Notes: generated by a model from the sequence alone, not told the origin. A DNA stretch of 50,977 bases from Actinomycetota bacterium (GCA_013202875.1 JABMRD010000009.1:1-50977), one strand, 5' to 3'; shown: positions 1 through 50,977, counted from the stretch's first letter. Numbers and translations are program-made.

Positions 1-98
1 AGACTCTTGTCCAGCTCAGTATCTACCTTTATATGTTTGGGATTTACATCATTATTTTCTTCATCATTATTTGTCATTTTACCTTTTTCACCCACCAT
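1..98 (-). CDS. ruvB: Probable N-terminus of Holliday junction helicase RuvB (partial, runs off window)
   Basis: The minus-strand ATG at 98 lies 5 nt after the ruvA stop. The 32 codons MVGEKGKMTNNDEENNDVNPKHIKVDTELDKS.. reach the window edge. The call rests on ruvC-ruvA-ruvB synteny and the approach to the usual ..SLRP motif. The fragment is too short to prove identity. Confidence 0.4.
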   Translation of the reverse strand, partial: MVGEKGKMTNNDEENNDVNPKHIKVDTELDKS

Positions 99-103
99 TT
101 TAA

Positions 104-694
104 TTAAATCTCCTTAAGAGCTATTTTTAGGATGTGCTCAATTTTTTCTTTCTTTATAACGTCAATACTTAATTTTGATATGGCTTTACTTATCTCTCTT
201 GAATCGTAGCCCAGGGTCTTTAAAGCCTGTTCAACTTCATATATTTTTTCATTTTCCGCTAAACCTGCAAGCGCTGCTCTTTCCACTTTATATTCTTCCA
301 GTTTATCTTTAAGTTCCAGAATTATTCTTTCAGCAAGTTTGAGGCCAATTCCGGGAATTCTTCTTAGCAGGTCAACTTCCCTGTTCGCAATTATTCTTTT
401 AAGCTCCTGTCCGCTATAAATTGATAGAGAACTTAACGCTATTTTTATTGATATTCCTGAAACCCCCAGAAGCTTCAGAAAAAAATCTTTATCGTCGGTA
501 TCCGAAAAACCCACCAATTTTAATTCATCTTCTCTCACATGGGTATATATATCAAGTTCTACTTCCGAACCCTTTTCGGGCAATTTTTCAAAAGTTCTGC
601 TTGAAATCAATACTTCAAATCCTATTCCCCCGGCTTGCACTATAAGGCTTGAAGGTGACTTTTTAATTATTTTTCCAAATATTTTTGCAATCAT
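104..694 (-). CDS. ruvA: Holliday junction DNA helicase subunit RuvA
   Basis: 196 aa. The N-terminal OB-fold region reads MIAKIFGKI..GGIGFEV. A helix-hairpin-helix segment reads LLRRIPGIGLKLAERIILELKDK. It is adjacent to ruvC. Confidence 0.9.
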   Translation of the reverse strand: MIAKIFGKIIKKSPSSLIVQAGGIGFEVLISSRTFEKLPEKGSEVELDIYTHVREDELKLVGFSDTDDKDFFLKLLGVSGISIKIALSSLSIYSGQELKRIIANREVDLLRRIPGIGLKLAERIILELKDKLEEYKVERAALAGLAENEKIYEVEQALKTLGYDSREISKAISKLSIDVIKKEKIEHILKIALKEI

Positions 695-709
695 AGCCAG
701 CCATCTGAA

Positions 710-1228
710 TTATTTAAAAGTTTTAACCTTATCTTGAAACTTTTTATTATTAGCATGGCATACAGATATCGCCATTGCATCCCAGGCATCATCTTTTTTA
801 GGGAAAAAGTTATCCTTAACTTTAAGTATTATTCCTAACATATATTTGATTTGTTTCTTAGTTGCTTTTCCATATCCGACAATAGCCTGTTTTACCTGTA
901 AGGGAGTATATTCGTATATCTTCAAGTTGTTAATACTTCCAGCCAGTATTGATACTCCCCTTGCCTGACCTACATCCATAGCAGTTTTTACATTTATGCT
1001 AAAAAAGATTTCTTCAATAACCATGCAGTCAGGACAGTACTTTTTAATTAACTGGTTAATCCTTATATAAATCTCTTCTAATCTTTCACAAATGGGTTTG
1101 TTCTTTTTTGTAACGATGCAATCGCAAAATACGGGATAGTATTCCCCTTTTTCTACATCCAATATGCTTACCCCTGTAGTTTCCAATCCAGGATCTATCC
1201 CCAGTATTCTTATTCTATCAGTTGTCAT
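710..1228 (-). CDS. ruvC: Crossover junction endodeoxyribonuclease RuvC
   Basis: 172 aa. It has the ILGIDPGLETTGVSIL N-terminal catalytic Asp motif and the length typical of RuvC. Confidence 0.9.
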   Translation of the reverse strand: MTTDRIRILGIDPGLETTGVSILDVEKGEYYPVFCDCIVTKKNKPICERLEEIYIRINQLIKKYCPDCMVIEEIFFSINVKTAMDVGQARGVSILAGSINNLKIYEYTPLQVKQAIVGYGKATKKQIKYMLGIILKVKDNFFPKKDDAWDAMAISVCHANNKKFQDKVKTFK

Positions 1229-1238
1229 TTTTAATTAT

Positions 1239-1988
1239 CTATATTTCACTCAATATCTCATCGGATATTTCAAGGTTCGAATTTACATTCTGGACATCGT
1301 CATGTTCATCCAATGCATTAATTAGTTTTAATGCTTTAACACTTTCCTCTTTTGATAATTCTATGGTAGATTTTGGTATAAGTCCTATTTCGCTTGATTT
1401 TATTTTTATATTATTTTTTTCAAGAGCTTCCTTGACCTTTATAAATTCCGTAGGAGGAACTTTAATTTCATATACATCATAATCTTCATCAATATCTTCT
1501 GCTCCAATATCAATCACATTAAGCATAAATTCTTCTTCATCCTTTATTTCACTTTTCTCTACTATTATTACACCTTTCATCTCAAACTGCCAGCTAACAC
1601 TCCCGCTCTCACCCAGGGTTCCGTTATATCTACCCAAAATGTTTCTTATGTCCGAAGCAGTTCTATTTCTGTTTTCGGTCATTACTTCAATTATTATAGC
1701 TATACCCCCGGGACCATATCCTTCGTACAGGATGCTCTCGTAATTTTCTCCTTCTATCTCGCCGGTTCCTCTTTTAATTGCTCTCTCTATATTATTCTGG
1801 GGCATATTATATTCCTTGGCCTTGGCAATTGCGTTAGCAAGAGCCATATTATCCCTGGGATCGCCTCCCCCTCCTTCTCTTACTGCAACAATAATACTCC
1901 TGCTTAGTTTCCCAAATATATTTCCTCGTTTTGCATCCTCTTTTGCCTTTTTATGCTTAATTGAATGCCATTTTGAATGCCCGGACAT
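1239..1988 (-). CDS. yebC: YebC/PmpR family DNA-binding transcriptional regulator
   Basis: 249 aa. It starts MSGHSKWHSIKHKKAKEDAKRGNIFGKL, the hallmark N-terminus of this family. yebC-ruvC linkage is common. Confidence 0.9.
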   Translation of the reverse strand: MSGHSKWHSIKHKKAKEDAKRGNIFGKLSRSIIVAVREGGGGDPRDNMALANAIAKAKEYNMPQNNIERAIKRGTGEIEGENYESILYEGYGPGGIAIIIEVMTENRNRTASDIRNILGRYNGTLGESGSVSWQFEMKGVIIVEKSEIKDEEEFMLNVIDIGAEDIDEDYDVYEIKVPPTEFIKVKEALEKNNIKIKSSEIGLIPKSTIELSKEESVKALKLINALDEHDDVQNVNSNLEISDEILSEI

Positions 1989-2060
1989 ACCAATTATCTC
2001 CTTTAATATTTTTAATAATATTTACAAAGTACACCTACTTTAATACTCCTTGCTCCAGTC

Positions 2061-2942
2061 TTACCACCCTCTGTTGGAGATTATTTTCTCTTTTGTAAGT
2101 TCTGATACAGCAATTCCGCTCATTGGACTTCCCAGACCCCTGGAAACTTTTGCCAAAATCTCAGGATTATTGTAATGAGTTGTTGCTTCAACAATAGCAC
2201 GGGCCATTTTTAATGGATTTTCAGATTTGAAAATACCGGAACCTACAAATATACCCTCAGCACCAAGCTGCATTATCATAACGGCATCAGCAGGAGTAGC
2301 TATTCCACCAGCCGAGAAATTAACTACCGGTAATTTTTTATTCTTATGCACATATAGTATCAGATCATAAGGAGCACCTAATTCTTTAGCAACAGTCATC
2401 AGTTCTTCTTTTGGCAGTGAAGAAATTCTTACTATCTCATCTTTTATGCTTCTCATATGTTTTACCGCTTCTATAACATCTCCGGTACCGGCTTCTCCTT
2501 TAGTTCTGGTCATTGCAGCGCCTTCACCTATTCTTCTTAAAGCTTCACCTAAATTTGTGGCACCACAAACAAATGGAACTTTAAAATCCCATTTATTTAT
2601 ATGATATTTTTCATCTGCCGGAGTCAGGACTTCACTTTCATCAATATAATCAATTCCTATGACTTCAAGTATTTGTGCTTCTGCAAAATGCCCTATTCTT
2701 ACTTTTGCCATAACCGGAATAGAAACAGTATCCATAATTTTTAATATAATTTCAGGATCGGTCATTCTGGCCACACCTCCTGTTGCTCTGATGTCAGCAG
2801 GCACTCTCTCCAGAGCCATTACTGATACTGCCCCTGCTTCCTCTGCAATTTTAGCCTGCTCGGGGGAGGTTACATCCATTATTACTCCACCTTTAAGCAT
2901 CTGGGCAAGTCCGGCTTTTACCTTTAACGTTCCTTTCTCCAT
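2061..2942 (-). CDS. pdxS: Pyridoxal 5'-phosphate synthase lyase subunit PdxS
   Basis: 293 aa. Conserved stretches are [20 protein letters not shown] and FVGSGIFKS. Length is typical. Confidence 0.95.
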
Positions 2943-2961
2943 CTTATTAAAACACCTCCAA

Positions 2962-3906
2962 TTATTTTATTCCCACTCCTAAAGACATATTTTCAAGCCT
3001 CCTGATTCTTTCTTCTGCAGGAGGGTGCGTATTAAACAAACTTTTAAACATAACCTTAGATTTATCACCGATTGGATTGGCAATAAATAAATGTGCAGTT
3101 GCGCTACTGGCAGTTTTTACTTCGCTATGCATACTGATTTTTTTAAGTGCATTTGCCAGCCCGGCAGGATACCTGGAAATTAAAGCTCCTGTTGAATCTG
3201 CCAGGAATTCCCTATTCCTGCTTATAGCAAGTCTTATCAATGTAGCAATTATAGGAGCCAATAATATAAGCAATACCCCTACTATTATTAAAATTAATGA
3301 TAATATTCCGCCGCCTGAGCCTTTTGATGACCTTCTCCTGCTCCCGCCTCCGAATATAAGGGACCTGAATATAATATTACTTATTATAGTAATCATTCCC
3401 ACCATAACAACAACTATCGTTCCCAGTAGAATATCATAATTTTTTATATGAGATAATTCGTGCGAGATAACCCCTTTTAATTCTTCATCACTAAGATTAT
3501 CAAGTAGACCCTGAGTAAAGGCTATTACTCCTTTTTGCGGATTTCTCCCGGTTGCAAATGCATTCATACCTTCATCGCCCATTACATAAATTTTAGGTAT
3601 AGTCAGTCCGGCAGCAATCGATAGCCCCTCTGCCATATAATAGACTCTCTGGTTCTCTTCCCTTGATATTGGTCTTGCTCCGCTCAAACTCAGTACAATT
3701 CTATCGCTATAATAATAACTTGAAAAACTCATGATAACTGCCAGTATAAGTGCAAATATCATAAGTATTACCGAATAGTTATTGCTAATGCCATAACGCC
3801 AGTCAAGATAATAGCCAATAGCAAATCCTACCAGAGTTATAAATACAACAAACCCAATAATTATAAATACGGTTTTTGCCCTGTTGCTGGCAATTTGTTC
3901 ATACAT
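2962..3906 (-). CDS. htpX: M48-family zinc metalloprotease HtpX
   Basis: 314 aa. It has multiple hydrophobic segments, the [10 protein letters not shown] (HExxH) zinc site, and the usual adjacency to lemA. Confidence 0.85.
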
Positions 3907-3947
3907 TACTTAAATCACACCTTTTTTTATAGAAAAATCACCTGTTG

Positions 3948-4517
3948 TTAAAACTTTACTTTAACAGGTTCCCTGGCTGAAATTTCTTCTATCTCAAAAT
4001 AATCTCTTGACAAAAAATTAAACATTCTGGCAAATATATTTCCAGGAAATGTTTGTATTCTGGTATTAAATTTCATAACCATATCATTGTAAAATTGTCT
4101 TGCATAAGCAATATTACTTTCAATGCCATTAAGCTGTTCCATTAATTTTAAAAAATGCTGGTCCGCTTTAAGGTTAGGATAATTTTCAGACAACGCAAAT
4201 AACGACTTTAAGGTACCGGTTATCATATTTTCGGCTTTTGCCTGTTCTTTTACTGTTTTTGCGTCAATACCTATCTTCCTGGCATTGATAACATTCTGCA
4301 GGGTTTCCCTTTCGTGTTTGGCATATCCTTTCACTGTCTCCATCAGATTTGGTATTAAATCGTATCTTTTCCTGAGCTGTACATCAATCTGATGCCATGA
4401 ATTGTCAACCTTATTTCTTAAAGATACTATAGAATTATATATACCTATTCCAATAAAAAACAGTAATATTATTATTCCCGCAATTATTGCTATAAGGGAA
4501 ATTACTCCTGGTAACAT
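3948..4517 (-). CDS. lemA: LemA family membrane protein
   Basis: 189 aa. It has an N-terminal transmembrane helix followed by the LemA-type region WHQIDVQLRKRYDLIPNL..ARQFYND. Confidence 0.85.
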   Translation of the reverse strand: MLPGVISLIAIIAGIIILLFFIGIGIYNSIVSLRNKVDNSWHQIDVQLRKRYDLIPNLMETVKGYAKHERETLQNVINARKIGIDAKTVKEQAKAENMITGTLKSLFALSENYPNLKADQHFLKLMEQLNGIESNIAYARQFYNDMVMKFNTRIQTFPGNIFARMFNFLSRDYFEIEEISAREPVKVKF

Positions 4518-4682
4518 AATGACCTCCTGACTATTTTGTTTTTATTACTGTTGAACTTGAGATATTTTACATTTTACTGTATTAAAAATAAACAACTTTA
4601 GATTATATCATATAAATAATTGTAAAAATATAATCCTGCTTCATGGCTAATTTCCTGGCTATTGTACCGGTCAATATTGTTT

Positions 4683-4711
4683 TTTACACAAAAAAATTTT
4701 TATGGTATATT
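4683..4711 (+). promoter_or_regulatory. Candidate sigma70-type promoter for the EF-G-like gene
   Basis: TTTACA is followed by a 17-nt spacer and TATATT, with TG one base upstream of the -10 (extended -10). It lies about 65 nt upstream of the ATG at 4777. The background is AT-rich, so the chance-match risk is high. Confidence 0.3.
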
Positions 4712-4776
4712 TCTTCTATTGCCTTAATTGTATTTAAGTATAATCAAATAAAATCTAACGCTTTTGGGGGGTGTTA

Positions 4777-6858
4777 ATGAACGGTAAAAGTTGTTCTAAC
4801 AATAAAGTTATTGGTCTTATTTCAGGAAATGGGACAGGGAAAACCTCGCTTGCAGAATGTTTCTTATATAATTCTAAAATTACTGACAGGCTGGGAACTA
4901 TAGATGCAAAAAATACTGTTTCTGATTTCAGTCCGCTGGAAATTATAAAAGGATTTAGCATAAGTTCAAGCATACTTAATTACAAATGGAAAGATTCCAT
5001 TATAAATCTAATAGACTGCCCCGGGTATATGGACTTTATAGGACAGACTCAGGCAGCAATTAAAATAATAGACAGTGCGCTCTTAGTTGTTGACGTAAAA
5101 TCAGGAGTGCAGGCTCCCACTGAATTGGTTATAGAGCTGCTGGCTAAAAATCCCAAACCGATGTTCTGTATACTTAATAAATTAGATCAGGAAAATATAG
5201 ATTACTTTAAAGTTGTAGAAGATATAAAAAGTAAATATAATTTAAATCTTGTCCCAATAACTACTCCGGTTAATAGCGGAGAAAATTTCTCTAAAATTGT
5301 AGATATACTTCAAAATCAGGCTTACGAATATAAAGAGAAAAATCCTACAGGTAATAAGACCTCTGTAGATGAAAACATTAAAGAACAAATTGAAAGTCAT
5401 CATAATAAACTAGTCGAATCTATAGTTGAAACAGATGACGTATTGATCAGTAAATACTTAGAAGGCGAAGAAATTGACGATAAGGTAGTAAGTGAGGTAT
5501 TTAAAAAAGCGGTAATAGCCGGAAAGGTAATCCCTGTATTTGCCATATCTTCAGGCAAGAATTTTGGTGTAGATATTTTAATGAACTATATAAATTCTCT
5601 TCTCCCTTCTGCTCTTGATATACCTCCTATTAAGGCAAAGGATTTAAACAAAGATTCTGAAATAGAAATAAAATCTTCGCCAGATGGTTCACTGCTTGCA
5701 TATGTTTTTAAGACCATGGCAGATCCTTATATAGGAAAGTTATCTATTTTTAGAATTTTTTCTGGAATCATTAAGATAAATGAAAACTACTACATATCCG
5801 GTCCAGAAAAAACATATAAATTTACAAATTTATTTAAGCTCCAGGGTAAAAGTCAGAGTGATATAATCGAAGCTTCATGTGGAGATATTGTAGCTGTATC
5901 CAAAATTATGGATATTTCAAACGATGATACCATTTCAAGCCATGATCAGCCATTAAAAATACCTGAAACAGAATATTTTTCCCCGACCTTGCCCAGAGCA
6001 GTTATACCCAGGAGTAAAGGAGATGAAGAGAAAATAAGCAGTAGCCTATCCAAATTAATGCAGGAAGACCCCACCATAAGACAGGAATTAAATTCAGAAG
6101 TGCATCAAAACATTATCTGGGGAATTGGAGAACTGCATCTTTCAATATCCAGGGATAAATTAAAAGAAAAATTCGATGTCGATATTGATATACTTGTTCC
6201 AGATGTCGCTTACAAGGAAACAATCAGAAAGGGTGCAAAAGCTGAATATAAATATAAAAAACAATCTGGCGGAAGGGGCCAGTACGGACATGTTTTAATT
6301 GAAATCAAACCACTTGGTAGTAGCGGAGGTTTTGAATTTAAAAATAGTATTTTTGGTGGAGCAATTCCTAAAGGTTATATACCGGGAGTGGAAAAAGGTA
6401 TCAGGGAAGCTCTACTAAAAGGAGTTCTTGCTGAATACCCTGTAGTAGATGTTGGCGTAAATCTGTATGATGGGTCATATCATACTGTAGACTCGTCCGA
6501 GATGTCCTTTAAAATAGCAGCGTCTATGGCTTTTAAAAAAGGAATGCAGGAGGCTTCTCCGGTCATATTAGAACCTATTACAGAATTGGAAATTATAGCA
6601 CCTGAAAAGTATATGGGTGATATAATCGGAGATATAAACACAAAAAGAGGGAAAATTATTTCAATGACCCAAATTGAAAATAAAAAACAACTAATAAAAG
6701 CCACTGCCCCCCAATCTGAAACTTTCAACTATGCAATTGATCTAACATCTCTTACCCGTGGAAGGGGACGTTTTATTCAAAAATTTTCACATTATGAAGA
6801 ATTACCTCCAAATTTAGCCCATAAGATAATAGAAGAAAGGAAAAAGCAAAAGGAATGA
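4777..6858 (+). CDS. Elongation factor G-like translational GTPase paralogue (divergent G domain)
   Basis: 693 aa from the ATG at 4777, with a GGGGGG Shine-Dalgarno 6 nt upstream; the track's GTG at 4771 is less likely. It has the EF-G five-domain length. G motifs are GNGTGKTS (G1), DCPGYMDF (G3) and NKLD (G4). The domain IV/V-like stretch reads GGRGQYGHV. Confidence 0.85.
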   Translation: MNGKSCSNNKVIGLISGNGTGKTSLAECFLYNSKITDRLGTIDAKNTVSDFSPLEIIKGFSISSSILNYKWKDSIINLIDCPGYMDFIGQTQAAIKIIDSALLVVDVKSGVQAPTELVIELLAKNPKPMFCILNKLDQENIDYFKVVEDIKSKYNLNLVPITTPVNSGENFSKIVDILQNQAYEYKEKNPTGNKTSVDENIKEQIESHHNKLVESIVETDDVLISKYLEGEEIDDKVVSEVFKKAVIAGKVIPVFAISSGKNFGVDILMNYINSLLPSALDIPPIKAKDLNKDSEIEIKSSPDGSLLAYVFKTMADPYIGKLSIFRIFSGIIKINENYYISGPEKTYKFTNLFKLQGKSQSDIIEASCGDIVAVSKIMDISNDDTISSHDQPLKIPETEYFSPTLPRAVIPRSKGDEEKISSSLSKLMQEDPTIRQELNSEVHQNIIWGIGELHLSISRDKLKEKFDVDIDILVPDVAYKETIRKGAKAEYKYKKQSGGRGQYGHVLIEIKPLGSSGGFEFKNSIFGGAIPKGYIPGVEKGIREALLKGVLAEYPVVDVGVNLYDGSYHTVDSSEMSFKIAASMAFKKGMQEASPVILEPITELEIIAPEKYMGDIIGDINTKRGKIISMTQIENKKQLIKATAPQSETFNYAIDLTSLTRGRGRFIQKFSHYEELPPNLAHKIIEERKKQKE

Positions 6859-8084
6859 AGAAAAACTACAAAAGATGTGTATTTATATTGGATAAGGTTC
6901 CCTATATCCTGTTCGGAGCAATATTGATAATAGCCATAATCATATTTCTCCCTATCAGAAGCTGCATGCCATTGAATTTCTTTTCCGGGGTACATGAAGA
7001 AACCGAAAACGAATCGGAGTATCCTCTTTTTATAGCTTCTCCGACCAATGATAAGGTCTTTATCATCAACAAAAATGAAACTGTTCCTGTAGAGATAAAG
7101 GCAAAAGAAGTGGAAAGTACAAACTACACCATAAGAGTGCTTATAAATGATAGTGAGATAAAATCATTCACTTCCCCTCCTTACGAATACAACTGGAATC
7201 CAGAAATTTCCGGTGAATATGAAATTATAGCGCAGCTGGTAGATGAGAATGGCATTACCCTGTCAAGCTCAAACAAGGTTGCCTTTACAGTTGAATATGA
7301 AGTTAAAACTGCAGAAAATAATGTTATTAGTGTGGATATAAAAGAAAAGAAAAACGAAATACTCAGTCGGCCCATTTTCAGGACCCAGAGGTCCCAGAAT
7401 ACCATACCTTCAGGACTTCCTATATTTTCTTACAAATGCTATATCCCCCCGGTTATAGACGGCAGTATCCAGGAATGGGAAAAATTTGATAGGTTTTCGG
7501 AATTCATGCCTACTATCAGACCAGAGAATTACGCCTCCCGTGATGATATCGACGGTACATTTTATTCCTGCTGGGATGATGATAATTTTTATTTTGCAGT
7601 ACAGGTAGTTGATGATGTGTTCAGCCAGAAGTATACAGGGAATCAGCTATACAAAGGCGACAGCATAACCATTGTATTCGATACCGAACTGGAAGAAGAT
7701 ATGTCAATATCATTTTATACCGGTGATGATTACCGTATTGATTTCTCACCGGGCAATTTCTCCGGTACATTCGCAGAATCATTTATGTACTGGCCCTCCA
7801 ATGCACCGCCCAGAGGAGTTAACATTACTTCTACCAGGCTGGCAAATGGAGGATACATGATAGAAGCAAGCATCCCCTGGTATAATTTCCCAAACTACAA
7901 TCCTTATGACGAGGATGTACTGGGATTTACCGTTTCCATACTCGATACTGACTATCTGGAATCAACAGAACTTGTAATTTCTTCTTCGAAAAAATTTGAA
8001 TTTAACGATGTCTCCAATCTGGGTATCATTGTACTAATAGATGCCGGCAATATTCAGGAGGCAGAAGAAGAAGTAGAAGAATAA
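6855..8084 (+). CDS. Membrane-anchored protein with Ig-like repeat and CBM9/DOMON-like carbohydrate-binding-type domain
   Basis: 409 aa. It has an N-terminal hydrophobic anchor, YILFGAILIIAIIIFLP. C-terminal region motifs are DGSIQEWEKF, FYFAVQVVDD, GDSITIVFD and GYMIEASIPW. By memory these resemble family-9 carbohydrate-binding-like domains. Its start overlaps the EF-G-like stop (ATGA). Confidence 0.55.
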   Translation: MKKNYKRCVFILDKVPYILFGAILIIAIIIFLPIRSCMPLNFFSGVHEETENESEYPLFIASPTNDKVFIINKNETVPVEIKAKEVESTNYTIRVLINDSEIKSFTSPPYEYNWNPEISGEYEIIAQLVDENGITLSSSNKVAFTVEYEVKTAENNVISVDIKEKKNEILSRPIFRTQRSQNTIPSGLPIFSYKCYIPPVIDGSIQEWEKFDRFSEFMPTIRPENYASRDDIDGTFYSCWDDDNFYFAVQVVDDVFSQKYTGNQLYKGDSITIVFDTELEEDMSISFYTGDDYRIDFSPGNFSGTFAESFMYWPSNAPPRGVNITSTRLANGGYMIEASIPWYNFPNYNPYDEDVLGFTVSILDTDYLESTELVISSSKKFEFNDVSNLGIIVLIDAGNIQEAEEEVEE

Positions 8085-8197
8085 AGTTAATCTTCTCAAA
8101 ATAGTAAAGAATATATATCTAACTAAATATATAAACCCATGATCGTAAGATTTGATTTTATTGCGTGGATAAGCGTGAGCAAATACATTGCTAAAAT

Positions 8198-10573
8198 ATG
8201 AAAAATAATATTAAAAATAAATTAAATAAAGCAATTTTTAAAACCTATAAAATAGATATCTACGGAATCGTGCAGGGTGTAGGTTTTAGACCTTTTATAT
8301 ATAGAATAGCTCAGAAATATAATCTGAATGGAATGATTGCCAATACAACAAAAGGAGTTACTATAAAAATAAATGTTCCAGATAAAGGCATGGCTGAAAA
8401 ATTTACTTCCGATATCAAACTGCAAAAACCATCTGCTTCGGTTATTGAAAATATCAAAGTAGAAGAAATTCCTTTCCAGGATTTTAAGGATTTTAAAATA
8501 GGAAAAAGTAAGGAGACTGAAGAAAAATTCCAGCTGGTATCTCCGGACATTGCAACCTGTAGTCACTGCATTGAAGACATTAACAATAAAGATGATAAAA
8601 GAAGATACTCCTACCCTTTTACCAACTGTACCAACTGCGGGCCCAGATTTACTATCATACAGAAAATGCCCTATGATAGACCATATACTACCATGCACAA
8701 GTTTGTGATGTGTGAAGACTGCTGCAATGAATACAATAATCCCGGGGATAGAAGATTTCATGCCCAGCCCAATGCCTGCAGCAAGTGTGGTCCGAAAGTG
8801 CTTTTAGTTGATAAAGATGGTAAAAAAGTCGATTCTAAAAGTCCAATCATCACAGCTGTAAAGCTTCTTGAGGAGGGAAAAATAATCGCAATAAAGAGCC
8901 TTGGCGGGTTTCAGGTTGCATGTAATACATTTTCTGATGATGTTGTTCTGAAACTTAGAAAAAGAAAGAAAAGACCGGTAAAACCATTTGCCATAATGCT
9001 CAAAGATATTGAATCTATAAAAAAATATTACTACTTAAGTAAAAAAGAAATAGAAAATCTAACTTCAGCAAGAGCTCCAATTGTCCTGTTAAGAAAGAGG
9101 ACCGGAAACTATATAATCTCCAGATATGTTTCCCTCTATAACAAATATGAAGGAGTAATGCTTCCCTACACTCCCATACACCATCTGTTGTTTAATCACG
9201 TTAATATGCCACTTATAATGACCAGTGGAAATATATCAGAAGAACCCATAGCATCCGAAAATGTGGAAGCCCTGGAGAGATTAAAAGACATATGCGACTA
9301 TTTTCTAATTCACAACCGTGATATATATTCCAGATATGATGATTCTGTAATAAAAATCTTTGACGGTAGAGAGATGATTGTAAGAAGGGCCAGAGGGTAT
9401 TCTCCATATCCGGTAAAACTTGATAAGGATATTGGAAAACATATTATATTTGCAGCAGGCGCCCATGAAAAAAATACTTTCTGCTTTCTTGTAAATAATT
9501 ATGCAATTATAAGTCAGCATATCGGGGATCTGGATAATGCAGGATCACTCGAGTTCTTTAACTCTGCATTTAATAATTATAAGAAGCTTTTTAATACTGG
9601 CAGGATAAATTTAACTGCTTATGATAAACATCCTGGTTATGCTTCTACTAAATTTGCAAAAGAACTAAAAGATACCACTAGTAAAATTGAAGTTCAGCAC
9701 CATAAGGCTCATATCGCCAGTGTAATGGCAGAAAATAATATAAATGACAGTATTATAGGTTTCGCCTGGGATGGTACCGGTTATGGCGACGATGGAAAAG
9801 TCTGGGGCAGTGAAATATTTATAGCCGATGGTAACCTGAATTTTATAAGAATCGGCCATCTGAAAGAAAAAGTTCTACCCGGTGGTGAGGTTTCCATTAA
9901 AAAGCCTTACAGGATGACAATGACTTATCTTTATGATCTATGGACCGGACATAAAAATACCAGAGACAAATTCCCTGAGTTTGTATATAAGAATCTGCCG
10001 TTTTACAAGAAAATAATACCCACCTTTGAAATAGATGCTATTGAAAAACAATTGGAAACCGGATTTAACAGCCCGGTTACAACCAGTATGGGGAGATTTT
10101 TTGATGCGGTAAGCTCAGTACTTGATTGTACACATCTAGCCAGTTTTGAGGGCGAAGCTGCAATTCACCTGGAAATGACCGCTGATTATAATGAGAAATG
10201 CCAGTATAATATCAGAATTGATAATACAGATGATCAATATATAATAGATGACCATTATATATTCTCCCAGATATTTAAGGAAATACTGAATGGCATATCT
10301 AAGGGCAAAATATCCGCTAAATTTCATAATACCCTTGCCGGAATTATATTAAAGATAAGTCAGATGATAAGGAAAACCCACAATATTAATATTATTGCCC
10401 TTAGCGGCGGAGTTTTTCAGAATAATTACCTTTTAAGTGAATGTTTTAATATATTGAAAAAGGATGGTTTTAAGGTATACTCAAACTTTAAAGTTCCTGT
10501 AAATGACGGGGGCATTTCTTTAGGACAGGCGTACATAGCTGCCTTAAGAATTTTATCTTCAAAGAAAGGATAG
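8198..10573 (+). CDS. hypF: [NiFe] hydrogenase maturation carbamoyltransferase HypF
   Basis: 791 aa. It has an acylphosphatase-like N-terminus (IYGIVQGVGFRPF) and two zinc-finger pairs (CSHC..CTNCGPRFT and CEDC..CSKCGP). YrdC-like and Kae1-like domains follow. Confidence 0.95.
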   Translation: MKNNIKNKLNKAIFKTYKIDIYGIVQGVGFRPFIYRIAQKYNLNGMIANTTKGVTIKINVPDKGMAEKFTSDIKLQKPSASVIENIKVEEIPFQDFKDFKIGKSKETEEKFQLVSPDIATCSHCIEDINNKDDKRRYSYPFTNCTNCGPRFTIIQKMPYDRPYTTMHKFVMCEDCCNEYNNPGDRRFHAQPNACSKCGPKVLLVDKDGKKVDSKSPIITAVKLLEEGKIIAIKSLGGFQVACNTFSDDVVLKLRKRKKRPVKPFAIMLKDIESIKKYYYLSKKEIENLTSARAPIVLLRKRTGNYIISRYVSLYNKYEGVMLPYTPIHHLLFNHVNMPLIMTSGNISEEPIASENVEALERLKDICDYFLIHNRDIYSRYDDSVIKIFDGREMIVRRARGYSPYPVKLDKDIGKHIIFAAGAHEKNTFCFLVNNYAIISQHIGDLDNAGSLEFFNSAFNNYKKLFNTGRINLTAYDKHPGYASTKFAKELKDTTSKIEVQHHKAHIASVMAENNINDSIIGFAWDGTGYGDDGKVWGSEIFIADGNLNFIRIGHLKEKVLPGGEVSIKKPYRMTMTYLYDLWTGHKNTRDKFPEFVYKNLPFYKKIIPTFEIDAIEKQLETGFNSPVTTSMGRFFDAVSSVLDCTHLASFEGEAAIHLEMTADYNEKCQYNIRIDNTDDQYIIDDHYIFSQIFKEILNGISKGKISAKFHNTLAGIILKISQMIRKTHNINIIALSGGVFQNNYLLSECFNILKKDGFKVYSNFKVPVNDGGISLGQAYIAALRILSSKKG

Positions 10574-10580
10574 TTTTATC

Positions 10581-10805
10581 ATGTGTTTAGCCATACCGGC
10601 AAAGATAATTAAAATAAATAAAAACATAGCTGAAGTTGAAAGTTTTGGAGTAAAAAAAGAAGTTGATATTTCTCTCACTCCAGACGCCGGGGTAGGAAAT
10701 TTTGTTATAGTACATGCCGGATTTGCCATACAGATTATAGATGAAGAAGACGCTCGGGCCGCCCAGAGTTATTGGAAGGAATACTTAGGTGAAAAAGAAA
10801 ATTAA
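10581..10805 (+). CDS. hypC: Hydrogenase assembly chaperone HypC
   Basis: 74 aa. It starts MCLAIPAKI, with the invariant N-terminal Cys. Confidence 0.9.
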   Translation: MCLAIPAKIIKINKNIAEVESFGVKKEVDISLTPDAGVGNFVIVHAGFAIQIIDEEDARAAQSYWKEYLGEKEN

Positions 10806-11859
10806 AGAACTGGTTGAATTCTTAAATAAAAATAAACCTGTCCGTAGTATAAATATAATGGAAGTCTGCGGGACTCACACTATGGCCATATCCAGATATG
10901 GATTAAGACAGCTGATTCCTGAAAATATAAACCTTATAAGTGGACCAGGGTGCCCGGTTTGTGTTACCCCTACCAGCGATATAGACTGGATAATCGAGAT
11001 TGCAAGACAGTACGATGTCTCCGTATTTACTTTTGGGGATATGTTCAGGGTACCCGGTACTGAATCAAGCCTTTATAATGAAAGATCAAGAGGTAGAGAT
11101 ATAAAGATATGCTACTCCCCTGCTGATGTTTTAAATTTTGCTAAAAACAATCCGGATAAAAAAGTAATTTTCATAGCTATCGGTTTTGAAACCACCGTTC
11201 CCCTGACATCTGTTATTGTAAAAAGAGCATATAAGGAAAATATTGATAATTTCTTTATATATAATACCCATAAACTTGTACCGGAAGCACTGGAACTTCT
11301 TCTTGTGGACAGAGAAGTAAAAATTAATGCTTTCCTTTGCCCCGGACACGTTTCTGTTATTATCGGAAGTAAACCTTATAACTTCATAGCAGAAGATTAC
11401 CATATACCCTGTGTTATAAGCGGTTTTGAACCTATGGATATACTGGAATCTATAGCAACCATAATCAGACAGATAAATAAAGGCATAGCAGAGGTTGAAA
11501 TTCAGTACAGACGGGTAGTCAGAGAAGAAGGAAATCCTACAGCAGTAAAATTAATGTATGAGGTATTTGACAAGTCAGATTCGTTATGGAGAGGTCTCGG
11601 GAATATTTCCGGAAGCGGTTTAAAGTTAAAAAATAAATTTTTAAAATTTGATGCTAAGACTTTCTTTCCAGTAAAAAGAATTAAATCCAGAGAACCTGCC
11701 GGTTGTGAATGTGGGGATGTTCTTAAGGGAATAAAAAAGCCTGCAGAATGCAGGCTATTCTCAAAAATCTGTAAGCCAGAAAATCCTGTTGGACCATGCA
11801 TGGTCTCAAGCGAAGGGTCGTGTGCAGCTTATTATAAATATGAAAAATTAAAAGTCTAA
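10789..11859 (+). CDS. hypD: Hydrogenase maturation Fe-S protein HypD
   Basis: 356 aa. Motifs are MEVCGTHT, GPGCPVCVTP, GFETT and the C-terminal PCMVSSEGSCAAYY. It has a GTG start overlapping the hypC end. Confidence 0.95.
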   Translation: MKKKIKELVEFLNKNKPVRSINIMEVCGTHTMAISRYGLRQLIPENINLISGPGCPVCVTPTSDIDWIIEIARQYDVSVFTFGDMFRVPGTESSLYNERSRGRDIKICYSPADVLNFAKNNPDKKVIFIAIGFETTVPLTSVIVKRAYKENIDNFFIYNTHKLVPEALELLLVDREVKINAFLCPGHVSVIIGSKPYNFIAEDYHIPCVISGFEPMDILESIATIIRQINKGIAEVEIQYRRVVREEGNPTAVKLMYEVFDKSDSLWRGLGNISGSGLKLKNKFLKFDAKTFFPVKRIKSREPAGCECGDVLKGIKKPAECRLFSKICKPENPVGPCMVSSEGSCAAYYKYEKLKV

Positions 11860-11877
11860 CATTTAAAAGATATCAAT

Positions 11878-12912
11878 ATGACAATCAATAAAAATAAAAA
11901 ATTCAAGGACAAAATCATTCAGCTCTCTCATGGTGATGGTGGAATTAAAACAGGAGAACTTATTAATAATCTCCTGCTTAAATATTTTGGAAATGAAATC
12001 TTAAATAAGCTGGAAGATAGTGCGGTTCTTAATTGCAGTGGTAAGAGGATTGCTTACACCACTGACAGCTTTGTGGTAAATCCTATATTCTTTCCCGGTG
12101 GAGATATTGGGAAACTGAGCATATGCGGTACCATAAACGATCTTGTAACTACCGGATGCACCCCTGTGGCGATGAGCCTTTCATTCATTCTGGAAGAAGG
12201 CTTTCCTGTCCCTGACTTTGAAAAGATACTTTTATCAATAAAAAATACCACCTTGGATACCAATTTAAAAATAGTTACAGGTGACACTAAAGTAGTTGAA
12301 AAAGGAAGCGCTGATAAAATTTTTATAAATACATCCGGTATAGGATTTTTCGGAAATAACATAGATATATCTCCACGCAAAATAGAAGTAGGAGATAAGA
12401 TTCTGATTAACGGAGGTATTGCCGAACACGGTACGGCTATACTAAGCAGCAGAAAAGAATTTAATTTTAAAACCAGTATAGTAAGCGACTGTGCTCCCCT
12501 GTCTTCCATGGTTAATGATATGCTGTCAGCATCTAAAAAAATCCATGCTTTAAGAGATGCCACCAGGGGAGGCCTGGCTTCTATACTTTTTGAACTGGCA
12601 AGAGCTTCCGAAATTAATATTAATATACACGATGATAAAATTCCGGTTAAAAAAGAGGTGCGCGGCATATGTGAGTTCCTGGGACTTGATCCTCTATACA
12701 TTGCCAACGAGGGCAAAATGGTTGTTTTTGTAGACAGAAAGGATGCAGACAAAGTACTTAAGGCAATGAAAAAAAATAAGTACGGAAAAGACAGCCAGAT
12801 CATCGGTGAAGTAACTGAAAAAGGTGAAGGTCTGGTTATTTTAGTTACAGAACTGGGCACAAGAAGAATTCTTGACCTTCAATACAGTGAACAGCTCCCC
12901 AGAATATGTTAG
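11878..12912 (+). CDS. hypE: Hydrogenase maturation carbamoyl dehydratase HypE
   Basis: 344 aa. It has a PurM-like fold signature and the C-terminal PRIC motif. Confidence 0.95.
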   Translation: MTINKNKKFKDKIIQLSHGDGGIKTGELINNLLLKYFGNEILNKLEDSAVLNCSGKRIAYTTDSFVVNPIFFPGGDIGKLSICGTINDLVTTGCTPVAMSLSFILEEGFPVPDFEKILLSIKNTTLDTNLKIVTGDTKVVEKGSADKIFINTSGIGFFGNNIDISPRKIEVGDKILINGGIAEHGTAILSSRKEFNFKTSIVSDCAPLSSMVNDMLSASKKIHALRDATRGGLASILFELARASEININIHDDKIPVKKEVRGICEFLGLDPLYIANEGKMVVFVDRKDADKVLKAMKKNKYGKDSQIIGEVTEKGEGLVILVTELGTRRILDLQYSEQLPRIC

Positions 12913-13037
12913 TTGTCCGTTTAAAATATATTAAACTACTTACCTATTTCTTCTTTAACTATTATTATTGTAATATTTTATAAATATAGACGTTTGATAA
13001 AATTACTTATACACTAATTATACCGAAACATTTTATT

Positions 13038-13382
13038 CTATGTTTCTACTGAAATTATTTTAATCTCATCATCACTTATAAACTTAATATTTCTACCGGA
13101 ACATTTAGGACACTCTGTAACAAAAAGATTTTCAATATTGGATATTTCCTTACAATCCCCGCACTTAATCTGTGCTTTTTTCTTTTTAAATTTTAATTTA
13201 GCACTTTTTAAAATATTATTATCCTTAGTTAAAAAATTGTAATAGAACTCAATAGAATCAGGTTCAATGTGTGCAATTGAACTAATCTCAAAATTAATCT
13301 TTTTTATTTTTTTTATTTTATTTTCTTTTACTACCTTATTCAATATGTCCAAAATCGAGCAGGTAATAGAATATTCATGCAT
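13038..13382 (-). CDS. hypA: Hydrogenase nickel insertion protein HypA
   Basis: 114 aa. It has the MHE N-terminal nickel site and a zinc site, CGDC..CPKC. Confidence 0.85.
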   Translation of the reverse strand: MHEYSITCSILDILNKVVKENKIKKIKKINFEISSIAHIEPDSIEFYYNFLTKDNNILKSAKLKFKKKKAQIKCGDCKEISNIENLFVTECPKCSGRNIKFISDDEIKIISVET

Positions 13383-13404
13383 AGCAATTTACAATTATCT
13401 CAAG

Positions 13405-13902
13405 CTAATCTCTTTTTATCTCATCCATTATCAGTTTGCATACCCTGGGGATTGAATCAAGAAGCACCTTTGAAATACCCATGGAAACACTCTCAGGAAT
13501 ATTTTCTACCTGACAGGAAAAGATTTTTATATAAATCTTACACTGGTCTTTTAGTTCTTTTAATAAATTTGAAGTAGGGAGTTGATGCATTGAGAAATCA
13601 TCTATCTTTTTTTCAGGAATATCTTCAAGCTCAATCTCAAAAACCTCTCCCGGTATTTTGCCAACATCTAATGCATCAATAATAATTATCTTATCCGGCT
13701 TCTTAGGGGAAAGGACTACGTCAAACAGTATATTTCTGACACTGCATCCAGCATTTATTATTTCAACATTTCCTGGAATCGAATAATTTTTTTTAAAATA
13801 ATTAACTGTTTGAGGACCAAATCCATCATCGCCAAATAATATATTTCCACACCCTAAAATAAGGATTGGTTTTCTGTAACGGTCGGGAATATTATTTTGC
13901 AT
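13405..13902 (-). CDS. [NiFe] hydrogenase maturation endopeptidase (FrhD/HycI family)
   Basis: 165 aa. It has the ILGCGNILFGDDGFG motif and sits immediately downstream of the Mvh-type large subunit. Confidence 0.8.
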   Translation of the reverse strand: MQNNIPDRYRKPILILGCGNILFGDDGFGPQTVNYFKKNYSIPGNVEIINAGCSVRNILFDVVLSPKKPDKIIIIDALDVGKIPGEVFEIELEDIPEKKIDDFSMHQLPTSNLLKELKDQCKIYIKIFSCQVENIPESVSMGISKVLLDSIPRVCKLIMDEIKRD

Positions 13903-13904
13903 TT

Positions 13905-15347
13905 TTAGTTTTTATAAGTTTGAACTACTTTACCGGAAGCATCTACAATATCTACCTTGACTGCAATACTACCGTCCAAATTATGAGTTGCACATGACAG
14001 GCATGGATCATATGCACGAATCGCCATCTCTACTCTGTTTAATATACCCTGGTCATATTTTCCATCCTTGATCAAATCCATTGCTGTCCTTTTTACTGAC
14101 ATATTGATCGGAGCGTTGTTATGTGTGGTACCAACTATCAGATTTACATTGGTAACCATTCCATTTTCATCAGTTTCATAGTCATGAATCAGTGTACCCC
14201 TTGGTGCTTCAACACAACCAATTCCTCGAGCAGCGCGTGGTTTAACAGGAATCCTTATGTCCTTTGAAATTATTTCATGGTCTTCTAATAACTGGACTGC
14301 ATATTCTGCATTATATAGTAATTCAATCAATCTTGCCCAGTTATAAAGAAGTGTCAGCTGTACAGGCCTTCCGAATTCTTTACGATATTCTTCAAGTTCC
14401 TTCTGAGCAAGCGGTGTCTTTATCTTTTCACAGACATTCATTCTTGCAAGCGTATTGGTCCTGTAAACACCTACCGGATTATCCAGATCCATTGAAAGCT
14501 TACCTGCTTTTTTCATATATGGAAATTTCAGATATGTCCACGGTTCAATATGCTCGGCTATATAATCTGTATACTTATCATATGTAAAGTCTTCATAACT
14601 ACCGTCAGCCTGCATCATCCTTAAAACCCCATCATAGAGCTCAAGTGTACCGTCCTTTGTCACCGTTCCTAAAAATCCTGTTTTTATGACTCCCAGTGTC
14701 TTAACTGCTTCAATATACGGTGGAAAGATATTGTTCTTGGCATAATCAATCGAAAACTTTGCAAACTCAAGGACTTCCTTTGCCATTTTCAGCGCTTCAT
14801 CTCTTTCTTCGGAAGTCAAAACCTTGCTGTATCCTCCGGGAACCGCAGCAACCGGATGAATTGATTTTCCGGATATTATTTCCAGCATCCTTGCACCCAG
14901 GTGCCTGTTTCTTACGACTTTCTTTCCTATATCCGGAAACTTCTGCGCAATACCAATTACATTTCTTATACTATAATCAGCATCAGGTCCCATTACAAAA
15001 TCAGCTCCTGCCAGAAAGTAAAAATGTAGAATATGTTCTTCAGTGAAAGCAATAGAATTACAAAGTTCCCGGAGCTTTCTTGCAGCAGACGGTATCTTTA
15101 CCCCGAAAATAGCATCACATGCTTTTGCACTGGCTAGATGATGTGACCATGGGCATACCCCACAAATACTGGTAACAATTCTTGGAAGTTCCTCAACAGG
15201 CCTGCCAATACAAAATTTTTCAAATCCCCTGAGTTCAACAACATGAACCATTGTATCACTGACATTTCCACTATCATCTAATTGTATGGTAATTTTTGCA
15301 TGACCTTCAATTCTCGTTACTGGTTGAATAACAATTTTTTTACCCAT
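13905..15347 (-). CDS. mvhA: [NiFe] hydrogenase large subunit, Mvh-type (group 3c-like)
   Basis: 480 aa. The N-terminus reads PVTRIEGHAKITIQLDD..RGFEKF..RIVTSICGVCPWSHH. By memory it is nearly colinear with methanogen MvhA. The C-terminal DPCLSCATH is followed by a 25-aa cleavable tail. Confidence 0.9.
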   Translation of the reverse strand: MGKKIVIQPVTRIEGHAKITIQLDDSGNVSDTMVHVVELRGFEKFCIGRPVEELPRIVTSICGVCPWSHHLASAKACDAIFGVKIPSAARKLRELCNSIAFTEEHILHFYFLAGADFVMGPDADYSIRNVIGIAQKFPDIGKKVVRNRHLGARMLEIISGKSIHPVAAVPGGYSKVLTSEERDEALKMAKEVLEFAKFSIDYAKNNIFPPYIEAVKTLGVIKTGFLGTVTKDGTLELYDGVLRMMQADGSYEDFTYDKYTDYIAEHIEPWTYLKFPYMKKAGKLSMDLDNPVGVYRTNTLARMNVCEKIKTPLAQKELEEYRKEFGRPVQLTLLYNWARLIELLYNAEYAVQLLEDHEIISKDIRIPVKPRAARGIGCVEAPRGTLIHDYETDENGMVTNVNLIVGTTHNNAPINMSVKRTAMDLIKDGKYDQGILNRVEMAIRAYDPCLSCATHNLDGSIAVKVDIVDASGKVVQTYKN

Positions 15348-15426
15348 TTTTCCTCCTCTTTATCTTAGCTATCGGTATCAACTGATGTAATAAATCAATC
15401 TTAAACCGAAATTATCTAATAAGTTT

Positions 15427-16353
15427 CTAGGGTCTCTTGGGCAACGGTCTTAGCCTGCCCTGTGCCCCAATATACCTCTGAAATGTAGACCGCCTGTCAA
15501 GGATCAGCTTTGGGTCCAGGCCAATACTTGAAAGTGCTCCCATCATCTCGACCATTGGATTTGCTCCCGCTCTTATCGGACCAAAACAGCCCCTGCAGGG
15601 CATAAATGCTTTAATACATCTTGGAACTTTTTCACTGCCCCCACAACCGGACTTTGTTACGGGACCAAGACATAGAAAGCCGAGTTCCATAAAACATCTT
15701 GAATCTTCTAATTTCTGACCGGGTGGTACTATCGATTCCAATGGTCTTTTTATTGCTGTAATCGCCTTTTTTTCTCTTTTAGCAGGGCAATCATCACAAA
15801 CACTTCGTTCCGGTATTTCAAATGTCTTGCCTTCAAGCAGCGCAGTCAGTGCCTGGACAATAAGCTCGGGTGTAGTCGGACAGCCGGGAATATAGACATC
15901 TACTTTAACTACTTCATCTATTGCGTAAACTCTATCGGTCAGGGGTGGGATATCTACTGAAGGAGTATCAGCTGAATCTGTAGTCTTTGACTGCCTGAAA
16001 ACCTTATCATAAAGCTCTTCCAGTGGATATTGATTTGCCAGAGCAGGAATTCCCCCGAAACATGCACAGGAGCCGAGTGATATAAGTGTGTTGCATTTTT
16101 TTCTCATTTCCTCTGTAACATGTTTTTCTTTCTCATTTCTTATCCCGCCTGATATGATCCCGATATCCGCTTCCGGTATCTCCATTTCTGTTTTCTCACC
16201 TGTCTGACCAAAATACTTGTGATCCATAAGAACCGGCATGTGTACAAACTCCAGCTTGGGTAATAAATCAAGCAGTGGTTCTCCAATGTCTAAAATAGTT
16301 ACTTCACAACCCCCACAAATATTTAACCACTCTTCCGCAACTTTTACTGGCAT
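15427..16353 (-). CDS. mvhG: [NiFe] hydrogenase small subunit, Mvh-type
   Basis: 308 aa from the ATG at 16353, with a GAGAGGAGAG Shine-Dalgarno upstream. The track's start at 16392 would overlap the preceding ORF. Motifs are WLNICGGCE and SLGSCACFGGIP, with cysteine-rich distal cluster motifs. Confidence 0.85.
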   Translation of the reverse strand: MPVKVAEEWLNICGGCEVTILDIGEPLLDLLPKLEFVHMPVLMDHKYFGQTGEKTEMEIPEADIGIISGGIRNEKEKHVTEEMRKKCNTLISLGSCACFGGIPALANQYPLEELYDKVFRQSKTTDSADTPSVDIPPLTDRVYAIDEVVKVDVYIPGCPTTPELIVQALTALLEGKTFEIPERSVCDDCPAKREKKAITAIKRPLESIVPPGQKLEDSRCFMELGFLCLGPVTKSGCGGSEKVPRCIKAFMPCRGCFGPIRAGANPMVEMMGALSSIGLDPKLILDRRSTFQRYIGAQGRLRPLPKRP

Positions 16354-16369
16354 AATTTCTCTCCTCTCT

Positions 16370-16573
16370 CTAAATAGTAGGTTGACCTTCAACTATAACT
16401 TCTTCTACAACTCTGCGGGTAAATATATAATATTTTTTCTCTTCCTCAAACACCTCCGTTTCAAATCCATCTTTTTTATATTTTTGAGCTACATCCAAAG
16501 CACTCTTTTTATCAGGATAATCTTTCCCATCCCACATATATTTTTTTCCATTAATTATTCTTGCTAATTGCAC
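16370..16573 (-). CDS. Small conserved-looking hypothetical protein (67 aa) between mvhD and mvhG
   Basis: The ORF fits tightly between neighbours, with 10-nt and 16-nt gaps. Its composition is charged and globular-looking, with no Cys. I do not recognise a family. Confidence 0.5.
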   Translation of the reverse strand: MQLARIINGKKYMWDGKDYPDKKSALDVAQKYKKDGFETEVFEEEKKYYIFTRRVVEEVIVEGQPTI

Positions 16574-16583
16574 CTTTTACCTT

Positions 16584-17006
16584 TCACGTTTTAAATGGAC
16601 TGGGGCCCAATTTTTTTATTGTTTCCGTAAATTCAGTCATTACCTGAGCAAACTTTGGACCCTCTGAAGCTGAAACCCATTCCAATCTGAATCTCTCATC
16701 TTCTATTCCGAAATCCTCAAGCATAAGCCTGATTGCATCTGCTCTCTTTTCTGCCTTTAAATTACCATCTAAATAATGGCAATCCCCTGGATGGCACCCA
16801 CATATTATAACACCATCAGCACCTTTCGTTAAGGCATCTATCACTAAATTCGGATGAATCATCCCAGAACACATTACTCTTATTATACGAATATTTGTAG
16901 GATACTGCATTCTCGATGTCCCGGCTAAATCGGCTCCGGCATAGGAACACCAGTTGCAGCAGAATCCTATAATTAATGGCTCAAATTTTTCTCCAGTATT
17001 GTTCAT
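16584..17006 (-). CDS. mvhD: MvhD/FlpD-type [2Fe-2S] electron-transfer subunit
   Basis: 140 aa. It has the FCCNWCSYAGADLAG and CGCHPGDCHY signature motifs of the methyl-viologen-reducing hydrogenase delta subunit. Confidence 0.9.
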   Translation of the reverse strand: MNNTGEKFEPLIIGFCCNWCSYAGADLAGTSRMQYPTNIRIIRVMCSGMIHPNLVIDALTKGADGVIICGCHPGDCHYLDGNLKAEKRADAIRLMLEDFGIEDERFRLEWVSASEGPKFAQVMTEFTETIKKLGPSPFKT

Positions 17007-17008
17007 TT

Positions 17009-20000
17009 TTATGATACCTCCAATGCGGCATTAACCATAGCTGATATTTGTTCAAGTTTAAATCCTCTGACAAATATACCTATTTTAGGGCAGGTAGCCT
17101 GACAAACACCGCATCCTTTACAAGCAGACTCATCCACCTCGACAGTTTTCTTTATTGCACCGTCCTTCATATATTCAATCAAGGTTATAGCATTATATGG
17201 GCACGGGTCTATGCAGTATGCACAACCATCACAGTTTTCATCTATTACCTGGGATATATTTGCCTCTAATTCTATAGTTTCTTTAGAAAGTATGGTACTC
17301 GCTCGTGCCGCCGCACCGCAAGCCTGGGTGATACTTTCTTCAATTGATTTTGCCGAATGAGCAAGGCCGCACAAAAAGACCCCTTCCGTAGCAAAATCAA
17401 CCGGACGGAGCTTCATGTGCGCTTCCAAAAAGAAATTGTCCTGATCTAATGGTATTTTTAACATTTGAGCAAGGTCTTTGTTTTTCGGATGGGGAATAGT
17501 CGCCGCAGACAGGACTAAAAGGTTAGTATTGATAGTAACCGGCATACCCAAGATCGGATCGACCAGGGAAACTTTTAACACACCGTTTTGTTTTGCTACC
17601 TCCGGTTTTTTATCCTTCTCATACCTGATAAAAATTACTCCCATCTGGCGCGCTTTAGTGTAATAGCTTTCTCTAAATCCATAGGTCCTCATATCCCTGT
17701 AGAGGACAAATACATTTGCCCGTGGGTTAATCTCTTTTATTTTTATGGCATTCTTGACTGCTTCAGAACAGCATACCCGGCTGCAGTAAGGTCGCTCATC
17801 ATCTCTTGAACCGACACACTGGATCATAACCACTGTTTTCAGCGCCCGTGTATCAATGCCCGTTTCCTTGTGCTCAGAGCTAGCCGCTAACCATTTTTCC
17901 AGTTCGAGTTGAGTCATTACTTTTTCATCTTCACCGTATAGATATTCAGTTGGTTTGTATTCCCGAGCACCAGTAGCAACAATTACAACTCCATGGTTTA
18001 TCTCAATCTTCTTGCTACCGCTCCCTGTTTTCTGCTTTGCACTACCTGTCTCTATTGTTGTCTTGAAATTACCAAAAAACCCTTCAATATTTAATATCTT
18101 TGTATCGGTATAAAGATGAATCTTATCATTTCCCTTAACACGTTCAATTAAAAAAGCCATCTGTTTTTGCGGTTTTTCTCCATTTAATAGAAAATGTATA
18201 CGCCTTAGGTTCCCACCCAATTGCTTCTCCTTCTCTACCAGATACACCTCATAACCCTGCTCTGCTATCTCCATGGCTGCACTTATACCGCTCAGCCCTC
18301 CACCAATAACCAGAGCGCTGTGATTTACACTGACTTTCCTCCTCTGCAGTGGTTCTAATAATCGCACTTTGGACACTGCCATCCGCACCAGGTCTTTTGA
18401 TTTTTGAGTAGCTTTTTCCGGCTCGTGCATATGCACCCAGGAACACTGGTCACGGATATTAGCCATTTCAAATAAGTAAGAATTGAGCCTTGCCTCGCGG
18501 ACGGTATTCCGGAATAGTGGTTCGTGCGTCCTGGGAGTACAGGAAGCAACAACTACCCGGTTAAGATTATGTTCCTTAATCAAATCTTTAATCCTCTCCT
18601 GGGTATCATTTGAACAGGTATAAAGATTATTCTCAGCATAAACCACATCAGGTAAGGTTTTTGCATATTCCACTACCTCGGGAACATTCACCACACCGGC
18701 TATGTTTGACCCGCAGTGACAGATAAATACACCAATACGCGGACTCTGACCGGTGACATCTTTCTCCGGAGGATATTCTTTGGCCTTGATCAAAGTTCCT
18801 CGCGCTTCAGAAAGAAGAGACAAAACCTTAGATGCTGCACCACCTGCTTGAGTCACTGTTTCCGGTATATCTTTAGGCTCGGTAAACGGCCCGCAGACAA
18901 ATATTCCTTCTTTGCTGGATTCAACTGGCCTAAAAGTATCGGTCCAGCAGAACCCATGCTCATTAAGTTTAATCCCAAACTTACTGTTAAGCTTTTTGGC
19001 CAGTTCCGGCGGCTGTATGCCAACAGATAAAACTACTAAATCATACTTCCCGGTCAACCTCTTCCCGTCATCTGTTACATAATTGATCTTGAGATTTTTT
19101 GTGTTTTGTATTTCTTCTACAGATGAGGGCCGGCATCTTATATATTTTACTCCAAGCTCTTTTGCCCTTTCATAATAAGCATCGAAACCTTTACCAAATG
19201 CACGAAGGTCCATAAAGAATATATCGCATTCCAGATCTTTGCCGGCATGCTCCTTGGCAATAATCGCCTCTTTAGTTGCATACATACAGCATATTGAAGA
19301 ACAGTAATCTCTTTCTGTATCCCTTGAACCAACACATTGGATAAAAGCGATCCTTTTCGGTGCAAGTTTATCCGAAGGCCTCAAAACCTTACCTTCATAC
19401 GGGCCGGAAGTGCTTAATATTCTTTCAAATTCAAGAGCAGTTACAACATTAGGATAGTTTAAATAACCGTATTCTAATTTTTCCCCTGCATTAAAAATAT
19501 CGTAGCCCGGAGAAAAAATCACTGAACCGACTTTTAAATCAATCTTTTCTTCTTTTTGATCATAATCAATGGCATCTGCTTCACAAAATTCCTTACATAT
19601 TTCACATTCATCACGAAGCATATGGACACAATACCGGTCATCAATGGTAGCTTTGTTGGGTATTGCCTGTGGATAAGGAATATATACAGCCGGCCTGGAG
19701 TTCAAACCCATATTATGTTCAAAGGGAATAGGGTGAGGTTCGTTTTTACTTACTTCAGGAAGCCTGATTTTTCCTGTGGGACAGATAAAATCACAAGCAC
19801 CACAGGCCTGACATACGTCAGAAGGCTTGCCAAAAGGTGATGTTACTTCTCGTCTCGGCCCCCGGCCTGAAAAACTTATTGCCGCTCTTCCCATTCGCTC
19901 CTCGCACATCCTTACGCACAGTCCACAAAGTGTACAGTCCTTATTCTTGAGTTTGATTCTTGTTTTCTCCACACCTAATTCTCTGGCAAGATTCTTAATC

Positions 20001-20305
20001 TCTTCTGAATCCGGGCACCTGGCCATCAGTAACTCTATCATTATTTTTCTTGTTTTTATAACCCTTTCCGAATCAGTCTGGACCACCAGACCTTCAAGTG
20101 CCGGATAGGTGCAGGATGCCTGAATTTCCGGAGGTCCCCCATTCTTACTTATCTCAACAAGACAAAGCCTGCAGGCACCGTAAGGTGAAAGCGCTTTATG
20201 CGAACATAGAGTTGGAATTTTTATTCCTGCTTTATCAGCAGCTTTTAGGAGAGTTAACCCTTCCTCTATTTCAATCTTTTTATCATTTATTGTTAGTGAT
20301 ATCAT
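17009..20305 (-). CDS. hdrA: Fusion protein: HydA/NuoG-N-terminal-like [2Fe-2S]+[4Fe-4S] module + HdrA lacking its first FAD-binding segment + second HdrA-like unit + C-terminal 2x[4Fe-4S]
   Basis: 1098 aa. Residues 1-70 read TINDKKIEIEEG..LCSH..GACRLCLVEI..ASCTYP, a plant-type 2Fe-2S module as in NuoG/HydA N-termini. CTLCGLCVRMC and CQACGACDFICP follow. From AVYIPYPQAIP onward the protein is colinear with the 1014-aa HdrA at 29772-32816. Shared motifs are FIQCVGSRD, CSSICCMY, IGVFICHCGSNIAG, VIGGGLSGISAA, MIQCVGSRD..CSRVCC and CDGCAYC..CKGCGVC. Confidence 0.85.
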   Translation of the reverse strand: MISLTINDKKIEIEEGLTLLKAADKAGIKIPTLCSHKALSPYGACRLCLVEISKNGGPPEIQASCTYPALEGLVVQTDSERVIKTRKIMIELLMARCPDSEEIKNLARELGVEKTRIKLKNKDCTLCGLCVRMCEERMGRAAISFSGRGPRREVTSPFGKPSDVCQACGACDFICPTGKIRLPEVSKNEPHPIPFEHNMGLNSRPAVYIPYPQAIPNKATIDDRYCVHMLRDECEICKEFCEADAIDYDQKEEKIDLKVGSVIFSPGYDIFNAGEKLEYGYLNYPNVVTALEFERILSTSGPYEGKVLRPSDKLAPKRIAFIQCVGSRDTERDYCSSICCMYATKEAIIAKEHAGKDLECDIFFMDLRAFGKGFDAYYERAKELGVKYIRCRPSSVEEIQNTKNLKINYVTDDGKRLTGKYDLVVLSVGIQPPELAKKLNSKFGIKLNEHGFCWTDTFRPVESSKEGIFVCGPFTEPKDIPETVTQAGGAASKVLSLLSEARGTLIKAKEYPPEKDVTGQSPRIGVFICHCGSNIAGVVNVPEVVEYAKTLPDVVYAENNLYTCSNDTQERIKDLIKEHNLNRVVVASCTPRTHEPLFRNTVREARLNSYLFEMANIRDQCSWVHMHEPEKATQKSKDLVRMAVSKVRLLEPLQRRKVSVNHSALVIGGGLSGISAAMEIAEQGYEVYLVEKEKQLGGNLRRIHFLLNGEKPQKQMAFLIERVKGNDKIHLYTDTKILNIEGFFGNFKTTIETGSAKQKTGSGSKKIEINHGVVIVATGAREYKPTEYLYGEDEKVMTQLELEKWLAASSEHKETGIDTRALKTVVMIQCVGSRDDERPYCSRVCCSEAVKNAIKIKEINPRANVFVLYRDMRTYGFRESYYTKARQMGVIFIRYEKDKKPEVAKQNGVLKVSLVDPILGMPVTINTNLLVLSAATIPHPKNKDLAQMLKIPLDQDNFFLEAHMKLRPVDFATEGVFLCGLAHSAKSIEESITQACGAAARASTILSKETIELEANISQVIDENCDGCAYCIDPCPYNAITLIEYMKDGAIKKTVEVDESACKGCGVCQATCPKIGIFVRGFKLEQISAMVNAALEVS

Positions 20306-20756
20306 TTTTTAATCCCTTTGTATCAAGATGATAACTTGCACCATTTTCCCTATATTCATAAATAAAATTTATATCAGGATTTACAGCTATTAAAACTTTC
20401 AACGACTTATGAATATCACCTAAAGGCCTGCGGTCAATATGGCTATAGCCGAATGTGACCTTGACCTTTGTCCCCTTGCCTGGCTTTGATTTTATTTTAA
20501 TACTTCCTCCGCTTTCTTCTGCAGACTGGGCAAGAAGCGAAAGACCCAGACCAACTCTTTTTATGTTTTTTGTAGTAAAAAATGGGTCCAATACATTTTT
20601 TAATGTCTTCTCGTCCATACCTTCTCCGTCATCAATTATTTCAATATTAAGTAAATCTCTTTTTTTATCCTCAATAATTTTTATTTCAATCTTTTTAGCA
20701 CGAGCCCTGATTGAGTTTTCTACTATGTCCAAAATATGTAAAGATAAATCCTCCAT
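20283..20756 (-). CDS. Stand-alone histidine-kinase-like ATPase domain protein (no HisKA/phosphoacceptor domain)
   Basis: 157 aa. The N box is LHILDIVENS, G1 is IDDGEGM, and G2 is GLGLSL..GGSI. There is no dimerisation or His domain. Confidence 0.75.
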   Translation of the reverse strand: MEDLSLHILDIVENSIRARAKKIEIKIIEDKKRDLLNIEIIDDGEGMDEKTLKNVLDPFFTTKNIKRVGLGLSLLAQSAEESGGSIKIKSKPGKGTKVKVTFGYSHIDRRPLGDIHKSLKVLIAVNPDINFIYEYRENGASYHLDTKGLKNDITNNK

Positions 20757-21509
20757 CTAGCCAATCATCACCTTTCTTCCATCTTCCCCGGATAAAGCTT
20801 TCTTAATCTCTCCTATACTTGCCTCTTCCATAAGAAAGACGGTAAAACTTTTACCGATATCTTTTAAAAAATGTGCATCAGAAAAAGTTACCAGTGAAAA
20901 ACCGTAAAGTTCCGGATTTACCCGCCTGTCGGCGACACAGACTGTTTTCAGTTCATAATTTGGAGACAGTTCCAGAGCATCAAGCAGTAACCCTTCAGGG
21001 ATAAATCCCAGTTGAGCAATAATGCTATAACTCTCTCTATCGATATGGGAGGCAATAGTCAGCCCTCCCAGAGAATATATTGCCTGGACTATTTCCTGTA
21101 AAGACAGTGATGTCGCCCCGATCAAAAGCCTGTTATTGGAACCTACAACTTCGTTATTTTCATTGATTATAAGTTGTTTTCCAAAAATCTTCTCATCATT
21201 AAAACCTGATAATTTCTCATAAATAATCTCTTGAAATTTAAACAACTCTTTAACGTTTTCAAAAAGTGCAAGGATATGGACCTCCTCCTGTGATGTAGCC
21301 TCAATCCCACCAATAACAGCTATATCTTCTCTCTGTCCTATTTTTTTAGTTGCCACAACGTTTTCTGCTGAGTTATGGTCACAAATCCCCACTATATCTA
21401 AATCATTCATTTTTGCCTGCCTGATTATACTTTGCGGAAACATCTCCTCGTCTGCACAGGGCGAAAGAGAAGTATGAATATGTAAATCCGCTTTAAATTT
21501 TCTTAACAT
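20757..21509 (-). CDS. PHP-domain phosphoesterase
   Basis: 250 aa. It has the ADLHIHTSLSPC and GICDHNS metal-binding His/Asp motifs. Confidence 0.8.
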   Translation of the reverse strand: MLRKFKADLHIHTSLSPCADEEMFPQSIIRQAKMNDLDIVGICDHNSAENVVATKKIGQREDIAVIGGIEATSQEEVHILALFENVKELFKFQEIIYEKLSGFNDEKIFGKQLIINENNEVVGSNNRLLIGATSLSLQEIVQAIYSLGGLTIASHIDRESYSIIAQLGFIPEGLLLDALELSPNYELKTVCVADRRVNPELYGFSLVTFSDAHFLKDIGKSFTVFLMEEASIGEIKKALSGEDGRKVMIG

Positions 21510-21841
21510 CCACCTAACATCCTGTATAATTTTCCGATTATTTCAAAAGCCGTAAGTCCTGTTACCATAATTAGTATATCTTCTTCCCCTGCTTTTTTTA
21601 ATGTTTCCTCTTCAGGTTTTCTTCCATTAACTATTATAATTCCTGTCAGTTCTTTTAATGTGGCTACTCCGACAATATTCTGATGAATTTGCAAAGTAAT
21701 CCAGATGTTATCTTTTTTTGCGTTTGCTATAACATCACTTAACAGATCACTGGCATAACCACCACTTACTTCTTTGTTCAAATTAGAAACCCTGGATTTG
21801 ACTTCTAGCCCCAATTCTTCAACTATCTGTTTAAGTTTCAT
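21503..21841 (-). CDS. DRTGG-domain protein
   Basis: 112 aa. DLLSDV is followed by ..ELTGIIIVNG.., a pattern like the DRTGG domain. Its length is single-domain. Confidence 0.65.
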   Translation of the reverse strand: MKLKQIVEELGLEVKSRVSNLNKEVSGGYASDLLSDVIANAKKDNIWITLQIHQNIVGVATLKELTGIIIVNGRKPEEETLKKAGEEDILIMVTGLTAFEIIGKLYRMLGGC

Positions 21842-22755
21842 TTTTCCCCCTGAGTATAGATAATTACTTCTATCTCTGTTCCTTTCCCAGCTACAGAGTT
21901 AATATTCATCTTATCCGCACACTTTTTGATATTCGGAAGACCCATTCCAGCTCCAAATCCCAGTTCCTGAACTAAAGGTGGAGCAGTGGAAAAACCCGGC
22001 TGCATTGCCTTTTTAACATCAGGGATACCGGGGCCAGAGTCCACTGCCTTGACCCTAATCTCATCTGGTCTGATGTAAGCAGTAATGCGACCTCCAGAAG
22101 TGAAAATTACAATATTCATCTCTGCTTCATATGTTGCAATAGCTATCCTGCGAAGAATCTGCGGAGGTATTCCTAATCTGGCTAAACTTTTTTTAAGCCC
22201 ACTGGCAGATTCTCCCGCATGCTTAAAATCCTGGCCGGCAATATCGTATTCAAAAATAAGAGTGGTTTTATCAGCAATAATATCTCTAAATATATGTGAA
22301 GCACGGTAACGATGAATCTCTTCCTCATGATAATTAATCTCAAGTTCTTTAAGCAGGGTCTTTATAATATCGCCCTTGGCAATAACGCCTACTAATTTTC
22401 CACTACTTCGTTCAACTACAGGGAAGCGGCCAAAACCATGCTTGTTAAATTTATTAACAGCATGAATAAGCGGTTCATCTTCGTATAAAGTTTTTACCTC
22501 TCTTGTCATCTTATCTCCTACAAAAGAATCTATTTCTCCATCTGCCAGGCACTTTATAAAATCCTCGATACTCACTACACCGACTAATTTATCTTTATCC
22601 ACAACCGGTGTTCCTGAAATACGATTAATCCTCAATATTTCCCTTAATTCACCCATACGGTTTTTAGAGTGAACTTTAACTACATCTCTTGTCATTGCCT
22701 GCTCAACCGTTAACTCATAAGCAAGTTCCTGAACTTTGGTAATCTCTCTATTCAT
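21838..22755 (-). CDS. CBS-pair + RsbW/SpoIIAB-like serine-kinase (HATPase_c_2) fusion protein
   Basis: 305 aa. It has two CBS repeats (VEQAMTRDVV..GTPVVD and VGDKMTREV..FPVVE). The C-terminus is anti-sigma-factor-like: ATYEAEMNIV..DSGPGIPD..GMGLPN. Confidence 0.7.
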   Translation of the reverse strand: MNREITKVQELAYELTVEQAMTRDVVKVHSKNRMGELREILRINRISGTPVVDKDKLVGVVSIEDFIKCLADGEIDSFVGDKMTREVKTLYEDEPLIHAVNKFNKHGFGRFPVVERSSGKLVGVIAKGDIIKTLLKELEINYHEEEIHRYRASHIFRDIIADKTTLIFEYDIAGQDFKHAGESASGLKKSLARLGIPPQILRRIAIATYEAEMNIVIFTSGGRITAYIRPDEIRVKAVDSGPGIPDVKKAMQPGFSTAPPLVQELGFGAGMGLPNIKKCADKMNINSVAGKGTEIEVIIYTQGEK

Positions 22756-23104
22756 TTATTTCAGAGCACCCCGCCAGTCCTTCTTTATATAATTTTCCGC
22801 ATGCTTCAAACAAGGGAAAATCTGTCAAGAGCAAAGGGATATTTTTACTTTTTGCAAGTTCAACGGTCTCCTTATCCGGTTTTTTCCCTCTAACAAAACA
22901 TACTGCTTTTATATCAGACATCTCTACTGTACGGATAACCTGTGGATTTGTAAGTCCTGTTAGAAGAAGGGAATCTGACTTGACAAAAGCCAGTACATCA
23001 CTCATCAGGTCACATCCGCAGGCCATTTTTATATCTGCATTTAAGGCATCAGAACCTACAATCACCTTTGCATTTAGTATTTTTTTTATCTTATCAAGTG
23101 TCAT
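22748..23104 (-). CDS. DRTGG-domain protein
   Basis: 118 aa. The motif is DLMSDVLAF..LLLTGLTN. It is a paralogue of the 112-aa ORF. Confidence 0.65.
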   Translation of the reverse strand: MTLDKIKKILNAKVIVGSDALNADIKMACGCDLMSDVLAFVKSDSLLLTGLTNPQVIRTVEMSDIKAVCFVRGKKPDKETVELAKSKNIPLLLTDFPLFEACGKLYKEGLAGCSEINE

Positions 23105-23153
23105 TTCTTTTTTGACTTGTTAAACTTTTACTCATTCTAATGTTTAATATTTT

Positions 23154-25001
23154 CTATTTTCTCTGTATAGCGTTAAATTTGCATACTTCATAACACATAT
23201 TGCATTTGATACATTTATCCTGATCTATAGTATGTGGTTCTTTTCTTTTACCGGTAATAGCATCCTGTGGACAATTTTTTGCACATAACATGCATCCGGT
23301 ACATTTCTCCTCATCGACAAAATACTGGACCAGAGCTTTACATACTCCTGCCGGGCATTTTTTATGTTTTATATGCTGTTCATATTCATCTCTAAAATGT
23401 CTTAATGTAGAAAGAACAGGATTGGGAAGCGTTTGGCCAAGTCCACATAGGGAAGCATCCTTTATTGCCTGCCCTAACTCTTCAAGGAATTCTATATCTC
23501 CTTCTTCACCTTTGCCATTTGATATTTTATCTAAAATTTCAAGAAGAGCTTCGCTTCCTTCACGGCAAGAATTACATTTTCCACAGGACTCGTCATTGGT
23601 AAACTGCAGGAAATATTTCGCGATATCAACCATGCAGCTGTCTTCATCAAGTACGATCATTCCCCCTGAACCCATAATAGAACCCACTTCTGCTAATCGT
23701 TCGTAATCTATCGGTAAATCAAGCATTTCTTTAGGGATGCATCCTCCTGAAGGACCACCTGTTTGCACAGCTTTAAACTCTTTTCCGTCAGGGATACCAC
23801 CACCGATATCATAAATTATCTCCCTTAAAGTCGTACCCATAGGGACTTCAACCAAACCAGTATTATTTATTTTTCCAACTAAAGAAAAGACTTTTGTACC
23901 TTTACTCTTCTCGGTACCAATTGATGCAAACCATTCAGCACCCCTATTAATTATACTGGGTACAGTAGCCCAAGTTTCTACATTATTAATATTGGTTGGC
24001 ATTCCCCAAAGTCCTGATTGTGCCGGGAATGGTGGCCTTTGCCTTGGCTCAGGAGGTCTGCCTTCAATCGAAGCCATCAACGATGTTTCCTCACCGCATA
24101 CAAAAGCGCCGGCTCCTTTTTGAATCTTTATGTCAAAATTAAAGCCTGTATCAAATATATTTTCACCAAGCAGGCCGTAATCTTCGGCTTGTTTGATTGC
24201 CAGTTCTAATCTTTCCATAGCAAGGGGGTACTCAGCCCTTATATATATATAACCATTATTTGCACCGATGGCATAAGCGCCTATTATCATGCCTTCCAAT
24301 ACTCCATGGGGATCTGATTCGATTATACTTCTATCCATAAACGCTCCGGGATCTCCTTCATCAGCATTACATATAATATATTTTGTATTTTGTTTCTTGC
24401 TTTTCGGTTTTGCTTTACGGCATAATTCCCATTTTAAACCGGTTGGAAATCCAGCACCACCCCTACCTCTAAGGCCTGATTTTTTCACCTCTTCGATTAC
24501 TTCTAAAGGAGCCATTTTAGTCAATACTTTCGCTAATGCTTTATATCCATCACGCGCGATATATTCATCAATATTCTCAGGGTCAATCAACCCCCTATTC
24601 TTAAGAGCGATCAACCTCTGGCGTGCAAAAAACCCTATCTCCATCATTTTCGGGATCGGCTCTTTTTCTTCAGGCGGGGTATACATCAATTTTTTTACAG
24701 GCCTTCCTTTTAAGAAATGTTCCTCTACTAAATGAGGAATATCATCTTCCTGTAACTGCTGGTAAAAAAACCCGTCCGGCTTGACTACCATAACAGGTCC
24801 TAATGCACAAAAACCATTACAACCTGTCATAACTACGAGTACTTCATCTTGTAGATTTTGTTTTTTTAGTTCCTTTTCAAGGACTTCTTTTATTTTGAAT
24901 GATTTATTAGACACACAACCCGTACCTGCACAAAGCATAAGGTGCATCCTGTAATGCTTGCCAGTTTGCTCGTTTATTGGTTGTATATTCTGATTATTCA
25001 T
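23154..25001 (-). CDS. NuoF/HydB-type NAD(H)- and FMN-binding Fe-S subunit (bifurcating-hydrogenase beta-subunit architecture)
   Basis: 615 aa. The N-terminal thioredoxin-like 2Fe-2S domain has CAGTGC..GCNGFC. The FMN/NADH site is GLRGRGGAGFPTGLKW. A 4Fe-4S motif reads ESCGKCNSCREG. The C-terminal 2x[4Fe-4S] reads CTGCMLCAKNCP and CIKCNMCYEVC. Confidence 0.9.
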   Translation of the reverse strand: MNNQNIQPINEQTGKHYRMHLMLCAGTGCVSNKSFKIKEVLEKELKKQNLQDEVLVVMTGCNGFCALGPVMVVKPDGFFYQQLQEDDIPHLVEEHFLKGRPVKKLMYTPPEEKEPIPKMMEIGFFARQRLIALKNRGLIDPENIDEYIARDGYKALAKVLTKMAPLEVIEEVKKSGLRGRGGAGFPTGLKWELCRKAKPKSKKQNTKYIICNADEGDPGAFMDRSIIESDPHGVLEGMIIGAYAIGANNGYIYIRAEYPLAMERLELAIKQAEDYGLLGENIFDTGFNFDIKIQKGAGAFVCGEETSLMASIEGRPPEPRQRPPFPAQSGLWGMPTNINNVETWATVPSIINRGAEWFASIGTEKSKGTKVFSLVGKINNTGLVEVPMGTTLREIIYDIGGGIPDGKEFKAVQTGGPSGGCIPKEMLDLPIDYERLAEVGSIMGSGGMIVLDEDSCMVDIAKYFLQFTNDESCGKCNSCREGSEALLEILDKISNGKGEEGDIEFLEELGQAIKDASLCGLGQTLPNPVLSTLRHFRDEYEQHIKHKKCPAGVCKALVQYFVDEEKCTGCMLCAKNCPQDAITGKRKEPHTIDQDKCIKCNMCYEVCKFNAIQRK

Positions 25002-25012
25002 AATTTAAATAA

Positions 25013-25405
25013 TTAAAATACTCTTTCACTACCTTTTGCCAATGCATAATCCTTGACTATTTTGCCTCCAAGCACATGCTCTTTAAATATTTCCTTAATC
25101 TTCCCAGGTGTGAGTTCAATGTATTTAACCGGAGCTTCTCCTTTCAATTCAACTGTTGCCATAGGTTCCTTGCTGCATAAGCCGGCACAACCGGATGTGG
25201 TCAATATGATATCTTTGATATTCTTTTTTTCTATCTCGGCCAGTAACGTACTCATTATCTCCCTTGCGCCTGCAGATATGCCGCAGGTGCCCATATGGAC
25301 AGTAATTTTTGCCCTGCCGGCTCCTTCACGTAAAATAACTGTTCTTTTTACTTTTTTACTTATTTTATCTAAATCTTCAATTTTTATTCTTGGCACTTCT
25401 GGCAC
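25013..25405 (-). CDS. Small thioredoxin-like [2Fe-2S] ferredoxin (HydD/HndB-like)
   Basis: 130 aa. Cysteine motifs are MGTCGISAG and SGCAGLCSKEP. Confidence 0.7.
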   Translation of the reverse strand: MPEVPRIKIEDLDKISKKVKRTVILREGAGRAKITVHMGTCGISAGAREIMSTLLAEIEKKNIKDIILTTSGCAGLCSKEPMATVELKGEAPVKYIELTPGKIKEIFKEHVLGGKIVKDYALAKGSERVF

Positions 25406-25425
25406 ACTCTCCTTTAATTTTATTA

Positions 25426-26376
25426 TTATGTTTTAGTCCTATATTCATTGATTATTCCGGGAACTTTTTTCTGTGTCACTTTTCCATACAAATCTTCATT
25501 AATTTTCATAACCGGTGACAGGCCGCAACATCCAATACAGCGTACCGTCTCTAAAGTAAAATTCATATCTTCAGTAGTTTCACCTGGTTTTATACCCAGT
25601 TCTCTTCCTAGTGCTTCGACAATACTCGGACCGCCTTTGACATGGCAGGCAGTACCCAAACAGATAGATATTAAATATTTCCCCCTGGGTTCCAGGCTGA
25701 AGGCATTATAAAATGTTGCCAGCCTGTAAACCTGACTCAGCGGATAGCCGAGTTCATCAGCGACATACCTTAGTACTTCAGCAGGCAAATACCTGTACTG
25801 GCTGCTGATATCCTGCAGTACGGGTACCAATGTACCTTTCTTATTTTTATAATTATTTATTATTACCCTTACCCTTTGCAGATCTTCATCTGAAAGTTTT
25901 AACTCCTCTTTTTCAGGTTCAGTATAGATTATGTTCCTTACAGGACAATTATTTACACATAATGCGCACCCGGTGCACTTTTCTTCGTCAACATAACGCG
26001 GTCTTTTTTTCAAAGTCACAGTAAAATTACCCGGCTGACCTTCAATATCTTCTACATCTGCCAGGGTGATTATTTCAATATCCTTGTGGCGACCTATCTC
26101 AACCAGCCGGGGAGCCATTGTACACATAGCACAATCATTAGTGGGAAAAGTCTTATCCAGCTGGGACATCACTCCACCAATACAGGGTTTTGTCTCTACC
26201 AAATATACTTTTATTCCTGACTCAGCAAGATCAAGTGCCGCCTGCATGCCGCCAATTCCTCCACCGACTACCATTGCTGCACCAACCTTCTTCTGATTCA
26301 TGATATCTGATTCATGATTCATAATATTTTCTCGTTGTTTTTTTATCTTTTCCATACTATACCCTGCATTTCGCAT
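25426..26376 (-). CDS. Fusion protein: HdrA N-terminal FAD-binding fragment + NuoE/HydC-like [2Fe-2S] domain
   Basis: 316 aa from the ATG at 26376, which overlaps the upstream stop as TGATG; an alternative ATG is at 26355. The N-half reads VVGGGIGGMQAALDLAESGIKVYLVE..GGVMSQLDKTFPTNDCAMC..CTGCALCVNNCP and matches residues 1-115 of the 1014-aa HdrA. The C-half reads LVPVLQD..CLGTACHVKG..RCIGCCGLSPVM and is NuoE-type. Confidence 0.8.
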   Translation of the reverse strand: MRNAGYSMEKIKKQRENIMNHESDIMNQKKVGAAMVVGGGIGGMQAALDLAESGIKVYLVETKPCIGGVMSQLDKTFPTNDCAMCTMAPRLVEIGRHKDIEIITLADVEDIEGQPGNFTVTLKKRPRYVDEEKCTGCALCVNNCPVRNIIYTEPEKEELKLSDEDLQRVRVIINNYKNKKGTLVPVLQDISSQYRYLPAEVLRYVADELGYPLSQVYRLATFYNAFSLEPRGKYLISICLGTACHVKGGPSIVEALGRELGIKPGETTEDMNFTLETVRCIGCCGLSPVMKINEDLYGKVTQKKVPGIINEYRTKT

Positions 26377-27221
26377 CAATATTCCTGTGGTAATCCCTGC
26401 AATTCTTTATAAGTAAATACAGGTCCATCTTTACACACATATTTAGGTCCAATATTACATCTTCCACACTTACCGATCCCGCATTTCATACGCATTTCCA
26501 GAGAAAAAAAGATCTTCTCCGGTTTGAAGCCCAGGTCCATTAGCGGCAGCATGGTGTATTTAACCATAATAAGAGGGCCACAGACAAGAACAATGCTGTT
26601 TTCAGATCTCGGCGCTATCTCACTCAACACATTTGGTACCAATCCAACACGGCCCTTCCAATTTTTATCTCCCCTGTCCACCGTTAGGTGGACATTGATG
26701 TCATCTCTCTGGTCCCACTGCTTCAATTCCGATTTATAAATAAGCTCACCAGGGCTTCGCGCACCGTAAAGTACAGTAATATCTTTAAAATATGCTCTGT
26801 TTTTTTTATGAAGTATGTATCTGGTAAGCGATCTTAAAGTGGTAAGAGCAAATCCTCCACCTACGATTACAAGATTGCTTCCTTCAAAATCTTTCATAGG
26901 AAATCCATTCCCATAAGGACCTCTTATACCAATCATATCCCCCGGGCAAAGATTATGTAGAGCACTAGTAACTACACCTGTGGTATATTTCTTAACAGTG
27001 AACTGCACCAGGTCTTCATCCATAGGTGATGAAGCAATCCCAATGGGTGCTTCACCGATACCTAACATAGATATCTCTGCAAACTGCCCGCAAGTATATT
27101 TAAACTTTTCAGTTTCTTTCTTAACATTAAATACCAGATCAAATGTTTTAATATCCCTGGCTTCATTCTCAATAGTAATCTTTTTTATTGTTACTGGTAT
27201 AGGTAGATACGGATTATTCAT
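26376..27221 (-). CDS. FAD/NAD(P)-binding [2Fe-2S] oxidoreductase, FlxA / sulfhydrogenase gamma-like
   Basis: 281 aa. It has a ferredoxin-reductase-like fold with GQFAEIS and IVGGGFALTTL. The C-terminus reads KCGIGKCGRCNIG..YVCKDGPVF. It is a paralogue of both hyhG copies. Confidence 0.8.
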   Translation of the reverse strand: MNNPYLPIPVTIKKITIENEARDIKTFDLVFNVKKETEKFKYTCGQFAEISMLGIGEAPIGIASSPMDEDLVQFTVKKYTTGVVTSALHNLCPGDMIGIRGPYGNGFPMKDFEGSNLVIVGGGFALTTLRSLTRYILHKKNRAYFKDITVLYGARSPGELIYKSELKQWDQRDDINVHLTVDRGDKNWKGRVGLVPNVLSEIAPRSENSIVLVCGPLIMVKYTMLPLMDLGFKPEKIFFSLEMRMKCGIGKCGRCNIGPKYVCKDGPVFTYKELQGLPQEY

Positions 27222-27247
27222 AATCTTCCTTCCAACAATGTAACTCC

Positions 27248-28327
27248 TTAAATCTTCTTATCTTTACACAATGATCCTAACGACATTAACGATACCAACA
27301 CTTCTCTCAAATCAAGATTTACCGGACAATTTCTAATACAACGGCCGCAACCTACACAGAATATTTCTTTAAAATTTTCCGGACAATAATTGAATTTGTG
27401 CATAATCCTCTGCCGCATTCTTTCTTTATAAGTCGGCCTTGGGTTATGTCCCGATGCATGCAGGGTAAACAATGGATACATGCAGGAATCCCAGCATCGT
27501 ACCCTTTTGCCTTCAGGTGTTTTTGAATCTGCTGCTTTGGGATTTATCTCATCAGTAATGTCAAAACAATGGCAGGTCGGGCAGAAATAAGTACAGATAC
27601 CGCAGCCAAGACATTTCTGGTGGATCTCATTCCATAAAAGGTCGTTAAAAGCATTGTCCAGTTTTTCCTTTATATTTTGAATGTCGATTTGAGATTTGAT
27701 TTTATTTAAACTTAAATCCATAAGTTTATCTTTTTTATCTACATCGGATTGGCCGGCATCTTTAAACCACTTATTTTGTTTTTCAATAAATTTTTCGCCC
27801 TTTTTTGTTACCGCTCCGGCAAGAACATCTTCCCCAAGATCAAATAAAATAATATCCGCTCCTTCTTCATTTTCCGGTTTACCTTTCAGAGAAGTACAAA
27901 AACAATCGATCTGAGGTTTGCTGCAGGCCAGAGATATAACAGTTGTCTTTTTTCTTCTTTCAAGATAGTATGGATCTTCAAAATCTTCTCCTCCGAAGAC
28001 CTTGTCCAGCAGAGAAATAGCCTGAGCATCACAGGGCCTGATGCCAAAAATCAAATAGTCCTTCCCCCCAGGAGTAGAGCCTTCAGCCTTTACTTCAGCT
28101 CCCGGCCCGAAACAAAACAATGTCTCTGCCTGAGGAAAGAGTATTTCTTTGGGTGAGATTTTTGTATTCCTGTAATCCCAGAAAATATCCTGCCCGGATT
28201 TGAACTCTGAAAACCGGGCATCGCCATTATCCTCAATCGGGACAAAGATGCTGTACTCTTTTTTAAGACTTTCAAGCAATTTTAATATTTCTTTTTTCTT
28301 AATTATCTTAAATTTTTTATTTTCCAT
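27248..28327 (-). CDS. 4Fe-4S dicluster protein, FlxB / sulfhydrogenase beta-like
   Basis: 359 aa. Motifs are CLGCGICTYFCPTCHCFD and CVGCGRCIRNCP. It is a paralogue of both hyhB copies. Confidence 0.75.
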   Translation of the reverse strand: MENKKFKIIKKKEILKLLESLKKEYSIFVPIEDNGDARFSEFKSGQDIFWDYRNTKISPKEILFPQAETLFCFGPGAEVKAEGSTPGGKDYLIFGIRPCDAQAISLLDKVFGGEDFEDPYYLERRKKTTVISLACSKPQIDCFCTSLKGKPENEEGADIILFDLGEDVLAGAVTKKGEKFIEKQNKWFKDAGQSDVDKKDKLMDLSLNKIKSQIDIQNIKEKLDNAFNDLLWNEIHQKCLGCGICTYFCPTCHCFDITDEINPKAADSKTPEGKRVRCWDSCMYPLFTLHASGHNPRPTYKERMRQRIMHKFNYCPENFKEIFCVGCGRCIRNCPVNLDLREVLVSLMSLGSLCKDKKI

Positions 28328-28339
28328 TTTTAACTCATT

Positions 28340-29311
28340 CTACGGCTCGGTAATAAATTCCTGCTTGTCGTCTTGCTTAAAAGTCGCAAGCGGCGGAGCT
28401 TCTTCCAGTGATACACCTGCTTCATATTCAAAAAATTCCTTTACATCTTTTATTAACTTGTAAGTGAAAACCCGAAGGTCAACACCCATCGGACAGGCAC
28501 GCACACAGGCTCCGCAGTCAACACAGCGTCCTGCCTGGTGAAATATCCTGCCTATCTGATAAAACATTACATCTGAAATATCATTAGTCGGCCCTATCCA
28601 TCTTGGTTTGGCCTGCTCTGCAAAGCATTCCTTGCAGTAACAATTTGGGCACGCCTGCCTGCAGGCATTACACCTTATGCATTTCGATATCTGTTCCTGG
28701 AAATATTCCCATCTTTCCTCAAGGGGCTTCTTCTCAAATTCCTTTATAAATGCTTCTCTGTCTTCTTTCTTGGTTTTCTGCTTTTCTTTTCCAAGCAGGA
28801 TATCATAGACCGCCGGAGCAGTATATTGACAGGTTTTACACATATCAGCCAATAATTCTTCTTTTTTAAGCTCTACTTTCTTTTTGTCTTCATCTTCTAC
28901 CAGCACTTTGTCATTTTTTTCCTCGGCAGCAACAATATCAACTTTCTTTATCTTCTTTGTATTTATCATGCCCCCGCAGTGAATCCCTATTATATAAATG
29001 TTTTCCCTGGGTATCTGGTGTTCCTTTATCAGGCCCACTATTGAACGGCCGTCGCATCCCTTGGCCAGGATGCCTATCCGCGGCAGTTTTGCGTCTTTTG
29101 CTCCCCGCTGGGATACAAAAAACCTGGGAAGGTATACAGCCAGATTATTGGAACAATAAGAATTCCAGACCAATTTTTCTATATCTTCCGATCTGGTAAT
29201 AAAACAGGGTGTCGACCTCAAAGGTAAAGTACCCTCGCTATAGCCTATAAAGATATCGATTTTATTTTCTTTAAACAATTTTTTTACTGTTTCTTTTATT
29301 TTTTCAATCAT
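28340..29311 (-). CDS. 4Fe-4S dicluster protein, FlxC-like
   Basis: 323 aa. Motifs are CIRCNACRQACPNCYC and CVDCGACVRACP. Its position between the FlxD-like and FlxB-like genes supports the call. Confidence 0.6.
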   Translation of the reverse strand: MIEKIKETVKKLFKENKIDIFIGYSEGTLPLRSTPCFITRSEDIEKLVWNSYCSNNLAVYLPRFFVSQRGAKDAKLPRIGILAKGCDGRSIVGLIKEHQIPRENIYIIGIHCGGMINTKKIKKVDIVAAEEKNDKVLVEDEDKKKVELKKEELLADMCKTCQYTAPAVYDILLGKEKQKTKKEDREAFIKEFEKKPLEERWEYFQEQISKCIRCNACRQACPNCYCKECFAEQAKPRWIGPTNDISDVMFYQIGRIFHQAGRCVDCGACVRACPMGVDLRVFTYKLIKDVKEFFEYEAGVSLEEAPPLATFKQDDKQEFITEP

Positions 29312-29769
29312 TTTAATATTTCTTTAATATATTCAGCTTCTTTCTGCCATTTACTCAATTTTTTACTCGGCCCCAGTTTTTTTATCTCACTGGTTACTTT
29401 CTCAATAATATCTACAAAACGTCCTCCTTCTGCTGCTGAGACCCATGAAAACTGTACCCGGCCCGGTTCGATCCCTATATACTCCAAAAAACTTTTAAGA
29501 AGTGCAAATTTTCTCCTTGCAACCAGATTCCCGCTTATATAATGACAGTCTCCGGGATGACAGCCTGAGACCAAAACTCCGTCAATACCGTTCTGCAGCA
29601 CCTTGATAATATAGAAAGGGTTTACTCTGCCCGAACAGGGTACACGAATAACCCTGATATTAGGCGGGTATTGAAGCCGTGAGACCCCAGCAAGATCAGC
29701 CCCTGCATATGAACACCAATTACAGAGAAATGTAACTATTTTAGGTTCCCAGTTATTATCATTTTTCAT
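29308..29769 (-). CDS. MvhD/FlxD-type [2Fe-2S] subunit
   Basis: 153 aa. Motifs are FLCNWCSYAGADLAG and SGCHPGDCHY. It is a paralogue of the 140-aa mvhD. Confidence 0.9.
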   Translation of the reverse strand: MKNDNNWEPKIVTFLCNWCSYAGADLAGVSRLQYPPNIRVIRVPCSGRVNPFYIIKVLQNGIDGVLVSGCHPGDCHYISGNLVARRKFALLKSFLEYIGIEPGRVQFSWVSAAEGGRFVDIIEKVTSEIKKLGPSKKLSKWQKEAEYIKEILK

Positions 29770-29771
29770 TT

Positions 29772-32700
29772 TCAGACAACCTCCAGTGCTGCCAGGATCT
29801 GTTCATCTTTAAAACCCTTCAGGTCTATTGCATTTGCCCTGCAGGAAGAGACACAGGCACCGCAGCCTTTGCACAATGCTTCGTTTATTACAGCAACCTT
29901 TTCCACCTCGTCAAGATCTATAGCTTTATAAGGGCAGATCTCAACACAGAGTCCGCAGCCCGAACATCTCTCCTTTCGTATTTCGGAGACCTTACCCTCT
30001 GTCTGGAAAGAGTCTTTGGTAAGTATAGTCATTGCTCTTGCAGCTGCAGCCTTCGCCTGAGTAATCGCTTCCGAGACGTCTTTGGGGTAATGGGCCAGCC
30101 CGCATACGAAAATACCATCAGTGGCAAAATCCACAGGGCGCAGTTTAACATGTGCTTCCAGGAAGAAGCCGTCATCATTTAATGGTACCTTGAGCATCTG
30201 CGAAAGACTTTTGTTTTTCTTATCGGCGATGATACCCGAACTGAGCACCAATAGATCTATATCGATTAAAAGGTCGCGGTCTAAAATCAGGTCTTTTACT
30301 TTTATGTTTAACCTTCCTTTGCTATTTTTAGCCTCCGGTTTGGCTTCTTCTTCATAACGTATAAAAATTATTCCCATCTCCCGGGCTTTTTTATAATAAA
30401 GCTCTCTTACTCCGTAGCTCCTTATATCCCGGTAAAGAACATAGATATTTAACCTTGGATTTAACTCCTTTAGTTTTATCGCATTTTTTATGGCCTTTGA
30501 GCAGCATACCCGGCTGCAGTACGGCCTTTCTTCATCACGCGATCCCACACATTGGATCATGACCATATTTTTTAACGTCCGCGGGTCAGCATCCGGCAGC
30601 GGACCTGTACCTTTACCTTTGCTTTCCTTTTCCCATAACCATTCTTCCAGCTGTCTTTGAGTAACAACTCTGTCATCCTTTCCGTAAAGGTACTCTGTGG
30701 GTTCATATTCCTCGGCTCCTGTAGCTACAATTATCACCCCATGCTCAACCGTTGACTCCGACGGTTTCTTTCCGCCAGCAGCCAGTCTGGTCTTAAAGTT
30801 ACCCACATAACCGTTTATTTCCTTGATCTCTGTATTTGTATAGAGATCGATATTCTTATTGGACCTGATTTTATCTATAAGCGAGTTGAGAAAATCTTCG
30901 GTCTTTCCACCGTCTAGAGCATACCGGACATGGCGGAAATTTCCTCCCAGTTCTTCTTCTTTTTCCACCAGGTATACTCCAAATCCCTGTGCGGCCAGGT
31001 CAAGGCTGGCAGTCATTCCTGCTATCCCTCCTCCTATGACCAGAGCTTTTTTATTTATTGTAATAGTCGACTTTGAAAGAGGGCTGAACAGCTTTACCTT
31101 GGAAATTGCCATACGCAGAAGGTCGCAGGCCTTCTTTGTCGCCGAATCCTTTGCCTCCTGATGCACCCAGGAGCACTGTTCCCGGATATTTGCAAACTCA
31201 AAAAGATAAGGATTTAATCCTGAAGCCTGAAGGGTTTTTTGAAAAAGTGGTTCATGTGTCCTCGGCGTACAGGCAGCAACAACTACTCTGTTTAGATTTT
31301 TCTCTTTTATCATTTTAGTTATTACTTTCTGCGAATCCTGCGAGCAAGAGAACATAAACTCCTGGGAATGAACCACTCCTTTCAGGGTTGAGGAGTATTC
31401 GACAACGCGGGGTACATCGACAGTAGCGGCTATATTTATCCCGCACCTGCAGACAAAAACACCTATTCGCGGTGGCTGGCCCTCAATATTAATCTCTGCC
31501 GGCAGTTCTTCCTTTATTTCCTTAACAGGAAACTCCGTCAGCAGCGAGGAGGCACACGCTGCACTTCCGGAAGCTTCCATAACTGTCTCCGGTATATCTT
31601 TCGGTCCGGAAAAAGTCCCTGCTGTAAATATGCCTGCTCTTGAAGTAGAAATCGGCATAAATGTGGATGATTTTGAAAAACCGCATTCATTTAATTCAAT
31701 ATTCAGTTTCCCTGCTGTTTCTTTTATCCCTCCAGTAGACAGCAGGCCGACTGAAAGAACTACCAATCCGAATTTTTCTTTCTTTATAGTTCCATCATCA
31801 GTAGCATAACAAACAATCAGATCTTCGGTATCCATATTTACTTCTATTGAAGAAATACGGCTGTGGACAAAACGTGCTTTATAGTAATCCTTTGCTCTGT
31901 CCACGAACTTGTCAAAATCTTTACCATAAGCCCTCATATCCATATAAAATACGGAAGTCTCGACACCGGGAAGATGTTCCTGTATAAGTATTACGTCCTT
32001 TACCGCCTGCATACAGCATATGGCAGAACAGTATTCATTGCCCAGCTGCATATCCCTGGAACCGACACACTGAATGAAGGCAATACTTTTAGGCTCTTTT
32101 CCATCAGACGGTCTTAGAATATGTCCCTGAGTAGGTCCGGAAGCACTTAGGATCCTTTCAAACTCAATCGATGTCATTACATTTGGAAAAGTCTTGTAAC
32201 CATATTCATCCTTGAGGGTAGCATCGAACTCTTCCGAACCCAGAGCCAGTATCACGCTTCCTGCATTGACTTTGATAACTTCCTCTTTCTGACTGAAATC
32301 AATTGCCTTCATCTCACAGGATTCTTCACATTTCCTGCATTTACCTCTTTTGAGATAAGCACAATATTCTTTGTCTATTATCGGTATTGCAGGGACAGCC
32401 TGAGGAAATGGGATATGTATGCACTTTGTCTTGCTTAGACCTTTATTATATTCATCAGCTATTTTCACGGGGCACTTGGTAACACATATACCGCAGCCCG
32501 TACATTTTTCTTCGTTTATATAACGAGGCTTCTTGATTATCGTCGCCTCAAAATTAGGAGCCTGGCCTGTTATACTCTCAAGCTCGGCATTGGTAATAAT
32601 TTTAATATAGGGGTGGGATCCTGCTTCCACCAGTTTTGGAGAGAGAATACACATAGCACAATCGTTTGTAGGGAAAGTCTTATCCAGCTGTGTCATCCTG

Positions 32701-32816
32701 CCACCTATACTGGGACCTTTTTCTATCAGATATACTTCGATCTTCATCTCGGCCAGATCCAAGGCAGCCTGAATACCAGCTATACCGCCGCCTACGACAA
32801 GGACTCTTTTATGCAC
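29772..32816 (-). CDS. hdrA: Tandem (double-unit) HdrA-like flavo-iron-sulfur protein
   Basis: 1014 aa. Unit 1 has VVGGGIAGIQAALDLAE, QLDKTFPTNDCAMC, CTGCGICVTKCP and FIQCVGSRD..CSAICCMQ. Unit 2 has the HdrA N-domain IGVFVCRCGINIAA..CSWVH, then VIGGGIAGMTASLDLA, MIQCVGSRDE..CSRVCC and the C-terminal CSGCGLC..CKGCGAC. Confidence 0.9.
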   Translation of the reverse strand: MHKRVLVVGGGIAGIQAALDLAEMKIEVYLIEKGPSIGGRMTQLDKTFPTNDCAMCILSPKLVEAGSHPYIKIITNAELESITGQAPNFEATIIKKPRYINEEKCTGCGICVTKCPVKIADEYNKGLSKTKCIHIPFPQAVPAIPIIDKEYCAYLKRGKCRKCEESCEMKAIDFSQKEEVIKVNAGSVILALGSEEFDATLKDEYGYKTFPNVMTSIEFERILSASGPTQGHILRPSDGKEPKSIAFIQCVGSRDMQLGNEYCSAICCMQAVKDVILIQEHLPGVETSVFYMDMRAYGKDFDKFVDRAKDYYKARFVHSRISSIEVNMDTEDLIVCYATDDGTIKKEKFGLVVLSVGLLSTGGIKETAGKLNIELNECGFSKSSTFMPISTSRAGIFTAGTFSGPKDIPETVMEASGSAACASSLLTEFPVKEIKEELPAEINIEGQPPRIGVFVCRCGINIAATVDVPRVVEYSSTLKGVVHSQEFMFSCSQDSQKVITKMIKEKNLNRVVVAACTPRTHEPLFQKTLQASGLNPYLFEFANIREQCSWVHQEAKDSATKKACDLLRMAISKVKLFSPLSKSTITINKKALVIGGGIAGMTASLDLAAQGFGVYLVEKEEELGGNFRHVRYALDGGKTEDFLNSLIDKIRSNKNIDLYTNTEIKEINGYVGNFKTRLAAGGKKPSESTVEHGVIIVATGAEEYEPTEYLYGKDDRVVTQRQLEEWLWEKESKGKGTGPLPDADPRTLKNMVMIQCVGSRDEERPYCSRVCCSKAIKNAIKLKELNPRLNIYVLYRDIRSYGVRELYYKKAREMGIIFIRYEEEAKPEAKNSKGRLNIKVKDLILDRDLLIDIDLLVLSSGIIADKKNKSLSQMLKVPLNDDGFFLEAHVKLRPVDFATDGIFVCGLAHYPKDVSEAITQAKAAAARAMTILTKDSFQTEGKVSEIRKERCSGCGLCVEICPYKAIDLDEVEKVAVINEALCKGCGACVSSCRANAIDLKGFKDEQILAALEVV

Positions 32817-32874
32817 AATCTTATCATTTGATCTTATATCTTTATTAATTTCTTTCCCCTCTTTGCTTTATTTT

Positions 32875-33450
32875 TCATTTATCGGGATCTTTGCTTTTTT
32901 CGTTTGACTGCTGTTCCTGCTCATCGGTACTGGGAGAGGATTTTGGTTTACTTTTTGCTGAATCGGTAGATTTTATGGCTTTAAGCTTCTGGCCGATCTT
33001 TGATTTTATTTCCTCAGCTGTCTTCTCTTCCGGTTTGAAAGTATGTTTTATAAAGCTGCAGCGGATTTCCTGGATAAAGCGATCAATATCCTCTACCTGT
33101 TCCAGTGTCTTTGCCGGCATATAATTACCTTTAATAGCCAGATATCTTAAAACTCTCATAATATCGGTAAAATTCACCTTCTGAGGACACCGTGCATAAC
33201 AGCGATAACATTCCAGACAGAGCCATATTGCAGGAGAAGAAAGAACCTCCTCGCGCATACCCAGAAGTATCTGGCGCACTATTCTCCGGCAATTAAAGTC
33301 CTCATCGACTTCAGTAATGGGACAGCCGGCAACACAGGTTCCGCAGGTAAAGCATCTTTTTATATTCTCTCCACCTGGTTGAGAAGTAATCTCCTCACGG
33401 AAATTAAAATCCAATTCATTGACAACTATAGCTTCTTTCTCATCTCCCAT
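32875..33450 (-). CDS. HdrC-like 2x[4Fe-4S] protein with Lys/Ser/Glu-rich C-terminal tail
   Basis: 191 aa. Motifs are CFTCGTCVAGCP and CLECYRCYARCP. The last ~50 aa are low complexity (..KSTDSAKSKPKSSPSTDEQEQQSNEKSKDPDK). A GGGGAG Shine-Dalgarno lies upstream. Confidence 0.65.
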   Translation of the reverse strand: MGDEKEAIVVNELDFNFREEITSQPGGENIKRCFTCGTCVAGCPITEVDEDFNCRRIVRQILLGMREEVLSSPAIWLCLECYRCYARCPQKVNFTDIMRVLRYLAIKGNYMPAKTLEQVEDIDRFIQEIRCSFIKHTFKPEEKTAEEIKSKIGQKLKAIKSTDSAKSKPKSSPSTDEQEQQSNEKSKDPDK

Positions 33451-33541
33451 TTATTTAATCCTCCCCGTGATAGCTTTAACTCTGAAAATTATCATAATAT
33501 AAGAATGTTAAATTGCCTATTTTACTTAATTTAACAGCTAT

Positions 33542-33559
33542 TTGTGAAATTTCCCACAA
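33542..33559. promoter_or_regulatory. Candidate Rex-type (NADH/NAD+ sensing repressor) operator
   Basis: TTGTGAAATTTCCCACAA matches the remembered Rex consensus TTGTGAA-N4-TTCACAA at 12 of 14 half-site positions. It lies 12-29 nt downstream of the candidate -10 of the large minus-strand cluster. No rex gene is in the window. Confidence 0.35.
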
Positions 33560-33570
33560 TTGTTTATAAA

Positions 33571-33600
33571 ATACTACAATATACCTTTATTTCCTGTCAA
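33571..33600 (-). promoter_or_regulatory. Candidate sigma70-type promoter of the Hdr/Flx/Mvh cluster
   Basis: Read on the minus strand: a perfect TTGACA (33600-33595), an 18-nt spacer, then TAGTAT (33576-33571). It lies about 120 nt upstream of the ATG at 33450. Confidence 0.35.
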
Positions 33601-33935
33601 GGAGAAGAGAAAATTTTTATTTAGGAAAGCTTCTTAAAGGTAAGTTTATAAAGGAATTCTAAAAACTAGGAGAGGACAAGTAGTTAGCTATTAAAGAATT
33701 ATTTTTTTCTTCAAATATAGAGAAAAACTTATTATAATTAAAACGATTTCGTTAACATCTTTATATGAGACATCGATACCATTTGGATTACATTTTTAGT
33801 GAGGCAATCCGAATTCTTGATAAAGATGATAAGGTAAGTATCTTTTATTCAGTGAGACAAGGATTATGTAAGCATTTAAAAATAAATATAAATTAAAAAC
33901 TTTGATAGTTTTTCTCTAGATTGCGATAAAGGCCT

Positions 33936-35861
33936 ATGTCAAACATAAATATCTCTTTAAGGACAAAATTAATTGTAAGTTTTCTTGCTGTGGTAATTGT
34001 TACTGGTTTTGTTGCTACCTTGGTGGGGGTAAATCTAATAGTAGATGGAATTATAAGAGAGGAACAGGATAGGGTCAGAACCAATCTGAATTCGGCAAGA
34101 GAGATATATGAAGGAGAACTTAAGGAGATCAAAGACTTATCGAGACTGACTGCTGTAAGATTTTTCATAAAAGAAGCACTTTTGAAAAGTGATCTGGTGG
34201 GTATAGAAGAAGAGCTTGTGCGAATAAGAAAAGAGGAGCACTTAGATATACTCACCCTCACAGATAAGAATGGAAAGGTTCTTTTCAGGGCATGCAATCC
34301 TGACGTTTACGATGATAGTCAGGCAGAAGATGAGTTAGTAAATAGGGTACTGTTGGAGAAAGAGGTAGTTGCTTCAACTCAGATAATTTCAGGGAAAGAG
34401 CTGGAGAAAGAAGGAAAAGATTTAGCTGAACAAGCTTATATAGAATTTATACCAACTCCTATGGAGAAACCAGGGCCAGAAAAGGAAGAGACATCAGGAA
34501 TGGTGATGAAAGCGGTAGCCCCTGTCATGGGTTATGACAACGAACTATTAGGTATCATATATGCGGGGAGATTACTCAATAGAAATTATGAGATAGTTGA
34601 CAAAGTGAAGGATACGGTCTTTAAGGGAGTAAAGTATAAAGGAAAGGATATCGGGACAGTAACTATCTTCCAGGAAGATCTGCGCATTTCAACTAATGTC
34701 CAGAATCTGGATGGAAGCAGGGCTATAGGGACCCGAGTCTCTGAGGAGGTATACGATCAAGTATTAGTGAAGGGAATGCCCTGGATTGATAGGGCGTTTG
34801 TGGTAAATAATTGGTATATCACTGCATACGAGCCGATAGAGAATATAAAAGGCGAGATCATAGGCATTCTATATGTTGGTCTTCTCGAAGAAAAATTTAC
34901 TGATATGCGAAAGGAGACTCTGTGGATATTCCTGGGTATCACGCTTGCCGGAATGGCCCTGGCATTAATTATTTCTTATTTCTTAGCTTCTGGTATACTG
35001 AAACCTGTCAATCGGTTAGTCTATGCCTCAAAGCAACTGGCAAAGGGAGACTTGACACAAAGAGTTAAGCTCACCTCGAAGGATGAGATTGGTGAATTGG
35101 CAGAGGCGTTTAATTTCATGGCCTCTTCTATAAAAGAAAGAGATGACCAATTAAAAGCGCGTGCTCAACAAAAGATACAGGAATCAGAAAGATTAGCCTC
35201 CCTTGGACGGTTAGCAGCTGGCGTCGCTCACGAGATAAACAACCCCCTCGGAGCAATCTTGATCTACAGTAATCTCTTGCTGGAGGAGCCAGAACTACAC
35301 GATCCCGGAAGAGAAAATTTAAAAAAGGTTGTTAGGGAGACTATAAGATGCAAAGAGATTGTAAAGGGGCTACTGGACTTCGCCCGGAAAACTGAACCAA
35401 AGAAGGAGCTGATAAATATAAATAATATTTTAGAGAGAGTCTTATCCCTTGTTGAGAAACAAGCACTGTTTCAAAATATTAAAATAACCAAAAAACTTCA
35501 CCCCCATCTACCTATGGCAATGATAGACATAACCCAAATTCAACAGGTTTTTATGAATATCATCTTAAATGCAGCAGAAGCGATGGAGGGAAAAGGGAGT
35601 TTAACTATTAGAACCCAGCTTCTAAAGGATGGACAGTTTATAGAACTCGAATTTACTGATACAGGCTGTGGAATCCCCCAGGAAAATATGAAAAAGTTAT
35701 TTGAACCTTTCTTTACAACCAAGGAGAAAACTAAAGGAATAGGACTTGGGTTAGCTATTAGTTACGGGGTAATAAAGAACCACGGGGGAAATATCGAGGT
35801 TAAAAGTCAGGCTGGAAAAGGTACAACTTTTATTATAAAATTACCTGTAGAAAAAATGTGA
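33936..35861 (+). CDS. Sensor histidine kinase with extracytoplasmic Cache-like sensor, HAMP, HisKA and HATPase domains
   Basis: 641 aa. Two transmembrane segments flank a ~300-aa sensor region. The HAMP segment reads LAKGDLTQRV..EIGELAEAFNFM. The H box is AAGVAHEINNPL. The G boxes are DTGCGIP and GIGLGLAIS. Confidence 0.85.
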   Translation: MSNINISLRTKLIVSFLAVVIVTGFVATLVGVNLIVDGIIREEQDRVRTNLNSAREIYEGELKEIKDLSRLTAVRFFIKEALLKSDLVGIEEELVRIRKEEHLDILTLTDKNGKVLFRACNPDVYDDSQAEDELVNRVLLEKEVVASTQIISGKELEKEGKDLAEQAYIEFIPTPMEKPGPEKEETSGMVMKAVAPVMGYDNELLGIIYAGRLLNRNYEIVDKVKDTVFKGVKYKGKDIGTVTIFQEDLRISTNVQNLDGSRAIGTRVSEEVYDQVLVKGMPWIDRAFVVNNWYITAYEPIENIKGEIIGILYVGLLEEKFTDMRKETLWIFLGITLAGMALALIISYFLASGILKPVNRLVYASKQLAKGDLTQRVKLTSKDEIGELAEAFNFMASSIKERDDQLKARAQQKIQESERLASLGRLAAGVAHEINNPLGAILIYSNLLLEEPELHDPGRENLKKVVRETIRCKEIVKGLLDFARKTEPKKELININNILERVLSLVEKQALFQNIKITKKLHPHLPMAMIDITQIQQVFMNIILNAAEAMEGKGSLTIRTQLLKDGQFIELEFTDTGCGIPQENMKKLFEPFFTTKEKTKGIGLGLAISYGVIKNHGGNIEVKSQAGKGTTFIIKLPVEKM

Positions 35862-35889
35862 TTAACAAAAAAGAAAGAAGGCATGCACA

Positions 35890-36282
35890 ATGGATAAAAT
35901 GGCCAAGATTTTAATTATTGACGATGACCCCAATTTTGTAGAGGCAACGAAGGCGATTTTAGAAAGCAAATCCTATAAGGTAGTAGCTGCCTATGATAAA
36001 AATGAAGGGATGGGGAAAATCAATTTTGAAAAACCTGATTTGATCCTTCTTGATATCATGATGAAAAAGATGGACGATGGCTTTACTCTCTGTTATAAAC
36101 TTAAACACGATCCTGAATTGAAAAAAATCCCGGTATTGGCAATATCAGCCATTACTGAGGAGACAGGTTTTAAATTCTCTTCAGAGACCGATGGAGAATA
36201 TTTTGAGGCAGATGACTATGTGGAGAAACCCATCAAAGCAGATGATTTGCTGGAGCGGGTTGAGAAGCTTTTAAAAAAATAA
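35890..36282 (+). CDS. Single-domain response regulator (receiver only)
   Basis: 130 aa. It has ILIIDDD, LILLDIMM (phosphoacceptor Asp) and a conserved Lys region. There is no output domain. Confidence 0.85.
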   Translation: MDKMAKILIIDDDPNFVEATKAILESKSYKVVAAYDKNEGMGKINFEKPDLILLDIMMKKMDDGFTLCYKLKHDPELKKIPVLAISAITEETGFKFSSETDGEYFEADDYVEKPIKADDLLERVEKLLKK

Positions 36283-36300
36283 ATACTTTGAGAAATTAAG

Positions 36301-37401
36301 ATGGATAATATTTTAGTTATTGATGATGAAGAGGTTGTAAGGGACTCCTGTTCTCAGGTGCTGATTAAGGAGGGGTATCAGACAGAAACAGCTGGAGACG
36401 GTGAAACTGGATTACAGAAGATAAGAGAGGTAAAGCCTGATCTGGTTCTAGTTGACTTGAAGATGCCCGGTGTTTGTGGTATGGAAGTTCTTAAAAAAAT
36501 TAGGGATATTGATCCAGATATTATTGCCGTAGTTATCACCGGTTTTGCAACAATAGATTCTGCAGTGGAGTCAATGAAAGAGGGTGCTTATGATTTTCTT
36601 CCCAAGCCTTTTACTCCGGATGAACTGCGCCTTATTATTAAGAGAGGGTTAGAAAAGAGGAAATTGGCTCTTGAAGCAGCTACTCTTCGAGAAGAGAAAA
36701 AGAGGATGGAAGAGAATTTCATCACAATGGTATCCCACGAGTTGCGCACCCCGCTTGTAGATATTCAGCAGTATTTTGAGGTGATATTGGGCGGGATAGT
36801 AGGAGAGGTAGCAATAAAGCAAAAAGAAATGCTGGAGCGTGTAAGGGAAAGAATTGATGCTCTGCTAAAGCTTATCAAAGATTGGTTAGATATGACGCGA
36901 ATTAAAGCAGGTGAAGTTGTAAAAAAGTTTGAACCGTTGGATATATCTTTTATCCTGAAGAACGCAATTAGTTTTGCGCTTCCACAGGCAGAGATGAGGA
37001 AAATCACTTTGGAAATAGACGCCCCTTCTAGCCTTAAGAAAGTCAAAGGTGATAAGGAGAGCTTGAAAATGATATTTACTAACCTGATTTCTAATGGGAT
37101 AAAATTCAACCATGAAGGAGGCAGTGTTTTAATAAAGGCTAAGGAGCAAGATGACCATATAATTATAGAGGTTTCTGATACAGGCATAGGTATTATTAAA
37201 GAGGATCTTCCATTTATATTTGATGAATTTTTCAGAGTCAAAAGTGACAAGACTCGCCACATTTCCGGCACAGGTCTGGGCCTGTCTATTGTCAAGAAGA
37301 TAGCGGAGGCGCACTCTGGTTCCATAAAGGTTGAAAGTGAATTAGGAAAAGGCAGTACCTTTTTTGTTATTTTACCAAAATTTGAGAAGAGATCTAGTTA
37401 A
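36301..37401 (+). CDS. Soluble hybrid receiver + histidine kinase
   Basis: 366 aa. The receiver has VIDDEE and LVLVDLKMPG. The H box is VSHELRTPL. The ATPase motifs are DTGIGI and GTGLGLSIV. It has no transmembrane segment and no DNA-binding domain. Confidence 0.85.
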   Translation: MDNILVIDDEEVVRDSCSQVLIKEGYQTETAGDGETGLQKIREVKPDLVLVDLKMPGVCGMEVLKKIRDIDPDIIAVVITGFATIDSAVESMKEGAYDFLPKPFTPDELRLIIKRGLEKRKLALEAATLREEKKRMEENFITMVSHELRTPLVDIQQYFEVILGGIVGEVAIKQKEMLERVRERIDALLKLIKDWLDMTRIKAGEVVKKFEPLDISFILKNAISFALPQAEMRKITLEIDAPSSLKKVKGDKESLKMIFTNLISNGIKFNHEGGSVLIKAKEQDDHIIIEVSDTGIGIIKEDLPFIFDEFFRVKSDKTRHISGTGLGLSIVKKIAEAHSGSIKVESELGKGSTFFVILPKFEKRSS

Positions 37402-37405
37402 GACC

Positions 37406-38431
37406 ATGCAGATACTAAAGTTAGATAAGAAAAATTTAAATGAATTTATTTTCAGTTTGAATGATTTCGGTGAAGTACATGCCCCTGTTAAAAAAGGCGA
37501 TAAGCAGTTTGTTTTCTCAAAACTTACCGATTTCTCCAAGATAAAGCTTGAATATACCAGAACTATCCTGCCGCCCAAGAAATATTTCCATCCACCAACC
37601 GATACTCTATTTAAATTTTCTCAAGAGGAAGGATACCAATCGTTAACAGAAGAATTGAGAAAAAAATATGTGATCTTTGGACTCCATCCTTGCGACATTT
37701 ATGCCATTAAGATACTCGATTTGATCTTTGCAGGAGAATTTGTAGACGATCGCTATTTCATCCGAAGAAAGAATGTTGCCATAATCGGATTGGATTGTAT
37801 CCCGGATGACAAATGTTTCTGCCGTTCAATGAGGGCAGACTTTGTAGAAGATGGTTTTGACCTGTTCTTATCAGATATTGGTAATTCCTATTTGGTTAGA
37901 GTAGGAACAGGCCGGGGAGATGATATGGTGCGTAAGACTCAAGACCTTTTTAAAGAAGTGAATAAAAAGGATATAACAGAGTATAAAAGGAGGTCTGATG
38001 AGAAGAAGAATCTTTTCAAGGTGGATATCGAACTTAGTGACTTGCCGGAAATAATGGACCTGGAGTATGAAAGCAAGGTGTGGGAAGAGATTGGCAAGGA
38101 GTGCCTTAGCTGCGGCAGTTGTTCAATGGTCTGTCCAACTTGTTACTGCTATGATGTATTTGATGAAATTAATTTGGATGCCAACCATGGAGTACGCAAA
38201 AGACAATGGGATTCCTGCTTATTTAAGGATTATGCCCTGGTTGCAGGAGGGCATAATTTCAGAGCAGAGCGGTCATTGAGGGTTAAGAATAGATTTTTCC
38301 ATAAACAGAGAGGATTTGTTGCCCAATATGGAAGGCCAAGTTGTGTCGGATGTGGACGTTGTATAGAGGCATGCCCGGCTAAGATAGATATTATAGAGGT
38401 AATTAATAGAATACGAGGTGCAAAATTATGA
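37406..38431 (+). CDS. hyhB: Group 3b (sulfhydrogenase-type) [NiFe] hydrogenase beta subunit, copy 1
   Basis: 341 aa from the ATG at 37406, 4 nt after the kinase stop. Motifs are CLSCGSCSMVCPTCYCYD and CVGCGRCIEACP. Confidence 0.8.
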   Translation: MQILKLDKKNLNEFIFSLNDFGEVHAPVKKGDKQFVFSKLTDFSKIKLEYTRTILPPKKYFHPPTDTLFKFSQEEGYQSLTEELRKKYVIFGLHPCDIYAIKILDLIFAGEFVDDRYFIRRKNVAIIGLDCIPDDKCFCRSMRADFVEDGFDLFLSDIGNSYLVRVGTGRGDDMVRKTQDLFKEVNKKDITEYKRRSDEKKNLFKVDIELSDLPEIMDLEYESKVWEEIGKECLSCGSCSMVCPTCYCYDVFDEINLDANHGVRKRQWDSCLFKDYALVAGGHNFRAERSLRVKNRFFHKQRGFVAQYGRPSCVGCGRCIEACPAKIDIIEVINRIRGAKL

Positions 38432-39291
38432 GTACTCGCTCAACTCTGGCAAAAGTAAAAAATGATATATATCAACCGTACCTAGCAAGGATTGTCAAGG
38501 TTCTTCCGCAGATTCAGGATCATCTTTTATTTCAGCTAAAATTTGAAGATCCCAGGATGGCTTCGAATTTTACCCATAGGCCTGGTCAATTCGTTGAGTT
38601 GAGTGTAATAGGTAGTGGTGAGGCACCTGTTTCGATATCATCCTCGCCTACCCGGCCGGGAATTGTTGAGCTCTGTGTAAGAAAAACTGGGAGGGTAACC
38701 AATGCTTTATTTAGATTACCTTTAAATGCATTAGTTGGGGTAAGAGGCCCTTATGGTAATGGTTTTCCTATCGATAAGTTAGAGGACAATAACTTGTTGA
38801 TAATAGCCGGTGGTTTAGGAATGGCTCCTTTAAGGTCTCTTCTCTGGTATGCTCTGGACAACCGGACAAAATTCAAAGATATTATACTCATGCTTGGTGC
38901 AAAAACCCCTGGTGAGATATTATTCAAGTACGAACTTTTAAAACTAATTGACAGACCTGATATGAAGTGTTTGTTAACGGTGGATAAAGATGAGGAAGGA
39001 ATATGGAAAGCCCATTTCGGGGTGGTAACAAAGTTGTTTGATTATGTAGAACTTGACCCTGCTACGACTTATGCTGCTCTATGTGGGCCTCCTATTATGT
39101 ATAAATTTGTTCTTAAGGAGTTGCTAAAAAGAAATTTCTCCAAGGATAGGATATTGATGTCTCTTGAAAGAAAGATGAAATGTGGTGTAGGTAAGTGCGG
39201 GCATTGTAGCATTGGCTATAAATATACCTGCATAGATGGGCCCATATTTACTTATTGGGATGCAATAAACCTCCCGGAGATGGTTGAGTAA
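38428..39291 (+). CDS. hyhG: Group 3b hydrogenase gamma subunit (FAD/NAD(P)-binding, 2Fe-2S), copy 1
   Basis: 287 aa. Motifs are PGQFVELS, IAGGLGMAPL and KCGVGKCGHCSIG..TCIDGPIF. It has an ATGA overlap with the beta gene. Confidence 0.85.
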   Translation: MSTRSTLAKVKNDIYQPYLARIVKVLPQIQDHLLFQLKFEDPRMASNFTHRPGQFVELSVIGSGEAPVSISSSPTRPGIVELCVRKTGRVTNALFRLPLNALVGVRGPYGNGFPIDKLEDNNLLIIAGGLGMAPLRSLLWYALDNRTKFKDIILMLGAKTPGEILFKYELLKLIDRPDMKCLLTVDKDEEGIWKAHFGVVTKLFDYVELDPATTYAALCGPPIMYKFVLKELLKRNFSKDRILMSLERKMKCGVGKCGHCSIGYKYTCIDGPIFTYWDAINLPEMVE

Positions 39292-39300
39292 AGGAAGATT

Positions 39301-40068
39301 ATGGTGAAACCAAAAATTGGTATATTTGGATTGACAGGGTGCGCTGGTGAGCAGATAATGATTCTGAATTGCGAGGACCAGCTTATCGATATTCTTGGTG
39401 CTATCGATATCAGGTATTTTCCTACAGCTATGACCAAAAATGATGAGGAATGCGAGCTGGATATTGCGTTTGTCGAAGGAGCAGTCGTCCAGCCTAAGGA
39501 TGAGGAGTTATTGAAGAAGATCAGGCAAAGGTCAAAATTGCTTATTGCCATTGGTACCTGTGCCGTGTGGGGTGGGCTTCCAGCCATGAGAAACGATGTT
39601 CCGCGGGAAGAATTTTTGGAGAAGGTCTACGGCACAAAGGGAAAGTCTTTTAAAAGCATCCCGGCCCAGCCTTTGAAGAATTTTGTTAAGGTTGATTTAT
39701 CTATTTCGGGATGCCCAATAGAGAAAGAGCAGTTCTTAAAGGCAGTTGCCTCTTTATTACATGGCGACCTACCTTTACTGCCAAGTTATGCAGTATGTAC
39801 AGAATGTAAGATGAACGAATATGTCTGCATGTTGGTTGGGGAAAATAAATTATGCCTTGGGCCTATAACTATAGCCGGTTGTGGTGCCCGTTGCCCGGGT
39901 TATAATATCCCTTGCCATGGCTGCAGGGGTCCTGTAGATGAGGCTAACGTTGCTTCTGAGGTAAAGATATTGAAAGAAAAGGGATTTACCCTGAGAGATA
40001 TAGAAAATAGATTGCGAAGCTTTGCTGCTCAAGCAGAGATTTTGCAGGAACAATTTAAAAAGGAATAA
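39301..40068 (+). CDS. hyhS: Group 3b hydrogenase small (delta) subunit, copy 1
   Basis: 255 aa. Motifs are IGIFGLTGCAGE, AIGTCAVWGG and cysteine-rich distal cluster motifs. Confidence 0.85.
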   Translation: MVKPKIGIFGLTGCAGEQIMILNCEDQLIDILGAIDIRYFPTAMTKNDEECELDIAFVEGAVVQPKDEELLKKIRQRSKLLIAIGTCAVWGGLPAMRNDVPREEFLEKVYGTKGKSFKSIPAQPLKNFVKVDLSISGCPIEKEQFLKAVASLLHGDLPLLPSYAVCTECKMNEYVCMLVGENKLCLGPITIAGCGARCPGYNIPCHGCRGPVDEANVASEVKILKEKGFTLRDIENRLRSFAAQAEILQEQFKKE

Positions 40069-40071
40069 AAA

Positions 40072-41364
40072 ATGCACAATTCAGTAGTCATCGATCACTT
40101 ATGCAGAGTTGAAGGACACGGCGGTATTACCGTTAATATTAAAGATGGAAGGGTTGAGCAGGTAAACGTGGACATCTTTGAGGGAAGCCGTTTTTTTGAA
40201 CCCCTCATAATCGGGAGGCACTACGATGAGATTCCGCCAATATTATCGCGGATATGCGCTATCTGTTCTGCAGTTCATACAATAACTTCCTTGATGGCAA
40301 TAGAGGATGCCTTTGGCGTCAAGATCACTCCTCAAACTACCCTATTGCGGGACCTTTTGATCCAGGGAGGAAATATAGAGAGCCACGCTCTTCATCTGTT
40401 CTGTTTGGCAGTACCAGACTATCTGGGTTATACAGGAGCTATTAGTTTGGCAGCCGATCAGCCTGAACTGGTGAAAATGGGTTTGGATTTAAAAAAACTT
40501 GGGAATACCATCCAAGAGGCGATAGGCGGCAGGGCAGTTCATCCTGTAAACGCAGTGATCGGTGGCTTTGGAAGGTTGCCGGATAAAGAAATGCTCTTTG
40601 ACTTAAAGGAGCAATTGAAAAAAGGATTACAACAAGCCTCAGCCACTATCGATCTAATGGCTACTTTGAAAATTCCTAACTTCCCTGAATCCCCAACGGT
40701 TTATGCGGCGCTGGAATCTATCGATGTCAAATTCAACTTTTTTGGAGACAGGATAATTTTATCAACCGGTGACTCAATAGATATAAGTAAGTATAAAGAA
40801 GTATGTAACGAAAAGGTTGTCCTGCATTCTCACGCGAAGCATAGCCAGTTTAAAAACAAACCATTTATGGTAGGTTCTCTGGCAAGGATAATGTTAAATG
40901 GACACAGGCTAACTGGCGAGGCTAAAAAGGCCATGAAAAAATTAGGTTTAAATTCGTCATCACAAAATGTGCTTTACAACAACCTCGCTCAAGCTGTTGA
41001 GCTGGTCTATGCTATAGAAAGGTCACTTGAGATTATAGAGCAGCTTCTTAAACATGGAATAAAAGATGAAAGGCCTACCGAGGTAAAGGTTAAAGCCGGT
41101 AAAGGAACAGCTGCTTGTGAGGCACCACGCGGCATGTTGTTTCACAGCTATGCCTTTGACAATAAAGGAAATCTTACTAACGCCGATGTCATTACACCTA
41201 CGGCACAAAATTTAGCCAATATGGAGAAAGACCTCAGGGTTTCAGTCGAGAGACTCATCAATGAGTCTAAGGAATCCCTATCAGATAAACTAGAGATGGT
41301 AGCAAGAGCCTACGATCCCTGTATCTCTTGTTCGGTTCATTTAGTTGAGTTAAATTCTAAATAA
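40072..41364 (+). CDS. hyhL: Group 3b [NiFe] hydrogenase large (alpha) subunit, copy 1
   Basis: 430 aa. It has RVEGHGGITV, RICAICSAVH (L1 CxxC) and DPCISCSVH (L2) followed by a 7-aa tail. Confidence 0.9.
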   Translation: MHNSVVIDHLCRVEGHGGITVNIKDGRVEQVNVDIFEGSRFFEPLIIGRHYDEIPPILSRICAICSAVHTITSLMAIEDAFGVKITPQTTLLRDLLIQGGNIESHALHLFCLAVPDYLGYTGAISLAADQPELVKMGLDLKKLGNTIQEAIGGRAVHPVNAVIGGFGRLPDKEMLFDLKEQLKKGLQQASATIDLMATLKIPNFPESPTVYAALESIDVKFNFFGDRIILSTGDSIDISKYKEVCNEKVVLHSHAKHSQFKNKPFMVGSLARIMLNGHRLTGEAKKAMKKLGLNSSSQNVLYNNLAQAVELVYAIERSLEIIEQLLKHGIKDERPTEVKVKAGKGTAACEAPRGMLFHSYAFDNKGNLTNADVITPTAQNLANMEKDLRVSVERLINESKESLSDKLEMVARAYDPCISCSVHLVELNSK

Positions 41365-41479
41365 AGGATATATTAATTGTTGATAAGAGAATCCGCTTCT
41401 AAAGGATTAAGGAATTAGTAACAAGGTTATTTCCACAGGTATCCGGGAAATACTGCCAGAGAAAGACATAAATAGAGCA

Positions 41480-41752
41480 TTACTCTTGTAAAATTTTTAG
41501 AAACTCTTCTTTTGTAGAATTAAATATTCTTTGCAATGTGTTGAAATTATCTTCTATGTTAGAGTTTAAGATGAATAAATTTGTTAATTCTTTCCTTATG
41601 GCCAGAGTTATATTTACAGACTCTTCTTGACTTGCTTTAGATTTAATTTCTTCCATAAGTCTGTCAAGCTCGTTTGCTAAATTCTTAATCTTATCTGATT
41701 TTGAATTTATAGTTTCACAAACTTTCTTTATATCACTAATTTCTTTAAACAT
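41480..41752 (-). CDS. Hypothetical 90-aa helical/coiled-coil-like protein
   Basis: An isolated ORF between the convergent hydrogenase operons. Its composition is Lys/Glu/Asn-rich and I recognise no motif. Coding status is uncertain. Confidence 0.35.
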   Translation of the reverse strand: MFKEISDIKKVCETINSKSDKIKNLANELDRLMEEIKSKASQEESVNITLAIRKELTNLFILNSNIEDNFNTLQRIFNSTKEEFLKILQE

Positions 41753-41897
41753 TTTAACTCCCCCCTATAAAAATATTGAAAAAATATTTGATATATTTTT
41801 TCACAATAATTGATTATAACAATATGCTTTGTTCGTTACAATATAGCTATAAATGTTACAAAAATTGCGACATTGTCTATCGTTAATTGATAATTAA

Positions 41898-42401
41898 TTA
41901 TATACCAGTTTCCTTTTTTAACAATGAAATTATTTCAGGGATCTTTTTTTCTATTTCTGGAGATAATCTATCTCCAAAATCCATTTTTTTGGGTTTAACG
42001 CCAATTATTGATATATCAGCATCTATTTTTAAAGCCTTAATTAGTTTCAATATATCCGCAAGATTTAGATCATGAAGAGATAGACTTTTAAAGTCACTTT
42101 TTATAAATTCTTCAACATCATCTACTTTTATATTTACCACATCACCAACATCCTGCCCTGCATCTATTGCATCTATTATTATTATTTTTCTACAGTCTTT
42201 TACCAAAAATATTAAATCAGTACCAGAAGTTCCTCCATCAATAATATCAATATTCCTAAAAGAATCCAGTTTTCCCAATTCTTCAACAACCCTTATACCT
42301 ATTCCATCATCGGACCTATATTTATTCCCAAAACCAATTATTTTTACATCTGTTTTGGCATAACCACTGCTACTGGAATCATTTTTATTTGTGTGAGTCA
42401 T
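41898..42401 (-). CDS. [NiFe] hydrogenase maturation endopeptidase
   Basis: 167 aa. It has IIGFGNKYRSDDGIGIRV and sits directly downstream of the copy-2 large subunit. Confidence 0.8.
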   Translation of the reverse strand: MTHTNKNDSSSSGYAKTDVKIIGFGNKYRSDDGIGIRVVEELGKLDSFRNIDIIDGGTSGTDLIFLVKDCRKIIIIDAIDAGQDVGDVVNIKVDDVEEFIKSDFKSLSLHDLNLADILKLIKALKIDADISIIGVKPKKMDFGDRLSPEIEKKIPEIISLLKKETGI

Positions 42402-42428
42402 TATATTATTTAAAAAAAATAATATACT

Positions 42429-43730
42429 TTACTTATTTATTAATTTTACTTTCAGGAAATGAGTTGAACAGGATATACAGGGATCGTAAGCTCTTATTAA
42501 CATCTCACAGGCTAACCTAATTTCGTCCTCGCTCTTATCCAGTATAGTCGAAACTAATGCATGCATATCTTTTTCAATATTTGCATAATTCATTCCTGTA
42601 GGGATTATCATATTAGCCTTCTCTACCCTGCCTTTATCATTGTAGGTATAATCATGAATAAGCAAACCTCTTGGAGCCTCTACAACTCCCACACCTCTAC
42701 CTGCTCCGGGTTTAATGTCTGCCATTGCTTTACCCTCATCTAGACCATCCTCCAGAATTTCATCAATTAATCTTATGCTATCATCAACACTGTGAACAAT
42801 TTCCACAAATTGGGCAATATTGTTCATAAATGTGTTATAACAGGGAGCTACCAGTCCCAGCTCCTCAGTATACTTCTTGGCATTATCTGTAAGCTTATCG
42901 TGATTATTATTGAATCTTGCAAGAGCACCAACCATAAATGCGTCTCTGCTTGCCCAGCAGTGTTTAGCAGTAGAATGTTGGACTACTTTTTCATTTATCT
43001 TATCCAGATAATTCTGATCATCAATCTCCCAACCATCAGTTGATTTGATATTTCCATCATAAAGGGCATAATCACTCGTGTCGCTTATAGAAATATACTC
43101 TGTTTTTCTTTCAAATTCAGGAATTTTTAAAGTTCTTAAAATTTCAAGAGACTTCTCAAGATCCGGATAGCAAGCCTCGAGCATTTCTTTCATTTTTATC
43201 ATTTCTTCCTCTGTAGGAAGTTTTGTAAATCCCCCGGCCACAGTTCTTATTGGATGAACTGCTCTCCCTCCTATAATTCTTACCATATCATTGGCCATCT
43301 TTTTAACTCTTAAAGCAATATTAACTACTTCAGGATGAGTTTCAATCAGAGGAATCACACTCCCCACACCAAAAAAATCAGGTGCCGCCAGAAAATAAAC
43401 ATGAAGCACATTGCTTTGAACATTTTCATGATGATATATAAGCTTTCTAAGCTTTATGGTCTGCTGGGATGGCTTGATGCCCATTGCCTTCTCGGTTGCT
43501 TTAATAGAAGCGCATGTATGCGCAACCGAACAGATCCCGCAAATTCTTGACGTTATATGTGACGGTTCATCATGCTTTCTTCCAACCAGCATTGCTTCAA
43601 AAAATCTTGGCGATTCCGGTATTCTAAACATCAACTTCTCAATCTTTTTGTCCTTTACATTTATGATCAAATCACCATGACCCTCCACTCTTGCCAATGG
43701 TGAAACTTCTATATTTAAATTATTTGCCAT
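42429..43730 (-). CDS. hyhL: Group 3b [NiFe] hydrogenase large (alpha) subunit, copy 2
   Basis: 433 aa. It has RVEGHGDLII, RICGICSVAH and DPCISCSTH followed by a 9-aa tail. Confidence 0.9.
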   Translation of the reverse strand: MANNLNIEVSPLARVEGHGDLIINVKDKKIEKLMFRIPESPRFFEAMLVGRKHDEPSHITSRICGICSVAHTCASIKATEKAMGIKPSQQTIKLRKLIYHHENVQSNVLHVYFLAAPDFFGVGSVIPLIETHPEVVNIALRVKKMANDMVRIIGGRAVHPIRTVAGGFTKLPTEEEMIKMKEMLEACYPDLEKSLEILRTLKIPEFERKTEYISISDTSDYALYDGNIKSTDGWEIDDQNYLDKINEKVVQHSTAKHCWASRDAFMVGALARFNNNHDKLTDNAKKYTEELGLVAPCYNTFMNNIAQFVEIVHSVDDSIRLIDEILEDGLDEGKAMADIKPGAGRGVGVVEAPRGLLIHDYTYNDKGRVEKANMIIPTGMNYANIEKDMHALVSTILDKSEDEIRLACEMLIRAYDPCISCSTHFLKVKLINK

Positions 43731-43748
43731 TATAATAAACCTCCAAAA

Positions 43749-44504
43749 CTATTTGTCTCTCTTCTCTATAGTTTTCCCCTTGCAGGCATTATATAGATTA
43801 AATCCTTCCATAATATCCTCTACAGTTAATCCATATTCTGACAGTAAATCTTTATGGGCATTTACATTAGGATCATCAATTACCCCCCGGCAAGCTTCAC
43901 AACCGCTAACACTGTTGGGACACCTGGAGTTACAACCTGCTCTTGACACCGGGCCCATACAGGTTATCCCCAGCTCAAATACACAGGTATTTCCATTTCT
44001 TTTACATTCTATACAAACAGGATAATTGGGTATCTCCGGTTTTCTTCCCACAATGAGAGATCTTATTATATCCACTATTTCAAATCTGTTGGGAGGACAG
44101 CCCCTGGCATAATAATCAACTTTTACATATGCATCAATTGGTTTTACTTCGATAGAATCTATCCAATCTTTTTTATCTCCGTATACCAGTTCCTTTGCCT
44201 TTTCCGGACCATATAAATTTTTCAGGCAATTCAATCCACCTGTTACTGCACACGCTCCAATGGCTACTATTGTCTTTGCAATATTGCCAATTTTCTTTAT
44301 TCTTTCAACTCCATGTTTGGTAGTTATAGAACCTTCTACCAATGCAATTTCATAAGTATCGCTATATTCTGTCACTAACTCTGTAAAATGAACGATTTCA
44401 ATGGCATTTACTAAATCCAATAACTGGTCTTCAAGATTCAGTATTTCTAATTGACACCCACCGCAGCCGGTGAATCCAAATACTCCAACTTTTGGCTTGT
44501 TCAT
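43749..44504 (-). CDS. hyhS: Group 3b hydrogenase small (delta) subunit, copy 2
   Basis: 251 aa from the ATG at 44504, which overlaps the gamma stop as TAATG. An AAAGGAGG Shine-Dalgarno lies upstream. Motifs are VGVFGFTGCGGC and AIGACAVTGG. Confidence 0.85.
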   Translation of the reverse strand: MNKPKVGVFGFTGCGGCQLEILNLEDQLLDLVNAIEIVHFTELVTEYSDTYEIALVEGSITTKHGVERIKKIGNIAKTIVAIGACAVTGGLNCLKNLYGPEKAKELVYGDKKDWIDSIEVKPIDAYVKVDYYARGCPPNRFEIVDIIRSLIVGRKPEIPNYPVCIECKRNGNTCVFELGITCMGPVSRAGCNSRCPNSVSGCEACRGVIDDPNVNAHKDLLSEYGLTVEDIMEGFNLYNACKGKTIEKRDK

Positions 44505-45364
44505 TATAAAGCCTCCTTTAAATTCCTTATTTCCCACAGATTAAATACCGGTCCGTCTACACATACCAGCTTATCACCTATATGACAATGGTTGCATTTA
44601 CCCACTCCACATTCCATTCTTCTTTCCAGGGAGAGGTAAATATTTTCAGGTTTAAACTTTTTTTTCTCCAACTCATCAATTACATATCTGTACATAATAG
44701 GTGGCCCACATACAGTAATATATGTATCATTCGATGGAAAATCTACCCTTGGTATTAATTTGGTGCAAACGCCAATTTCTCCGGTCCATTTATTATCAGG
44801 ATTATCTACTGAAAGGCATAATGAAATATCACCACGATTGCTCCAATATTGAATTTCATTCTTAAATAATATACTCCCGGGATTAACTGCACCATATACT
44901 ACCATTATCTCTTTATAATCTTCTCTATAATGCAGAATATATCTTATCAGTGACATTAATGGTGCAATTCCCAATCCACCAGCAATTAAAAGGACATTAT
45001 GATTTTTCATCTTCTGACAAGGGAAATATCCATTTCCGAATGGACCTCTTATTCCAATTTTTGTACCTTCTACCATTCTATGAAGAGCACTAGAAATATT
45101 ACCAACATTCCTTATACAAAGCTTGAAGAAATCTTTATTAGTCGGATTGGACACAATGGAAAAAGGTGCTTCCCCCAGACCAAATACTGTTAACTCAACA
45201 AATTGTCCTGGTTTGAATTCAAATTTATTTTTTATTTCTTCATCATCAAATACTATTTTAAATACTTTTTCCGTAGGACTTAAATACTCTATACGAGTTA
45301 TCCTGGCAATATCAGGAACATATATAGTATTTTTGTTTTTCTTTACTTTTTCTTCAAACCCCAT
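44504..45364 (-). CDS. hyhG: Group 3b hydrogenase gamma subunit, copy 2
   Basis: 286 aa. Motifs are PGQFVELT, IAGGLGIAPL and ECGVGKCNHCHIG..VCVDGPVF. Confidence 0.85.
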   Translation of the reverse strand: MGFEEKVKKNKNTIYVPDIARITRIEYLSPTEKVFKIVFDDEEIKNKFEFKPGQFVELTVFGLGEAPFSIVSNPTNKDFFKLCIRNVGNISSALHRMVEGTKIGIRGPFGNGYFPCQKMKNHNVLLIAGGLGIAPLMSLIRYILHYREDYKEIMVVYGAVNPGSILFKNEIQYWSNRGDISLCLSVDNPDNKWTGEIGVCTKLIPRVDFPSNDTYITVCGPPIMYRYVIDELEKKKFKPENIYLSLERRMECGVGKCNHCHIGDKLVCVDGPVFNLWEIRNLKEAL

Positions 45365-46396
45365 TTATATGCTCACCTCTTTTTTAACTAAATTAATATC
45401 TTCAGCAATGTTAATTTTAGCCAGACACGCTTCTATACACCTTCCGCAGCCAACACAGGCATATTTACCAAATTTATCAATAAATGTTTTAAGCTTACAT
45501 CTATACCTCTTCTTCAACCTATTTTCCTTATCAGGTCTGAAATTATGACCACCGGCTACCAACCCGTACTCAGGTATCATGCAGGAATCCCACTCTCTTA
45601 TTTTCTTACCGTTTTTTAGATTAAGCTCTATATCATCCTTCACATTGAAACAAAAACATGTAGGACAGACAAGATTGCATGAGCCGCAGCTGTAGCAATC
45701 TTTTGCAATTTTTTTCCAAAAATCTCCATTATCATAAATCGATTCAAAATCATCATAAAAGCTCTTAATATCAACACTCATTTTAAATTTCATACGGTAA
45801 TTATCCATATATTTATTATATTCTTTAAAATCCTCAGCTATTGCATCATTGACTTTTGTATATTTCTCAAGAATTTCATTTCCTTTGGGAGTGGCAATTC
45901 TTACAAAATACCTATTTTTAAGTTCAGTAAGATAGATGTCAAAACCATCTTTTGCATATTCAGCACCAATACTGGGAGAAAAATTTGTTTCAGTGGGTTC
46001 GCTATCCATTCCAATCACTATTAGTTTTTTCCTTTTTGAAATATAATTTTCATCAATAAAATCTGTAGTAAAAAACTCATCTAAAAAATTCATACCATTT
46101 ATATCCCACGCATTAATTCCAAAAAGAATTTTTTTACTGCTCTCAACCACTGACCTTACATTAATGTTTTCTCCTAATTCATAAGCAACTAATTGTTCAT
46201 TGGGAGGGAATAATATTTTTTTTGCCGGTGGGATAGTGGTTCTCATATAATTGGTGTCCAGTTCTGAAATATCTTTGATCAGAACAAAGTCATGCTCTGA
46301 TTTATCTTTCTTTTTCGGTCCTATAAATTCATATTCAGAAATCAGAGCTTTTACAAAATCTCTGTAAACGCCCTTATCCAGGACTTTATACAGCAT
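45365..46396 (-). CDS. hyhB: Group 3b hydrogenase beta subunit, copy 2
   Basis: 343 aa. Motifs are CYSCGSCNLVCPTCFCFN and CVGCGRCIEAC. Confidence 0.8.
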   Translation of the reverse strand: MLYKVLDKGVYRDFVKALISEYEFIGPKKKDKSEHDFVLIKDISELDTNYMRTTIPPAKKILFPPNEQLVAYELGENINVRSVVESSKKILFGINAWDINGMNFLDEFFTTDFIDENYISKRKKLIVIGMDSEPTETNFSPSIGAEYAKDGFDIYLTELKNRYFVRIATPKGNEILEKYTKVNDAIAEDFKEYNKYMDNYRMKFKMSVDIKSFYDDFESIYDNGDFWKKIAKDCYSCGSCNLVCPTCFCFNVKDDIELNLKNGKKIREWDSCMIPEYGLVAGGHNFRPDKENRLKKRYRCKLKTFIDKFGKYACVGCGRCIEACLAKINIAEDINLVKKEVSI

Positions 46397-46499
46397 AAAA
46401 TCTCCTTCCTTTTTCTTACCTTTAAATCACTTTCCGTAATATTATTTGTAATAGGTTTGTAACATCAAATTAAAATATTATTTACCTTTATCAATGTCA

Positions 46500-46528
46500 A
46501 TAAAAGCTCGTTTGTGATTTCCTGTCAA
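46500..46528 (-). promoter_or_regulatory. Candidate sigma70-type promoter of hydrogenase 3b copy 2
   Basis: Read on the minus strand: TTGACA (46528-46523), a 17-nt spacer, then TTTTAT (46505-46500). It lies about 104 nt upstream of the ATG at 46396. It shares the 12-mer TTGACAGGAAAT with the candidate promoter at 33589-33600. Confidence 0.3.
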
Positions 46529-46558
46529 TTTAACAATTTCACTGAACTTGCAGATCAT

Positions 46559-47218
46559 TCACATATTATTTTTATTCCTGCAATGATCTAAAACCCATTT
46601 TACCCATTTTTCCAAGCCAATACCAGTTTTACAGGATATTTTTATCACCTCAGAGCGGGGATTAAGCTCACCAACTTTTTTAATAAAAAACTTCTGGTTA
46701 AAATCACTTATCTTTATTAGATCCATTTTATTCAGTAAAATCAAATTACTTTTAATAAAGACCGGTGGATATTTTACCGGCTTATCATCCCCTTCATTGA
46801 CCGATGAAATAACAATCTTATAATCTTCCCCCAAATCAAATCCTACAGGACATATTAAATTACCTACATTTTCGATTATTATTAAATCCAGATTCTCAAT
46901 TTTCAGTTTACTGGCCGCCTGTGCCACCATAGTGGCATTTAAATGACAGGTACCACCGGTATTTATTTGAACTACATTATCTGTAAATTTTTTGATTTTT
47001 TCAGCATCATAAGTTGAGGAAATATCTCCCTCAATTACCCCGATGTCTTTCTTACCATTTAGCCTTTTTATAGTCTCGATAATCAATGAAGTCTTCCCTG
47101 CCCCGGGTGATGAAAGCAGATTTAAAACTAAAATATTATTGCTTTTAAACAAATTTCTATTTTTATCTGCCTGGTCTTTATTATATTTCAGTACATTTTC
47201 AATTACATCTATCTTCAT
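46559..47218 (-). CDS. hypB: Hydrogenase nickel incorporation GTPase HypB
   Basis: 219 aa. It has the P-loop SSPGAGKTSL, the metal-site motif GGTCHL and NKMD. There is no His-rich N-terminus. Confidence 0.9.
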   Translation of the reverse strand: MKIDVIENVLKYNKDQADKNRNLFKSNNILVLNLLSSPGAGKTSLIIETIKRLNGKKDIGVIEGDISSTYDAEKIKKFTDNVVQINTGGTCHLNATMVAQAASKLKIENLDLIIIENVGNLICPVGFDLGEDYKIVISSVNEGDDKPVKYPPVFIKSNLILLNKMDLIKISDFNQKFFIKKVGELNPRSEVIKISCKTGIGLEKWVKWVLDHCRNKNNM

Positions 47219-47352
47219 TTTATACTGTCTGCTGTAAAATAAAGTAAATCCTTAAAAAAATTTCCATAAAATCTACATTATATTAACTCAATCTAATCTA
47301 ATGTCAATTTAAACAATACTAAAATATTTTATTTGAAAATAAAAATTGATGT

Positions 47353-47361
47353 TGCTATAAT
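47353..47361 (+). promoter_or_regulatory. Candidate extended -10 element (TGCTATAAT) upstream of the DUF1015 gene
   Basis: It fits TGnTATAAT exactly and lies 69 nt upstream of the ATG at 47430. There is no good -35. The context is AT-rich. Confidence 0.25.
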
Positions 47362-47429
47362 CTCAAATCAATTTTATATTAATTTATGTTAAACTTTAAA
47401 CAGAATATAACTGTAAAAGGATTGTCTAA

Positions 47430-48728
47430 ATGGTTGATATCTTGCCCTTTAATGGGCTTATTTATAATGAAAACAAAATAGGGAATATTTCCCAGGTAAT
47501 ATCTCCCCCCTATGATGTAGTTTCACCAACCTTAAAGAAAAAGCTTTACAATACTCATCCTTACAACATTATCAATTTAATACTGCCAAAAGGCAGCACC
47601 GGGGAGAAATACATAAAAGCGAATGAACTACTGACTGACTGGATAAAAAAAGATATCCTGAAATTTGATAAGGACAGATGTTTTTATATTATAGAAGAAA
47701 GTTACTATCCAGGCAGTAAAAGAAAAAAAATTCTGGGCTTTATCGGTCTTACTGAATTAGAGCCATATTCTAAACTTCGGATTATTCCTCATGAACAGAC
47801 TTCATTCAAAATCAAAGAGGATAGATTAAAACTGCTTTCAAAATGCAGGGCAAACTTCGGACTGGTGTTTACACTTTATAATGACAATTTGACTAAAATA
47901 ACAGATATCTTAAAAAATACGATGCAGAAAAAACTCTTTAAAGATACGCCGGCAGGATATGATTCTACACTGGGGTTCAAATTATGGAAAATCACAGATG
48001 TGGAAGATGTAAAAAAGATCATAAATATTATGAAAGATAAGAAATTAATAATAGCAGACGGGCACCACCGCTATGAAACCTCTCTGGCTTACAGGGACGA
48101 ATATAAAAAACTTAACCGTAAAAAAGGACAGAATCTGCCAGGCCCTGAAGATTTTATTCTCACATTATATGTTGACAGCGGTCAAAATGACCTCCTTATA
48201 CTCCCCAATCACAGAACGATAAAATTTAAGAACTATCCAGGCCTAGAAAAAATTCTGGATAAACTCACTGATATTTTTAATATTGAAGCAGATACAATAA
48301 AGCCTGCCCTCTATCTCAATAAAAGACTTTTAAAATCAAAATCCAGAAGTCTTAAAAGTTTCTTTCTGTACGGTGAGAATAAAAAACTATATTTCATAAC
48401 TATGAAACCATCTTTCATAGGTTTTACTACCTATGCCAAATCCGTGGATAGAGAATATTTAAACACGGACATAAACATATTCCATAAATTTTTAATGGAA
48501 AAAATTTCTGCCTTGTATAAAATTGCAAAAATTGATTATACTCATTCCATAGATAATGTTATAGATAATATCGACCGCAAGAAATTTGATATTGGAGTAT
48601 TGTTAAATACACCTACGGTAAAAGAGCTGGAAAGAATCTGTATGTCCGGACATCTGATGCCGCATAAATCTACTTACTTTTATCCCAAACCCTGTACCGG
48701 TCTGGTCATGTACAAGTTTGACAGGTAA
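47430..48728 (+). CDS. DUF1015 family protein
   Basis: 432 aa. It has the N-terminus ILPFNGLIY..ISPPYDV and IIADGHHRYETS, both typical of DUF1015. Confidence 0.75.
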   Translation: MVDILPFNGLIYNENKIGNISQVISPPYDVVSPTLKKKLYNTHPYNIINLILPKGSTGEKYIKANELLTDWIKKDILKFDKDRCFYIIEESYYPGSKRKKILGFIGLTELEPYSKLRIIPHEQTSFKIKEDRLKLLSKCRANFGLVFTLYNDNLTKITDILKNTMQKKLFKDTPAGYDSTLGFKLWKITDVEDVKKIINIMKDKKLIIADGHHRYETSLAYRDEYKKLNRKKGQNLPGPEDFILTLYVDSGQNDLLILPNHRTIKFKNYPGLEKILDKLTDIFNIEADTIKPALYLNKRLLKSKSRSLKSFFLYGENKKLYFITMKPSFIGFTTYAKSVDREYLNTDINIFHKFLMEKISALYKIAKIDYTHSIDNVIDNIDRKKFDIGVLLNTPTVKELERICMSGHLMPHKSTYFYPKPCTGLVMYKFDR

Positions 48729-48784
48729 TCATCGCTACTTAATCATAACTACTTATTTAGATCATAGGAAATTGCCAAACAAAT

Positions 48785-50656
48785 CTAAAATGAAAACGGT
48801 GAAATATATTCTCCCTCTTTATTTTTTAGATTCTCAAGCCTTGTTTTCTGCTCTTTGAGGATTTCGAATAATATATCAGGAACACCGGAACCCAAATCAT
48901 TATAAATTTTTATAATTCTATCTATTTTTGAAAGATTTTCAGGAACTCTTAAAGTAAATTGCCTAATATAATCTTTCTTTACATAATCCTTCCCAAGAAC
49001 AGCTTTAAACAGTATTTTAAGATCTTCATATTCTGGAATAAAACCTGTACCAACATTAATTGCCTTTACCTCTTCATGAACACGGAGCTCCATCCACTTA
49101 AGCCATATCCTTTTATCAGTCTTTTCATTTAAATAATTACCATTACTGTCCTTCAAAAAATAATTAACACTAAATATTTTAGGTGGATTTTCCAGCGACT
49201 CTCCAAATTCAAGATTAATATCTATATATTTACTAACAGGGATTGATAGAAAATCCAGATTTGACATAGGATTAAATTTTCTTATACCTGTTTTACCAAG
49301 AGTAGCTGCAGTTGTTTCTGACTCTATGGACGCGCCCATGCTTATAATCCCATGAACCCAATTATATGCCTCCTGCACCGGTACCAGCGTATCCGAATCC
49401 CTTCCTCCGTATATTATGCCCTTGATTTCAACACCGTCGGGATTATCATAATTTATATCAAGATTATATAAATTTTTAAGATTAACTGTAAATCTTGCAT
49501 TCTTATGAGAAGGAGCTATCTCTTTTCCTTCAGAGTCTTTCTTTCCCGGATACCACTCACCTGAATGATTTATTCCTTTTTCAGGTACATCTCCAGGTTT
49601 TCCTACCCAGCAGACATCTCCATCTTCTGCTACCAGTACATTGGAGAATATAATTTCATTTGGTTCATTTAGAACTTTCCATATGGATGGATCATCATCC
49701 GGGTTAATATCTTCTATTATTCCAAAAATTCCTATTTCCACATTAACAGCATATACCTTATTTTCAATTTTCTTAATATAGACAATATCATCACCGACTA
49801 TTGTCTCCCCAGGAATCATTGCTGTAGAAGTCTTCCCACACATTGATGGAAAAGCTCCGGCAAAATATGTTACTCTGCCCCCAGGACCATGTATTCCGGA
49901 AATAAACATATGTTCAGTTAACCAATTTTCTTTTGAAGCTCTGTTTATTCCAAGACGCATAGCAAGTTTCTTATGCCCAATGGTATTCCCACCGTACTGA
50001 GTATTTACAGAATATACAATATCTTCTTCGGTATCCATGTATATTCTTCTTTTATCAATATTTACACTTACTCCATCTTTAATTTCTCCAGCCGAATGTA
50101 CAAATTGGAAAAAATCTTTATAATTTCCAAGCCTTCTAAATTCTTCATATCCGGGTCTGTAAAGTATAATTTCAGAATGTGCTACATAACTTGAATCCGT
50201 TAACTGAATAGCAGGAATTGCGAATTTAGAATTAGCCGGTCCTAAACAGAAAAAAAGTATATATAATTCTCTGTCATGCATTATGTCTTCCATAATACTT
50301 AAAATTTCTTCAAGTCCCCTTTCTTTGTCTATTGTATTCAGGCCAGACCCTAAACAAACTCCTTTTGGAACCATCAACCTGGTATGTTCTTTATCTCTAC
50401 CCTGATCATAATAACCATCAAAATGAACCTTATGTCCTTCCATTGAAAGTTTCTTTTCTTCACCGTCACTTATAGTTTTATTCCTTATATAATTAAAATC
50501 ATTTTCAGAATCTTCACAAATAAAGATTGTTTTAGGATTTAAAAGCTTAATAAATTTTACAATGAACTTAAAAAGATAATTATTTTCTATTTTAACTATT
50601 TTTTCGAAATTTTCCCTGTCACATTTTTCCTTTATTATTTCCAAATCTTTACTCAT
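48785..50656 (-). CDS. pckG: Phosphoenolpyruvate carboxykinase (GTP)
   Basis: 623 aa. It has the kinase-1a motif FPSMCGKTS, the GHKKLAMR.. region and the GGRDSD motif. The length fits GTP-type PEPCK. Confidence 0.9.
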   Translation of the reverse strand: MSKDLEIIKEKCDRENFEKIVKIENNYLFKFIVKFIKLLNPKTIFICEDSENDFNYIRNKTISDGEEKKLSMEGHKVHFDGYYDQGRDKEHTRLMVPKGVCLGSGLNTIDKERGLEEILSIMEDIMHDRELYILFFCLGPANSKFAIPAIQLTDSSYVAHSEIILYRPGYEEFRRLGNYKDFFQFVHSAGEIKDGVSVNIDKRRIYMDTEEDIVYSVNTQYGGNTIGHKKLAMRLGINRASKENWLTEHMFISGIHGPGGRVTYFAGAFPSMCGKTSTAMIPGETIVGDDIVYIKKIENKVYAVNVEIGIFGIIEDINPDDDPSIWKVLNEPNEIIFSNVLVAEDGDVCWVGKPGDVPEKGINHSGEWYPGKKDSEGKEIAPSHKNARFTVNLKNLYNLDINYDNPDGVEIKGIIYGGRDSDTLVPVQEAYNWVHGIISMGASIESETTAATLGKTGIRKFNPMSNLDFLSIPVSKYIDINLEFGESLENPPKIFSVNYFLKDSNGNYLNEKTDKRIWLKWMELRVHEEVKAINVGTGFIPEYEDLKILFKAVLGKDYVKKDYIRQFTLRVPENLSKIDRIIKIYNDLGSGVPDILFEILKEQKTRLENLKNKEGEYISPFSF

Positions 50657-50977
50657 TATTTTCCTCCGGTATAATTTTTATAAATAATATTATTTTTTTC
50701 TCTCTAAAACTTCCATCTTTTTAAATATCCAATAAAAATACACTCTTATTTTAATAAATTAAATATTTTTATGATTATACTAAATAATTTTATAAAAATA
50801 TAGTTATTTAAATAAATATTTATAAAATTTAAAAAATTTTCAAAAAATATGTAAAATAATTTTATTTCAGATAATATTTTATAAAAATCCTATCATTTTA
50901 AAAAATTTTAAACAATTAATTACTAAAAAGCTGGAAAATTTAATTTTTTTATAACCTATTATAAAAAACAGCGTCTA
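50657..50977. other. Very AT-rich non-coding region upstream of pckG with recurring TTATAAA(A/T) motif
   Basis: No ORF is present. At least five TTATAAA(A/T)-type repeats are seen by eye. It is probably a promoter or UP-element region, and function is unknown. Confidence 0.3.

Follow-up and report, generated by a model that had tools for sequence, protein, structure and literature searches.

The window, by which is meant the whole 50,977-nucleotide stretch of DNA that was analysed, contains a gene cluster whose open reading frames (ORFs) all lie on the minus strand, in agreement with the preliminary description. Its genes and features are the following.

25426..26376, minus strand: hdrA-N::nuoE (bfuC/hndA-like) fusion gene, 316 aa (Pfam, BLAST, PDB matches, NCBIfam, motifs)
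~25936-26274, minus strand: HdrA N-fragment of the small protein, with GxGxxG, DKTFPTNDCAMC and the first CxxCxxCxxxCP of the inserted ferredoxin domain
~25438-25866, minus strand: NuoE/HydC thioredoxin-like [2Fe-2S] domain of the small protein
25013..25405, minus strand: 130-aa thioredoxin-like [2Fe-2S] ferredoxin, like HndB and the BfuB N-terminal domain (Pfam, PDB)
23154..25001, minus strand: nuoF/hydB-type BfuB, 615 aa, with N-terminal [2Fe-2S], FMN/NADH site, NADH_4Fe-4S and C-terminal 2x[4Fe-4S]
20283..23104, minus strand: five-gene accessory cassette (DRTGG; CBS + HATPase_c_2; DRTGG-like; PHP; HATPase_c)
17009..20305, minus strand: bfuA-N::hdrA-C fusion gene, 1098 aa (Pfam, BLAST, PDB matches, NCBIfam, motifs)
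19760-20305, minus strand: part of the 1098-aa protein, minimal BfuA with [2Fe-2S] and 2x[4Fe-4S], without the His-ligated cluster
18761-19750, minus strand: remainder of HdrA unit 1; holds QCVGSRD...CSSICC, the FAD motif G...PKDIPE and, from the inserted ferredoxin domain, the second Cys motif
17009-18760, minus strand: HdrA N-terminal-domain homologue, second FAD unit (GxGxxG at residue 668) and C-terminal ferredoxin domain
16584..17006, minus strand: mvhD (FlpD), 140 aa (Pfam, NCBIfam, synteny)
16370..16573, minus strand: conserved unannotated small ORF, 55-67 aa, motif GKKFMWDG...GFE...YTRRVV
15427..16353, minus strand: mvhG-like [NiFe] hydrogenase small subunit
13905..15347, minus strand: mvhA-like group 3c-type [NiFe] hydrogenase large subunit, with RxCGxCxxxH and DPCxxCxxH
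13405..13902, minus strand: hydrogenase maturation protease (HycI/FrhD-like)

The ATG of the small fusion protein, at 26376, overlaps the upstream stop codon (TGATG) and has AGGA 6 nt upstream; the first ~30 residues are not conserved, and the span is also given as 25426-26379, which corresponds to a 317-aa ORF. Residues 36-148 of this longer ORF correspond to 6-118 in the intact 1014-aa HdrA (29772-32816; 65% identity, E 4e-48), and the Pfam domain 2Fe-2S_thioredx (PF01257) covers residues 172-314 (E 3e-51), the top PDB matches of the NuoE part being the HydC chains 8a6t_C and 7q4v_C (E 1e-45 to 1e-47). The N-fragment of ~115 residues holds only the beta-alpha-beta FAD motif, the DKTFPTNDCxMC segment and one Cys motif and, judged by sequence, is a piece of an HdrA FAD domain whose complementary piece resides on the 1098-aa protein.

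In that large protein, Fer2_4 (Pfam) spans residues 1-79, and residues 4-182 match the minimal BfuA of WorABC (9mqx_A, E 2e-37; minimal WorA, PMC12318220) as well as HydA N-termini. From about residue 190 to the C-terminus it is colinear with the 1014-aa HdrA (49% identity); its sole GxGxxG, at residue 668, belongs to unit 2, and the motif census detected none in unit 1. BLAST aligns C165xxCxxCxxxCP with the first motif of HdrA, an assignment that was rejected because the homology to BfuA and HydA places this motif in the BfuA 2x[4Fe-4S] fold.

In the residue numbering of the solved HdrA (PDB 5ODC, 5odc_A) the small protein spans 145-258 and the large one 257-510, and on the NCBIfam HdrA2 profile they span 140-256 and 250-563, respectively; considering both mappings, the break is exact and falls directly after the first CxxCxxCxxxCP of the inserted ferredoxin domain. 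The only GxGxxG of unit 1 is on the small protein, and the C-terminal FAD, [4Fe-4S] and second ferredoxin Cys motifs are on the large one. Among 50 orthologous pairs of small and large proteins, the N-fragments always retain GxGxxG and DKTFPTx[DE]CxMC and in 47 cases the first Cys motif, while the large proteins always carry QCxGSR and the second Cys motif and in 46 cases G..PxDIPE. A single GxGxxG at about residue 668 is present in 49/50 large proteins, and the remaining one has an additional match at residue 139, within the BfuA module. All eight Cys of the split ferredoxin domain and all Cys of BfuA are invariant in 16 diverse pairs; within the small protein, 65 of the ~115 positions of the N-fragment are invariant and only 36 elsewhere. 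The domain anatomy and the exact complementarity of the halves are thus direct observations, and the preliminary description, which had proposed an HdrA split with its halves fused to NuoE-like and HydA/NuoG-N-like modules and no dinucleotide motif for unit 1 on the larger protein, was right on these points: BLAST, Pfam, PDB and NCBIfam mapping agree, with PF01257 on the small protein, Fer2_4 on the large one and HdrA2 on both. Its interpretation, too, is supported in every part that could be checked.

Structure models bear on whether the halves belong together. In a model of the small protein by itself the N-fragment reaches pLDDT of only 35-71 (the NuoE domain 78-94), and considering also its length it is a fragment and not, as would have contradicted the preliminary description, a self-sufficient domain. 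As a control, the intact paralogue was modelled with an alignment built solely from the split halves, which gave pTM 0.81 and TM 0.90 against solved HdrA; here, with the C-part in cis, segments of the N-fragment reach 80-95, and the GG.M.QLDKTFPTNDC segment stays below 50 even in this intact control. These two single-chain models lend only soft support to an association of the halves, for which there is no direct evidence.

Conservation and synteny were observed across the 80 best loci from species-level genomes. The whole hdrA-N::nuoE fusion was found in 74 of them, in more than 10 phyla, and the cluster occurs in many uncultured anaerobes. The synteny count was limited to the 48 loci whose downstream flank reaches 9.5 kb or more; NuoF, the large partner and MvhD follow the fusion in all 48, and the Mvh genes lie within the same locus in most. 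In two loci (one from Chloroflexota) a stand-alone HdrA-N gene of ~130 aa takes the same position, directly upstream of nuoE-nuoF-bfuA::hdrA-C. The fusion of HdrA-N with NuoE is therefore not obligatory, and these gene arrangements argue that the halves complement each other in trans, whether or not HdrA-N is fused. No hydrogenase genes were present in the stretch read at these two loci, so it seems that the core of Bfu and split HdrA is able to work with other partners. A GltD-like domain replaces the C-terminal ferredoxin domain of BfuB in 14/48 loci, indicating that cofactor specificity varies.

The 615-aa protein aligns end to end with NiFe-HydB of Acetomicrobium mobile (7t2r_B, E 3e-265; ~65% identity) and with A. 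woodii HydB, and all cluster motifs are present; on this homology it is a full-length HydB/BfuB of the bifurcating type, and the Bfu side of the cluster is genuine. The 130-aa ferredoxin, present in most related loci, scores 24.0 bits with PF01257 (curated cut-off 24.8) and matches the BfuB N-terminal domain 9n5u_B with E 4e-15. The accessory cassette, placed between bfuB and bfuA::hdrA-C, is optional among related loci, and we presume it to be regulatory; some HydABC operons contain histidine-kinase-like ATPase genes. The start of mvhD lies 2 nt past the hdrA-C stop codon. The small ORF, which has no Pfam or PDB match, accompanies the mvh genes and is present in 42/80 related loci, and MvhA is equally close to A. 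mobile HydL and to methanogen MvhA. No CCG/HdrB domain was detected among the window ORFs scanned, and HdrBC is absent from the window; HdrBC is the high-potential partner of HdrA. In methanogen HdrA, low-potential electrons leave the FAD by way of the inserted ferredoxin domain (PMC13518236).

The cluster is best explained, with a probability of roughly 0.6, as encoding one soluble multi-subunit H2:NAD+/ferredoxin hydrogenase complex of the Bfu family (HydABC/Hnd) that is linked to HdrA, its association, cofactor content and activity being inferred. The group 3c Mvh hydrogenase would deliver electrons to MvhD, tandem HdrA and BfuA in turn, with the Bfu module sitting inside the low-potential exit loop of HdrA. 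The Bfu core would be made up of BfuB (NuoF-like, with FMN and the NAD(H) site), the NuoE-like BfuC domain and the HndB-like ferredoxin. The sites for NAD(H) and for ferredoxin would lie in this core, which most likely carries out the bifurcation or confurcation, with H2 as third substrate by way of the Mvh-type [NiFe] hydrogenase (MvhAG). The inferred path leads from the [NiFe] site through the MvhG clusters to the [2Fe-2S] cluster of MvhD, then through tandem HdrA, where unit 2 would provide the clusters of the N-terminal and C-terminal ferredoxin domains and unit 1 the FAD and the inserted ferredoxin domain, and finally through clusters A4, A2 and A1 of BfuA to the BfuBC core. The break in unit 1 lies in the loop that separates the two Cys motifs of its inserted ferredoxin domain; what precedes the break is carried on the N-terminus of BfuC, and what follows it on the C-terminus of the BfuA N-module. 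Owing to this split and these fusions, two polypeptides would be needed to complete the FAD domain and the two [4Fe-4S] clusters of the inserted domain, and such cross-chain assembly would clamp the Bfu module onto HdrA-MvhD-MvhGA. The net reaction, likewise inferred, is predicted to be 2 H2 + NAD+ + Fd(ox) <-> NADH + Fd(red) + 3 H+.

No published description or curated family was found for this arrangement of split HdrA, Bfu and Mvh, which is a variant within known kinds. NiFe-HydABCSL of A. mobile (PDB 7T2R; PMC8880783; Bfu type 3) shares with it the BfuB, a NuoE-like BfuC, the BfuA N-terminal cluster module and the predicted substrates H2, NAD(H) and ferredoxin. Whereas the A. mobile small subunit is described as feeding BfuA directly via the A3 cluster (PMC12318220, PMC9304861), the BfuA of the window lacks A3 and the C-terminal domain, MvhD and a tandem FAD-bearing HdrA are interposed, BfuC and BfuA are each joined to half an HdrA unit, and an HndB-like ferredoxin is added. 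Methanogen MvhAGD-HdrABC (PDB 5ODC and related) has MvhA, MvhG and MvhD in common with the window, as well as the N-terminal, thioredoxin-reductase-like FAD, inserted ferredoxin and C-terminal ferredoxin domains of HdrA; in the window, however, HdrB, HdrC and heterodisulfide chemistry are missing, HdrA consists of two complementary units in tandem in one chain, and unit 1 is split, with the Bfu NADH/ferredoxin module in the loop of the inserted ferredoxin domain.

The Bam-Bfu enzyme (class II benzoyl-CoA reductase BamBCDEFGHI; PMC9304861) likewise combines an HdrA-type module with BfuABC homologues (BamGHI), but its third module is a tungstopterin benzoyl-CoA reductase and not a hydrogenase; the Bfu homologues are listed as separate subunits, with no mention of HdrA fission or fusion (PMC9304861). 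The same HdrA subfamily includes the HdrL type encoded next to MvhDGA (L079 9650-14194; Ca. Symbiobacter mobilis Cenrod_2147, PMC4053972), which is 79% identical to the N-part and 58% to the C-part and closer than the intact paralogue. In the same loop between the Cys motifs of the inserted ferredoxin domain it has a module that handles NAD(P)H, and the same Mvh genes follow. HdrL, however, is one continuous polypeptide, whose GltD/NfnB-like domain is inserted ~30 residues downstream of where the split lies, whereas the insert in the window is a multi-subunit Bfu module, so that HdrA is encoded there in two genes. The Ca. S. mobilis genome lacks HdrBC (PMC4053972); in L079, HdrB-like (285 aa) and HdrC-like (167 aa) ORFs, judged by eye, lie directly upstream of HdrL. 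The Bfu gene order resembles hndA-hndB-hndC-hndD, that is, NuoE-like, small [2Fe-2S] ferredoxin, NuoF-like and HydA-N-like as in Hnd/HydABC [FeFe] operons, except that the H-cluster domain is absent: the last gene carries HdrA-C in its place, and the first has HdrA-N in addition. It is inferred that the layout hdrA-N, nuoE ... bfuA-N, hdrA-C is the expected outcome of an hnd-type operon segment inserted into hdrA.

Where, then, are the electrons split? The preliminary description had placed two candidate bifurcation sites in one assembly. In favour of two sites, the HdrA cofactor motifs are all strictly conserved and BfuB is a complete bifurcating-type subunit; moreover, BfuABC and HdrA have been proposed as two successive bifurcating modules in Bam-Bfu (PMC9304861), a precedent for two candidate modules per enzyme. 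The cross-chain HdrA FAD would then split H2 electrons and the Bfu FMN/FeS centre would bifurcate or confurcate with NAD(H) and ferredoxin, in series or in parallel, but this needs an additional high-potential or very-low-potential partner from outside the cluster. Considering that the conserved cluster has neither HdrB/HdrC nor another acceptor module, that a single bifurcation already covers H2, NAD(H) and ferredoxin, and that HdrA may be a mere conduit, two sites are possible but unlikely. A full HdrA FAD site, possibly two, is nevertheless needless for a wire, so a second bifurcation or a fourth substrate cannot be excluded. Still more doubtful is the HdrA FAD as sole bifurcating centre, sending one branch through the split ferredoxin domain into BfuA/BfuB, a plain NADH dehydrogenase module, and reducing ferredoxin at HdrA with the other. 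Methanogen HdrA is indeed a bifurcating site that feeds ferredoxin-like acceptors (PMC13518236), and the role proposed for the HdrL form, NADH + Fd -> H2, is of a like kind (PMC4053972). However, the Bfu graft site is the low-potential branch in methanogens and NAD+ is a high-potential acceptor, and BfuB retains the N-terminal [2Fe-2S] and C-terminal 2x[4Fe-4S] that non-bifurcating NuoF homologues lack (PMC9304861).

That HdrA-N on NuoE is a vestige, the Bfu and Hdr-Mvh enzymes being mere neighbours without a shared complex, has only the absence of direct interaction data on its side and is very improbable: no part of the small protein is better conserved than the N-fragment, each of the two fusions links one system to the other, unit 1 of the large protein would be left without a dinucleotide-binding motif in nearly all orthologues, synteny is unbroken in the 48 loci counted, and the stand-alone genes for HdrA-N have been kept. 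An assembly or frameshift artefact of one long gene, for which no point speaks, deserves practically no credence, as the halves lie ~5.1 kb and seven other genes apart; it is refuted by the recurrence of fusion and partner together, in independent assemblies of many phyla.

A single HdrA-linked H2:NAD+/ferredoxin hydrogenase complex of the Bfu family remains the preferred reading, and in the fermentative lineages that carry the cluster its reaction would probably run towards H2. The cluster suggests a role for methanogen-type [NiFe] hydrogenases in bacteria that have no heterodisulfide to reduce.

The genes concerned form a cluster at 13405-26376, in which all genes lie on the minus strand and the intergenic gaps are tiny or overlapping. 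Their domains were assigned with Pfam and NCBIfam.

Genes of the cluster (coordinates, strand, product; basis where specific)
25426-26376, minus: hdrA-N::nuoE fusion gene, 316 aa (Pfam, BLAST)
25013-25405, minus: thioredoxin-like [2Fe-2S] ferredoxin, 130 aa (Pfam/NCBIfam)
23154-25001, minus: NuoF/HydB-type protein (BfuB), 615 aa (Pfam/NCBIfam)
20283-23104, minus: five accessory genes (DRTGG; CBS + HATPase_c_2; DRTGG-like; PHP; HATPase_c)
17009-20305, minus: bfuA-N::hdrA-C fusion gene, 1098 aa (Pfam, BLAST)
16584-17006, minus: mvhD
16370-16573, minus: small ORF, 67 aa from GTG or 55 aa from 'MWDG'
15427-16353, minus: mvhG
13905-15347, minus: mvhA
13405-13902, minus: maturation protease

The preliminary description proposed that one HdrA is split, with its halves fused to NuoE-like and HydA-N-like modules, and this is confirmed by Pfam, NCBIfam and PDB matches. 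Over residues 36-148 (numbered on the 317-aa ORF) the small fusion protein shares 65% identity with positions 6-118 of the intact HdrA, a 1014-aa protein whose gene lies upstream at 29772-32816 (E 4e-48). This stretch is followed by a NuoE/HydC domain (PF01257 at 172-314, E 3e-51), the best PDB matches of which are HydC chains (E 1e-45 to 1e-47). The large protein starts with a Fer2_4 domain and two CxxCxxCxxxC motifs, and from about residue 190 to its end it is colinear with HdrA. The claim that the two ORFs meet at the same point of the inserted ferredoxin domain holds on the solved HdrA of Methanothermococcus thermolithotrophicus (5ODC chain A), where the small protein covers 145-258 and the large protein 257-510; on the NCBIfam HdrA2 profile the corresponding ranges are 140-256 and 250-563. 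The break comes immediately behind the first CxxCxxCxxxCP in the inserted domain.

The distribution of motifs between the two polypeptides was surveyed in 50 orthologue pairs in addition to the window. Both GxGxxG and DKTFPTx[DE]CxMC are found on the small protein in 50/50. In the large protein the [4Fe-4S] motif QCxGSR and the second Cys motif, Cx(5-12)CxxCxxxC, are likewise present in all 50, and the C-terminal FAD motif G..PxDIPE in 46. Its sole GxGxxG is found at about residue 668, in the second FAD unit of HdrA, in 49 of the 50, which bears out the earlier observation that the 1098-aa protein has no such segment for the first unit. The FAD-domain motifs of the first unit (GxGxxG, the C-terminal FAD motif and CxGxRD...CSxxCC) are thus complete only when both polypeptides are combined; the second unit is complete within the large protein. 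That the FAD domain of the first unit is assembled in trans is inferred, with soft support from the structure models described below. The split ferredoxin domain contains eight Cys, four on each polypeptide, all invariant in 16 diverse pairs. In the two-cluster ferredoxin fold each cluster is ligated by three Cys of one motif and one of the other, and because each chain contributes four, both clusters of the inserted domain would be ligated across two polypeptides. It is inferred that this domain, with its two [4Fe-4S] clusters, can form only across the interface, that is, by assembly in trans.

The HdrA-N fragment is the most constrained region of the small protein, with 65 invariant positions in about 115 residues versus 36 elsewhere. 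It also occurs unfused, as a stand-alone protein of about 130 aa in one Chloroflexota locus (L081, ~75-6493) and one metagenome contig (L084, 4206-8518), where its gene immediately precedes a plain nuoE, nuoF and a bfuA-N::hdrA-C gene of 505-507 aa. In L081 the second HdrA unit has its own gene of 561 aa, after which come mvhD and an HdrC-like gene; neither locus has adjoining hydrogenase genes. The retention of HdrA-N whether fused or not argues for complementation in trans. The possibility that HdrA-N is a vestige attached to NuoE was rejected.

Two single-chain structure models were made, one of the small protein alone and one, as a control, of residues 1-440 of the intact paralogue, built from an alignment that consisted solely of trimmed halves of the split families, each half in a row of its own. 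In the small protein the NuoE domain scored a pLDDT of 78-94, and the HdrA-N part 35-71, with 36 for its Cys motif. The control reached a pTM of 0.81 and resembled the solved HdrA (TM 0.90, 2.5 A); its homologous N-terminal segments scored 80-95 and its first Cys motif 79. These models provide soft evidence that the HdrA-N fragment needs the C-part. The segment GG.M.QLDKTFPTNDC scored low in both models, and it may, as a guess, be cofactor-dependent.

By sequence, the NuoF-, NuoE- and BfuA-like modules that accompany the split HdrA belong to the BfuABC/HydABC bifurcating family. The 615-aa protein, initially taken as HydB/NuoF type, can be specified as a bifurcating-type BfuB: it contains Complex1_51K, NADH_4Fe-4S, 2Fe-2S_thioredx and 2xFer4 (Pfam) and aligns end to end with NiFe-HydB of A. 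mobile (7t2r_B, E 3e-265, ~65% identity) and also with HydB of A. woodii. The protein keeps the [2Fe-2S] domain at its N-terminus, the CPxxxC site and the 2x[4Fe-4S] domain at its C-terminus, with conserved Cys motifs, and so has the features expected of a BfuB, which include an FMN/NADH site. Those of a BfuC, a NuoE-like thioredoxin-fold [2Fe-2S] subunit, are also present, here as a domain of the fusion protein. The HydA/NuoG-type Fe-S module seen at the start of the 1098-aa ORF is supported by Fer2_4 and by the match of residues 4-182 to the minimal BfuA of WorABC (9mqx_A, E 2e-37; 9MQX is cited in PMC12318220) and to HydA N-termini. This homology to BfuA also shows that the BLAST pairing of the second BfuA Cys motif of the large protein with the first HdrA motif is a coincidence. 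Clusters A1, A2 and A4 are present, without the His-ligated A3 and without the C-terminal domain, as in WorA (PMC12318220), and the test for the BfuA N-terminal module (A1 plus A2/A4) is met. Without A3, electrons would have to enter through A4. In the sequence features examined the cluster thus agrees with the Bfu family, and by analogy coupled reduction or oxidation of NAD(H) and ferredoxin together with a third substrate is predicted.

The hydrogenase has the features of a group 3c (Mvh-type) [NiFe] enzyme, without formal HydDB classification: the large subunit carries the ligand motifs CGVCPWSH and DPCLSCATH, and MvhD adjoins. The best NCBIfam matches are VhuA, VhuG and VhuD, all under the equivalog cut-offs, and the large subunit is about equally close to methanogen MvhA (5odc_F, E 1.6e-128) and A. 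mobile HydL (E 4.5e-123). The HdrBC feature of the HdrABC-MvhAGD complex is not met. No scanned ORF of the window matched HdrB/CCG (PF02754), and neither HdrB nor HdrC was found within the conserved cluster in related loci; the only HdrC-like gene of the window is a 191-aa gene upstream of the intact HdrA. Since no HdrB/CCG protein is encoded in the window, the usual high-potential branch is missing. The window is a hydrogenase island (37364-46396, 8198-12912, 46559-47218), and directly upstream of the cluster lies a second HdrA system, possibly in the same operon, which also precedes the cluster in three related loci (L001, L057, L083).

Second HdrA system and hydrogenase island
26376-33450, minus: second HdrA system, comprising HdrC-like 191 aa; tandem HdrA 1014 aa; MvhD 153 aa; Fe-S protein 323 aa; Fer4_22 protein 359 aa; PyrK/sulfhydrogenase-gamma-like FAD/NAD(P) protein 281 aa
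33936-35861 and 36301-37401: two sensor-kinase genes between the blocks
37364-41364, plus, and 42429-46396, minus: two tetrameric group-3b-like [NiFe] hydrogenases (Fer4_22, NAD-binding, small and large subunits)
41898-42401: protease beside the second group-3b-like hydrogenase
Also in the island: hypF, hypD, hypE-like and HypB/CobW-like genes

Electrons leave the bifurcating FAD of methanogen HdrA at low potential through the inserted ferredoxin domain (PMC13518236). In the present cluster the chain passes out of this domain into BfuC and re-enters it from BfuA, so that the BfuA clusters would be tethered beside the exit clusters of HdrA. The simplest model, to which we assign a probability of about 0.6, is a linear wire through HdrA into the BfuBC core, the whole being an H2:NAD+/ferredoxin bifurcating or confurcating hydrogenase. 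Electrons would pass from the [NiFe] site through MvhG to MvhD, then through the clusters of the second HdrA unit to the FAD of the first, on to the split ferredoxin domain and from there along A4, A2 and A1 of BfuA, and the BfuBC core would couple NAD(H) and ferredoxin.

Other readings place bifurcation elsewhere. Two bifurcating sites in series have been proposed for Bam-Bfu (PMC9304861), and the same is conceivable here, though we hold it to be unlikely. An elaborated form, about as doubtful, has the HdrA FAD built in trans and the Bfu FMN/Fe-S module working in series to link H2, NAD(H), ferredoxin and a partner that remains unidentified, the architecture having originated when part of an hnd-type operon was inserted into the hdrA frame. 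Such an origin would amount to an 'operon-sized domain insertion' and a new way to make a split flavoenzyme. Less probable still is that HdrA is the sole bifurcating site and Bfu a plain NADH module: the protein here keeps the N-terminal [2Fe-2S] domain, the B2 site and the C-terminal 2x[4Fe-4S] domain that set bifurcating BfuB apart from plain NuoF (PMC9304861).

The arrangement is widespread. A protein search revealed the same architecture in at least 120 clusters of ~295-aa proteins, and at least 481 related stretches turned up when one genome per species was scanned; of the 80 best loci, 74 contain the whole fusion. The search for the same split in related genomes, suggested in the preliminary description, was thus successful, and an assembly or frameshift artefact is excluded by recurrence across many phyla. 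Carriers include Latescibacterota (the closest among the matches listed, 73-81% identity), Aminicenantes, Ignavibacteria/Melioribacter, Bacteroidota, Acidobacteriota, Gemmatimonadota, Verrucomicrobiota, KSB1, Planctomycetota, and deltaproteobacterial and Spirochaetota bins. About 25 representative clusters (50% identity) span the HdrA-N/NuoE junction end to end; some junction-spanning representatives (P0248, P0251, P0254, P0257, P0261), of 420-440 aa, have the junction ~125 residues further in and therefore possess an extra N-terminal extension. NuoF, the full-length bfuA-N::hdrA-C partner (frameshifted in one case) and MvhD follow in 48/48 loci with at least 9.5 kb downstream, most of which also hold the Mvh genes, and a near-identical contig has its called genes in the same order.

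Two further elements accompany the cluster. The small ORF at 16370-16573 (minus), unannotated but conserved between mvhD and mvhG, encodes GKKFMWDGxxYxSxxxAxxxxxxYxxxGFE...YTRRVV; it has no Pfam or PDB match, and tblastn found homologues in 42/80 related loci of many phyla, always beside mvh genes. Its product may serve in assembly or form an additional small subunit. The five-gene cassette at 20283-23104, wedged between bfuB and bfuA::hdrA-C, is found at or after this position in ~18/48 loci and elsewhere in others (downstream on the opposite strand in L005, L010 and L061; upstream in L066), and it is presumed to be a regulatory module travelling with the cluster.

An HdrL-type single-chain HdrA of ~1500 aa, present in L079 (9650-14194), L080 and as the first copy in L059 (3509-7876), is closer to the halves in the window than the intact paralogue is (79% identity in the N-part, 58% in the C-part), and within the corresponding inter-motif loop, ~30 residues downstream of the split site, it carries a GltD/NfnB-like NAD(P)H domain. 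Downstream of it in L079 lie MvhD-MvhG-MvhA, and HdrC/HdrB-like genes stand before it. The loop that joins the two Cys motifs in the inserted domain is therefore a recurrent insertion point for modules that handle NAD(P)H. The order hdrA-N, nuoE, (hndB), nuoF, bfuA-N, hdrA-C is what would be expected if a segment of an hnd-type operon had been inserted into hdrA, which is itself an inference. In 14 of the 48 loci the C-terminal ferredoxin (2x[4Fe-4S]) domain of BfuB is swapped for a GltD-like domain, as in the 1039-aa NuoF::GltD/NfnB-like fusion that stands in place of the 615-aa BfuB in L002 (2227-5346), which suggests complex variants that possess an additional pyridine-nucleotide site.

The closest known systems are NiFe-HydABCSL, MvhAGD-HdrABC, Bam-Bfu and HdrL-Mvh. 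No paper describing this fission and fusion was found in full-text searches, although a prior description is not excluded and one relevant review remains unchecked; no NCBIfam or Pfam model covers either fusion, a supplement of the Bfu classification paper lists no Hdr or Mvh entry, and no exact match to the 1098-aa protein is on record. Genome papers have noted nuoEFG-mvhD-hdrA units (PMC4046663), called such clusters Mvh-Hdr of unknown function (PMC5317091, where similar ones were noted in the cultured Caldithrix abyssi and Thermoanaerobaculum aquaticum) or suggested another role for them (PMC4053972), and bacterial group 3c enzymes and HdrA genes are routinely labelled 'MvhADG-HdrABC, heterodisulfide-linked' in metagenome studies (e.g. 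PMC12590816). These organisms are not known to possess CoM-S-S-CoB.

The cluster would unite in one assembly HdrA-FAD and Bfu FMN/Fe-S, two mechanistically distinct bifurcating modules. In it, nature also offers a case in which an FAD domain and a ferredoxin domain with two clusters are apparently assembled from two polypeptides; both aspects bear on the mechanism of bifurcation in Bfu enzymes and on the gating of electrons by HdrA. In many lineages, among them Aminicenantes, Ignavibacteria/Bacteroidota, Acidobacteriota, Gemmatimonadota, Latescibacterota, KSB1 and Verrucomicrobiota, the product is predicted to be a hydrogenase that has a Bfu core and is coupled to NAD(H) and ferredoxin, and if so, the inference of H2 metabolism for these groups would change.
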